Source: Okamejei kenojei (Eukaryota). From it: a stretch of DNA of 64,000 nucleotides. This document shows positions 1 through 64,000 of the stretch, one piece after another. Made by a program: the position numbers and the translations under genes. Below the pieces are notes generated by a model that had not been told where the DNA came from, did not search any database, and worked only from the letters and a program-made list of their open reading frames with translations. The stretch spans positions 48,794,001 to 48,858,000 of the forward strand of contig CM069140.1 of NCBI GenBank assembly GCA_035221665.1, in the 5' to 3' direction. Each line of letters opens with the position of its first letter. Positions within the stretch are counted from its first letter, which is position 1.

Positions 1-891
1 CACTCATTCTTGCTCTCCAGTGTAAACAGGAGCTCCATTGACTAGCTCCAATAAGGTACTAACAAGATTAAAATACTTGATTGAAAGCTCTCGCATGTTA
101 ATTGTGGATTGCTTGTCCATCCTTGTCTAACTGCCTGCTAAATTTTCTAATGTTACTTTCTACATAAACTTGCTTTCTGGCAGGATGCGTTGATGAACAA
201 AAATGGCTGGCTGCATTTCACTGTCTTTGGCTGTGTATGCTCAAGGCAATTTAAATAATTCTTAATCTCAATCCACTGCGCACAATATTTTGAAATCTCA
301 AATATAAACTTTTACCTAAATTTGACAAGCTGCTGGGGAAAGGTTCTTATTATCTATCCTTAAACAAAAATATCATCATCATTTTCCTTCACTACTTTGT
401 CTGTTCTCTTATTCTGCCTTTTTGGGTCATGGACTTTCTTTGTGATTTTTACTCAATTTGCGTTATTTTCCCGTATCTAATTTTGTTTGGCACTGATATA
501 TTTTCTTAAATCTTTTTTATAATCAGTTTGAATATTTTTTTCAATAATTTGTATTCTTGTTGTGCAATATAAATTTGATACTGCCTCTTGACATTTTTAA
601 GTCCTTTATGTAGTAACTTGTGTAACAACTATTGCTAATTTTGTTTTGTATAAAACTTTGTTTCTAGTCAAAGTAATTTTTTCAAATTAATTACTATCAT
701 TTTTCTTTATATTAGATTTATTTGTTTATGTACTTACCGTGATAATTATACTCATGTTAATTATTATGAATTGTTATGGCCATTATGAACATACTTAAGT
801 TTTGATGCTGTAAGTATCGATCATTTAAGTTGCTCATAATTCTGTTCTGTTTTCATGCAATTATAGCTTTGTTTTTGACCTTCCCTTGCAG

Positions 892-1035
892 CCAAATCCA
901 TCAAATAAACTAGCAATAATACATATTTTGGGTCTGTTGTCCAATTTGTTTACCACATTGGATATCAGTCACCATGATGATGAGCCAGAAGGCAGTGAAG
1001 CAAAGAAAAAACCCACCTTGCAAGGACCTAACCCT
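892..1035 (+). CDS. IPO13: Importin-13 internal coding exon (PNPSNKLAIIHILGLLSNLFTTLDISHH...QGPNP)
   Basis: ttgcag acceptor and gtaag donor; 144 bp in frame; peptide recognised as the vertebrate IPO13 C-terminal HEAT region. Upstream exons lie outside the window. Confidence 0.95.
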
Positions 1036-1201
1036 GTAAGTACTAGCAGTGGTACTGACATGGGCTTCTCATGAATTAATCGTATTCTGTTTAGAAATAG
1101 AACGCTGTTTATTTAATCAGGGACTCTATTGTGGGAAAAAAATGCATTTTTATAAACTCTAAAGTTCAAAGTGAGCTACTAAAGGTGATTTTTTTTCACA
1201 G

Positions 1202-1282
1202 GTTGTGGTGGTCCTTCAACAAGTCTTCCAACTCATACAGAAAGTGTTGTCTAAATGGCTGAATGATGCTCAGGTTGTTGAG
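1202..1282 (+). CDS. IPO13: Importin-13 exon (VVVVLQQVFQLIQKVLSKWLNDAQVVE)
   Basis: cacag/gtaag boundaries, 81 bp, continues the frame. Confidence 0.95.
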
Positions 1283-2281
1283 GTAAGGCAAATCATTAAG
1301 GATTGCTATGTTTTCTAAAGTCATGTGATGTGTGTTTTCCTTTTTGACTTGAGTTCTATGTTTTTATTTATACAATGTGGCTTCTAAAAAAAAAATCATA
1401 ATCAGTTGGCCTTGCTCAGTCGCTTAGAAATTCCCTTTTAAAGAAAAAGTGTCTTCAAGCCCTTTTTTGTGTAAAGATGAATTTTCAGTGCTAGGGTAGC
1501 ATATTTGCATTTCTTGTTAGAGCATTGAAACACAATGTGTTTAGTGGGATGTATTTAGATTTGTATCTAATTCAGAACTTTTGTTTGTCTCTTATGGTAC
1601 CAATTTACATTTGTACAGCACTTTTCTAATATGTTAAAATATTCAAGACATTTCTGGTATGACCAGCTAAAAATATGTTTTTGATGATGGAGATTTTGGC
1701 AAGGTGAATATCTTTGTTCAAGGAAATGGAAAGGAGAAAAATGGAGAACCAGGTGGGTTTGGGAAAATAATTCTAGATACCTGAGATATCTCTCCGAGTA
1801 GAGGGGTTGGGAATTACTTAAGTCTTCTGTGTGAACTTGAAAATAGGGTGGAGAAGGATGTAGGAATTGAGTCACCTTTTTGATTAAAATTTTGATTGGC
1901 TATTGTGATATTGCTTCCGCTGACCAAATAGTTATTTGTTTTCTACTGTACTTTCTGTTGTCGGAATTTTTTAGATTAACCATTCTGTTAAGGCAAATTA
2001 ATTTCATGTTGATCCCTTTATAATTACTGTTCTCCTCTGAGCTACATGCGTAGTAAAAGCCAATATAAAATCACCGCTAGTCACCCTGGATGTCATCTGT
2101 ATTTGGCTAATTGTAGAGTAGTCCTAGAAGGTATCTCGGTGTTCACCAAATCGTCAACTTTGAAATGCATGGCAAACAAAATCTGTTTGTAGCAAAATCA
2201 GTTTGCCACTTTTAATTGTCAAAAAAAAACTTTCCAAAGATGGCATACAAATGATCTCTCTTGTACAGTCAAGACTACTTT

Positions 2282-3838
2282 TAGAAACATAGAAACATAG
2301 AGGATAGGTGCAGGAGTAGGCCCTTCGAGCCTGCACCGCCATTCAATATGATCATGGCTGATCTCCAACTCAGTATCCTGTACCTGCGTTCTTTCCATAC
2401 CCCCTGATCCCTATAGCCACAAGGGCCACATCTAACTCCATCTTAAATATAGCCAATGAACTGGCCTCAACTACCTTCTGTGGCAGAGAATTCCACAGAT
2501 TCATCACTCTTTGTGTGAAAAATGATTTTCTCATCTCGGTCCTAAAAGACTTCCTCCTTATCCTTAAACTGTGACCCCTTGTTCTGGACTTCCCCAACAT
2601 CGGGAACAATTTTCCTGCATCTAGCCTGTCCAACCCCTTAAGAATTTTGTAAGTCTCTATAAGATCCCCCCTCAATCTTCTAAATTCCAGCGAGTACAAG
2701 CCGAGTCTATCCAGTCTTTCTTCATATGGAAGTCCTGCCATCCCAGGAATCAGTCTGGTGAACCTTCTCTGTACTCCCTCGATGGCAAGAATGTCTTTCC
2801 TCAGATTAGGAGACCAAAACTGTATGCAATACTCCAGGTGTGGCCTCACCAAGACCCTGTACAACTGCAGTAGAACCTCCCTGCTCTTGTACTCAAATCC
2901 TTTTGCTATGAATGCCAACATACCATTCGCTTTCTTCACTGCCTGCTGCACCTGCATGACTGCTTTCAATGACTAGTGTACCATGACACCCAGGTCTCGT
3001 TGCATCTCCCCTTTTCCTAATCTGCCACCATTCAGATAATAGTCTACTTTCCTGTTTTTGCCACCAAAGTGGATAACCTCACATTTATCCACATTATACT
3101 CCATCTGCCATGCATTTGCCCACTCACCCAACCTGTCCAAATCACCTTGCAGCCTCCTAGCATCCTCCTCACAGCTAACACTGCCCCCCAGCTTCGTGTC
3201 ATCCGCAAACCTGGAGATGTAGCATTCAATTCCCTCATCCCGATCATTAATATATGTTGTAAATAGCTGGGGTCCCAGCACTGTGCCTTGCGGTACCCGA
3301 TGCACTGCCTGCCATTCTGAAAAATGACCCGTTTACTCCTACTCTTTGCCTCCTGTCTGCCAGCCAGTTCTCTATCCACATCAATACTGAACCCCCAATA
3401 TCGTGTGCCTTAAGTTTGTATACTAATCTCTTATGTGGGACCTTGTCGAAAGCCTTCTGAAAGACCAGATATAACACATCCACAGGTTCTCCCTTATCCA
3501 CTCTACTAGTTACATCCTGGAAAAATTCTATAAGATTCGTCAGACATGATTTACCTTTCATAAATCCATGCTGACTTTGTCCGATGATTTCACCACTTTC
3601 CAAATGTGCTGCTATCCCATCTTTAATAACTGACTCTAGCATTTTCCCCACTACCGATGTTAAACTGGTGTGTAATTCCCCGTTTTCTCTCTCCCACCAT
3701 TTTTAAAAAGTGGGGTTACATTAGCTACCCTCCAATCCTCAGAATCTACTCCAGAATCTAAAGAGTTTTGAAAAATGATCACTAATGTATCCACTATTTC
3801 CGGGGCTACTTCCTTAAGTACTTTGGGATACTTGCCTT
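2282..3838 (-). mobile_element. CR1/HER1-like LINE, 5'-truncated ORF2 (RT) and 3' tail
   Basis: [49 protein letters not shown] motifs over frameshifted ORFs; (ctatgttt)n tail. Confidence 0.92.
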
Positions 3839-3888
3839 TCTTTTGCCTTTCTTCACTTTGTTGACAATGAAGATTAGTGATGAATAGT

Positions 3889-4801
3889 TTAAGAAAGAAC
3901 TGCAGATGCTGGAAAAATGCTGGAGAAACTCGTCCGGTGAGGCAGCATCTATGGAGCGAAGGAATAGGTGACGTTTCGGGTCGAGACTATTCTTCAGACT
4001 GATGTTGGGGTGGGGGAGGGGTGGAAAGAAGAAAGGAAGAGGTGGAGGCCGTGGGCTGTGGGAGAGCTGGGAAGGGGAGGGGAAGGAGGGGGAAAGCAAG
4101 GACTACCTGATATTGGAGAATACAATGTTCATACCACTGGGGTGTAAACTACCCAAGCAAATTATGAGGTGCTGCTCCAATTTGCGGTGGGACTCACTCT
4201 GGCCATGGAGGAGGCCCAGGACAGAAAGGTCGGATACGGTACGGGAGGGGGAGTTGAAGTGCTAGCCACCGGGAGATCTGGTTGGTTAATGCGGATTGTG
4301 CGGAGGTATTGGGCGAAGCGATCGCCAATCCTGCGCTTGGTCTCACCAATGTAGAGCAGTTGACACCTAGAGCAGCGGATGCAATAAATGAGGTTGGAGG
4401 AGGTGCAGGTGAACCTGTGCTTCACCTGGAAAGACTGCTTGGGTCCTTGGTTGGAGTTGAGGGAGGAGGTAAAGAGACAAGTTTAGCATTTCCTGCGGTT
4501 GCAAGGGAAAGTATCAGGGGAGGAGGTGGTTTGGGTGGGAAGGGACAAATTGACCAAGGAGTTACAGAGGGAGTGGTCTCTGTGGAAAGCCGAAAGGGGA
4601 GGAGATGGGAAGATGTGGCCAGTGGTGGGATCCCGTTGGAGGTGGCGAAAATGTCGGAGGATTATCTGTTGTATGTGACGGCTGGTAGGGTGGAAGGTGA
4701 GGACGAGGGGGACTCTGGTCTTGTTACGTGTGGGGGGATGGGGAGTGGGAGCGGAGCTACAGGATATAGAAGAGACCCTGGTGAGAGCCTCATCTATAGT
4801 C
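3889..4801 (-). mobile_element. Penelope-like element fragment (end of RT, GIY-YIG endonuclease, pLTR with hammerhead core)
   Basis: NLIYCIRCSRCQLLYIGETKRRIGDRF; hammerhead-like core at 3967-4000 on the same strand. Confidence 0.85.
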
Positions 4802-4976
4802 GAATAGTGCCCATCTAGCTTTGCATCATGGAACATCCTGAAACCCCTTTTCCTGAGCCTGCATTTATAGTCCACCAAATCAAAAATGATGTGTTAATTG
4901 CCACTGTTTTCTGATCATTAACCAGTCCTTAATCCATGCCAATATATTGCCCCAATCCCGTGAGAGCTCATTTTAT

Positions 4977-5697
4977 TAAAGAAGGAACTGCAGATGCTGG
5001 AGAATCGAGGGTACACAAAAGGCTGGAGAAACTCAGCGGGTGCAGCAGCATCTAAGGAGCGAAGGAGATAGGTGACGTTTCGGGTCGAGACTCTTCTTCA
5101 GACTGGTCAGGGATCAGGGAAACGAGAGATATAGACGGTGATGTGGAGAGATAAAGAACAATGAATGAAAGATATACAAAAAAGTATCGATGATAAAGGG
5201 AACAAGCCATTGTAAGCTGTTTGTAGTGTGAAAATGAGAAGCTAGTGCGACTAGGGTGGGGGAGAGAGATAGAGAGAGAGGGAATGCCAGGGCCCGAGGG
5301 CTGAGGGAGAGGTGGGAAGGGGAGGAGACAGCAAGGGTTAACAGAATTGAGAAAATTCAATGTTCAAGCCCAGAGGATGCAGACTCCCCAAGTGGAATAT
5401 GAGGTGCTGTTCCTCCAACTTGCGGTGTTGCTCACTCTGGCCGTGGAGGAGGCCCAGGACCGAGAGGTCAGATACGGAATGGGAGGGGGAGCTGAAATGC
5501 TGAGCCACCGGGAGGTCGGGTTGGTTATTGCGGACCGAGCGGAGGTGCTCGGCGAAATGATCGCCAAGCCTCCGCTTGGTCTCACCGATATAGATCATCT
5601 GGCATCTGGAGCAGCGGATGCAGTAGATGAGGTTGGAGGAGGTGCAGGTGAACCTCTGTCGGACCTGGAAGGACTGCTTGGGTCCCTGAGAGGAGTG
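4977..5697 (-). mobile_element. Penelope-like element 3' fragment with 15-bp TSD
   Basis: IYIGETKRRLGDHFAEH...RKLEEQHLIFHLGSLHPLGLNIEF; gagagctcattttat repeated at 4962-4976 and 5698-5712. Confidence 0.88.
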
Positions 5698-6092
5698 GAG
5701 AGCTCATTTTATGTTCCTGGATTGGATTACGTTTTTTTGCTGTGTTTCAAAATCCAAAGTCACCACATTCATGTGTTTCTCCATATCTAATCTGCTAGTT
5801 ACAATCCCAAAACTGTTGTAGATCTGTGAAACAGGATTTCCTTTTGATAAATTATGATTTTGCTATTTTTTTCTCTTTGATCTAATACTTTCTTCCATTA
5901 CTCCTGTTAGTTGGGGCTGGATTACTATCCTGGTTAGGTTTTTGTGCATTAAGAGATGTTATATTTGTGATAAAAATATATATTTTTAAAATGAGATTTT
6001 CATTTGACTTGGCTTGTAAAACTATTTATATATTAAAAAAACTCATATGGCCTTCAGCATCTTAACAATTAAGATTTCACCATTCTTTTTAG

Positions 6093-6230
6093 GCTGTTTG
6101 TGCAATCTTTGAAAAGTCTGTGAAAACTCTTCTGGATGATTTTGCACCCATGATTCCGCAGCTTTCGGAAATGCTGGGTCAGATGTACAGTACTATTCCA
6201 CAGGCATCTGCATTGGAACTGACACGACAG
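6093..6230 (+). CDS. IPO13: Importin-13 exon (AVCAIFEKSVKTLLDDFAPM...ALELTRQ)
   Basis: tttag/gtag boundaries, 138 bp. Confidence 0.95.
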
Positions 6231-6351
6231 GTAGAATCAATGCTTTCCTTTAAAGATCTTTTTGTTCTATAGAAGTAAGGAAACATTTTTTAACAGGCTT
6301 TTTTTGTTGAATATATTGTCCCATTCCTTTATTTGGTTTCCTGATATCATG

Positions 6352-6551
6352 TGAAGATCGTACTACGATGTCTTTAAGTCTTAAGTACTTTTATTAAACA
6401 CACAGCATACATAGCCCTGGCTGTACGTGGTCTGTCACGAGCACTAGAGAGAGAGCTAGGGGCGTGCGGGTTACAATTATACTGACTGCTGGGGGAGTGG
6501 TTAGCATGGACATCTTACTAGCAATTAAAGGTGTACACACAAGCATCTACA
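6352..6551 (-). repeat. 3' LTR (TG...CA, imperfect 7-bp terminal IR tgaagat/tgtagat)
   Basis: Direct repeat of 10821-11017; adjacent polypurine tract agaggaagga on the minus strand. Confidence 0.93.
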
Positions 6552-6643
6552 TCCTTCCTCTACCAAAACAAGCAGTGAGTGACAGGGCGACCACGTCTCA
6601 TACGCCAGGGTAAGTACAAACAGTAAATTAAAGGGGTACATAA

Positions 6644-9578
6644 TCACACGTAATCGCCGTAGCGGACCGGCGGCCTGACCAGGCGACCAGGACCGGGTCC
6701 GCACCTCGCCATCACCTCCTTCCCCGACAGCAACAAGCGGGAACGCTGGATCAAGGTGGGGGCTATGGACAGGAGGGCTATGGACAGGAGAACCCCTAGG
6801 CGATGAAGGCAGCGGGGAGGGAGGGGAAGAGAAAGGCGGGGAAGCCGGAGAAAGACGCTCCGGAGGAGGACGAGGGGAGGCCGGCCCCAGAGGAACTGGC
6901 AGAGCACAGGGCTGCGACAGAGGCAGCGGAGGGGCATAAGGAGCTGCCGGGGAAGGGAGAGGCTCGTTCACGAGCCGGAGATGCTGGCGGGACCGGCGGA
7001 ACACCCCTGCCGTCGCGGTTGACAAGGTAGGAGCGAGGGGAACCGGCAGAGCCGACGACCACAGCCAGCCCGGAGCGGCCAGAAGGGGACCACATACGGA
7101 CTACCTGACCGGGGAGAAGAGGACAGAGAACACGGCAAGACCTGTCATGGGAACGCTTCTGGATACGGTGTTTGACAGCAATGCGTTCCCGGACCAAGGC
7201 AGGTTTCAGGACGGAGGGGGACAGGGACTGTTGAGACACCGGGACCGTGGGCCTCGTCACTCGGGACATTAGGCGCTGAGCCGGGGAGCCCAGGGCACGG
7301 TCGCGGGAGATGTTGCGGAGGTTCAGCAGGGCCAGGTAGATGTCGGTGCGGGATAGGCGACAACGTTCCAACAACTCTTTAGCACTGCGAACCGCGCGCT
7401 CGGCCAGTCCATTGCTCTGTGGGTATTCCGGGCTGCTGGTGTAATGTCGAAAGTTCCAACGGTCAGCAAACTCTCGGAACTCGGCACTGGTGAACTGGCT
7501 GCCGTTGTCCGACTGCAGGCTGGCGGGAGGCCCGAATGTGGCAAAGTGGCGGCGCGCAGCTTGTCGATGACCGCAGAGGAAGAGAGCGAGTGGAGCTGGT
7601 CAACTTCGAACCAGCTGGAGTACGAGTCGACAAGCACCAGGAAGTGCTTTCCGTGCCACTCAAAGATGTCAGTTGCTAGCGCAGACCATGGCAGGTCAGC
7701 AGCTGGCTGCTGCAGGAGCGGCTGCCGCTGTTGTTGAGGAGCGAGGCTGTTACAGGTAGGGCACGCGGAGACCCTATCCCGGAAGTAGCGAGGCATGTCG
7801 GGCCAGAAGAACTGGCTCTGCGCGATGGAAAGGGTCGCCTCGGCCCCGGGATGGCCACGATGAGCCGTCTCAAAGTATTGTTCCCGTAGTGCTTCGGGCA
7901 CCACCACCTTGTGCCCCTTCACTATCACACCACCACGCAGCACCAACTCATCACGAACCAAGAAGTAAGGCACCGCTGCGTCCGGCAGGGAAGAACGACG
8001 GTCTGGCCAACCCTGCTTGATGATCGCGGCCAGCTGCTGTAGCGAAGCGTCTGCTGCCGTGTGCTCGGCTAGGGACTTCAACTGACCGGAGGGCACGAAG
8101 TTCACGCCCCAAACCATCAAATCGGACGCCTCATACGGATGCTGGGTCGTGGATGAAAGAGGCGCTCGCGACAGCGTGTCCGCAAGAACCATGTCCCTGC
8201 CCTTGCGGTAAACCACCGCAAAAGTGAAGCGTTGCAGCTGGAGCATCATGCGCTGGAGCCGGGAGGAGGCCATGTGTATTGGCTTGTTGAGGATGGTGAC
8301 CAGCGGCTGGTGGTCCGTCTCGACAGTGAAACAGCTGCCCAGGATATAGTCCTTGAATTTGGAGCAGGCGAAAACAACTGCCAGCAGCTCCTTTTCAATC
8401 TGGGCATAGTTTTGCTCAGCGGACGTCATTGTGCGGGACGCGTAGGATACAGGCAGTTGCACCCCGTCATGGATCTGCAGGCAGGCGGCCCCGAGGCCAA
8501 ACTTTGAGGCATCACACGTGAGAAACGATGGGGCGCTGGAGATCGAAGTACTTCAGCGTCGGCATGCTGACCAGCTTGGACTTGAGGGTGTCAAACGCGC
8601 GCTGGTGTTGCGGGAACCAATCCCAGGCAGTGTCCTTTTTCACCAGATCCCGCAGAGGGGCACTCAGTTCGCTCAGGTCGGGGATAAACTTTCCCAGGTA
8701 GTTAACCATGCCCAAGAAACGCTGCAGGCCAGGCACATCCACAGGCGCAGGCATCTCGGACATAGCGGCCGTCTTCTGCGGGTCAGGCTTCAGCCCCGAT
8801 GCCGTGAAAACATGACCCACGTAGGTGACCTCAGGGACCCGGAATCGGCATTTTTTCGGGTTGAGCTTCAGGTTGATCTCCCGGGCCCGCTGCAGCACCT
8901 GACGAAGGTGGCGGTCGTGCTCAGCGACATCCTTCCCATAAACCAGGATGTCGTCGACAATGATGGCACACGGAAGTCCAGCAAACAGTTGTTCCATGGT
9001 CCTCTGGAACACCTCACTGGCAGAGTTGATCCCAAAACGGCATGCGGAGGAAGCGATACCTGCCGAAAGGTGTGCTGAAGGTTGTCAGGTGCGAGGACCG
9101 CTCGTCCAGAGGAATCTGCCAGAACGAACTCTTGGCATCAAGAACCGAGAACACGGTGGCAGGGCCGACCTGTGCAGCAACTTCCTCCACCCGTCCGCAT
9201 GGGATAGTGCGGGCGCCTGATGGCCAAGTTCAAGTCTTTGGGGTTGATGCAGATCCGTATTTCGCTCTTGTCCTTCTTTGCAGCAACAACCATAGTCGAA
9301 ACCCATTGGGTGGAGGCCGTAACGGGCGCCAGGATGCCCGTGGCCACCATCTCACGAAGAGCAGACTCGACCTTGCCCCTCATGGCAAAGGACACCCGGT
9401 GCGGGGGACGGACAACTGGCGTAACGTCTGGATCGATGGCAATCTTGTAGCTGCACGGCAACCTCCCCAGCTTCGAGTCAAACCGGTCCGGGAACTCGGC
9501 CAGCGGATCCAGGGACGCCTCAACCAGGTGGACATCGCTGTGGAAACGCACCAACCCGAGGTCCTGGCAGGCCTCCAC
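6644..9578 (-). pseudogene. Gypsy pol (RT, RNase H, integrase) broken by several frameshifts
   Basis: RT IIVDDILVYG; RNase H YAQIEKELLA/ETDHQPL; integrase HRGHPG..CPTC and LVLVDSYS; C-terminal GRLVRPPVRYGDY. Confidence 0.88.
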
Positions 9579-9580
9579 GC

Positions 9581-10738
9581 CTAGCAGGGGGACACATTTA
9601 CTGTCCAGCAGGAAGAAAGAGAGGGCCGAGTGGCCGACCGCACCGTGCAGTGGAGAGTGACCTTCCCCACAGGAACAAGCACGCCACCCCCATGAACAGC
9701 ACTGTCTGTGGAAACATGCTCATTATTTCTTATCTTGTTAAACAGGCGTGTTGACATAACGTTGGCAGCTGCACCAGTGTCTACCTTAGCAGAGAAGGCC
9801 GTGCCATTCACCGTGATTTGGACGGTCGGGTCCGTTATCAGTCCAGCTGCACCTCGCAAGGAAAACACCTCCAGCTCGCTCTGCACAGATTCAGGGTCAG
9901 ACGGGGGAAGATCATCGTGCTGCAGATACGAACCAGACACTGAATCATCACGAGTCAGATAACGAGACGGCTTCTGCTGTGGCTGGGCACTGTTCCCACG
10001 GGAACGGCATGCGCCTGAAAAGTGCCCGAGCTTGTTGCAAAAGTTACAGGTTTTCCCCAACGCAGGGCACACATTATAACGGTGAGAGACAAAGTTACAA
10101 TTAGGACACCGTTGAGGCGGTCTGGAGCCCAGCAGCGGTGTTGCCCTCTGTCGCCGAGGAGCACTGTACTGGGGACCAGCGAGACGGGCTGTGTGGACCA
10201 CTGGGTCAGGTATAGCTGAGGAGACAGCCTCGGCTAAACGAGAGGCATGCAACGCCTCATGTAGTGTCAGATCAGGCTTACGCAACAGCTCGGAGCGCAG
10301 CTTTTCGTCCCGCAAACCAAAGACCAAAATGTCACGGGTCAAGGCATCGGGGGTCAGGTCACGTAGGTTACATCGGCGAGCCAACTGGCGCAACGCGGCC
10401 ATAAAATTGTCAATAGACTCCCCAGGGTTCTGTCGTCTGGAGAACAACTTAAAACGCTCCAGAATGTGGTTAGTGGGAAGGTCGCACATCGTCGTAAATT
10501 TAGCAATTAAGCAGTCGGGGTCAGCAGCACTCTCACCATGTCCATAGACGAACGACTCCGAACGCTCGAGCGCCTCCGAACCAGCCAAGTTAAGCAGCAG
10601 GGATGCCTTGACAGCGGGGGCCACAGCAGGGTGGGCAATGGTAACGTAATGCTCAAAGTCCCGTCGGAACACACTCCAGCGATGAGTGATGTCCGCATCA
10701 AAGACCAGGACGTCAGGCTTACGGCAGGCAGAAGCCAT
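9581..10738 (-). CDS. Gypsy Gag plus aspartic protease
   Basis: Tandem zinc knuckles CPNC..H....C and CNFCNKLGHFSGAC; protease KVDTGAAANVM. Confidence 0.88.
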   Translation of the reverse strand: MASACRKPDVLVFDADITHRWSVFRRDFEHYVTIAHPAVAPAVKASLLLNLAGSEALERSESFVYGHGESAADPDCLIAKFTTMCDLPTNHILERFKLFSRRQNPGESIDNFMAALRQLARRCNLRDLTPDALTRDILVFGLRDEKLRSELLRKPDLTLHEALHASRLAEAVSSAIPDPVVHTARLAGPQYSAPRRQRATPLLGSRPPQRCPNCNFVSHRYNVCPALGKTCNFCNKLGHFSGACRSRGNSAQPQQKPSRYLTRDDSVSGSYLQHDDLPPSDPESVQSELEVFSLRGAAGLITDPTVQITVNGTAFSAKVDTGAAANVMSTRLFNKIRNNEHVSTDSAVHGGGVLVPVGKVTLHCTVRSATRPSLSSCWTVNVSPC

Positions 10739-10805
10739 CGTGGAAGCAGGGGGGGGTACTGGGACTAATGAAATAAAACGCGAAACACCAGAGACACAGG
10801 AACTA

Positions 10806-10820
10806 CCACTTCTGACACCA
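10806..10820 (-). promoter_or_regulatory. Primer-binding site complementary to tRNA-Leu(CAA) 3' end
   Basis: TGGTGTCAGAAGTGG directly after the 5' LTR; complementary to ...CCACUUCUGACACCA. Confidence 0.8.
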
Positions 10821-11017
10821 TGAAGATCGTACTACGATGTCTTTAAGTCTTAAGTACTTTTATTAAACACACAGCATACATAGCCCTGGCTGTACGTGGT
10901 CTGTCACGAGCACTAGAGAGAGAGCTAGGGGCGTGCGGGTTACAATTATACTGACTGCTGGGGGAGTGGTTAGCATGGACATCTTACTAGCAATTAAAGG
11001 TGTACACAAAGCATCTA
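10821..11017 (-). repeat. 5' LTR (outer terminal dinucleotide missing)
   Basis: Matches 6352-6551 except for small deletions at the outer end. Confidence 0.93.
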
Positions 11018-11554
11018 TCCTGATATCATGTGAACAGGCAACTTTATTATGATCATATAAAGTACTTGTGAATTAGCTGTATAGCATAATGAAAAATCTA
11101 ACCATCATGTGGGCCAGAACTACCTTTGAGGTACAACTTCAATCAGTGGTCCATGCAGGCTTGAGATTGCAGAAAGTCAGCCAAAGTTCTTGTACCAAAT
11201 CCCCAGTGGGTGTTTTAGGAACAGAGGGGTGAAAATCTGAAATATGATTTCTTGGCATCAGGCTTTGGATTGTTAAATCTTCATGGATTCTGATTGTTAA
11301 GTGCTCATGGATTCACTCTTAGTTAATATAGATTTTGCATCCAAAATGCGTGCTTCTCAAACGTAGCTTTGAAAAGAAGGAAGAAACATAAATGGGCCAA
11401 ATATCACTGAAATGTCATGCAACTGATTAAAAAACTATTGTACACATGTAAAACAAAATAATCAAATCATTCAAAAAATTGTTCCTTACAACAACTAAAT
11501 TTGTTTTTTTTCCCCACTAAGTGCATTGATCTGTAGATTATAAAGAAGATAAGA

Positions 11555-12390
11555 CACAAGAGAGTGCAGAAGCAAAAACCAAAGTGCTGCAGAAATCGAT
11601 GGGTCAGTCAGTATCTCTGGAGGAAATGGACAGACAACTTATCGATTGGGCCCTTTCTTCAGACTGATGGAGATGGGGTAGGGGGGGAGGAAACTGGAAA
11701 AGAATGAGGATGGGCAAAACCTGGCAAGTGAAAGGTGGATACAGGAGGGGGGAGAATTGGTAAATGGGTGGAGATGGTGATGGTCTAGAGATGACGAGGG
11801 GATAAAAAGATGTCAGATAAGGCAAATAGTGGGGTTATAAAATGTAAAACCAGATAGAGGGATATGCGTGAATTTGAACGGGAAAGGCGAAAGGGGGGGG
11901 AGGGAAATGGGAGACTGTGATGGGAGGGAGATGAGCTTAAGGAGGAGGGGAAAAGAACAGCTCGCCAGTTGGTGGAAGAAATGTGTGTGCACTGAGATCG
12001 GGGAGGGGAGACGGGGTGGGGAAATGAAATGGGGTAGGAGAGTATTGCTTGAAATTGGGGAATTCAGTGTTCATTCTGCGTAGGAAGGAACAGATGCTGG
12101 CTTAAACTGAAGATAGGCACAAAAAGCTGGACTAACTCAGTGAGTCAGACAGCATCTCTGGAGAAAAGGAATAGGTGATGTTTCCGGTTGAGACCCTTCA
12201 TCAGACTGTTTATACTGTTGGGTTGCAGGCTACGCAAGCAAAATATGAGGTGTTATTTTCACTGTGTGCGGCCCCACTCTGGCTGTGGTTGAGGCTAAGG
12301 ACATTAAGGGTGGTATGGGAGTGGGAAAGGGGAGTTAAAATGGCTAGCAACCACGAGATACAAACAAACCCTGACGGATAATAGCATGTG
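11555..12390 (-). mobile_element. Old Penelope-derived fragment with a nested younger short copy (~12080-12206)
   Basis: Degenerate similarity to 3889-4300; nested copy has a canonical CTGATGA core on the minus strand (12174-12207). Confidence 0.6.
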
Positions 12391-12960
12391 TTCAGCAAAA
12401 TGCTATAGATTATAACTTTTGTAATCCATTTTGAAAATGTTATATTCAGAGTGCTGAAGATCTCCTTTAATGTGGACAAATAGTGCAATTTGATTTTTGG
12501 AAACCTATCTATATTTATATTCTGTTTATAGATGTATTGCAGATTTAAAAAGAGACCTGGGAGTTATCTATATTACTAAATGTCTGATCTTGACCACTTC
12601 CTGTTGTTCTGTATATTGATTTTAGAAAAAACGCTGCCACTTACGGCTGTGATTTTTTTTGCCATCTTACTCAGAGTCCCCCTCTGCTGCGCAGGACAAG
12701 AGGATTTTTCCCATCGATGAAAAATAAAAGAGTTATTAGCGTTTTAAAAATGTTGAGATTCTCTCTCCTGAAGGCCACGCCCCTTCCGGAGGGACTATAA
12801 AACCCGGAAGTGTTGAGTGCCTCAGTCAGTCTCTGCAAGGTGGGGGAATGAGAGGGTCAAGTCTCTCAGTCTGAGCTGTGAATAACACTGAACACATGTC
12901 TACTAAACTGTGAGTGCTTTTACTGGCCTGTCAGTGCCCTTAATATGGTTTGAAATATAG

Positions 12961-13248
12961 TTTGGAAATGCTAAAGCTGTGTTGACTTTGGTTTGGAAAC
13001 ACTAAAGCTGTTTTGCCTTTGGTTTGGAAACACTAAAGCTGTGTTGCCCTTGGTTTGGAAATGCTAAAGCTGTGTTGCCTTTGGTTTGGAAACGCTAAAG
13101 CTGTGTTGCCTTTGGTTTGGAAACGCTAAAGCCGTGTTGCCTTTGGTTTGGAAATGTTAAAGCTGTGTTGCCTAATTAAAGTTCCCTTGCCTAATTAAAG
13201 TTCCCTTGCCTAATTAAAGTTCCCTTGCCTAATTAAAGTTGCATTGCC
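12961..13248. repeat. Minisatellites inside the Helitron: 31-bp unit x~7, then 19-bp unit x~4
   Basis: tttggaaa(t/c)gctaaagctgtgttgcctttgg; cctaattaaagttcccttg. Confidence 0.9.
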
Positions 13249-13580
13249 TTCTATATAATTAAAAGTCTAATCTTGACCACTTCCTGTTTGCACTTTATAT
13301 TGATTTTAGAAAAAAAACACTACCACGTACGGCTGTGATTTTTGGCCATCTTACTCAGTCCCCCTGCGCTCATGAGGTGCCGAGGATTTTTCCCATCGAT
13401 GAAAAATAAAAGAGTTATTAGCGTTTTAAAAATGTTCAGATTATCTCTCCTGTCAATCATGCCATGAAGGCCACGCCCCTTCTGGTGGGAGGGGGAGGGA
13501 CTATAAAACCCAGAAGTGTGGGCGGGGCTCAGTCTCTACAAGATAGAGGAGGGAGAGGTCATGACTCGCTGTCTTTAGTG

Positions 13581-13698
13581 GCCTTGCACCCTGCTTGAAA
13601 TGGTATGAACCTGCACTTGAATTTGGGGGCCTTGCACCCTGCTTGAAGTGGTAAGAAACTGCACTTGAATTTGGTAGCCTTGCACCCTGCTTGAAATG
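13581..13698. repeat. 48-bp tandem repeat x~2.5 inside the Helitron
   Basis: gccttgcaccctgcttgaa at 13581, 13629, 13677. Confidence 0.85.
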
Positions 13699-14559
13699 AA
13701 ATTTAAAGGAATAGCGTAAGTCAACTGCCAGCCCACCAGCCATGAGTGAGTGAGCTGCCAGCACAACAGGCTTGAGTGTGAGCTGCCAGCCAAAGAAGCC
13801 ATTTGGCCCACAATGCCCATACTAGCCCTCTAGAATCCAGCCCCTTCGGCCCACAACACCCTTAATAGCGCTCCAGAAAGCCCCCCCCCCCCCCCCACTG
13901 GCCACCAATATTGCAATTGGTGGAGAGGTGGAATATTGCGTTGGGGGACCAGCCCTCCCATGTAATGCTGGGACCCAACGGGTCCCTCTTAGTCTAGTAG
14001 TTAATAAATCACAAAGTTCAAAAACAGATTACCTAGTATTTAGGAGTGCAAATGGAGATTATATTTCTTAGAAAAAGAAACAGTTCCCTAAGGGAAGAGA
14101 ATATTTCAATCTATTTAGTTTGGCTTGAGGTTTAGCAGAGTTAAAAAAATTTGGGTTATAGCAGTACTGGTGTAAAACTACATCATTTACCTCTGCCTTT
14201 ATGCCTAAACTCCTTCTCCACAAACAAAGTAAATAAGTGTACCCTGCCTAGGTCAGATTGGCTTTGTTGACCAATTGAAACGAAATGTTCCTTTTCTTCA
14301 GGTTATGATATTTGCACTAATAATATAAAAACTCAAAATTTTGTAAGTACTTAGACGAATCAGATTGCATCTTTGGAGAGAGCATCCATGGTCCTTCCAA
14401 ATCTGTACTTGCCTTGTCTGGATATGGGGAAGACCAATCTCGCTGCCCTTTGGCATCCCAAGCTCCGTGAGGCCCAAGTTGAAATGGGGTCCCTGGCAGT
14501 GCACTGAGGAGGCTAGATTCCACAAAAGCTTTGGCAATCAACAAACATCTTCAGCTGTT

Positions 14560-15650
14560 ATAATACCTGCCTCGTGTACTTCCTCTAACAGTTTGTTCCA
14601 TATACCCATCACCCTCTGAGTGAAAAAAGTTGTCCCTGAGGTTCCTAATAAATCTTTCCTCTCTGCCTTAAACCCATGTCCTCTGGTTTAAGGCAGAGAG
14701 GACAGTACCCTGCTTAAAAGTCTCTGCATTCACCCTATCTACCCCCCTCATGATGTTATATAACTCTATAAAATCACCCCTCAGCCTTCTACTTCAAGGA
14801 GTAAAGTACTAGTCTGCTCAACCTCTCCCTATAGCTCAGGCTCTTGAGTCCTGGCAACATCCTTGTAAATCTTCTCTGCACTCTTTACAGCTTAATAATA
14901 TCTTTCCTATAGCAGGGTGATCAAAACTGAACATGGTACTCCAACTGTGGCCTCACCAACAATTTGCAATCACCAGCATCTTGTACAACTGTAACATAAC
15001 ATCCCAACTTCTATAATCCATATCCTGACTGATGAAGGCCATTGTACCAAAAGCCTTCATTATCACCCTATCTATTTGTGACGCCATTTTCAGGGAACTA
15101 TGTACCTGTTCTCCGAGATCCTTCTGCTCTACAATATTCCCCAAGCCCCAACAGTTCACTGTGAAAGCTCTCCCCTGGTCTGACTTCCAAAATGTAACAC
15201 CTCGCACTTATCTGCATTAAACTACATCAGCCATTTCTCAGCCCACGGAGCTGGAGAAGAAATTGCGGAAGCTGTGATTGAGATATTCGCATCATTAGAC
15301 TTGGGGGTAGAGCGGAATGACTGGTGATTGGGTAATGATGTACCTCTGTTTAAGAAGGGTTTCAAGGAAAAGCCTGGGAACTATAGATCAGTGAACCTAA
15401 CATCTGAGGTAAGTAAATTACTGGAAAGGATTCTGAGAGATGAGATGTATGCATTTGGATAGATAGGGGCTGATTAGGGATAGTCATCATCGTTTTGTAC
15501 AAGGGAGATGATGTCTTACAAATGTAATTGAGTTTTTCTGAAGTATCCAAAAAGGTTGACAAAGACAAGAACGTCAACATTGTCTATATGGGATTCAGCA
15601 AGGCCTTTGATAAGGTTCCAAATGGTGGGCTGCCCTGTGTGGTTAGATAT
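14560..15650. mobile_element. Degenerate CR1-like LINE with an inverted 5' part
   Basis: Minus-strand 3' ORF2 remnant to ~15245, abutting a plus-strand FSKAFDKVP remnant. Confidence 0.7.
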
Positions 15651-15889
15651 TATGTGATATATAAAACTGGGATTACTATATACCATTATCTTGGCAATGT
15701 GCATTTTTTGATGCATTCCATTCTACTTCAATCCCAATTTGCACAGTGTGTTTGCCCTGTTCCAGATTAATAATCTCAAAGTCATTGGTCATTAGTGATT
15801 TTGTGGTGTGTCTTTTCTCTTTGACCTTGCTCTTTTATTTTACTTATGTCTACTCATGTTATGTTTATTTGGGTTTTTATGTTTTTCAG

Positions 15890-15986
15890 CTGGTTCATAT
15901 ATTTGCCAATGATTCAACTCATTTTGTCCCAGTAAAGGCACTCTTTCTCCTTGTAACATCTGTGACGCTCTCAATCTTCCAGCAAG
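15890..15986 (+). CDS. IPO13: Importin-13 exon (LVHIFANDSTHFVPVKALFLLVTSVTLSIFQQ)
   Basis: ttcag/gtagg, 97 bp, phase 1 end matches the next exon. Confidence 0.95.
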
Positions 15987-16201
15987 GTAGGTGACCATAG
16001 TTTTAAATTTGAATCCTTATGACAGGATGTGTATGCTGCCTGTTTGTCTTTCAACAATATTGATCATGCTGAAGTTTTTCCTGCACAGTTTTAGTGGTTT
16101 CTTTGCCATTCAATGTGGTGTAGGCAGACCTGTAAATCCTTCCTGAACCTTTAAAATACCAAATGCATAATTAGTTATGAAAAGTGACCATTTTACATAT
16201 A

Positions 16202-17365
16202 CAGTGCCCTCCATAATGTTTGGGACAAAGACCCAAACATTTAGTTATTTACCTCTGTATTCCACAGTTTGAGATTTATAATAGAAAAAAAATCACATTT
16301 GGTTAAAGTGCACATTGTCAGATAAAGGCATACATTTTGGTTAATGACAATGTCATGTAAATTAAAGTAGTCATGTTTAATATTTTATTGCATCTCCTTT
16401 GCATGCAATGACTGCTTGAAGTCTGTGATTCATGGTTATCACCAGTTCTCTGGTGGTGCTCTGCCAGGCCTGTATTGCAGCCAGCTTATGCTTGTTTTGG
16501 GGCCAGTCCCCTTCGGTTTTCTCTTCAGCATATAAATGGCATGCTCAATTGGGTTCAGATCGGGTGATTGACTTGGCCATTCAAGAATTGACCATTTTTT
16601 AGCTTTGAAAAACTCCTTTGTTGTTTTAACAGTATGTTTGGGATCATAGTCTTGCTGTTGAATGAACTGCCGACCAATTAGTTTTGAGGCATTTGTTTGA
16701 ACTTGAGCAGATAAGATGTGTCTATACACTTCAGAATTCATTGTGCTTCTACCATCAGCAGTTGTATCATCAATTTAGATAAGTGAGCCAGTATCTTCAG
16801 CAGCCATACATGCCCAGGCCATAACACCCCCACTACTGTGTTCACAGATGAGGTGATACGCTTTGGATCTGGGGCAGTTCCTTCTCTCCTCCATACTTTG
16901 CTCTTGCCATCACTCTGATATAAGTTAATCTTCATCTCATCTGTCCATAAGACCTTTTTCCAGAACCGTGGTTGCTCTTTTAAGTATTCTTGGCAAACTG
17001 TAACCTGGCCATCCTATTTTTGCGGCCTACCAGTGGTTTGCATGTTGCAGTGTAGCCTCTGTATTTCTATTCATGAAGTCTTCTGCGGACAGTGGTCATT
17101 GACAAATCCACATCTGACTCCTGAAGAGAGTTTCTGATCTGTCGGACAGGTGTCTGGGGATTTTTCTTTATTATTGTCATCAGCTGTGGAGGTCTTCCTT
17201 GGCCTGCCGGTCCCTTTGCGATTAGTAAACTCACCAACGCTCTCTTCTTATTCCAAATGCTGATTTTGGTAAGCCTAAGGTTTGGCTGATGTCTCTAACA
17301 GTTTTATTCTTGTTTCTAAGCCTCATAATGGCTACTTTGACATGACTTTGGTTCTCATGTTAATA
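16202..17365 (-). mobile_element. Tc1-family transposon, one end lost, decayed transposase
   Basis: ta-CAGTGCCCTCCATAATGTTTGGGAC TIR; QQDYDPKH and WPSQSPDLNPIEH motifs. Confidence 0.88.
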
Positions 17366-17747
17366 ATTTGAGCACTCATGCACATGGAGGGAGTGCTTTA
17401 AATCTTTTCAGCATCAGTAGAGGGTGTCGCTCTGTTGTGTTGTTCACTGCTGTTCCAGTGTTTGCTTTCTGCACAGTTTGTGAAATGGGTGCCTGTGGAT
17501 GAAAAGTTAAATTCATCTTCCTCTAAATGTGTTTCAAATGAAATGAGAAAATTATGTAAATTTAAGATTAAGGAATTTTGAAGTTTCTGTATTTCCTACA
17601 AAAAATTACTGACTTACAAATTGCTTCGTGAATCTAAGATTTATTTTAGGATCTAATATGAAGGAAAATTGTGGATGTAATTTGTTTCATTTTAAAAAGA
17701 CGTTTGTGAAGCATTTGCATGGTCTGTTATTAAGAGAACATGCTGTT

Positions 17748-18912
17748 GGGGTACCCGGATGTGGCGTGGAAGGACGAGAAGCCAAAGCAAAGAAGTGGAA
17801 GCCAAATAACTGAACGGAAACGAAGCCGAAACGCCAACTAACCGAAAGGGCGGGACGCCTAAAAGCCAACCACCCGAAAGGGTGGGACGCCTAAAAGCAA
17901 ACTCACCGAAAGGCCGCTCTGTGGAAACGCCAACTCACCGAAAGGCTGCATCGCCTACAAGCCAAATCACCGAATGGCTGCTCTGCCGAAAATTCAAATA
18001 ACGGACATGACGTCGCCGGGGCGCTGGGACTTGTCAGTGATTGGTCCAGACGCCCGCGTCCATCACATCACTGGCCGGTGGAGACGGGAGGATGGGGGTC
18101 ATTTTCCCACACAAGCCATAGATGACTGGGCACTCTGAACCCGAGCACCAAGTTGTAAGCGGCCGAAGGAGGGCATCCCTCTGGACAGCCACCACTCTCC
18201 CACGGCCACGGCCGTCTCCCCCATGCGGCCGTCCGCCTCGTCTCCCCCGTGCGGCTTCACTGTGACGGGCTGTGTGTCGGCAGCGCCGGGTGGAGCAGAG
18301 GTGTGGGACAGGCTGGTCCCTCCGCCCACCCAGACTCATTGACCGCGATGCACCACCATTACGCCCCAACACCCATACCGAGTGATTCACCCCCCCCACA
18401 CCGGCCGCGGGGACAGATGGCTCGGGGCACTGGCAGCCATAGTGAATCACTTTTAAAACATGGGGTGAGGGGGGCACACACAAATTCCCTGGTGGGCCAA
18501 TGAAAAGTGTGCATGACAACGAACAATTTTACCTCCTTCCACTTCCCACCCACCCCCCCCCCCCCCCCCCCCCCCGATAACAAGAAACACATTTTATTTA
18601 TTGTTTAAACACAGTAATACCGTCTGGTTGTCTGCGTAACGCACACAAGCTCCCACGCTCAAAACAACAGATAATCTGTAATCTGATTTAACCGAAAATT
18701 GACACAAAAAGCTGGAGTAACGCGGCGGAACAGGCAGCATCTCTGGAGAGGAGGAATGGGTGGCGTTTTGGGTCGAAACCATTATTCAGACCTGAATGGT
18801 CACAGCCGATGAAATGAGGCAACTGTCATTTACGCGGAGTGACTCAGTGGGACAGTCAGCATCTCTGGATAGAAGGAATGGGTGGCGTTTCGGGTCGAGA
18901 ACCTTCAGACTC
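17748..18912. mobile_element. Unclassified GC-rich repeat with short tandem sub-repeats fused to a hammerhead module
   Basis: Second, inverted copy at ~45757-46390 with the same junction. Confidence 0.6.
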
Positions 18913-20519
18913 AGTCTTCGGTGGTGGGATCTGTACTTTACACCTGAATCTCTCTGCCCTACAATACTCACCAGGGCCATGTCATTTACAGCACAAGTCT
19001 TGCCCTGGTTTAACTTCCCAAACTGCACTTGTTTGAGTTAATTCCATTTGCCGGTCATAGGTGCCTGGCAGGATCCGCTGGTTGTAGCCCTGGATGACAC
19101 ACCACCAAATTTAGTGTCATCCACAAACTTACTGATCATGCCATCTGCATTCTTAACCAAACTGTTAATACATATGACAAACAATAGTGGATCCAACTGA
19201 TCCATGTGTCATAGGATACAAGCGGATAAATATTCTCTTTATACCCTTCCATATCTTTAGTGCCCCTCTCTCCTGACTCTGTCCGAGGAAGGGTCTCGAC
19301 CCAAAACGTCACCCATTCCTTCTCTCTAGAGATGCTGCCTATCCACTAATTAATTCCAGAATTTTGTGTGTATCTTTAGTATAAACAAGCATCTGTATTT
19401 CCTTTTTATTACATTATTCCATTCTTTATTGCCCTCCTTGCCTCTCTAAATTATTATCAAATAACAGTTTTTAAATGTTCATACAATTATTTAGCATTAC
19501 ACTGATCATATATTGTGTTCAGATTTTTGATAAGTAGTATCCCTTCTGCATTATGTTGGGCCTAGATGGTCTGGATTGAAAGCAGGGAAATCTGTGAATA
19601 TGGCTGGTAACTACCTCCATCTGGGAAGCCAAAGCATTAATTGAGATTTGAATCCTGCCTGTTAAACATAACTTTGCTATTTCCTTCTATGCTATTGAGG
19701 CAGTGTACCTGTGAGATATTTTACTACTGCTTGGGGGTTGGGAGATCAATGGAAGTTGTTGCATCCATGAAATGCTAATCAATCTAGTTTGATTGGTATA
19801 GGTATATATTGCAGATTGATGAAAATGGGCAAAATCGCTTTTGATACAATTGTAATAAACAATTGATGCTTTGCGAGTGTTGGTATAATTAGTAACCATA
19901 AAGACTGTAGCTGCTCCAAATTGGAAGGACAGGTAACATCTGCAAAGTGAGGAACAGAGTTAACATTTCGGGTTCATGCCTCTTGTCAGAATCATTTGCT
20001 CATTTGACAAGATGCAGTTAACCTAATAGATGAACTTCCTCTTTCCATAGATGCACCTGGCCTGAGTATTTCCAGAATTTTCTGACTTTCTTTCTTAGTG
20101 CAATTATTCAAATGGAGTTCATTGTGAAGAACAGATTTTTATATTTACCTGGGTGGCTACACTTTTAAATGGATGAATGATTCGTTTGAAATGGTGATAT
20201 TTAACTGGCATTCTGCATTATTCTTGCTCATGATGTTCAGGTAGTTCTAGGCTCTTATTTTGCTTTGGTTCAACAAACTGGTGGTAGAGGTAATAAAAAC
20301 AATAAATTGAAAAACTCAACTTGCTGTGCATGATTTACACCACATTCAAATTTTCAACTCGAGTTTACATTGAGTATATTGAAATGAGGTTGTGTATGAG
20401 GATAAGAAAAAAACAACTTGTGTGCTTTTACTACTGCCATAGTGGTACTTGATGCAGGGTATCAACGTTGTATCTGGCGCCAATATGGCAAATTTAAGAT
20501 TAGTGGCCTGGAGTTAGGG

Positions 20520-20660
20520 CTAGATAGGGCTCTTAAAGATAGCGGAGTCAGGGGATATGGGGAGAAGGCAGGAATGGGGTACTGATTGGAGATGATCAAC
20601 CATGATCACATTGAATGGCGGTGCTGGCTCGAAGGGCCTACTCCTGCACCTATTATCTAT
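20520..20660 (+). mobile_element. CR1 3' tail fragment
   Basis: ggatatggggagaaggcagga...gaatggcggtgctggctcgaagggcc, similar to the other CR1 tails. Confidence 0.75.
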
Positions 20661-21171
20661 TGAGTTAATTGATACGTCTCCATAGAACTTGAAGCTTAAA
20701 TCCCAAAACAAAGTTTCCACAGTTATTTGCATAAAACTGAGTGAAAAAAAATGTTCATTTTAGCACATAGCCAAATGTCTATATTATTAGAGAGCCATAG
20801 AATTTTTCCAAAGTGGAAAATCCAATGTGTTACAACCTCTTTTGGTGTTATTAATAGGCAACTGATAGCATTAAATATTTGCCATGGGCTTTAGATTGTT
20901 ATTAATCTATTAAATTATGAATGCCAGTAGCTTTCGTGACTAGGTCTTGGTATTTAGGGGACACTTGCATCATTGTAGTTGCTATTTTATTTAGTCATTA
21001 AAAAACATTCTAACTTTTCTAAATCTGTATACATGCATCTGTGCCATCTGTGTCTGGTGTCCACACAAAATGCTGGAGTAACTCAGCAGGTGAGGCAGCA
21101 TCTATGGAGAGAAGAAATTGGCGACGTTTCGGGTCTGGTGTATCTTTGTCGGTTGCCGTCTGCCTCTGAAT

Positions 21172-21810
21172 CCAAAGTCAAAGTCAAATTTATTCGTCAC
21201 ATGTACTAACGAAGGTACAGTGAAATGAATTTGCCATGCAGCGATACACTTTAAAAAAAAAAAGAACACACAATACACAATAGAATTTAACACAAACATC
21301 CACCACAGCATTCTTCACTGTGGTAGAAGGCAACAAAGTTCAGTCAGTCCTCCTCCTTTGTTCATCCTTGGTCGGGGTCGTGAACCCGCCATAATTGCCG
21401 CTACGGACGGCCAGATGTACAGGCCCTCTTGTCGGGATGATCTAAACTCCGACGTCGGGATGGTCGAACTCACTCCATGGTTTGGAGTGCCAGAATCGGC
21501 ACTTTCCTACCGGAGACCGCGGCTTCAGGATGTTATAGGCCGCAGGCTAGCGATCGGAGCTCTTCTCCAGTGATCCCCGGCAAGGGATTCCAGACTCTGG
21601 ATGGTAAGTCCATGGCACACCCGCGGCTAGAAGCTCCACAGCCCCATGATGTCAAAGTCCCCAGGCCAGCGATCGGAGCACTCCTTTCTGGCGACCCCCG
21701 GCAAGGGTTCGCTCCACTCCGCGATGGAAAAGTCCACGCTGCGCCCGCTGCTGAAGTTCTGGGCCCGATTCCGGGAAAGGCCGCTCCAAGTTGTTAGGCC
21801 TCAGAGGGGA
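21172..21810 (-). mobile_element. Non-autonomous retroposon (LINE-like 3' tail), related to 47895-48595 and 56122-56290
   Basis: Shared gccttc(c/t)a(t/c)cacagtga(g/a)gaatg block, aataaa and short tandem tail. Confidence 0.55.
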
Positions 21811-22269
21811 GGCGGAGATTCCAGAGGCAATATTTTAAATTGTACTCAAAAACATGAACATAATCTGTAATCTGATGTGGGAAGTGTTGTGCTTTCAGAG
21901 GTGCCAACTTTCAGATGATAATGTTCAACAGGAGGACATAAAGGATTCCAGCAAGGTTCCATCTTGGCCAATATTTATCCCGCTGAAGTAGCATTAAAAT
22001 TAATTGCCTGGTGTTCGTCACATTTTGTTTGAGACTTGTTCGGCTGTGTTTCCTGTCTAACAACAGTGACTGCAATTCAGAAGTGCTTTAGCTAGAATGC
22101 ACTTTGGAATATCCTGGTAGGCTTGGTAGAAGATTAATTTTTGATGGCTTCAGAGAACAATGTACTGAATTCAGGATGTAGATCTTTTTTGCAAAAAAGG
22201 TTGGATTAATAATTGAGAATACTGGGCTAGCAGTCTAGAAAATATGTCTTCAAACTCAAGGTAAATTGG

Positions 22270-23620
22270 AAGATCGAGAATTTGTCTCCAGCAAATGAGA
22301 GGTCTGTTCAAGCATCTGATAACATTGGGGAAGAAACTGTTCTTAAATCTGATGGTGTGTGCTTTCAAGCTTTTGTATCTTCTGCACTATGCAAGAGGGA
22401 ATAACCAGGGTCTGAGTGGTCATTGATTATCTGTAGGAAAGAACTGCAGATGTTAGTTTAAATCGAAGGTAGACACAAAATGCTGGAGTAACTCAGCGGG
22501 ACAGGCAGCATCTCTGGAGAGAAGGAATGGGTGACGTTTCGGGTCGAGTCTGAAGAAGGGTCTCGACCCGAAACGTCACCCATTCCTTTTCTCCAGAGAT
22601 GCTGCCTGTCCCGCTGAGTTACTCTAGCATTTTGTGGTCCTTGATAATGTTAGCTGCTTTCTTGTGGTGGCTTGAAGTGTGGATGCATTTGATGCGATGG
22701 GGAACGCTGATATGTGTGGTGGACTGGCCTGGATTCACAAATCTCTGTGATTTCTTGCAGCCTTGGGCAGAGTGGTTACCAGAGCGTTTCCTTGGTCTTT
22801 TAACAAAATACAACGATTAGTGGGTATGCTAATTCTCGGATATAGTGTCAATATGATTCGACCAGGCAAATTGTTGATGATATTTACACCTGGGAATATT
22901 AAATTTGCGACCATGTCCATTTCAGCACCATTGATGCAGACTGAGGAGTGTGCATTCCAACCCTCTTCCTGAAATCGATGACGAGCTCCTTTGTTTTGCT
23001 GACAGTGAGGGGGGGGGTTGGTGATTTGAGACCATGCTGCTAACCTCCCTATTTTCTTCCCGTACTGTCTCATCATTGAGATTTGGCCCACTATGATGGT
23101 GTCATCTGCAATCGTCTATATGGAGTTAGAGCAGAATATGACTACTGTTGTGATTGTACGGGGAGTATGCTAAGTGGTTGAGAATGCATCCTTACAGGGC
23201 ATTGGCATTGAGAATTATCATGGGTAATTCTCCATGTATTGTTATTTATCCATCCTGATTGAGGTCTAGGGGTCAGGAAGCCATGGATCCAGTTGCAAAA
23301 GAGAGGAAGTTGAATGTAGGTCCAGGAGTTTGGATGCAAGTTTGGTTAGGATTATGGTGCTGAAGGCTGATCCATAGTCAAATAATAGGAGGCTAGCATA
23401 GGTGTCCTTGCTATCCAGATGTTCCAGGAAGGAGAGTAGGGAGAGAGAGATGGTGTCCACTGCGTAACAGTTGCAGTGTAGGAGAATTGCAGTGTTATGA
23501 AGCTGGAGTTGAAGTGTCCTTGGCCTGCCTCTCAAAAGCACAGTGAATGTCAGAGCCGCCAGATTGTAGTCATTAAGGCAGATTTTGTTGGTTTACTTTG
23601 GCACTGGGGTGATAGTGGTC
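22270..23620 (-). mobile_element. Rex1/Babar-like LINE remnant
   Basis: LEHLDSKDTYASLLLFDYGSAFSTII; C-terminal RFKNSFFPNVIRCLN. Confidence 0.7.
22432..22633. mobile_element. Palindromic Penelope-derived short element with hammerhead core (22550-22577, +)
   Basis: Long inverted arms; degenerate 15-bp TSD gtggtc(a/c)ttgat(t/a)at. Confidence 0.8.
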
Positions 23621-24492
23621 TTATTCCTCCCCGTCCACCTGGCCGTTAGACATTTGGGGAGAGGGGTGAAAATAATCATGCTGAATGCTGCTTGATCTTG
23701 AGAAATTGATAGTTGAATAAAGAGGTACTCCCTTCTATCCTTGATATATTGACTTGGAGTTGAGTTGGTAGTTTAAGCAAAATTATGCTGCAACGTTCGA
23801 TATTAATGTAAATTATTATCACGTCTTGTACATTTTAGAGACTTCTATTTGCACGTCTTTGAGTCTTGCAGAAATTCTGCACGACAATGATTAATAGCTG
23901 CATAATCTGTTGGACTACGTCTAGTAAATAGAGACATGTTCAGAGATGTTGTATCATCTTAAAAACAAGTTTGAAAGTGAGTGTTTTGGATCTTCTCTGT
24001 CCCAGATTAGAGGCATACCAACAGAAATAGACATATTAATCTTTGACATCCTCAAGAATTGTGTGGTCTATCATAAGTTTACAAAATTTTGTTCTTGTAA
24101 CATTTTATTTACAGTAGTTTTCTGAGATCCCCAAGTGATACAACGTTTCAGTTGTTGGAAATGCCAACTTTTCCTCTTCAATGGGGAAAGTAAATCTAAA
24201 AATACTTGAACAGTAAATTTCTGTAAGTTTCCAGTTCTTTGAAAATTGCCTTGGGTTCTTGACAAAGACATATTTTTGATCGGTTTTCTCTATACCTGGG
24301 TTTCAATCTTCTTTGCTGTTTATTTATTTTGGGTTCTGAAGTTTCATATTTCTGTACATTCTTTTCTTTAACTGCTTTAAGCTGTTCATTGTACCCCCTC
24401 ACTGTAACTGTTATGTAGAGTTCATGAGACAATAAGAAAATTGATTTGTTGTTTGTATATTATTTCTTAAGTTACATCTTATTATATTTTAG

Positions 24493-24545
24493 GACCCAGG
24501 GATCATCCTGATATTGTTGATTCATTTATGCAACTCCTGGCACAG
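24493..24545 (+). CDS. IPO13: Importin-13 exon (GPRDHPDIVDSFMQLLAQ)
   Basis: tttag/gtgtg, 53 bp, phase-consistent. Confidence 0.95.
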
Positions 24546-25661
24546 GTGTGTTTTTGTTTCTTATTTCATTCACTTTCTTTCTTTTGTTTAATTAAACCTG
24601 AAATCAGCTTTTTTTTTCGTTTACAAGCTTGCAGAAATAAACTGTAGGTTAATTTGAGACTCTTCAGGCATGTTGAATTACTGAACACTGCTGTTTTATG
24701 GAGGTGTAGTAGTCGGCATTGGCATCAGTTTTGAACACTTTCATTGATAGACTATCTTCTGACAGAAGAGGTGCAATTCATCAGCAGTCAGACTACTTCG
24801 TGAAATTCATGCCAAAATTTGGCATGGTTTCATAATGTTTTGTGCTGTTTGTATTTTGTAGCCAGATGAGATTTAAGCATGTGCCAAGTGTCTAGAAAGT
24901 AATGAGGGAGTTTTGGAAAGGACATTATGGACGAGATCTAAACTGAATCAGTTTATGACCTTGTGCAGCTAAACTGGTCATGCAACAGTGTGGACAGTGG
25001 TATTGCTTGAGTTGTGATCACAGCACCTGCGAGTAAATTGTGTCCTTCAGAGAAACCGTGTTATCGAACATCAAACCAATGTGTCAGTAAACTACAGTTG
25101 TAAAGGTCACTGGTACGTTCAGAATAATGCTCTTTCTTTCTCATTTGCACGTTTAGCTGTGCCTGATCATTATTGATTCATGTATTCTACATTGAGGTCA
25201 GAGATGGCTCTATTCACTGTTCGTTCAGGAATTGATGATCTGTGATGCATTTCTATTTATAAGTAGAATTCCTGTTTTTTATTCACTTGCGTAATTAACA
25301 TTTCATAGAGAGTATTAAAAAAAATGTAATCCCATTTTTATTTTGGGGAATAAATGTATTTATCTTTCTTCCAGCTGATTGTCATTCCGTGCACAGTCCC
25401 TATTTTAAACAAAATATTTCACTCCCTTCCTGTGCAGAAATGTGCCCCAATATTGGATTGTTTGAGGACATGCTCCATAGGGAATCAAAGGCAGGAGTTC
25501 CATATTATCAACATCTAGCCTTCTGTAGCATGGCCTTTTAGTACACCACCAAACCACCCTTGTGGTAACTGAGGCAGCAAATGAAGAACAGTCTCAGTAA
25601 TAAGGGTTTGGTAATCATCCATTTATGAATGATTTAATGAAGCTTTGTATCTGATTCCCAG

Positions 25662-25728
25662 GCTCTCAAAAGGAAGCCAGATTTGTTTTTAGCAGAGAAC
25701 TGTGATGTGAAAGCATTGTTTCAGTGTG
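25662..25728 (+). CDS. IPO13: Importin-13 exon (ALKRKPDLFLAENCDVKALFQC)
   Basis: cccag/gtaag, 67 bp. Confidence 0.95.
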
Positions 25729-25915
25729 GTAAGTATTAGAAGTGTTTAGTGTTGACTTCACGATTTTTAAGCATTTTGATTTTAGTTTGTGCTGTTGCAG
25801 TTTAAAAAGATTAAATTTAAGTGACAAAATATGATCAAACGTGGATTATTTGTCTGTTTCTTTGTCACTGACATCATGTTCTCATTTAATATTTCCCTAC
25901 AATGCTTCCATGTAG

Positions 25916-26170
25916 GGCAGCACAGTGGCTGATAGAGCTGCTGCCTCAGAGTGCCAGACACCCAGGTTCAATCCTGACCTCGGCTGCTGCCTATGTAGAG
26001 TTTGCATGTTCTCCCTGTGTCTGCATGGGTTTCCTCCGGGTTGTCTGGTTTTCCCCATAAACCTGACATGCGATTTGTAGGTTAATCAGTGTCTGTCAAT
26101 TCCCCTTGTATGTAGGGAGTTGATGTGAAAGTGGGATGACGTAGAACTACTGTGAATGGATGATCTCTAA
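25916..26170 (+). mobile_element. tRNA-derived V-SINE (HE1-like)
   Basis: A/B-box-like head (ggttcaatcc), core gagtttgcatgttctccctgtg. Confidence 0.7.
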
Positions 26171-27413
26171 ACACTTATAATGTTGTTTTTGTCCGTGAAC
26201 AAACCTTGCCAGAATTGCCACAGTCTTTCAATCATCTCCAATGAGTAACATGCAAATTATCATCTATTATATGCCATTGTAGGTATGTGTACATTAAAAG
26301 TATTTTTAGACTGTTTGATTTTGAAGTAGCAGAAGATGAGTTAACAAGATCACCAGTATTTGGTAAAGTCAATTTATCCTTGCTTGTGAGAACAGTTTAA
26401 TTTTCTCTTTTTTTTTAAAATAAGGAGTATTTAGTTTATTTTTCAAAGGAAAATTTAATATTTGAAGTTATTACTGATTCAGGTTCCCTCGCCCTTTCAG
26501 ACAAAATATGTCTGATCATATCTATTCTCTTGTTCAATTTATCAATTATCTGAAATTTGTGTCCTCGGTTACTGATCCTCAGAGTTTCTCCTTATTGTGT
26601 CAAAATCTTTGATAAATATAAATGATAATAATACATTTTTTGCTGTAAGAGATATTCTCAACCTCTTGGCTCTTCGTGTAATCTTGTATTCATGGTTGCA
26701 TTCCCCTTGGCACTCCTTTGGCTTCAACATAATCTCCTAACGTGTGATTACTGAAATAAACATTACTGATATCCAATACTCCAACTAAGACTTAATGTGG
26801 GATCTAGATTGTTTTGCGTGACGTCCCTGTTTTTGTACACCTTTTCTCTTCAAAGCCCAAGATCCCATAATTTTTCAGATTTTTTTTCGTTGTACACTAC
26901 TCCCAAACTGAAAAAGCAGTTTACTGAAATGTATCATTCCTCAACAATGTAAGCTACTCAAGAAATGCAGAATAATTTGTAATAGCAGCAAAGGTTTACA
27001 GATTTTCGGTGTTTTCACAGGGTTGACTAACTTCAGCACATTATTTTTCCACAGTTGAGCCACATTACAAACAGTTCATGAGAACATCAGAAAATAGGAG
27101 CAGGAGAAGGCCACTCGGCCCCACAAGCCAGCTCTGCCTGGCAATATGATCGTGGCCGATCTGCCTCGCGCCACGTTTCCTTTTCTGTGCCAATTTCCCT
27201 TAGTCCAAAATTTCTTGACCTTTCGGAAGTGTATCTCCTTCCTCTTTAAGCATCCCACCCCCGTGACTAAATGTCATTGTATCAATAAATGTATTTAATT
27301 GCTCATTAATTGCTGCACTCAGGTGAGCAATACATGGATATTGACTTTTTATACATGTGTCTGCTTGCGATAGATAATCTTTGTAACCTACAATTAATCT
27401 AATCTATTCCTAG

Positions 27414-27472
27414 GGATTATCTCTTTGAAATTTCCAGAAGCACCAACAGTCAAAGCAACATGCATGTTCTTT
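27414..27472 (+). CDS. IPO13: Importin-13 exon (GIISLKFPEAPTVKATCMFF)
   Basis: cctag/gtaag, 59 bp. Confidence 0.95.
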
Positions 27473-28229
27473 GTAAGTATACTTTGTGTCAACATGTGTA
27501 CAGGAGCTATGTTGAAATTCATTTAATTAATCACCGTCTTTGCCAGTTATAGCAGCTTTATCTGATAATGACAGTAAATTCACTGAAATTGTTTCCTTTG
27601 CAGTATTATGTTTACCATTAAAACAGTTATGTGAGGTGTTACAATATTATGTAACTACCATCACATATGTAATGTCTTAACAAAAATATAAAAATCGGCT
27701 GTAACATTGTGTCAAATGCAAAATTTCCCTTTTTTATTTTCAACTACTTGTTGACTCATATTTTAATTAGCCAGAATGATAGTTCTTGATGTGCATTTAA
27801 TGATGATCTTGACTGCGGGGAGCAGTCACAGTCATAGCTGACTCAATATCCATTTGATAGACAACAAATACTGGATGCTGGTTTAATTCGAAGATAGACG
27901 CAAAATCTTGGATTTAAACCAACATCTGTAGTTCTTTCCTACTCAATATCCACGGTCTGCAAGTGGAAAGTATTCAGGAATTGGTGTTGACATTCCATGG
28001 GTTCTGTGGTTCATTCTTCACCCCCAAGCAGTTTCAGTGCTGCCCCAGATTAACAGATTGAATAATTTCTGCAGTATGTGCTGTTAGGTGCCTTGTTATC
28101 AGGGAAGGAGTGTTTCCCATTAATTCTATATTGGAGCCATTTATGTTTAGACTAGCTACTGTCTGCATATTATATTATTTTGTCTAGATATATCTTGCAG
28201 TATTATTTTGGACACTTGGGGCGGTCATT

Positions 28230-28374
28230 NNNNNNNNNNNNNNNNNNNNNNNNNNNNNNNNNNNNNNNNNNNNNNNNNNNNNNNNNNNNNNNNNNNNNNN
28301 NNNNNNNNNNNNNNNNNNNNNNNNNNNNNNNNNNNNNNNNNNNNNNNNNNNNNNNNNNNNNNNNNNNNNNNNNN
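28230..28374. other. Assembly gap (145 N)
   Basis: N run. Confidence 1.
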
Positions 28375-29407
28375 TAAAAGTACATTAATACATGTACCTT
28401 TTCAAGCTACTCACCATGTTAAAAATCCAAGATGTCTTGCTCTATTTTTCCAGCCTCTCACTCGTTTTCTCGCTCTTTCTCCCCAGTTCCTGGGATTTTG
28501 CCATTTCTTTCTCCTGCTATGAACTCCATAATCATCATCCCCTACCTTTCTAACCATTCTCTCTATAACCTGATTCCTTTGATTTTGTATTTTCTTTCTC
28601 GTGCCTCTCTCCCACCTGCAGATACACACACATTCAACTACCCTGCAAGAAACTTGTAAGTCAAGTGGATTGCTGTTGAAATACCTGATCTCCACTGAGA
28701 TGAGATTTTAGTTCCCTAGGACTTTAATTGTTATAATATTAAACATAATTTGTTATATTTTCATAAACTGAGGGCACTACCCAAATTAGTCAATTACATC
28801 ATTGCTAAAATTTGTAAATAAAACTTTTGTGAATTGAAGAAAGAAACACTAAATAGAATGTTTCTTTGTGTCATGTGTATATTTTTCATCTGATGGGTCA
28901 TTGATCAGAAATCTTTTTCTTACCCTACAGATGATGTCTCACTTGCTGGATATTTCCAGCATGTTCTGTTCTTATTTCTGATTTCTAACATCTGCAACTG
29001 CTTTATTTATAAATCTTTGCATCAAGTTGTTGGCATATTTGATTACAAGAATTGTAGTTAATCAAAAATCATTTGGATGTTAGTAGAACAAGTAATTAAC
29101 CTTTTTAATTTGCCCCAGTTTTTATATAAACAATTTTGGATTAATGTTTCACTATTTTAAGTGCTTTTTATTGATTTTTACATTGTATATTTCGATTCAA
29201 ATTTTAAAACATAAAATCCCCATAACTGTTTAGTGATTTCATATTATTTTCTGACAACTTGTTTTTTGTAAAATAGTTTTAAAATTACAATTTTGATTTT
29301 ACACTTGTTTAAAGTCTTTTGGTATATTAGAAATTATTTAACTAGTATGCAGTATAATTAGTGAATCTATATATTAAATATTCCATCAGAATTTAACAAG
29401 CAGGGTA

Positions 29408-29434
<27 letters not shown>
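29408..29434. repeat. (GT)n microsatellite
   Basis: Direct reading. Confidence 0.95.
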
Positions 29435-29438
<4 letters not shown>

Positions 29439-29857
29439 AGTAAGCAACTCCAGTATGCAGTAAGCTCTTTGTAGATGGTGGTGTAAAATTCAGAAAGATT
29501 ATCAATTGCTCTGGGGTACTGAAAATCAAGTTGAGTGGAAATTTTGTTCAAATAGGAAATTGCCCTCTTTCACTTCCAACCAACTGGTCTAACCCTTCTA
29601 CATTAAATTTCACTGCCATTTAATGTTTATAATGTTGGTGCAGAATGCTTTTATAATGTATATCTTTCAAAAATATGCATAGGCATAGTACCTACTCTTT
29701 TTCATATTTATCTTTGCCATATAATAAATAGTAGCACTAATCCATTGGACTGATTTTCAGTGGTGATGACTAGCAAAATTATATAGAATTAAAACCAATT
29801 TACAATCTTACATATATTGAAGAATTTTTATTATTTTTTCCACGTCATTTTTGCTAG

Positions 29858-29947
29858 ACTGAGCTCCTACCGCGATGTCGGGAGATACAGCCTATCGGCC
29901 TGGTCGTCCATGAGAATGGAAAGCTGTTGCTACAAGCTACTCTGGAA
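29858..29947 (+). CDS. IPO13: Importin-13 exon (TELLPRCREIQPIGLVVHENGKLLLQATLE)
   Basis: gctag/gtatg, 90 bp. Confidence 0.93.
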
Positions 29948-30664
29948 GTATGTTAACATCTAAAGTGGTAATAGGATGAAAACTGACATTAACAGGGGGC
30001 AAATTGTTTCCATGACATTTTATTTAAAGTTATTAGTTTCCAAAAAAAATTGGTATGGCATGGACAAATGAGAAATAGATGCATGAAGCAGTGTTAGACT
30101 GTGAATTTTGGTTTTGAGAAACACGAAACGTGCAAAATGTGATATTGTTCAAAAGAATGGCGCAATTACCTTAGTAGAAGACAATGTCCAGTTTCTCCTT
30201 TATGTATGATATTGGTGTCCTTTCTGCATAACCCAAGTCGTGCCCCACAGAAACTGATCTTTTGGCCCATTATGTCCATGCAGATAATTAATTCCTCATC
30301 TTCTCTAATCCTGGCACTGGGTCTGTAGCCAGGGCAATTCATGTATTCATCGAGACAGAATACCCACTTCAGCCTTCCACTAGGAAAGTGTATAACAGAT
30401 ACTCTGGCTGAAGAAATTGTATAAAGTTGTATTATAACATTCTTGCTCATATATTCTCTGCTTCTGCTAGTAAAATATAGTATTCTATACACCTTCATCT
30501 TATCTACTTTCTCTGTCACCTTCCGGAATCCTTGCACTTAAACACCAAGGTCCCTCTGTTCCTACAATTCATTTTGTTAATGATGATGCTGCCTGTCCCA
30601 CTGAGGTACTCCAGTATTTTGTGTCTACCTTTGTGGTAAAGCAGCATCTGCAGTTCCTTCCTGT

Positions 30665-31290
30665 ATATTGAGTATAGATGTTGGGAGGTAATGTTAAAGT
30701 TGTACATGACATTGGTGAGGCCACATTTAGAGTATTGTGTTCAGTTTTGGTCACCCTGTTATAGGAAATATGTTGTTAAGCCTGAAAGGGTGCAGAGATT
30801 CATGCAGATGTTGCCAGAACTACAGCCTGAGCTATATGGAAAGGTTGAGCAGACTAGGACTTTGTTCCTTGGAGCACAGGAGGATGGTGGGTGGTCTTAT
30901 AGAGGTGTATAAAATCATGACAGGAATAAATAATGTAAATGCACAGTCTTTGACCCATAGTAGTGGAATCGAGAACCAGAGGACATTGGTTTAATGTGAG
31001 AGGTCCGACCGGCAGCTCCATTTCTCCCATGTGGTCAGACAGGTGCTGCAGTTCCTGCAGGTGTAGTCCTCGGAGATGATGGAAGTTTCCCTAATTTCCC
31101 ACATCCTGCAGGAGGAGCATACCAGGAGGAGTGCGTTCTAATCTTGCTGTCAACCTCTTCTCTGCCTCCTTGCAGAAACCTCACGAGCCAAAACCTCAGC
31201 ACTTGCGCTCAGAAATAGAACCTCGCCTCATCTCAACACCCAGCCTCTCCAACACAGCCACTCCCAACAGGCCACTCCGTTAGTGGTTGC
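30665..31290. mobile_element. CR1 fragments: + strand ORF2 3' part, then - strand ORF1 N-terminal zinc finger (~31003-31120)
   Basis: [19 protein letters not shown]; minus-strand CSSCRMWE..DYTCRNC. Confidence 0.7.
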
Positions 31291-31557
31291 CTTCCTATTA
31301 TACAGCACTGGTAGCAGTCATACTGGGACACTGATGTGCTTTTTAAATCTTCTACACTGCTCCTCCTCTGAACAGCTCACTCACCCACAAGTAAAAGTAA
31401 CCTGGCCTCACACTAATGGCTGCTTTTTATATCTTGTACCATTTAAATGATCAATTATAATTGTAGTTGGAGCTCTAAAGTAATGCAAAGCATTTTAGTA
31501 GGGGTCCTTTTTAATCCCTTCATTGATAGTATTAACTTGGTTGTTTATGTTGGCCAG

Positions 31558-31739
31558 GCTATTGGTGGACAAGCCCCAAGGAATTTAATGGATCACTTTG
31601 CTGAGATACTGTTTGCTTTGAACAAGCATTGTGTTACCTACTTGAGCATTTGGTTAAAGGAAGTGATGCAGCAACAGAATTTTCCATCAAGCCGCCTTAC
31701 TCAAGCACAAAAAGAAACATTTAGTCAACAAATTTTAAG
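31558..31739 (+). CDS. IPO13: Importin-13 penultimate exon (AIGGQAPRNLMDHFAEILFALNKH...FSQQIL)
   Basis: gccag/gtatg, 182 bp, phase 2. Confidence 0.95.
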
Positions 31740-32014
31740 GTATGTATCTTCAAAATGCATGGGGCAAAGCAAACTCCTATTGGGAAATAAATGTTTTATA
31801 ATATCTTAGTGCAAGCCTTTTTTTGTAAGCTTGTGTATTTTGAGTCGAAATAGTTTGTATTTCCCAAAGACAATTCCCAAAATTAGGTAACTCATAAAAA
31901 TTCATTTTACCAGATGCCACAAAGCAATCTCCTGCAGTGACTTACAATGGAAGTACATTGCAAAGAAACTGGTTGGGTAAATATTGCACTAACTTTATTT
32001 TAAACTGTCCAATA

Positions 32015-34398
32015 CAGTAAATCCTCATTTTAACAGTCTCCTTCAGTTACAGCGGATGGACCTGCTGACGCCACCCCCAGCTTACAAGGTGCACCAGCAA
32101 GCCCCTTTTTTACCCACCGCATGGTCCGATTGACACGACTATAGTTGCGACTCATGTTGTAGCCCGAGGACACAGACAGCATGCGCAGGTTCCCTTCCCT
32201 CTCACCAGCTGCAACTTCGTCCTGTTGGAGATAGCTTTGTCTGCTCCTCACTCCACCACTGCTACCACCTCCTTCTCCCGTCGCTCTTCCCACTTGGCCT
32301 CTCTTCCCTCTTCAACGGCGGCGCCGCCTCCTTAACCCACAAAGTCGCAGACGAACTCCTTGGAAGATGTCGGTGACTGAGCGCATCTTGCTGATGGCAG
32401 TGGCCTGATTAAAGCGCTGCCACCCAGGGGCCACGTCAACAACAGCCACGGCAACTGGACTGTGCGGCGCGTGAAGAAGGGCTCACTGGTGCATACTAGC
32501 AGCATTGGCACCTGGCTTTAAGGTGAAACGACACAATGTGCTGGTGTAACTCAACAGGCTGAATGAGTCTGAAGAAAAGTCAGAACATCACCTATCCATG
32601 ATCTCCAGAGATGCTGCCTGACCCGCTGAGTTACTCTAGCACTTTGCGTCCTTTTGAGCATTAACCATCATTTGCTTCTGTTTGTTTCTTCTACATACAA
32701 TGATAGAAGCAGGCACGTGCCGTGAGTAATTACTCAGGGTAGGCAGTCAGCAGGCTTTAAAAAAAAATCTTAAACCGCGCATGCGCAGATTGTTCTCTTC
32801 GTAAAAAATAAAAAATAAGTAACAATTCAATTTCCCCAAGGCTTCTCAATCTCCTTCATTTATTAATTACTGAATGGGTGTGGGATGGAGGATGAAGGCA
32901 GGTGGAGAGATGGCGGGAAAAACGGGAGCACACCGGGACGTTGAACCAGTTGTCATATTATTGAATGGCAAGGGTCCATTTGGAGGGAGAGTTCCTTTCA
33001 CAGCATGTGGAGAGTCTCTGCCAGGGGTTAAAGATGCGAGAAGGCAGAAGTGTTGAAAAGGAGAGGGTCGAAGATCATATCAGACTCACTCACCGCTGCC
33101 GCAGCGCTCCGGACACGGACAGCAGAACTGGCCACCACTTCCGGGGATAGAAGGAGCTTGGGTCGACACCAGAACCGGCTGCCCTTCAGCGCCTTCCGAT
33201 CACCTCTGGCAGTTCTCTTCGTCTGAACATCTCTCACCTGCTGCTCGCCGGCTTCGCTCATGTCAACCGCGTCCCGCAAATTCTTAAATTCCCACAGCCA
33301 AGTAACCTCAACTGGTCCCGTAAACGCGCTGTCGGAATTTAAAGATTTGCGGGAAGCCGGCCGGCAAGCGGCAGGTGAGAGATGTTCAGACGGAGAGCAC
33401 AGCCAGAGGTGAGCGGGGACCAGCAGAAGGGGCTGAAGTGGCAGGGTCCCGGCGGCCGCTCAAAGTCAGTCACCCGAGCTGCTTCCTTCCTCGGAAGTGG
33501 CGGTCAGTTGTGCTGTCCGTGCCCGGAGTGCTGCGGCAGCCACCCAAGCTAATTCACTCCACGGCCGCAATAAAACCATATAGCAATTGCAGCACGGAAA
33601 CAGGCCTTCTCGGCCCTTTGAGTCCGTGCCGAACACTTACTCTCACCTAGTCCCATCTACCTGCACTCAGACCGGAGTGTGACAAGTGGGTTACTGACCC
33701 CGAACCTCTCCTTCACAAAGCCAGATTCCCCAAACACTGTGAACGGAGCTCTCCCCCCACCCTGGGAAATACAGCATTTAAAAACATAAAGCACCAAGAA
33801 ATGCACTTACCACGTTATTGGTAGATTAAGTCCATTCTTCACTCTTTGTTTCCTGAGAAACTATTAAAATAATGACATATTCAAAAATCCCGCCAAGAAA
33901 CTCGCGCTGGGCATGTGCAGTATACTGCTGCGCCTGCGCAGTACTGCAAAGGCAGAATTTCTGCTGCCTTCAGCTCCCCTTAAAACTGATGGCTCAGGCA
34001 GCGCTGACGGCACGTGGGCTGCACAGAGATTCAAGGGTTACAAGCGCTGCGGATGAAAGGCACGGAGAATGATGCCAACCTAGGAGATCGATCTCTTACA
34101 TAGGCATAATTCTCCCATGCCTTTACTATTTATATTTAATAATTACCATTTCATAATTTTAGTCAGGGTAGGTACTGCCTACCTTGCCTACCCTGACGGC
34201 ATGTGCCTGGATAGAAGGGTCTTGACCCAAAATGTCACCCATTCCTTCTCTCCAGAGATGCTGCCTGTCCCACTGAGTTAATCCAGTTTATAGTGTCTAC
34301 ATACAATGATAATACCTTACTCGGTTATAGGGGACAATTGGCAATAACGGACATCATTCTCCCCCCTCCCAATAGTCCATTATAATGAGGGTTTACTG
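32015..34398. mobile_element. TcMar/pogo-type non-autonomous element hosting nested insertions
   Basis: TIRs cagtaaatcctcattttaa / ttataatgagggtttactg flanked by TA. Confidence 0.7.
32710..34209. mobile_element. Non-autonomous hAT transposon, 1.5 kb
   Basis: 14-bp TIR caggcacgtgccgt/acggcatgtgcctg; perfect 8-bp TSD gatagaag. Confidence 0.85.
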
Positions 34399-35029
34399 TA
34401 TATTTAATATACTTGTTCAATTTGTAAATAGATATAGAAAATTAATGCATTTTGCGCTTCTGTGTTATACTGGTATAGGTCAATCCATCCACCTATGGGA
34501 TGTTTGCCAAAGTAACTTGTTTCTTTTTATTTTGAAGAATTTCCTTTTTTTATGTGGCTTTCATATAATCACTGTACAAAGTGCAACAAGAGATGTTTTT
34601 ATTCATATCAATACTCGTTGTCATGGTGCCTGTAATATGTGCAGTACTTTGCATGCAAAGTGGGTAGATAGTCAATTGTATTGCAATTGACAATACTTGG
34701 AATTGATCCAATTCCATTTAAACGTTTAATTCAACAAATGTTTCACAAAAGATTATTCTGCCTTCAAAGAAGCACTTTGTATATTGTAAACCAGATTTTC
34801 ACTCCTAGTACATGTTTGTTGATGGGCAATGGGGCAGTGAGCCAAGCTTTCCAAGAATGCTAAATGCCTTTTCATTCATTGGAAATATGGCCAGAATCTT
34901 CTGAGCATATATAATTACATTCATATAAGCAGTCTTCACATTGGGCTTCTCTGTAAAAGTATTGTAACAGTTTTTTTGTGTTTGTGCTAGGAAGGTGACT
35001 TTTCTGTAGAAATGCATCTTCAATTTGGA

Positions 35030-37128
35030 ATTGAAGAATACGTGAAGGCCACGGCAGGTGGGAATAAGGCACCCTGATGATGAGAAATTGAAGCTCTAGT
35101 CAGGAAAAAAGGAGGCAGGCTTAGACCAAGTGTAACACTGGAGGAGTATAGAGGATTGAAAAAAGAAGTTAGGAGGGTAAAATGGGGGCATGAAATGGCC
35201 CTGGCAAATAAGATTAAGAAGAATCCCCCCCAAAAAAAATTATTAAGGGGAAAAGAATAACTAGAGAGGGAATAGGGACCCCTCAGAAACCAGTGGTCAT
35301 CTATGCATGGAGCCAAAGGAGATGGGTAAAGTCCTCAATAAATATTTCTCCTTTGTTTTTACCACAAAGAAAGACATGAAGGATGGGACAGTTAAAGGAG
35401 ATGTCTTGTGACAGTCAATAGTACAGCCGAGCAGCTGTTGGACATCCTAAGACATATGAAGGTATATCAAATTGGGCCTGATCTGATATATGCAGGGATA
35501 CTATGGGAAGACAGGGATGAAATTGTAGTAGTCCTGGTTGAAATATATGAATCATTGTTAGATACTGGTGAGATGACTGGAGGGTGGCTGATGTTGTGCT
35601 TTTATGGCTTTTATGAAAGGCTGCAAAGATAATCCTGGGAACTATAGACCAGTAAACCTATAATCTGTGGTCAGAAAGTAACTGGAGAGGATTCTGAGGG
35701 ATAGGATGCATATGCATGTGGTAAGACATGGGCGCCACGGTGGCACAGCAGTAAAGTTGCTGCCTTATATCACTTGCAGTGCCCGACACCCGGGTTCGAT
35801 CCTGTCTACGGGTGCTGTCTGTACAGAATTTGTACATTCTCCCCATGACCCCGTGGGTTTTCGCCAAAATCTTTGGTGTCCTCCCACACTCCAAAGGCGT
35901 ACATGTTTGTAGGTTAATTGGCTTGGTATAAGTGTAAATTGACCCTAGTATGTGTAGAATAATGTAAAATGTGCAGGGATCGCTGGTGGTGCGGACTCGG
36001 CGGGCCAAAGGGCCTGTTTCCGTGCTGTATCTCTAAACCAAACTAAAAGATAAGGGTTAATTGGAGATAACCAGCATGGTTTTCTGCATGGGAGACATTG
36101 TCTCATAAATTTGATGAGATTTTTTTGAAGAAGTAACTAAGAAGGTTGATGACAGGACTATAGATGTAGTCAATATAGACTTTAGCGAGGTATTGGATAA
36201 GGCTCCTCGTGGTAGGCTGCTCTGGAAGGTTAGATTTCATGGGATCTTGAGGATACCTCACCATATATCACTATAAAGTATTGGTTTCATGGTAGGAAAC
36301 AGTGAGTGATAGTGGAAGGTTGTTTTTCCCATCTAATATAGTCCCATTGGAGGCCTATGACTAGTATGCCTCAGGGATTAGTGCTGGGTCTATTGCTGTT
36401 TTTTTTTCCAATTATACCAACAATTTGGATGAGAATACAAAATGCATGGTTAGTAGGTTTTCAGATGACTCTAAAATAGGTGGAATTGTAAACAGTGAGA
36501 ATGGCTATTAAGGATTACAGTCTCGGATCTCGGATTATCTGGGAAAATGGGCTGACGGATTTCAAATGCGTTTAATTCAGAAAAGTGTGAGGTATTGTGT
36601 TTTGGGAAGTCAAATCAGGGATGGACCTTCACAGTGAACAGCAGGCCCCTGGGAGTGTTGTAGAGCAGAGGTGTCTAGGTGTGCACGTGCATAATTCTTT
36701 AAGTGGTGTCACAGGTGTGAAGAAGGCTGTTGGTACACTGGCCTTCATCAATCAGGAAATTGAGTATAAAGATTGCGACATAATATTACAGTAGTGTAAG
36801 ATATTGATGAAGCCACACTTGGAGTATTTTGTTCTGTTGTGGTCACCCTGCCATAGGAAAGATGCCATTAAGCTGGAAATAATCCAGAGAAGATTTAAAA
36901 GGATGTTTCCAGGATTTGAGGTCCTGAGCTATTGGGAGTGGTTTGGCAGACTAAGACATTATACCTTGGAACACAGGATGCTGAGAAGTGATCTTATAGA
37001 GATGTATAATCGATAGGGTGAATGCACAGTTTTTTTTCCCCAAGGTAAGGGAACCAAGAACCAGAGGATAGAGGCAGTTATAATAACAACATTTAAAAGC
37101 TAATTGCACAGGTACATGGATGGAAATG
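35030..37128 (+). mobile_element. Old CR1-like LINE ORF2 remnant, interrupted by a SINE
   Basis: NYRPV, QHGF, PQGLVLG, FSDD and KPHLEYF remnants. Confidence 0.8.
35730..36048 (+). mobile_element. tRNA-derived V-SINE (HE1-like) with CR1-type tail
   Basis: ggtggcacagcagt A box, ggttcgatcc B box, gggcctgtttccgtgctgtat tail. Confidence 0.8.
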
Positions 37129-37136
37129 GTTTAGAA

Positions 37137-37482
37137 CAGGGGTCGGCAATCTGCGGGCCATGGGCCGAATCTGACCCGTAACCCGAAATCATCTGGCCCG
37201 CAGGCATATTTCTTTTTTAATTTGTTTTCACGACCTGGACGCTACAGCCAGTCCCAGGGCTCGCAGGCGACCTGGGAACTGCAGGAAACTAATAGAAAAA
37301 CATGTGAAAACTATATTATTAATATGTATTATTACTAATTTGTGTATTATTAGTATGTATTATTACTAGTTTAGTATGTATTATTATTACCTCCATTTAT
37401 TAACTATGGTGATAGATGTGTCCCGCCATTTGCTCACAAACATTGGTATTCGGTCCTATGCAAAAATGGTTGTCGACCCCTG
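37137..37482. mobile_element. hAT-Charlie-type MITE
   Basis: TIR caggggtcggcaa/ttgtcgacccctg; 8-bp TSD gtttagaa. Confidence 0.88.
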
Positions 37483-39409
37483 GTTTAGAAGGATCTCTAG
37501 GCTAAATGCTGGAAAATCACACCAGATTGGCCTGGACAAGTTGGACTGAAGAGTCTATTTCCTTGCTTTAAAAATATTTCTATTTGTCCTCTAAATAAAA
37601 CATTGTATACAAAATTAAAAAAAAATAATGTGCAGGAATATGCAACTCCTATGAAAATAACAGATTTACTGTAATGTTCCTTGTAGTGGAGAAAAGATTT
37701 AATACAGCAGTAGAGAAGGACGGACACTTCTGCCTTCCCAGCAGGTACCAGCCTTCTCAACAGGGCTAAATAAGCAAATTCAAAAGCACCAAAGGAAAAT
37801 CTTGTGGATGCTGGAAATCTGACATGAAAACAGAAATTGTTAGTATGTTCATTATCTGAAATAATTGAACAAAGTGTTGCTTCTGGAAGGCTATAAAATT
37901 CTTGGTTGGAAGATGAGGTGCTATGTTTTTTGAGATACAAACAGAATGCTGGAAATACTCAGCAAGTCAAGCAAAATCTGTGCAGGAAGGAAACAGAGTT
38001 GATGTTTTGGATTATTGGCCTTTTATCAAGATTGGTTAATTTCATGCACTGAAGGGCACAACATTGTTGCCGCTGGACATCTCCTGTGATCTGAACACAC
38101 ATGACCTTGACTGCTGTCAATGTGGAGTTTGTATGTTCTCCTTTGAATACATGGATGTAGGAAATATGATGCAAGTCCATCAATCTGAAGTGTTAACTGT
38201 TTAACTACCAGCCCCACTGAAGATTTCCAGCATACCTCATATCAGGTATTTAGCACCTAGAGATGTTTTTTGCTTTTCATTTGCTATTCGCTGGGCTTGG
38301 GTTCTGTTTCATTTGAAAAAGAGATTAAAAGGACAGAATCATGCATGGAATTGGAAGAGAGAATTAACGTGAAGGTTTAATGGTACAGAATGAAATGAGG
38401 GGCTTTGTTGCTTCGTATAGTAATCATCCAAATTGTGTTGCGTCGCCATTAGAAGGAGCTGCATTGTGAGCAGCGAATGTTATGCGCTACATTGAATGCT
38501 GTAGAAATAAATTGTCCGTGCATCTGCAAAGAGCAACTGCAGAGTGTGGAAAAGAAGAAAAAAGTTGCAGAGGAACGTCCAGTGGGAAGTGGTGTGGGAT
38601 TTGATGGAGATAGATCAGTGAGGCAGAGTGTTCTGAAAGAAACTGTCCCTTCATAATGTAGGAAGGGCATATTTGACAGTGGCACTTTAAGAACAATATA
38701 AGTGAATAATTGGTTGAATGTGGACTGGAACTTCTGGATTAAGAAAATTCTTCTCAACATGCCATTAAATACCACAGTGTACGTGGTTCCAGATTATCAA
38801 AGCTTCTATGCTTTGATGATCTGGAAGGAAAATTACAGGTTTTGTGAGCCAGCTGGAAGTATTGGATTGACCTTCACGATGGATTTTCTAAATTTTGTGT
38901 AACACAATTCAACAATTTGCTATATCATAGAATTTCTAAAATGTTGCAAAAACAGGATCAAAGTAGCCTTCAAAGGTGTACTGCTATTATTTATTATCTC
39001 TTTCAAACATGAATTTCAATCTCCTAACTGATAGCGATTTACTTGTTTTGGATGTTTTCCTTCAATATGTTATAACTACTTTGTGGAGTTTATGTAATTT
39101 AACTGAAAGTGATCCTCCAGCAAACCAAAGGCAATTATGAAAGGTAATAACAAAGCCGTGGTGTTATACTGAATGTATTCCGTAAGGTAATAATATCAGC
39201 CTTAAAACTAAAGTTACCAGCCCTTGATTTTAAACATGACTTCATTCCAATCAATGTTCACTGGGGTAATGTGTGCCACAGTTATGAGATGGGAAGTTAA
39301 AGCTGGACAGCAATTCTGTACAGCCATGAACAGATTAATATATTAAAGATTGTTTTTTGTGTTTTTTAAATAAATTTATAAAATGTAACATTTCACTTTT
39401 ATTTTACAG

Positions 39410-39506
39410 AGATCGAGTAAATAAGAGAAGAGTAAAGGACATTGTTAAGGAATTTACATTACTGTGCAGGGGTCTTCATGGTACAGAGTATGCAGCTGAC
39501 TACTGA
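39410..39506 (+). CDS. IPO13: Importin-13 terminal coding exon (RDRVNKRRVKDIVKEFTLLCRGLHGTEYAADY*)
   Basis: tacag acceptor, TGA stop, characteristic IPO13 C-terminus. Confidence 0.96.
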
Positions 39507-40560
39507 AACGGATTATTTATGTTGAAGTGTCACTCCTTATTAGCATGCTTCCTGCATCTTCAACACATGTTTGCACCATTTTCTTCTGTAAAAATACATT
39601 TGTGTGAAAGACATTTTTCTTAAAGTATCAAATGGGCTTGTGTCTGCACAGATTTGAGAGGATAAAGGAATACGTGCTCTCGTGTGTTGCCATACTATGA
39701 GGCTTTGTTTTTTTAAATGACTTCCTGTCATAGGATTGGGTCATTTAATAGAGGGAAATGTATCAGGGAATTTACGGCATAAGCTGCCTGTCCCCCCTGA
39801 CTTGTAAGTAATTTGTGTACATGTTTTGTGTCGTAATTAAAGCTTTATGGAAGCAATGTAACTTGCTGCTGGAGTCCTGTGATTTTTGGCACTTTGTAAA
39901 CATAACAATATCTTGTTGAGGGAGTTAATCCCAGATGATTCAACTGTGGAATATTACTGGTGATGCTGCTACAATGTCTGAAACCATTTTAAACAAATTT
40001 AGAATTTTAGTTTATTTTTTCATTTTAATTTAATTACTGATGTGATGATGTGGATTCCTGTTGTAATGTAAAAGTTGAGGATGTTGCAACAGTCCGAGAT
40101 CTTAAAATATTGTTTGTTACTGTAACAATGGCTATTTGAGTTTCAAAGCTTTGTTAATTTAAAGGAAAATGAGAAATTTACCAGAGCCTTCAGTCATCCA
40201 TTCTAACCACAGAAAACAAATGACTCAACCTAGGTAAAGGACCTGACTAATCGCACACTAGGGATAATTAAAGCAATGAACTGACAAAAAGCAGCAAGCT
40301 CTGAAAGCTTTGTTACAGCCCTATTTCATTTTGCATCTTTTAAACTTTTTGTAATATACATGCTCTGTGCTGCATTCTGTCAACAAAGATATCACTTAAT
40401 GTAACTCCAAGTTGTACTTGTGTTCTTGTAACTTATTTACTTGTTCTAGAGTTTCTGGGAATTCCATAAATATGGTATATATTCTAGTCTAGAACTAATA
40501 GAAATCCCACTTGTAAAATCTTGAGAAATGACACTGCAGCCAATTCGTTTTCTATTGTGA

Positions 40561-40566
40561 AATAAA
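40561..40566 (+). terminator. Candidate IPO13 polyadenylation signal AATAAA (alternative at 40734-40739)
   Basis: AATAAA about 1.05 kb after the stop, followed by a GT/T-rich tract. Confidence 0.5.
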
Positions 40567-42431
40567 GCTTCACTTATAAATGTGACTTTTTTTCCTCCCC
40601 AAATCTTTTTAAACATCTATTGTGGTTCACGAGAAAAGACTGAAATATACATCTAATCCATAACATTTTCACCATTTGAATTGTAAAGAGAATATTGTAT
40701 AATATATAACTATATGCAGATACCATAGTCTGTAATAAAGTATAATCAATTCTGAGTTGAGATGCTTTGACTTAAAGTTCAATTGGATGGAACAATGTTT
40801 GTTTATAAAAAACTTTAAGTATAATTATGAAAGAACTTGCATTAGTAGAATGTCTTGCATGAGATCAGAATAGTCCAAAACATTTAACAACGAACAATGG
40901 TTTGGTGAGTGGTTTGGGTGGTATTGAAATTTACTTTGCGAATGACTAGAATGAGAATGGAAAATTACCCATTGAGATGCTTTTGATTTTGTTAGTTAAG
41001 GAATAAATATTGACCAAATCAAAAGCAACAAACCCTGGTATTTTTAAGTAACTCCATGGAATATTTTCCTTTCACATGGACTAAATGACAAGATGAGAAA
41101 TATAACAATTTTAATAGGGCTCCTAAATATTTATGAGGCGTTAATTTGATGATTTATGATTATTTTTGCTATATACTCTGCATCTCTGAGTACAATCAGT
41201 ATATTGGAGTATTTCATTATGCTAGATACTTTAGATTTCACTTCAGAAACCTGTCATGTTAATCTGGGATGGACTGATTGCTAGTGCAGATTGGATTAGT
41301 CCTTTCACTCCTGCTACATGGTTCAAATCTGCACAGTAAATATGGTCTACGACCTTTTGGATGCTGTGGCATCAGGGATGACACCGCATTTGGCAATGAC
41401 CACACTGACACTTGCAATAGGGTGAATTTGTATATATATTTTATTTACAGTGGTAAGAATGCCCAGGACCACATGGGGGCACTGTCCCTTACTGTCAGGG
41501 TGCATGTGTGGTGTTGCTGGCGATCTCAAGCTTACCCCTGCAGCTCAATCCTAGACTTTGAAGAATGAGGCATGGTGATCGGAGGGTTCTCCATACAGTT
41601 CACCCTTGCCTTGAGAGGAGGTCACAGGTTTATCCTGGCGGCTCAGCTTTGGGTTTGAAGAGGCGGCGCTGGTGATCTCTAGGTTATCCTGTGTGTGAGA
41701 GCAGTCCCTTGTTGTCTGTGGGTAGGAAGAGGCACTGGCATCTCAGGCTTGCCCTGGCCACTCAACTTCAATAGAGGGGCTGGCTGTCAAGGGGTCCTTC
41801 TTGGCAGCCCAGTCTTGATCACGCATTGGTGCTGGTGGTCTCCGGTGTGTCCCAGTGGCTCAGTCTTCCTCGAACCTGCAACAGGCAAACACAGCTAGCA
41901 GGAAGGTGCCCCACTTTCTCTTCCTCCTTTTTCCTTCCCCTTTCTCTCCTTCTCTCACCTCCCCTCTGGCTAGAATGCCTGGGTTTTACAGGGAGTAGGC
42001 CGACGAGGTTCATGCAGCCAAACCAATATCAGCTAATTGGACCCAACTGTTACCAGTGATGATTGGGAATGGCCTCTCCTGGCCTGTCAGCCAGTGATAG
42101 GGATCAGAGCGGCATCCAAGGGAGGATGGGGGGGTTGTCAAAATGCTAAGAATCCCAATTAACTGTTCATAGAATCTCCACATTTTTACTTGCTGACATA
42201 TGTTCACTTTGCAATTTAGATCTCTGTGCAGAAATGTGTTCTTCGGGATTATTTGTGTCTCTATGTTGCCATCACAGATCTGTCTGCCTCATCACCCTTG
42301 TCATCTTAGCTTAGCTTGCTCTGGGGTTTTTTGGGAGGATCATGTTTGTCCACCCTGTATGTGACCACCATATGTGTTCAGCAACACACTTGCTGTTTGC
42401 AGCTCGATGGTTTCAATTAACCCCTCAGTTA

Positions 42432-42800
42432 GTTCAGGGGTTGGACAGGCTAGATGCAGGAAGATTGTTCCCGATGTTGGGGAAGTCCAGGACAAGGGGT
42501 CACAGCTTAAGGATAAGGGGGAAATCCTTTAAGACCGAGATGAGAAAGACTTTTTTCACACAGAGTGGTGAGTCTCTGGAACTCTCTGCCACAGAGGGTA
42601 GTTGAGGCCAGTTCATTGGCTATATTTAAGAGTGAGTTGGATGTGGCCCTTGTGGCTAAGGGGATCAGAGGGTATGGAGAGAAGGCAGGTACGGGATACT
42701 GAGTTGGATGATCAGCCATGATCATATTGAATGGCGGTGCAGGCTCGAAGGGCTGAATGGCCTACTCCTGCACCTAATTTCTATGTTTCTATGTTTCTAT
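42432..42800 (+). mobile_element. Young CR1 3' fragment
   Basis: Closely matches the 3' end of the 2282-3838 copy; (ttctatgt)n tail. Confidence 0.88.
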
Positions 42801-45606
42801 AGAAGCAGTAATCATCCTATGAAGTGGGGCTGGCCACAAGACAGTGCCCTGAAGCCCTGCCTCAGAACATATTGACGGCCTTTTCGACAGGTTTCAAATG
42901 GCTGTGAAAATCAGACATTTAAAGTCAATTCAAGTAGACAAATAAAATAATTTAATTGTCTTAAACACCTTGAACTATGTGAAATTACTTAAAAAAACAT
43001 TTTAGCGTCTCTATCACAGAACAGACTGAATAAAACGTCGTTAATCAAAGCCCTGCTCACAAAACAATGTAGACTAATTTGTTGGAAGGTACCAAAAGAA
43101 GCTTTGCACAGGCGATGACTGTTAGATTTGCAAATGCCACCAGCCCGAGAATGTATTCTTACTAGTTCTCCTAAGTGATATGAAACAAACTATACCAGGT
43201 TATTATTAAATTCCTCTCTGATGAAAAGTCAATTTTCAATTGCATGAAGCTGAATAAGAGTGGTTTGTAATTGAATTTATAGACCGGTTTATTATTTTTA
43301 ATATTTCACTTTAAGAGAAAATCTGAACTAATTTAATATTACTGTATTTTTAATTAACTGTATACCACAAAAGTGATTACTATCGAGGCACATATTAATC
43401 CCCAAATAATTTGAATTATCAAAAGTGTGAAAAAAATATACTTGTATAAGTAGTGATAGTTTGTACATATTGGTATTGGTTTATTATTGTTGCTTACAGA
43501 GATATAGTAAAAACATAGTTTATGTGCAATCCAAGCAAATCAATCCATACATGAATACAATCAAGCCAAACTCAAGTAGATCAGGTAAAGAAAAATAAAG
43601 CAGAATGCAGAATATAGTGTCCAGCTACAGAGAAGTGCAGCTAAAAATGTGCAAGGGTCGTCAATATGGTAGGATCGGCGGACCAGGAAAGTTTGAAGTG
43701 AAGTGAATACTGGAGTGGAACATAAAAATGTTGAAAATATGAGAACATGTTTGGGATGATTTAAAACATTTTTTCTGTATTCAAAATATGTCTTTGCTAC
43801 TGAGACCAGCATAAAAATGTCCATCCCTAAACGTCATTGGGAAGGTAATTGCCACATTGATCTGCCAATTTATTTTGGTGAATTGAATCCCAGAATTCTT
43901 TGAGGTGAGTATTATTACTGGAACAATGATATTCCCAAATGGTACTCTCATGCATCAAATAGCCTTCAATGTAGTAGTAAAGTGGTTTGGGAATTGCTAT
44001 GATTGTTCAGTAACTTCAGTCAATTGTGTAGGGAGTGCTCACTTCAACCATTCTCTGCTGTTTATGGATGTACTACAGGAAGGCCATTGACAGGTCCCAT
44101 GTTGGAAAATGGTCCAGAATTTAGATCATATGAGATTCAAGGCAAGATGGCAAATTTGATACAAAGTTAGTTTGATAATAGAAGCAGAGGGTGAAGGCAG
44201 AGGATTATTTTGATTGGAAGCCTGTGAACTGTGGTGTACCACCAGGGATTGGTACTGGGATGAGGATTTGAATATGAATGTAGCATGATTGGTGAGTTTG
44301 CAAATGACATAAAAAATAATGGTGTTAATAGGATAGTCACAGAATGATATTGATCAGTTGGTAAGGTAGACAAAGCATGGCATATGTAGATAAGATGTTG
44401 CATGTGCGCAGGCAATTACAGAAGCACAGTGCACATTCAAAGAGATTGGGGGGAAAAACACACACAAAAGAACATTGGAGACATAAACAATGATGACTTG
44501 GGACCAATTGTTGCCAAGAAGATGACTGCAAGCTAGAGGGCCCGAGAAGACAAGTCACTGTCAGAATGAACCTGGCCAGTTCCTCTAGATTAGGAATACC
44601 TGTGTCTGAATCCATGAAATACTTTCTAAATTTAAATCAGTTTAGAAGCTAAGCCAAGTAGTGAATTGTTTGTGATGGAGGGTGGCCTGAGTTGAAAGAC
44701 AGGAGTTTGTTTCCACAAGGACTGAGCAGTTATCACCTCTACCAGTGTCGTCATTGATAGTTGCATCTTGTTTAGGTAGTCTGGCAAGGAAGTGGTCAAG
44801 TACTTTAATTCCTGTTAGTTTGTACTTGCTGTAGACTCTGTTTGGGAACTACTGTATATCCTTTAGGCTTTGGCTAACTCAGTCAGATGAAATGCTACCA
44901 AGACACATGTTGCCACAAGTGTTGAACTTCCCTCACCCGAAGTACATGACTTGCTTCTTTTAGTGCTATCATGTGTAGGTGGTCTTTTGATCCAGGTTTG
45001 ACAGGTCGCCATGAGATTTCATGGGCGTGAAGTCGATGTTGAGGGCTCCCAGGGCCACCCCCATCTGCTTGCATATCACTATGTCATTGTATCGAGTGAG
45101 GAATCTGATGGAGGAGTCTGCCATATTAACTGTAAGGTATGATTCTGAGGAACTGTCAGACAGTTGCTTGGCCTATCTATAGGTTCACTTTTCTAATTTA
45201 GACAAATCTCCAAATGTTCTGAAGAAGACGTTTCAAATTAATCTGGGCTGCGATCTGCTTTGCCTTTTTCCCCAAAGCAATGCCCAGGTGATGGTGATGC
45301 AATACATTTTATTTCTCTGTTATGATACAAAAGGCTTTGCCAGGCATTTTCTTCAGGGCTTTTTAAGAGTTGTAGTCATGTGACCAACAAGTAAATGTCC
45401 ACAAGAAGCCAGCTCTATTGTGAGCGGCCATCCATTCAAAGAAGGAAAGTAAAGCAAAACTGCTGATTCAACTAATGTCTAAATGCTAAGGATCACCTAC
45501 ATATTTGTGGTTGCTAAGTTTCTAATCAGAATACTGAAGAGTGAGCAATGGGTCAGATGTATCCTGTTTGCATAACCTTTGGATGGCTGATCTCAGAATC
45601 CTCATA

Positions 45607-47669
45607 CAGTGCCCTCCATAATGTTTGGGACAAAGACCCATCATTTATTTATTTGCCTCTGTACTCCACAATTTGAGATTTGTAATAGAAAAAAAAACGT
45701 GATTAAAGTGCACACTCAGATTTTATTAAAGGGTATATTTATACATTTTGGTTTTATTTCGGGTCGAGACCCTTCAGACTCTCTCTTCAGGTCTGAAGAA
45801 TGGTCTTGACCCGAAACGCCACCCATTCCTTCTCTCCAGAGATGCTGCCTGTTCCACTGAGTTACTGCAGCTTTTTGTTAAAATAGATTATCTGGTGTTT
45901 TGTGCGTGGGAGCTTGTTGTGTGCATTACTATGGCCGCCAATGCCCTGAGCCCTATGTCCCTGTGTCCGGGGGAGGGTGAATCACCCGGTGTGGGTGTCG
46001 GGGGGGTGTATCGCCCCGTGTGTGGGTTGGGGGGGGGGGGGTGCATCACCCTGGTGTGGGGGTCTGGTGGCAGTGCATCGTGGTCAGTGACTCTGGGTGG
46101 GCGGAGGGACCAGACTGTCCCCAACTCTGTTCCACCCGGCCCTGAGTGTGTGTGTGTGCTGCCAACCCACAGCTCGTCACAGTGCGGCTGCACGGGGAGA
46201 CGAGGCGGAGGGTGGCCGTGGGAGGGTGTCCCGAAGGATGCGCTCCTTTGGCCACTTATTTGGTTTTTCGGCAGTGTGGCCTTTTGGTGAGTTGGCGTTT
46301 CGGCATTGCGGCCTTTCAGTGAGTTGGCTTTTAGGCGTCCGCCCTTTCGGTGAGTTGGCTTTAAGGCGTCCCGCCCTTTTTTGGCTTTTATAGACGTTTT
46401 TCTGACTGTGGAGGTCTTCTTGGCTTCGTCACGCCTTTGCGGTTAGTAAGGCTTCACCAGTCTTCGCTTCCTTCTCGTCCTTCGATGCACATGGAAATTA
46501 AACAGTGTGATTTATACATAGTATTTCAGCCTAATGTTTGGGACACATGGCTTCACAGGCATTTGTAATTGCTCAGGTGTGTTTAATTGCCCTCTTAATG
46601 CAGGTACAAGAGAGCTCTCAGCACCTAGTCTTTCCCGCAGTCTTTCCATTACCTTTGGAAACTTTTACTGCTGTTTATCAACATGAGGACCAAAGTTCTG
46701 CCAATGGAAAGTGCGGGAAAGACTAGGTGCCATTATGAGAGCTGTACCTGATTAACAATTAAACACACCTGAATTACAAACAACTGTTAGAGACATCAGC
46801 CAAACCTTAGGCTTACCAAAATCAACTGTTTGGAACATCATGAAGAAGAAAGGGAGCACTGGTGAGCTTACTAATCGCAAAGGGACTGACGAGCCAAGGA
46901 AGACCTCCACAGCTGATGACAGAAAAATTCTCTCTATATTAAAGAAAAAAACCCAAACACCTGTCCGACAGATCAGAAACTTTCTTCAGGAGACGGGTGT
47001 GGATTTGTCAATGACCATTGTCCGCAGAAAACGTCATGAACAGAAATACAGAGGCTACACTGCAAGATGCAAACCACTGGTTAGCTGCAAAATAGGATGG
47101 CTGGGTTACAGCTTGCCAAGAGCACTTAAAAGAGCAACCACGGTTCTGGAAAAAGGTCTTGTGGATACATGAGATGAAGATTAACTTATATCAGAGTGAT
47201 GGCAAGTGCAAAGTATGGAGGAGAGAAGTGCGGAACCAATGTTTCTATGTCACCCAATTGAGCATGCCTTATATGTGCTGAAGAGAGCTGAAGGGCACTA
47301 GCCCCCAAAACAAGCATAAGCTAAAGATGGCTTCAATACAGGCCTGACAGAACATCACCACCAGATAAAACACCCAGCAATCACAGACTTCAAGCAGTCA
47401 CTGCATGTAAAGGGTATGCAACAAAATACTAAAAACGACTACTTTCATTTACATGACATTGCTGTGTCCCAAACATTATGGTGCCCTGAAATGGGGGACT
47501 ATGTACAAACATTGCTGTAATTTCTACATGGTAAAACCAAATGTATAAAAATGGCCTTTATTAAAATCTGACAATATGCACTTTAACCACATGTGATTTT
47601 TTTCTATTACAAATCTCAAATTGTGCAGTACAGAGGCAAATAAATAAATGATGGGTCTTTGTCCCAAAC
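45607..47669 (+). mobile_element. Tc1-family transposon (same family as 16202), long TIRs, with internal insertion
   Basis: Left TIR after TA; right TIR ~47460-47669 cut by a Penelope-derived repeat; transposase remnant ~46683-47430. Confidence 0.85.
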
Positions 47670-47894
47670 GTCAACCCAAAACGTCACCCATTCCTTCTCT
47701 CCAGAGATGCTACTTATCCTGCTGAGTTACTCCACTATTTTGTGCCTATCGTCCTTCCATTCCCTGCCTGTTCATGCATCTGATTGGATGCCTCTTAAAG
47801 TTGGCTGTCATATTTACCATAAGGCTTTGTTCTCTAGCATTTAACATTTCTATCATGGGAAAGACTGTATCTACCCTATGTATTACCACCAGGG

Positions 47895-48595
47895 GGTGAC
47901 GTACGATGGCAGCTCTGCCGGCAGTCTGTTTTTAATTTTTTTAAAAATTTTTAGTGTTTGTTAAAGTTTGTTTTAATGTTCTCCGGTTTGCTTATGTGGG
48001 GAGAGGGGGAGGGGATCGGGGGAAACTTTTTTTCAGGTTCTTACCTTGCCGGAGATGCGATTATTTTCAAATTGCATTCTCCGGGCGCTCTGCGGCCTTC
48101 CATCAATGGAGCTGGAGGCCTCCTCAGACTATCGTGACCCCCACATCGGAGCTGATCCCTTGCCTGGGTTCACTCCAACCGCGGCCTGCGGACTTACCAT
48201 CAAGAGCTCGCAGTCTCGGGAGAGGCCAAGTCGGGAGCGCCAACGTCGCGGAAGGTTCGACCAACCCCGACGCGGGGTTCGATCGTCCAGCGCAGGGGAG
48301 CTGACATCCCCCCGATGCGGGAGCTGATCACCTCGACGCGGAGAGCCAAAACGCCGCCAGCCACGGGTGTCAAGATCTTCCCGTCAATGTAGGGCTCCAG
48401 GCCCCCGACTACTGGAGAACAAAGGGAAGAGACTTGAATTTTATTTTGCCTTCCATCACAGTGAGGAATGTGTAGGAGTCACTGTGGTGGATGTTCATGT
48501 TAAAATGTGTTTTATTTGTATGACTGACTTGGCAAATGAAATTCCTCGTATGTTGCAAAACATACTTGGTAAATAAAGTAGTATTCTGATTCTGA
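47895..48595 (+). mobile_element. Non-autonomous GC-rich retroposon with (attctg)n tail
   Basis: 3' part related to 21172-21350 (inverse). Confidence 0.55.
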
Positions 48596-49739
48596 TCTAT
48601 GCCCCTCAAAATGTGATATTTTTCTGACAGGTCCCTGGCATCTCAGAGAACTTGTGGGTGGCACAGCGGTAGAGTTGCTGCCTTAAGGGCCTGTCCAACT
48701 TGGGCGTCATTTGCGCGTCACACAGATGGCGCGCAAGGATTTTGTACATCCCAAAATCCTGGGGCACCGCGCGTCACTGCCTACGTCACCACGCACCATG
48801 CGCGTGTAATGGACAACTTGGAGAACTCAAAACGTCACTTATCCATGCTCCCCAGAGATGCTGCCTGGCACGTTGAGTTACTCCAGCACTTTGTAGTTAC
48901 TTGCTTCCAGCTTTGTCCAATATTTCCTAATAACTAATGCACTCCAATCAACGCAACATTTCAGCAAATCGCTTCTGTACCCTCTCCAAGACCTTCACAT
49001 TCCTTCTTATCATATGGCAACCAGAATTGCATGCTATTCTCCAAATGTGACCTAAGTAAATATTTTTACAGCTGCAACATGACTTCCCAACCTTTATATG
49101 CAATGACTTAACCGATGAAGACAACCATTTGTATGTCTACTTTACCCCCCCTAAACCATCAGTTGCCACTTTTAGGGAGCTATTGGATTGCATCCCAGGT
49201 TGTCTCTGCACATCAATGCTCCTATGGATTTTGCCATTTACTGCACCTTTGAGACCAAATGTCACCAAGAAGAGGAGTACAACCCCAAGGCTCAGAAAAG
49301 AGGAGTCTCCCTCAGGGTGAACCTGATCGGTCCTTCTAGATCAGGTAATATCTGGGTCTGAATCCATGAGATAATCACTAAACTATTTTAAGTTTTGGAA
49401 GTATTTAAACTAATTACTAAAGAACTTTAAAGTATAGTTGAGTTGAGTCCTTCATTTGATGTGATAGTTGACAGAGGAGAAATGTCAATGGAATCAAGCT
49501 TGAGGAGCTGCATACATAGTACAGAGTTGCATATAGGCCAGAGGTAGTAAGGAGAGCAGATTTTTTTCCCTGAAGGTTATTAGTGAACCAAAGGAGTTTG
49601 AACAAAAATCTAGCAGTTTTGTATTTGCCATTGCAGAGCTTTTAAACAAATTCTCATTGTTAATAATTTAAATTCCACAGTTGCCGTTGATTTGAAGTGT
49701 GATGTATGGAATGTCAATCCAGGTGTCTGGATTATTAGT

Positions 49740-49940
49740 GTAGGAAGGAGCTGCAGATGCTGGTTTACACCGAGGATAGACACAATATGCTGGAGTAACT
49801 CAACGGGTCAGGCAGCAACTCTCGAGAAATGGAATAGGTGAAATTTCGGATCTAAAGAAGGGTTTTGACCTGAAACGTCACCTATTCCTATTCTCCAGAG
49901 ATGATGCCTGACCCGTTGAGTTACTCCAGCATTTTGTGTC
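49740..49940. mobile_element. Palindromic Penelope-derived short element
   Basis: Inverted arms; 14-bp TSD tctggattattagt (49726-49739 / 49941-49954). Confidence 0.82.
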
Positions 49941-51413
49941 TCTGGATTATTAGTCCAGTACCTTGACTGCTGAGTGTCTCTATATTTCTGTGCAGTCAGT
50001 AATTTTATATTTCCTGTCAAATTATGAAATCATCTCTCATACGTATAATAATTTGTCAAAATAATATAATTGCCGCTCACCATAAACTGACTCGGCTAAG
50101 ATCCTTCCAGTCATTTTACAGACTGTTCCTTTTTAATTAACATATGTTAGACATTTGCTATATTTAATCCGAACATTTGAAATGCAAACATATTGAAAAT
50201 GGGTCCTTTGATATTTCAGTTGTTTATCTTCTGGTTCCCAGCATGCAGCTGGTCCTCCCCTACTCCAACCACCCCACTCTACCCTCATATCCACCATTTT
50301 GTGCACCTGGACTTGCCATCTCGTTATTTATATAGTACAATTGTTAACCTGTTAATACTCAGCCAGTCTGGGGGTGGGAGGGGGGCAGTTTTCTGCATTT
50401 TCTAAAATTTGTGCACAGTGAAGTGCCAGAGGATTTGGAGCTGTTGCTATTGAGCAATTAGCCATATTTTTAGGAGATTGTACATGAAAACTGATCCACA
50501 AACGGAGTGGTGAATTAATGAGGCTAGAAATTATGGCTTTAAATGGGCATTGTGCCAGCTTTACACATATTCTCTGGAAGCAACCATTTGTCTTGGAGAA
50601 GTCACAGGCATTGTACACAATAGAACTCTCACGTCCTCAGTTTTTCGCTTTTTTGAAATAATTTTGCTTGTCTTACAGCCTTTCTATCTGATGTAATGAG
50701 AGGCAACATAAAATGTCTTAGTAATGTCTAAAATTAATTTCCAATATTAGGAATGTATTGTATTACATTTAACCTGGAGGAAAAATACTGAGCATTGGAT
50801 GTTAAGGCCTGTAATTAAACACTAAACACATTCAATTCGATCTTTCGTGATTTATGCAAAATACTGATTCTCCATATTCACATGATTTATTTTAATTGAT
50901 GAAATGCTACCAGTGTTAAGGATATAAATGTGTTTAGGACTCTATGTACAAACATTCTATTTCCATTTTTGGTAATGTGGTTAATGGCTTTTGTCCAACT
51001 TTGTTTAATATGGTTTAACTGAGTAATTAGCTTTCTAATTTTTGTAAACCTTTTATCTACTTAGTGTGGATCAATGAATTCTTTATATCAATTTTATCAG
51101 TTGAATTAAACTGTGAAATTAGCGATGATTCCTTTATTATTGAGCAGTTAATTATGTCAGCTATTAAATTGTGATGTATTGTATTGTCAAACATCACCAA
51201 AGTTGTATTTCAAAACCTTGCACATTCTAGTTAATCAATAGGCCAAAGTACTAAGGTGCAGGTTTAAATTTGTGTTTGCTATCTGTCCTATCCTCTGCCA
51301 GTCAGCGCCATATTGATTTTTGAAGCTTAAAAGTTAAGAGTTTTCTTCCTGATTTGTGTTCTTTCATAGAATTATATGTCCTATGTAGCAAAGTGCTTGG
51401 AAACTTTGTGGAG

Positions 51414-51455
51414 ATGGCGTTTTCTGCCATTTACTTTTTGGATAACAAAGGGCAG
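51414..51455 (+). CDS. AP-1 complex mu subunit-like, first coding exon (MAFSAIYFLDNKGQ)
   Basis: ATG in good Kozak context (gagATGg), gtagg donor, 42 bp; acceptor at 51369 suggests an upstream UTR exon. Confidence 0.85.
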
Positions 51456-52534
51456 GTAGGTTGAGCCAAACTTGTGGAGCCATATAGTAAAAGTACTTTT
51501 ATGTTCTGTCTATTTAATTATTTCCTCCTAATTTCTGAACTTTTTCATATTGTAATATAGATCAATCAAATTTTAGAGATTTATAGTGTTATAAAATGTC
51601 TCTAAAGTGTGATTTTTTTTCTTTTGTACTCAATACATTAGTTCTGTATGTTTGATTTGTGTGTTAGATTTTTGATTTATTCCAATTTTAATGCCTGATT
51701 TCTCCCACTGATCAAATCTGCAATGCTTAACATCTTTGATGAAGTATGTTACCTTACTATTGTGGCGCATTTAATTCCACAAATGTATACATTTATGGCC
51801 TAAAAGCAAATGGTTAAGGACAAGACCAAATACCTGCACCAATTCTATACCAGGAGGTTAGTACCTGAAGTAATCAATCTTATTTTACCTCCTCGCCATT
51901 CTGGGAGTAGCAGTCCATTCTGCACGAGGTTCATCAAAGATCTGAAATTGGTTGAATGAAAAACTGCATCTTGTACATTTTCCTGCTTGGTTCTCTTAAA
52001 ATATATCCTTATGATAAGATATTTGTCTTATTACATTTCATTACTTGTAGACATGCGATGATATGCTTCAACTTAAAGGTGCCATATAAATGCTAGCAAT
52101 CTTCTGACATTCATAGTGTGTGCACTGAGAATGCATGTGCATTTTTCTAATCCACTTTTTCAATAGTCATGTGGTTTTTCTATTTCTCAATAATGTTACA
52201 TTGTCACAGTCACTCGGAGACATTTGCTTAAAGTGTAAATAAGTTAAGTGTTCTGCCTAGCAAATAAATCACCATATGAATATAAACTGTTTTAATACAT
52301 CCATCATTCACTTAACTCCCAGTTTAGCTTAGTATTCTTATTGATTATTTTTTTCAACAAGATTATTCTAAAGCCGCTGTATGCTAGAGCAGGTATGCTA
52401 GTTTCTGAATTTATGTGGAGAGGAACTTCATTGTTTGGAATTAATTGTCAAAATAATATATTAGAAGCATACTCTGCATTAATGAAATTACATAGTCTAT
52501 GGTCAACGATAAACTTTGTGGTAATAATTTATAG

Positions 52535-52688
52535 GTTCTTATCTCACGAAATTACCGAGGGGAAGTTGAAATGTCGATGATTGAGAAGTTTATGCCTTTA
52601 CTTGTAACGGAGGAGGATGGAGCTTTGTATCCCATTTTAAAGCAAGACCAAGCCTATTTTCTATGGATTAAATACAAAAACATCTACA
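52535..52688 (+). CDS. AP-1 mu-like exon 2 (VLISRNYRGEVEMSMIEKFMPLL...WIKYKNIY)
   Basis: RNYRG motif of mu1 adaptins; ends at U12 donor GTATCCTT. Confidence 0.92.
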
Positions 52689-52795
52689 GTATCCTTGAAT
52701 TCAATTTTGAGCTGTTTTTTTTTAATTTTGTACCTTCATAATTTTATACTTTGTCATATCCTGTTAAAATCATAGAACCTTAACCTGAAATCCAG
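52689..52795 (+). other. U12-type (minor spliceosome) GT-AG intron, 107 bp
   Basis: 5' GTATCCTT; branch site CCTTAAC at 52778-52784, 9 nt before the AG; no polypyrimidine tract. Confidence 0.9.
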
Positions 52796-52863
52796 TGGTG
52801 TGTACAACAAAGAGAAACACCAACATTTCATTATCATTTTCATTTCTCTTCAAAGTAAAACAG
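52796..52863 (+). CDS. AP-1 mu-like exon 3 (MVCTTKRNTNISLSFSFLFKVKQ)
   Basis: 68 bp, phase-consistent, gtaaa donor. Confidence 0.9.
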
Positions 52864-55800
52864 GTAAAAAGCCACAACCTTTTCTAAAATGTGTTTTTCA
52901 AGCTTTACAACAAAAATATATTCCCATTTTACCTTATAGAATAAAATGTAGTTGTGCTACTGGCTTTGTTGTGTTCTTTGAACTGTCCTGTTTAATAGTG
53001 ATATCAATTTGATAAAATGGACAAATCAAAAAGTTTTATATTAATTGTAGTAATGGCCATTTGGAGATTTGTGTTTGGTTATAAAACAAACTAGTTTCAC
53101 ATGAGATGCTTGTCCTACTTCTTGTGACTAAACATAAATACAAATCTTTAAATTCTTATTATGAAATAGTTACTGACTTCATCTACTAGAAATTAATGTT
53201 TTCTCACCAGCATAATTTAATGGAATTAATATAAATTAGTTCTGGGGAGCATGGAATATTAATGCATCAGGGTAAATACTTAGTATACTTTTCAAAATAA
53301 GTAATTGATAATTTTTTTCCGTTTTAAAGTCAAGATAGTTGCACGATAAAAATGGTAAAAATGCATATTTACAGTGGATGCAATGTTAATCAGCAGTATG
53401 TAAGCAGTTATTTACTGCGTATTGTGTTCTCAGAGCAAATTCTTTATGACATCATAAAGCAATGGAACAAGGGAATACAACATTTCTTAAAATATCCCTT
53501 ATAAATTCAGTTCAGTTTTTTATTTCAGTTTGAAATAGAATGTGATGAACAAACACTTTCTCTATTAATTTGCAGTATTTAGGATCCTTTGTACTTGAAC
53601 TAAAAGTGTATTTTCGAGTTAAATGCTAATTTCACAAAAACAAAAAGGGGAAAGGTATTTAAGTACAGAATCTCTGTCCGATATTCATGATTTTTTTTGA
53701 ATTTTTAAAATTCCCTTTTCAGAAAATGCTGAATGATTTCCTGAATGTAATTCATGTGCCTCAGATGCCTTCCCAAGTAATTTTAATGTCAAAGCTATTA
53801 CCTGTTTTGTTTATAAGAAAGATGGAAAATAATTTGTAATTTTGTCATTTTAATTTTTCATTTGTGCAAAACAAAATAATTTTATCTTTCTAAGACTCAG
53901 AGCCATAATAGTTCCACAAGGGCCAGTGCTGGAGCCGCTACTCTTCACGTTGTATATTAATGATTTGGACAAGGGGATTGAAGGCTTTGTGGCAAAGTTT
54001 GCAGATTACACAAAAAAAATTCTCTATTTAAAACAAAAATGGGTTCCAGCTACTTGAAAATTTCCCCCAAATTCTTGAAATAACAGATAATTTCTCTTGC
54101 CATCTCAGACGTTATCATCTGATGATTAAGTATGCACATGGCACCTATGATGGAATGTGAGTAACCTGCTACATTCCATCTTCAGATCCTAGTATGCTCT
54201 TATAAGCTAATTGGAAAATAAATCATACTTTCCTTTAAACTCCTTAATAACCTTATTAACCTTGCTTTTCTGAAATACTAGATATAGATTTCACTTCCTC
54301 AGTTGCCCTGGTCTCCATTTCATATTGATTGAAGACTTGAAAGATTTGGTTATAATCCCCAGTTCCAAGGCATAAATACCCCACATATAACTTTTGGAAA
54401 CAAATGCTGCATTTGTAGGCTGCACATTATGAATTGTGTTTGCCATTCATAGACTACACAATATGAATTGTGGTTTGCCATGAAGAAGCTTATGAGAGCC
54501 CCAATAACTATAACTGACATGACCATCTAGTTGGCATATAGCAGTATTTAATCAATTATGTCTCGCTGGTAGGGTAGCAATTTTAAAGCAATCCTTAAAT
54601 TAACGTGTTACATTGTAATTCAGTACCATGTTTCTGTTGGCTGTTAATAGAGGTTTTTTTCATTGAGTTATGATGGTTAAAAAGCCTCACTGATCAAAAC
54701 ATAGGTACTTCTAAAAAAAGTGTTGGTTAATAGAGTTAATCAATGTCTTAGTTAATTCCAGAAAGTAGCAATTCATATCTGTAGTTACATTGTCTTCGTT
54801 TGACTGATGCACCCTTATTTAAACAGTTAATTGATTAGAAATTGGGCATTTTATAATGCTGCCTTCCATTTCATTGAGTTTAGTTTTATTTTTATAAATT
54901 AATAAATGTAATGTAATTTTGAAAGTATTGTTTAAAAATTTTAATAGCATTTGGCATAAATTTGGAATTACTTTCAGAGTCCATAACAAATTAAATGTCA
55001 ACTATTGAGTGTGGATAATTTAATGGTATTTTCTTATTAAAAATCCTTTATGGAGAGGTCCATTTTACATAATGTACATCAATAGTTATCCAATAGTAAA
55101 GTCCTTTGGTCACCCTGATGATGTGAAGGATGTTAAATGATCATTACTTGCCTTTGCTCCTTTCTCTAAATTGAAATGTCTTGGGGTAGCTTGTTATGAT
55201 TAAAAAATATATATACTGTATATCTTAATGAAACATGAATTCGAAACATTCGTCGAAACAGAGACGACATGAAGGTTGCAATCTTCCACCCCGGGGGGGG
55301 GGGGGGGCGCAGAGAGGGAGGGGGCAGGGAGAGAGGGGGGTAGAGAGAGGGGGAGGGGGTGGAGTGGGAGGGGGTAGAGAGGGAGAGAGAGGGGGGAGAG
55401 AGGGAGAGGGCAGAGACCTCACACCATCTCCCTCCTCATTTTCCTCATCTTCCTCCCCTGCCGCAGCACCTACCCAGGTTGTAGAGCCTGGAACTCGTCC
55501 TGGTTCTCATACTCATACTGGTCCTTGGTACCACCGGCGGCTTCTTTCTCAGCCCCGGTCATGGCCCCATCCCAAGCAAGATCGCAGGCAGGCCCGGGCG
55601 GGCGTGGACCCAGGGACTGCGACTAGGGCAGGCAAAGGGTTGGGGGGGGGGGGGGGGTGGTTTCCAGAAAATGCCAGCGTGGTGCACCCCCCCCCCCCCT
55701 TCCCCCGCGAAGAGCCGGAGTGCATTGTGATATCCTTTTTTTTGGCAAAACGCTAGTTTGGGATGTGTGTAAAATTTCAATTATCATAAAATTCGGGGAT

Positions 55801-55919
55801 ATAGGTGGAAATGCAACGGGAATATGTTTATCACCTCCATAGGAAAAAAAAGGGAGTAGTATGTGTGAAAATGGGAAGACTGTGGCCCAGCGTCTGTAAG
55901 GAAATGAGAATCAAGCAGA

Positions 55920-56057
55920 NNNNNNNNNNNNNNNNNNNNNNNNNNNNNNNNNNNNNNNNNNNNNNNNNNNNNNNNNNNNNNNNNNNNNNNNNNNNNNNNN
56001 NNNNNNNNNNNNNNNNNNNNNNNNNNNNNNNNNNNNNNNNNNNNNNNNNNNNNNNNN
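55920..56057. other. Assembly gap (138 N)
   Basis: N run. Confidence 1.
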
Positions 56058-56378
56058 AATATAGATATGAAACAAAGCATAATGGATAAAATGAATAGCC
56101 AGAGTCTTTTTCCCAGAGTAGTTCAAGTTTGCGTTTATTGTCACTTAACCAACTAAGGTACAGTGAAATCTGAGTTACCATCCAGCCATACTAAGTGGAA
56201 AGAACACAATACACACATAAAATTAATTTAACATAATCAACATTCCTCACTGTGATGGAAGGCAATAAAGTTCAGTCATCTTCCTCTTTTGTCTAAAACT
56301 AGAAGTCCCAGGCTTAAGTTGAGAGGGTTAACTTTTTCACACACGGGGTGGAATGAGCTGGCTGAGAAAGTGGATATA

Positions 56379-58335
56379 ATAGAAAGATTAAACAATAACT
56401 TACCGTTTGAAGTTTGATTTTATTTTATGAGAAGTTGGAGTGAAGAACCCACCCGCCCGTATGCACATCAATCTTCACAGCCACTGTATGAAACCACAGT
56501 CCATTTGAACCACCATCAAGTTATAGAAAGATTAATAACCTTTGACTTACCGAAATTAAATTTATGAGATTCAGGGTTGGGAGTGGAGGGCATGTAGTCT
56601 CTCACTCCAACTTCTCATAAAATAAAGATCAAACTTCAAATGGTAAGTTTTCGCTTAATCTTTCTATTTTATTTTGAAGTCTCGTGATGAGACTATGTGA
56701 AGCCTTTGAAGCTCTGTGGTTTCATGCAGTAAACCAATCTGTATGTGAACACACGACACAGAAAAAGACATAGAAAATTAACACATGATGCTAACTTTAC
56801 ATACATATACATTGCCTTTAACTGGACACAGTCCCATTAGCCTTGGAGTTACAGACAAATAGCTTATGTAACACTGTCCAGATTTCAATCTGCAATCGTC
56901 CAGACCTGTTAAGCGGTTTAGTTATAAACTTCTGAAAGTGTGTTCATCTGACCATCCTGCTGTTGCAAGAATGTGATCAAGGGCAACATCCATTCTATTG
57001 GCTGCTGACGTGCCAGCAGCCCTGGTAGAGTGTAAATTGAAATTATCTGTATTCACTTCCGCTTTCAACAGCGTACTCTCTATCCATCATGAAATAGTCT
57101 GCACTGACACTCTCTTGAGAGACTTTTTTATAACTATGAAGAAAACTTTTCCATCATCTCGTAGGTTCTTAGTAACCTCACTATGCTTTTTCACATAATA
57201 AACACCCACAATCTCCGATCTGGTGGGTATGCTGCCAGCACCAACTTGTACCCAACTGTGCCCGCTCTGCTTTATGAGTTCATTCACATAAAATGCTACC
57301 CTCTTGTCAGGTATGACTGAGTTATCCAGATGAAGATTGCGTAAAGACTGAGCTCTTTGTGCTGAAATAAGTGTCATAAGCATGACTAACTAATCAGTAG
57401 CTGCTCCAACGCTAGGAATGCAGCTGGTGCAAATATGTGTAAAAAAAATATATAATACTGATTACACATTCCACACTACTTGGTATCTATGCTTTAGAGG
57501 GCTCATATTAAAGACACCTTCCATAAACATTGTCACCAGTGGGTGAGAGCCAATTGTTTGTTGCCCCACCCCAAGCACTAGATACGATGATAAGGCACTG
57601 CGAGGAGTGTTAATTGCGCTACAACTTAGTCGCTTCTCATAAAGCCAAACTGAAAGAAACCCCCAAACCTCTGCTACTTCTGCTTTAAAGTAGCTCACAT
57701 GTATCTCTTCACAAAATGTTTCCCCTGTTTTCTATAGGTAGCATACTGCTTTCTTGTGCCATCTCGCCAAGCTGCAATGATCACGTCAACTGTCCTGCTG
57801 GATAGTCCTCGAAGCTCGAAGGAGCTCTTTAAATCCTGCAAATTAATAAATCAATACGATCATGCAGTGGATGTGGTGCACGAGTGACAGGTTGAATTAA
57901 CCACTCTTCGTGTCTGAGCAAATATAGGAGCTTCCTTCAGCAGACCTTTGTACAATGGAAACCATGGTTGAGTAGGCCAATTTGGCACTACTATAATTCC
58001 TGTTGCCTCGACTTGAATTATCTTTTGGAGGCATCTTCCGATAAGGCACAATGAGGAATTTCTTGACCTGGTGTCTGCTTCAATTTTGTACCTGCATGGC
58101 AGATGTACAGCTGACACCCATATTTTCATCTTATATACCGCGCCCAAATGGACTTTGCCAGTGCATCACATGTTTGAGACTTACAGCTACCCATATGATT
58201 AACATACGCTTCTGCTGTTGTATTGTCCCGATTTATCCTAATTTGCATATCATGGTCATTCCCACAATACGTTCTCAATGCCTGGAATGCTGCTAGCATT
58301 TCCAAATAGTTGATGCCATATTTATTGGCCATATA
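56379..58335 (-). mobile_element. Decayed DIRS1-type tyrosine-recombinase retrotransposon (RNase H, methyltransferase remnant, YR, ICR/ITR)
   Basis: INYLEMLA..DNTTA.AYVNHMG (RNase H); IIVVPNWPTQPWFP; RSALS..GSHPLV; SAQRAQSL; HSTRAA..AGWS..TF; terminal inverted repeat. Confidence 0.85.
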
Positions 58336-58879
58336 ACGTCAGATTTATAGCCATTTATGGCTATTAAAGTGAATAGGCCAGTGGCTATCTTTTCCCACTT
58401 ACTTTTGAACAGCCTCAATATATCTCCGACTGGAATATCCTCCGTACATTTCATGCAGCTGAAGGAATAATACTCATCTCCCTCAACGGGATTAAATGGT
58501 TGATTGACAGCATCTGCTAACACTATTTTTTGTTCAATCCCTTCCCTCTGGCTCTGACATCGTGGCCTGCTGGGGTTGAGACTGAATGTGTGACACGCAC
58601 TGTCTCCATGGTGAGCGCTATGAACCTGCGCCTAAAAAAAGATTCTGGCTCTGTCTTAGTTGTGTAGGCCTGGTGCTCCAACCTGCCTCAGTATAGCGGT
58701 TTCAGCCACTAACTTGTTAGGGATGATATCAAGTTAGTGCTAAGGCGTCTTGCTGCACTTCAGAACATTGTGTTCCATCCACCGACCTTGCAAACACCGA
58801 AATCCCTCTTGTGAGAGCTCTCAGAACTCGCTAGAGTTTTAAATCTTAAGATTTCGTTTAGCCAATCAAAAATTGTGTC

Positions 58880-61800
58880 CAGGTGCAGCTCCTGAAGGCC
58901 CATGTCAGGGAACTGGAGCATCAGCTGGATGACCTCGGGTCCATCCGGGGAAACAAGAGTTTCCTGCACAGGACCTACAGTGAGGTTGTCACACCGAGGA
59001 AACAAGAAGAGCGAAGGTGGGTGATAACGAGGAAGAGTAGTAAACATGGAGTGCAGGAGACCCTGGTGGCTGTACCTATTGAAAACAGGTATACCATCTT
59101 GGGAGCTGTCGGGGCAGATGACACATCAAGTTTGAGTGGCAGCCAGGGCTGTAACTCCAAACCCTGATGTTGAGGCTCAACAAGGAAGAGTGACATCAGG
59201 CAGAGCCATAGTGGTGGGTGACTCGACAGTGAGAGGTGCGGACAGGAGAATCTGCGGAAACGGGTGAGACTCCGGGATGCCTCATTGGTGCCAGGGTCCA
59301 GGACGTCTTGGACTGATTTCATAACATTCTTGAGAGGGAAAGTGAACAGCCGGAAGTAGTTGTGCATGTAGGCACAAATGGGTAAGAAGAGGAAGGAGAT
59401 TCGACAACGTGAGTATAGAGAACCAGGTAGGAGGCTGAAAAGCAGGACTTCTATGGTGGTTATCTCTGGGATGCTTCCAGTACCTCGTGCTAGTGAGGGT
59501 AGGAACAGGGAGATTGGGGATCTGAATGTGTGGCTGAGGAATTGAGGGGGCAGGGATTTAGATTTGTAGATCGCTGGAATCTCTTTTGGGGCAGAAGTGA
59601 CCTGTACAAAAGGGACGGGTTGCACCTTAATTGTAAGGGGACCGACATTCTGGCAGGCAGGTTTGCTAGTGCAACATGGGTGGGTTTAAACCAAACAGTG
59701 GGGGGATTTGAGTCAACAACGTTGAAGCGAATGCGTGCAGTTAACGGGAAGTTAAAGAGTGCGGGAAAGTCACGTTTAAACTAACAGGGCACGGTGATGG
59801 GACCCAATGCAAGGAGACAGAGGGCCATAAAAGGAGGACAGAAGAAAAAGGTAGAAGATAAGAAAAACAAACCTGAAAGCTTTGTGCCTTAAAGCGAGGA
59901 GCATTCGTAATAAGGTGGATGAATTGAATACGCAGTTAGTAGTTAAGGAATATGATATAGTTCGAATTACGGAAACATGGCTCCAGGGTGACCAAGGCTG
60001 GGAGCTAAACATGCAGGGGTATTCGATATTCAGGAAGGATAGACAGAAAGGAAGGGGAGGCAGGGTGGCATTGTTGGTTAAAGAGGAGATTAGTGCAATA
60101 GCACGCAGATTCATTAGCTTGGATACTGTAGAATCGCTATGGATTGAACTGTGAAATAGCTAAGGGCAGAAAACGCTTGTTTGAGTTGTATACAGATCAC
60201 CAAATGGCAGTGGGGTTTAATTAAGAGGGCAAAAAAAGAGCATGAGAGCTTGCGGGGAATAAAAAACTGACTCTAAAAACTTCTTTAGATATGTAAAAAA
60301 GAAAAGATTAGTGAAGAAAAATGTAGGTCCCTTACAATCAGAGACAGTTGAATTTATAATGGGAAACAAGGAAATGGAAGAACAGTTAAACATGTACTTT
60401 GGTTCTGTCTTCACTAAGGAAGACACAAACAATCTCCCAGAAATCCTAGTGGGAGGGAGGAACTAAAGAGCATCAACATTAGTCAGGAACTGGTGTTATG
60501 TAAACTGTTGGGACTGAAGGCAGATAAATCCCCAGGGTCTGATGGTCTGCATCCCAGAGTACCCGAGGAGGTGGCCCTAGAAATTGTGGATGCATTGGTG
60601 AACATTTTCCAATGTTCTATAAACTCTGGATCAGTTCCTGTGGTATGGAGGGTAGCTGATGTAGCCCTACTTTTTAAGAAAGGAGGCAGAGTGAAAACGG
60701 AATTATAGACCATTATGGACCAGTTATATCGGTAGTGGGGAAGATGCTCGAGTTGATTATTAAAGATGTAATAGTAGCGCATTTGGAAAGCATTGACAGG
60801 ATCGGTCAGTCAGCATGGATTGGTGAAGGGGAAATCATGCTTGACTAATCTTCTGGAATTTTTTGGGGATGTAACAAGTAGAATAGAGAAGTGAGAGCCA
60901 GGGCATATATCTGAACGTTCAAAAAGCCTTTGACAAGGTCCCACATAAGAGATTAATGTGCAAAATTAGAGCACATGGTATTGGGAGTAGGGCATTGACA
61001 TGGATAGAGAAATGGTTGACTGACAGGAAGCAAAGAGTAGGAATTAACGGGTCCTTTTCAGAATGGCTTGCAGTGACCAGTGAGATGCCGCAAGGCTCGG
61101 TGCCACAAGGCTGGGACCCAAGTTAATTACAGTATATATTAGTGATTTAGACGAGGGAATTAAATGTGACGTCTCCAAATTTGCAGATGACAGAAAGCTG
61201 GGTGGCAGCGTGAGCTGCAAGGAGGATGCTATGAGGCTGCAGTGTGACTTGGATAGGTTGAGTGAGTGGGCAGATGCATGGCAGGTGCAGTATAACGTGG
61301 ATAAATGTGAGGTTATCTACTTTGTTGGCAAGAACAAGACAGATTATTATTTCAATGGTGTCAGATTAGGAAAAGGGGAGGTGCGACGAGACCTGGGTTT
61401 GCTTGTACATCAGTCACTGGAAATAAGCATGCAGGTTCAGCAGGCAGTGAAGAAAGCAAACGGCATGTGCAAGAGGATTTGAGTTTAGGAGCAAGGAATA
61501 TCCTTCTGCAGTTGTACAGGGCCCTGGTGAGACCACACCTGAATTACTGTGTGCAATTTTGGTCTCCTAATTTGAGGAAGGACATTATTGCTATTGAGGG
61601 TCTGCAGCGTAGTTTCACCTGGTTAATTCCAAAGATTGGCGGGACTGACATGATGAAAGAATGGGTTGACTGGACTTGTATTCATTGGAATTTAGAAGGA
61701 TAGAGGAGATCTTATAGCAACATATAAAATTCTTAAAAGATTGGACAGGCTAGGTGCAAAAAATATGTTCCCGATGTTGGGGGATTCCAGAAGCAGGGGT

Positions 61801-62106
61801 CACAGTTTAAGAATAAGGGGTCGGCCATTATGGACTGAGATGAGGAAAAATCTTTTCACCCAAAGAGTTGTGAATCTGTGGAATTCTCTACCACAGAAGA
61901 CAACGGAGGCCAATTCACTGGATGTTTTCAAGAGTTAGATTTAGCTCTTAGGGCTAAAGGAATCAAGGGATATGGGGGGAAAAGCGGGAATGGGGTACTG
62001 ATTTTAGATGATCAGCCATGATCATAATGAATCACAGTGCTGGCTCGAACTCGAAGGGCCGAATGGCCTCCTCCAGCACCTATTTGCCTATGTTTCTCTG
62101 TTTCTA
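58880..62106 (+). mobile_element. Near full-length CR1 LINE (ORF1 with SGNH esterase; ORF2 EN-RT, internally deleted)
   Basis: AIVVGDS, DGLHLN; ARSIRNKVDEL..ITETWL; KSPGSDGLHPRV; FADD; CR1 3' tail. Confidence 0.9.
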
Positions 62107-63014
62107 AATTATGCTACAGAATTTTAGCAAATGAGGAAGTGTGGCAACTCATTGAAAAACTGAACCATATATTGAAATTGATGTTTACTATTGGATGGTA
62201 AATGATTTAATAATTTTAAGCTGAGCCAGTATATCAATGATTTGCACTTTTGTAACTTCAGTATCACTGGGTTCAAGGATCAGAGCTTGAGCTGGAAAAG
62301 GAATGGGGAGGGAAGTAGGGACAAGCTAAATTTGTTGTTCAAAAAATATCTGCTCAGAAAGAATTTGGTGTTGGGAAGTGACTGAGTAAACCAAATGTAA
62401 ATATTGCCAGTCCATTGGTTAATAATCAACTATGTGTTATGTATGATGCTTCATTTGGAGTTTGTGGCTCTTAGGAACTATTATTTTCTAAAGGCAGTAA
62501 AACTCACTGAGTGTATGTTAAAACAGAAAACAATATCGTACAGTTTCTTCAAGATCATCTTAAGAAATCACTTGAGGACTTGCTTCCACTCTGATTTTCT
62601 GTGTTTTCAGGTGAATGATCAGGCCAGACTCTTCCACATATGGGATAGGGGTTGCATGACAGAATGGGCAACGGGTAGTTTGTGAGATGATGTGCTTTTT
62701 CAACCGTATAGACAGGGCTCTTGTATGTTCCCTGTTCATGGATATGGTGCAATGAGGCCAATAATTAATTTCATCATCAATTGTCTTCCGTTTGTTGAGA
62801 AGTTGCTCTTAAAATATGACAAGTAGACCACTTACCAGGGACACACCATGAAACATTATTGTTGGAGGCAGTGTTGTAGACTTGAGACAGATTGGTAGAG
62901 GACTATTGTCTTGTGGATGTTGAGTTTAAGACTTATATGCTTTAGGAAAGAAGTCAATAGTCTTCCCACTTTATTTTCCCTCATGGAGTCTTCCTTGGGC
63001 ACTTCTGTAATTGA

Positions 63015-63275
63015 AGATAGACACAAAAAAACTGGAGTAACTCAGCGGGTCCGGCAGCATCTCTGAAAGGAAGGAATGGGTGAAGTTTCGGGTCGAGACC
63101 CTTCTTCAGACAAGCTATTCTTGCCCATTCTGTCATGCAACCCTGTCTGAAGAAGGATCTCGATCTGAAATGTCACCCATTCTTTCTCTCCAGAGATGCT
63201 GCCTGTCCCACTGAGTTACTCCAGCTTTTTGTGTCTATCTTCGGTTTAAACCAGCATCTGCATTTCTTTCCTACA
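63015..63275. mobile_element. Palindromic Penelope-derived short element with two opposed hammerhead-like cores
   Basis: Arms 63015-63111 and 63145-63275; 15-bp TSD cacttctgtaattga (63000-63014 / 63276-63290). Confidence 0.88.
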
Positions 63276-63667
63276 CACTTCTGTAATTGATGCTGTTTGA
63301 CTTTCATTGCCATCACAATGGACCCACAGTGTGCTGTTGATCTGCCTCACCTCATGCACCTCTCACAAAAAATGGCCTCCACTTCTTATTGATGAAATTA
63401 TTTCTTCACCAAGAATTGAATGAAAGAAATTATATCTCCATCTCCAAATTCTTCAATTACCTCCATCTGTTTCCTGTCCCATTAAATATTTGAGAGCATT
63501 ATTTTTGCAGATATTTGATATGTGATAAAGTCACCAGAATTGTATAAACTGCAAAGGATGCTCAACATTCCAAACAGTAAACCAAAAAGAGATTCATAAT
63601 ACAAAGCTGTTACTTTCTTTGTTTATGTGGCTCAATAAATTAACGTGGCTTTCTTTTCATAATTTAG

Positions 63668-63798
63668 ATTTTCATCGAGTACTTTGGAGATCTCGAACAG
63701 GAGAGTATAAAAGACAATTTTATTCTAATCTATGAGCTCCTTGATGAGATTATGGATTTTGGCTACCCGCAGATCACAGAAACTAACATCTTGCAGGA
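63668..63798 (+). CDS. AP-1 mu-like exon 4 ([44 protein letters not shown])
   Basis: Adaptin mu signature DNF..IYELLDE.MDFGYPQ; 131 bp; gene continues past the window. Confidence 0.95.
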
Positions 63799-64000
63799 GT
63801 AGGTATATTCAGCATGTCTGCCGTATGTTTACTACATCCAGTGAACGTTCTTTTGTAAAAAGGCATTTAATGCTGGGTGTCCGAGTTTGCCAGGTATTTG
63901 TCCATTAAAATGCTTGATGAATATGGAGAAAATAAGTTACAATCCAGATCAGCTGTGATCTTACTGAATGACAAAACATGCTCGCCGGGCAGTTTAAGTG

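Follow-up and report, generated by a model that had tools for sequence, protein, structure and literature searches.

The fold-back element at 22416-22645 of the window (the whole 64,000-nucleotide stretch of DNA that was analysed) is a single insertion of two Penelope-like element (PLE) terminal-repeat arms, which are arranged head to head and flanked by a 12-bp target duplication. This hairpin probably represents two short terminal-repeat copies that entered in one insertion, likely as two cDNAs from both target strands, with the minimal hammerhead motif carried along as a passenger.

Positions in the terminal repeat are numbered here from the core nucleotide C3 (0), with the predicted cut between +27 and +28. 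The left (22416..22427, +) and right (22634..22645, +) copies of the target duplication are identical at 11 of 12 positions, and the first 3 nt of the right copy are shared with the element end. The tail-bearing arm (22432..22548, -) runs from +12 to the tail end (about +128), contains the tail at 22432-22473 as judged by family comparison, and is devoid of CUGANGA. The tail-less arm (22549..22636, +) runs from -1 to +86, or from -3 if the AG microhomology at the junction (22547-22548) is counted. The hairpin is non-nested, as -1..+11 occurs only in the tail-less arm and the tail only in the other arm. An earlier, sequence-only reading of this DNA had described a fold-back element with a hammerhead core, and both were found: 22474-22548 and 22562-22636 form 75 pairs (2 of them G-T wobbles) around a 13-nt loop (22549..22561), and the letters CTGAAGA-A-GGGT(CTCG)ACCC-GAAAC-GTC are present at 22550-22577 (+), with the predicted cut after 22577. 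For part of this core (22562-22577), pairing with the opposite arm is predicted. An Rfam scan of the focal region gave no hammerhead match at E<=5; a match to mir-8521 (35 bits vs. a cut-off of 80) was discarded as merely the hairpin.

An importin-13 exon at about 15880-15990 (+; PDB 2x19_B, E 2e-9) and additional importin-13-repeat matches at about 27400 and 31550 (+) flank the insertion on the plus strand, and the focal copy is therefore intronic. Between these exons, its sense arm has the orientation of the importin-13 coding strand, as had been proposed. For the companion proposal that plus-strand copies also lie in AP1M pre-mRNA, what could be confirmed was the presence of mu-adaptin exons downstream, 15-19 kb past the window end. 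These adaptor mu-subunit exons (contig C10, 48872730-48877207, +) are compatible with an AP1M gene.

By BLAST, 20 arms of the 90-130-nt unit were detected in the window; the earlier figure of about ten copies was too low, and all of the related sites named at that time belong to the PLE terminal-repeat family. The pattern CTGANGA..GAAAC occurs six times in the window vs. 1.03 +/- 1.04 times in shuffled sequences, none of 100 shuffles reaching six. Six arms pass the core regular expression (3914-3998, 4976-5101, 12080-12205, 22549-22636, 63009-63110, and 63146-63275), and the core letters are broken or absent in the copies at 19282, 34213, 45792, and 49851. Two copies that each follow a same-strand GIY-YIG-like ORF, also noticed earlier, were confirmed at distances of 111 and about 235 nt. 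One belongs to a young 5'-truncated PLE (4976..5703, -) with a GIY-YIG end (5338-5703), a 235-nt UTR, a hammerhead (5074-5101), and a tail, which is related to the intact tandem units of locus L067; the other belongs to an older 5'-truncated PLE (3914..4482, -) with a GIY-YIG-like ORF, a short UTR, a hammerhead, and no tail. Family comparison further identified a solo stub with a tail and a CTGATGA core (12080..12205, -), two decayed tandem stubs (18687..18906, -), a stub with a broken core (19282..19404, +), a stub starting within stem II (21063..21135, -), a fragment without core (30585..30662, +), and a stub with a truncated core (34213..34300, +). Further fragments without core lie at 27907-27942, 32584-32650, 47671-47748, and 48830-48894 (all +), and a stub preceded by a short inverted piece, in which U16.1 is changed, lies at 45757..45878 (+). 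A second hairpin (49739..49941) consists of a tail arm (-) and a tail-less arm (+) with a 14-bp target duplication, and a third (63009..63275) consists of a tail-less arm (-), a 35-nt spacer, and a tail arm (+) with a 15-bp target duplication. In one copy (63146-63173, +), both partners of the stem II pair 10.3/11.3 are changed, with A-T in place of G-C, perhaps by chance.

Several other mobile sequences are present in the window. They include an LTR retrotransposon at 6352-11017 (-), which has broken frames, matches to protease, RT, RNase H, and integrase zinc domains, and terminal repeats of about 198 nt (6352-6549 and 10821-11017), as well as Tc1/mariner-like transposon remnants at 16200-17300 and 46258-47461 (with an HTH_Tnp_Tc3_2 match at 46756-47172) and two stretches, 2280-3829 and 60551-62108, which we take to be CR1-like LINE remnants.

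A genome search with the GIY-YIG-like ORF at 5338-5703 yielded 136,730 first-look candidates, of which 150 were scored, and 20 parent-element loci were picked for long open frames. They contain ORFs of up to 769 aa, and those of 755-769 aa match RT (RVT_1, E 2e-6) and GIY-YIG (E 2e-3), both below the Pfam cut-off, and carry the DKG, YxDD, and YIG motifs. In the fetched loci, the RT + GIY-YIG ORF is followed by a 235-nt UTR, the hammerhead, and the tail. At L067, two units about 4 kb apart are each closed by a terminal repeat and are followed by an inverted pair, and a pseudo-LTR (pLTR) tandem or partial-tandem layout was seen at L067, L066, L076, and L069. A C-X4-C-X2-C motif was found between RT and endonuclease (EN), at residue 636 of the L061 ORF; a CX2-5CxxC zinc-finger-like RT-EN linker has been described as a feature of the Neptune/Nematis clades (Craig et al. 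2021, PMC8557442). The copies thus show the traits of EN+ PLEs (an RT + GIY-YIG ORF, pLTRs, a one-sided tail in inverted insertions, and short target duplications), and the terminal repeat can be assigned, on sequence grounds, to an autonomous EN+ PLE of about 4 kb with a Neptune/Nematis-type cysteine linker. Membership in the Penelope/Poseidon clade was considered and dropped, since that clade has no Cys linker and the parent ORF has one.

For 115 of 137 endonuclease C-terminal matches, a hammerhead-like match was found no more than 520 nt downstream (by a loose pattern, with a few spurious hits), behind UTRs of about 95 to 300 nt, the focal tail type included. Young and older tail types both occur downstream of GIY-YIG ORFs, and a sequence logo of the subfamilies indicated that conservation among them begins at CAGT, immediately before the core. 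At L067:4175-4190, the probable start codon, which follows the tail, overlaps AAG/GTATG, a sequence resembling a 5' splice donor. A PDB search revealed no solved structure related to the PLE protein, a pattern scan of metagenomes for relatives from other species gave 119 loci of which 0 were related by blastn, and a viral-contig search found no relative.

The suggestion that the motif is a minimal type I hammerhead of PLE pLTRs fits published traits, as CUGANGA, GAAA, UH, the bulge after A9, G10.1-C11.1, and the palindromic ACGU at 15.2-16.2 are all present. Doubts about its activity, raised earlier from the short helix I, were well placed: the main subfamilies have a helix I of 2 bp, a U-A or U-G pair followed by G-C, which is shorter than the typical 4-5 bp. 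A helix I of 2 bp has also been reported for a D. virilis variant (PMC4209133). All core letters are kept in 66 of 155 random copies spanning the core and in 69 of 369 arms of the random set described below. Identity was 0.945 in the non-CpG core columns vs. 0.951 in the 25 most constant tail columns, and 0.871 in all non-CpG tail columns, subfamily variants included; CpG-type decay was observed at G12 (0.79) and in the ACGU palindrome. The core therefore decays like constant tail columns, implying neutral decay after insertion and a core fixed among source elements. The checks that the sequence-only reading had put forward go mostly against function in the dispersed copies, as the core is no better conserved than other invariant columns and helix I has 2 bp. 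Stem II is identical in the three subfamily majorities and hence uninformative on covariation, and the only change between subfamilies is one-sided (A/G at position 1.1). Stem variants above 15% were absent from the contigs of four other runs, and copies of very old subfamilies are too decayed for covariation. In folding models, forcing a hammerhead-like fold is predicted to cost 5.2-9.1 kcal/mol in single arms and 37.8 kcal/mol in the focal transcript, where the 75-bp stem is expected to prevent the ribozyme from folding.

The abundance of the terminal repeat was estimated from a random set of 100 random 10-kb pieces (1 Mb) of the 2.76-Gb genome. The 369 arms found there, which occupy 3.2% of bases, bear out the heavy amplification proposed before and imply about one million arms genome-wide (bootstrap 0.87-1.18 million). 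Head-to-head pairs account for 123 of the 369 arms, and 30 have an endonuclease match no more than 500 nt upstream. Of the 141 non-inverted arms that extend to the start of the core, 99 lack a recognisable upstream UTR; 14 of these 99 are pyrimidine-rich and perhaps contain missed UTRs. Same-strand neighbours no more than 300 nt apart (43 in 1 Mb) are irregular, and no long tandem arrays of the terminal repeat were found in the random set. The youngest subfamily includes 32,884 exact copies of one 41-mer, from which a young sample was drawn (the first 100 listed matches, in the first 7 Mb of contig C1, with 3 duplicates removed); 62 of the 97 copies are ORF-less, and diagnostic variants at 4 sites are equally frequent in short and long copies (Fisher p 0.36-0.68). 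At L067:4007-4212, contigs of runs guessed to be RNA jump from +123..+193 back to -4, which points to head-to-tail units some 130-200 nt long in some relatives; these could be retrozyme-like tandems.

In both samples, starts concentrate around the first base of the hammerhead rather than at the cut site. In the young sample, 55 of 97 5' ends lie at -7..+6, 7 at +10..+18, and 35 are spread from -12 to -1522, giving 3.9 starts per base at -7..+6, compared with 0.09 over the 100 nt upstream. Because the young pattern excludes starts beyond +26, the random set provides the fair test, and among its 31 5' ends, 16 lie at -5..+6, 6 at +15..+20, 6 far upstream, 1 near the cut site (about +30), and 2 later. 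About six independent arms begin at +29..+33, near the cut site, a weak hint of cleaved templates that does not amount to evidence. Cut-site starts were rejected as evidence for cleavage since they derive partly from one hairpin at +31 carried inside another mobile element. The 3' ends form two clusters, at +87..+100 (around +92) and +118..+139 (around +125..+129). Target duplications, mostly of 11-16 bp, were at least 7 bp long in 39 of 67 single young copies vs. 1.4% of shuffled pairings, and at least 8 bp long in 22 of 50 hairpins vs. 2.7% of shuffled pairings; several directly adjoin the stub, thus leaving no room for an upstream exon. No significant excess of an untemplated cap G was observed before all starts (34 of 100 vs. 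29% expected, p 0.15). An excess of G ahead of -2 starts (8 of 12, p 0.011, post hoc) and three G-ending fillers that adjoin long target duplications are a hint of a cap-derived G. Contigs from 8 runs guessed to be RNA had no peaks of starts or ends and showed a depth step near -4, which is confounded by differing UTRs; contigs cannot show ends, strand, or level.

The inverted pairs mostly follow one rule. Among 21 young pairs, 19 join a tail-bearing and a tail-less arm, 1 joins two tails, and 1 is unclassed (p 2e-5 vs. 0.5 on 20). In the random set, 44 of 63 pairs are mixed, 6 are like-with-like, and 13 have a short arm, and 59 of the 63 junction signatures are distinct. When a shared-junction pair and the tail-tail pair were left out, 19 young pairs remained, of which 12 are non-nested (each arm having sequence absent from the other), 4 equal, and 3 nested. 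One cDNA folding back would not give such non-nested arms, and two templated syntheses could produce them. L170 and L172, about 56 kb apart on C1, have an identical unusual junction filler and different target duplications; thus, some hairpins may be recopied. Another mobile element, present at L174:1319-1719, L228, and L236, harbours a complex PLE hairpin that has a target duplication of its own. This element contains tandem GC-rich repeats, occurs at least three times with different flanks, and is likely a non-autonomous DNA transposon with the hairpin as passenger.

These patterns can be arranged into a probable integration route. In the PLE of the anole, the tail is set by two internal start sites, cutting and extension take place on both strands of the target, uncut RNA serves as the principal template, a dimer is predicted, and hammerhead cleavage is protein-dependent (PMC11167929). 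By analogy, +92 and +126 are probably two internal reverse-transcription start sites, and all three subfamily majorities are predicted to form a stem across +92. The fixed 5' edge at the initiator-like CAGT is probably the 5' end of the element RNA, and a transcript beginning there would offer both start sites twice: priming in the first repeat would run off the RNA end and leave a 95- or 130-nt stub, and priming in the last repeat would produce ordinary 5'-truncated copies. The template would be uncut RNA, and priming from both cut target strands would yield two cDNAs that could be joined head to head by microhomology. The transfer of this mechanism is limited because the biochemistry comes from a Poseidon-clade element and the parent PLE belongs to another clade, and its young-copy basis is the first 7 Mb of one contig. 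More broadly, the million copies may form a fossil record in which RNA starts at the hammerhead, a dimer primes both strands at two sites, and most retrotransposition events leave strong-stop stubs of 95-130 nt or hairpins, a tentative picture to which we give somewhat less than an even chance. If it is true, the hammerhead marks the RNA 5' end and is copied uncut, and the minor +29..+33 class is a trace of in vivo cleavage.

Several alternatives bear on parts of this account. The fixed 5' edge could be a processing or stop point, arising at a 3' splice site, from a block by protein or structure, or from a non-ribozyme cut, and CAGT with its upstream pyrimidine tract can indeed be read as a 3' splice site. 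Copies with a UTR from different subfamilies show an 80% pyrimidine tract and CAG ahead of the core, an intron of D. virilis ends at helix I (PMC4209133), and the cap G is not clear. However, target duplications adjoin the stub with no common upstream exon, no GT..AG joint ending at the edge was present among the 15 listed of 70 joints, and a block by structure should lie 3' of that structure rather than at a 5' edge, which makes this reading rather unlikely. It is extremely improbable that the dispersed copies are self-cleaving ribozymes retained in host pre-mRNA, e.g., in importin-13 introns, even with the intact core letters of 69 arms and the focal sense arm on the coding strand in its favour. 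The neutral, CpG-type decay of the core, the predicted cost of the fold in the hairpin as well as in single arms, the 2-bp helix I, a helix III that needs a partner, and the few copies starting at the cut site all count against functional dispersed ribozymes, and minimal hammerheads published as single motifs were inactive (PMC4209133) or dependent on the PLE protein (PMC11167929).

The stubs might also form a self-propagating non-autonomous family (SINE- or retrozyme-like) with its own internal promoter, mobilised in trans and with recopied hairpins. The ORF-less young copies, the junction common to L170 and L172 with differing target duplications, the head-to-tail joints back to -4, and the derivation of retrozymes from pLTRs (bioRxiv 10.64898/2026.07.22.740005) would be in agreement with it. 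The independent ORF-less family that had been proposed earlier is nevertheless unlikely: short and long copies share variants at equal frequencies, nearly all junction signatures are distinct, GIY-YIG ORFs stand ahead of both tail types, the 1-Mb sample is without long tandem arrays, and the anole PLE template requires ORF sequence past the tail (PMC11167929), which the stubs lack. Finally, hairpins could arise by self-priming (snap-back) of one strand on an antisense template, the explanation preferred for the inverted repeats of Adineta Penelope, with self-priming on antisense RNA (PMC3846280). Junctions with microhomology or palindromic bases, the focal AG among them, point in this direction, and the 7 of 19 pairs that are equal or nested are compatible with snap-back because neither arm pattern excludes it. 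On the other hand, the remaining 12 pairs and the focal copy are non-nested, and the two arms of a pair end at different start sites in 19 of 21 cases. Snap-back is thus considered very unlikely, and two cDNAs from both target strands remain the preferred origin of the hairpins.

Tens of thousands of near-identical young insertions provide junction statistics on PLE integration, knowledge of which has so far rested on one in vitro system. The tail/tail-less rule and the fixed 5' edge make both the origin of inverted repeats and the question of whether the hammerhead cuts the template testable. In addition, stubs make up about 3% of the genome, with one in three lying in a perfect hairpin and some being intronic, which matters for repeat annotation and is relevant to false microRNA or ribozyme calls.

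Minimal pLTR hammerheads, truncated copies in inverted arrangement, and a tail on one side have already been published. A literature search, with Repbase and subscription papers outside its scope, found no account of this PLE in cartilaginous fish or of the fixed 5' edge. The minimal hammerheads of metazoan PLE pLTRs (Cervera & De la Pena 2014, PMC4209133) share with the present motif the A9/10.1 bulge, G10.1-C11.1, palindromic 15.2-16.2, the absence of helix III, the pLTR position, and an occurrence mainly as dispersed single motifs with some opposite-strand pairs. In contrast, helix II is 4-5 bp here and 7-8 bp there, helix I is 2 bp here and 4-5 bp there, and about a million arms stand against thousands of motifs. 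Cartilaginous fish are not named in the parts of that paper and the two supplements covered, and its supplementary file 1 may list one.

Poseidon PAc of Anolis carolinensis (Frangieh et al. 2024, PMC11167929) likewise has two start sites bounding a 30-40-nt tail, a hammerhead just upstream, tandem masters, and a conserved stem around the first start site, which is predicted here too; an uncut RNA template would be a further common feature. It differs in that the core here is without AUG, the ORF begins after the tail, and the Cys linker indicates another clade, and the available part of its account contains neither a fixed 5' edge nor tail/tail-less hairpin stubs. The EN+ PLEs with inverted pLTRs (Arkhipova et al. 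2013, PMC3846280; PMC8557442) resemble the present copies in the head-to-head inverted 5'-truncated copy, the one-sided tail, short target duplications, and an initiator-like pLTR motif, whereas here there are often only two repeats without an ORF, duplications are mostly 11-16 bp, and non-nested arms favour two cDNAs over self-priming. The non-LTR retrozymes (bioRxiv 10.64898/2026.07.22.740005) are also ORF-less, pLTR-derived, and equipped with a type I hammerhead, but they are defined as head-to-tail arrays of units with a full hammerhead each, whereas the focal copy is inverted, same-strand neighbours are irregular, and the stubs of this genome are solo or inverted insertions with target duplications.
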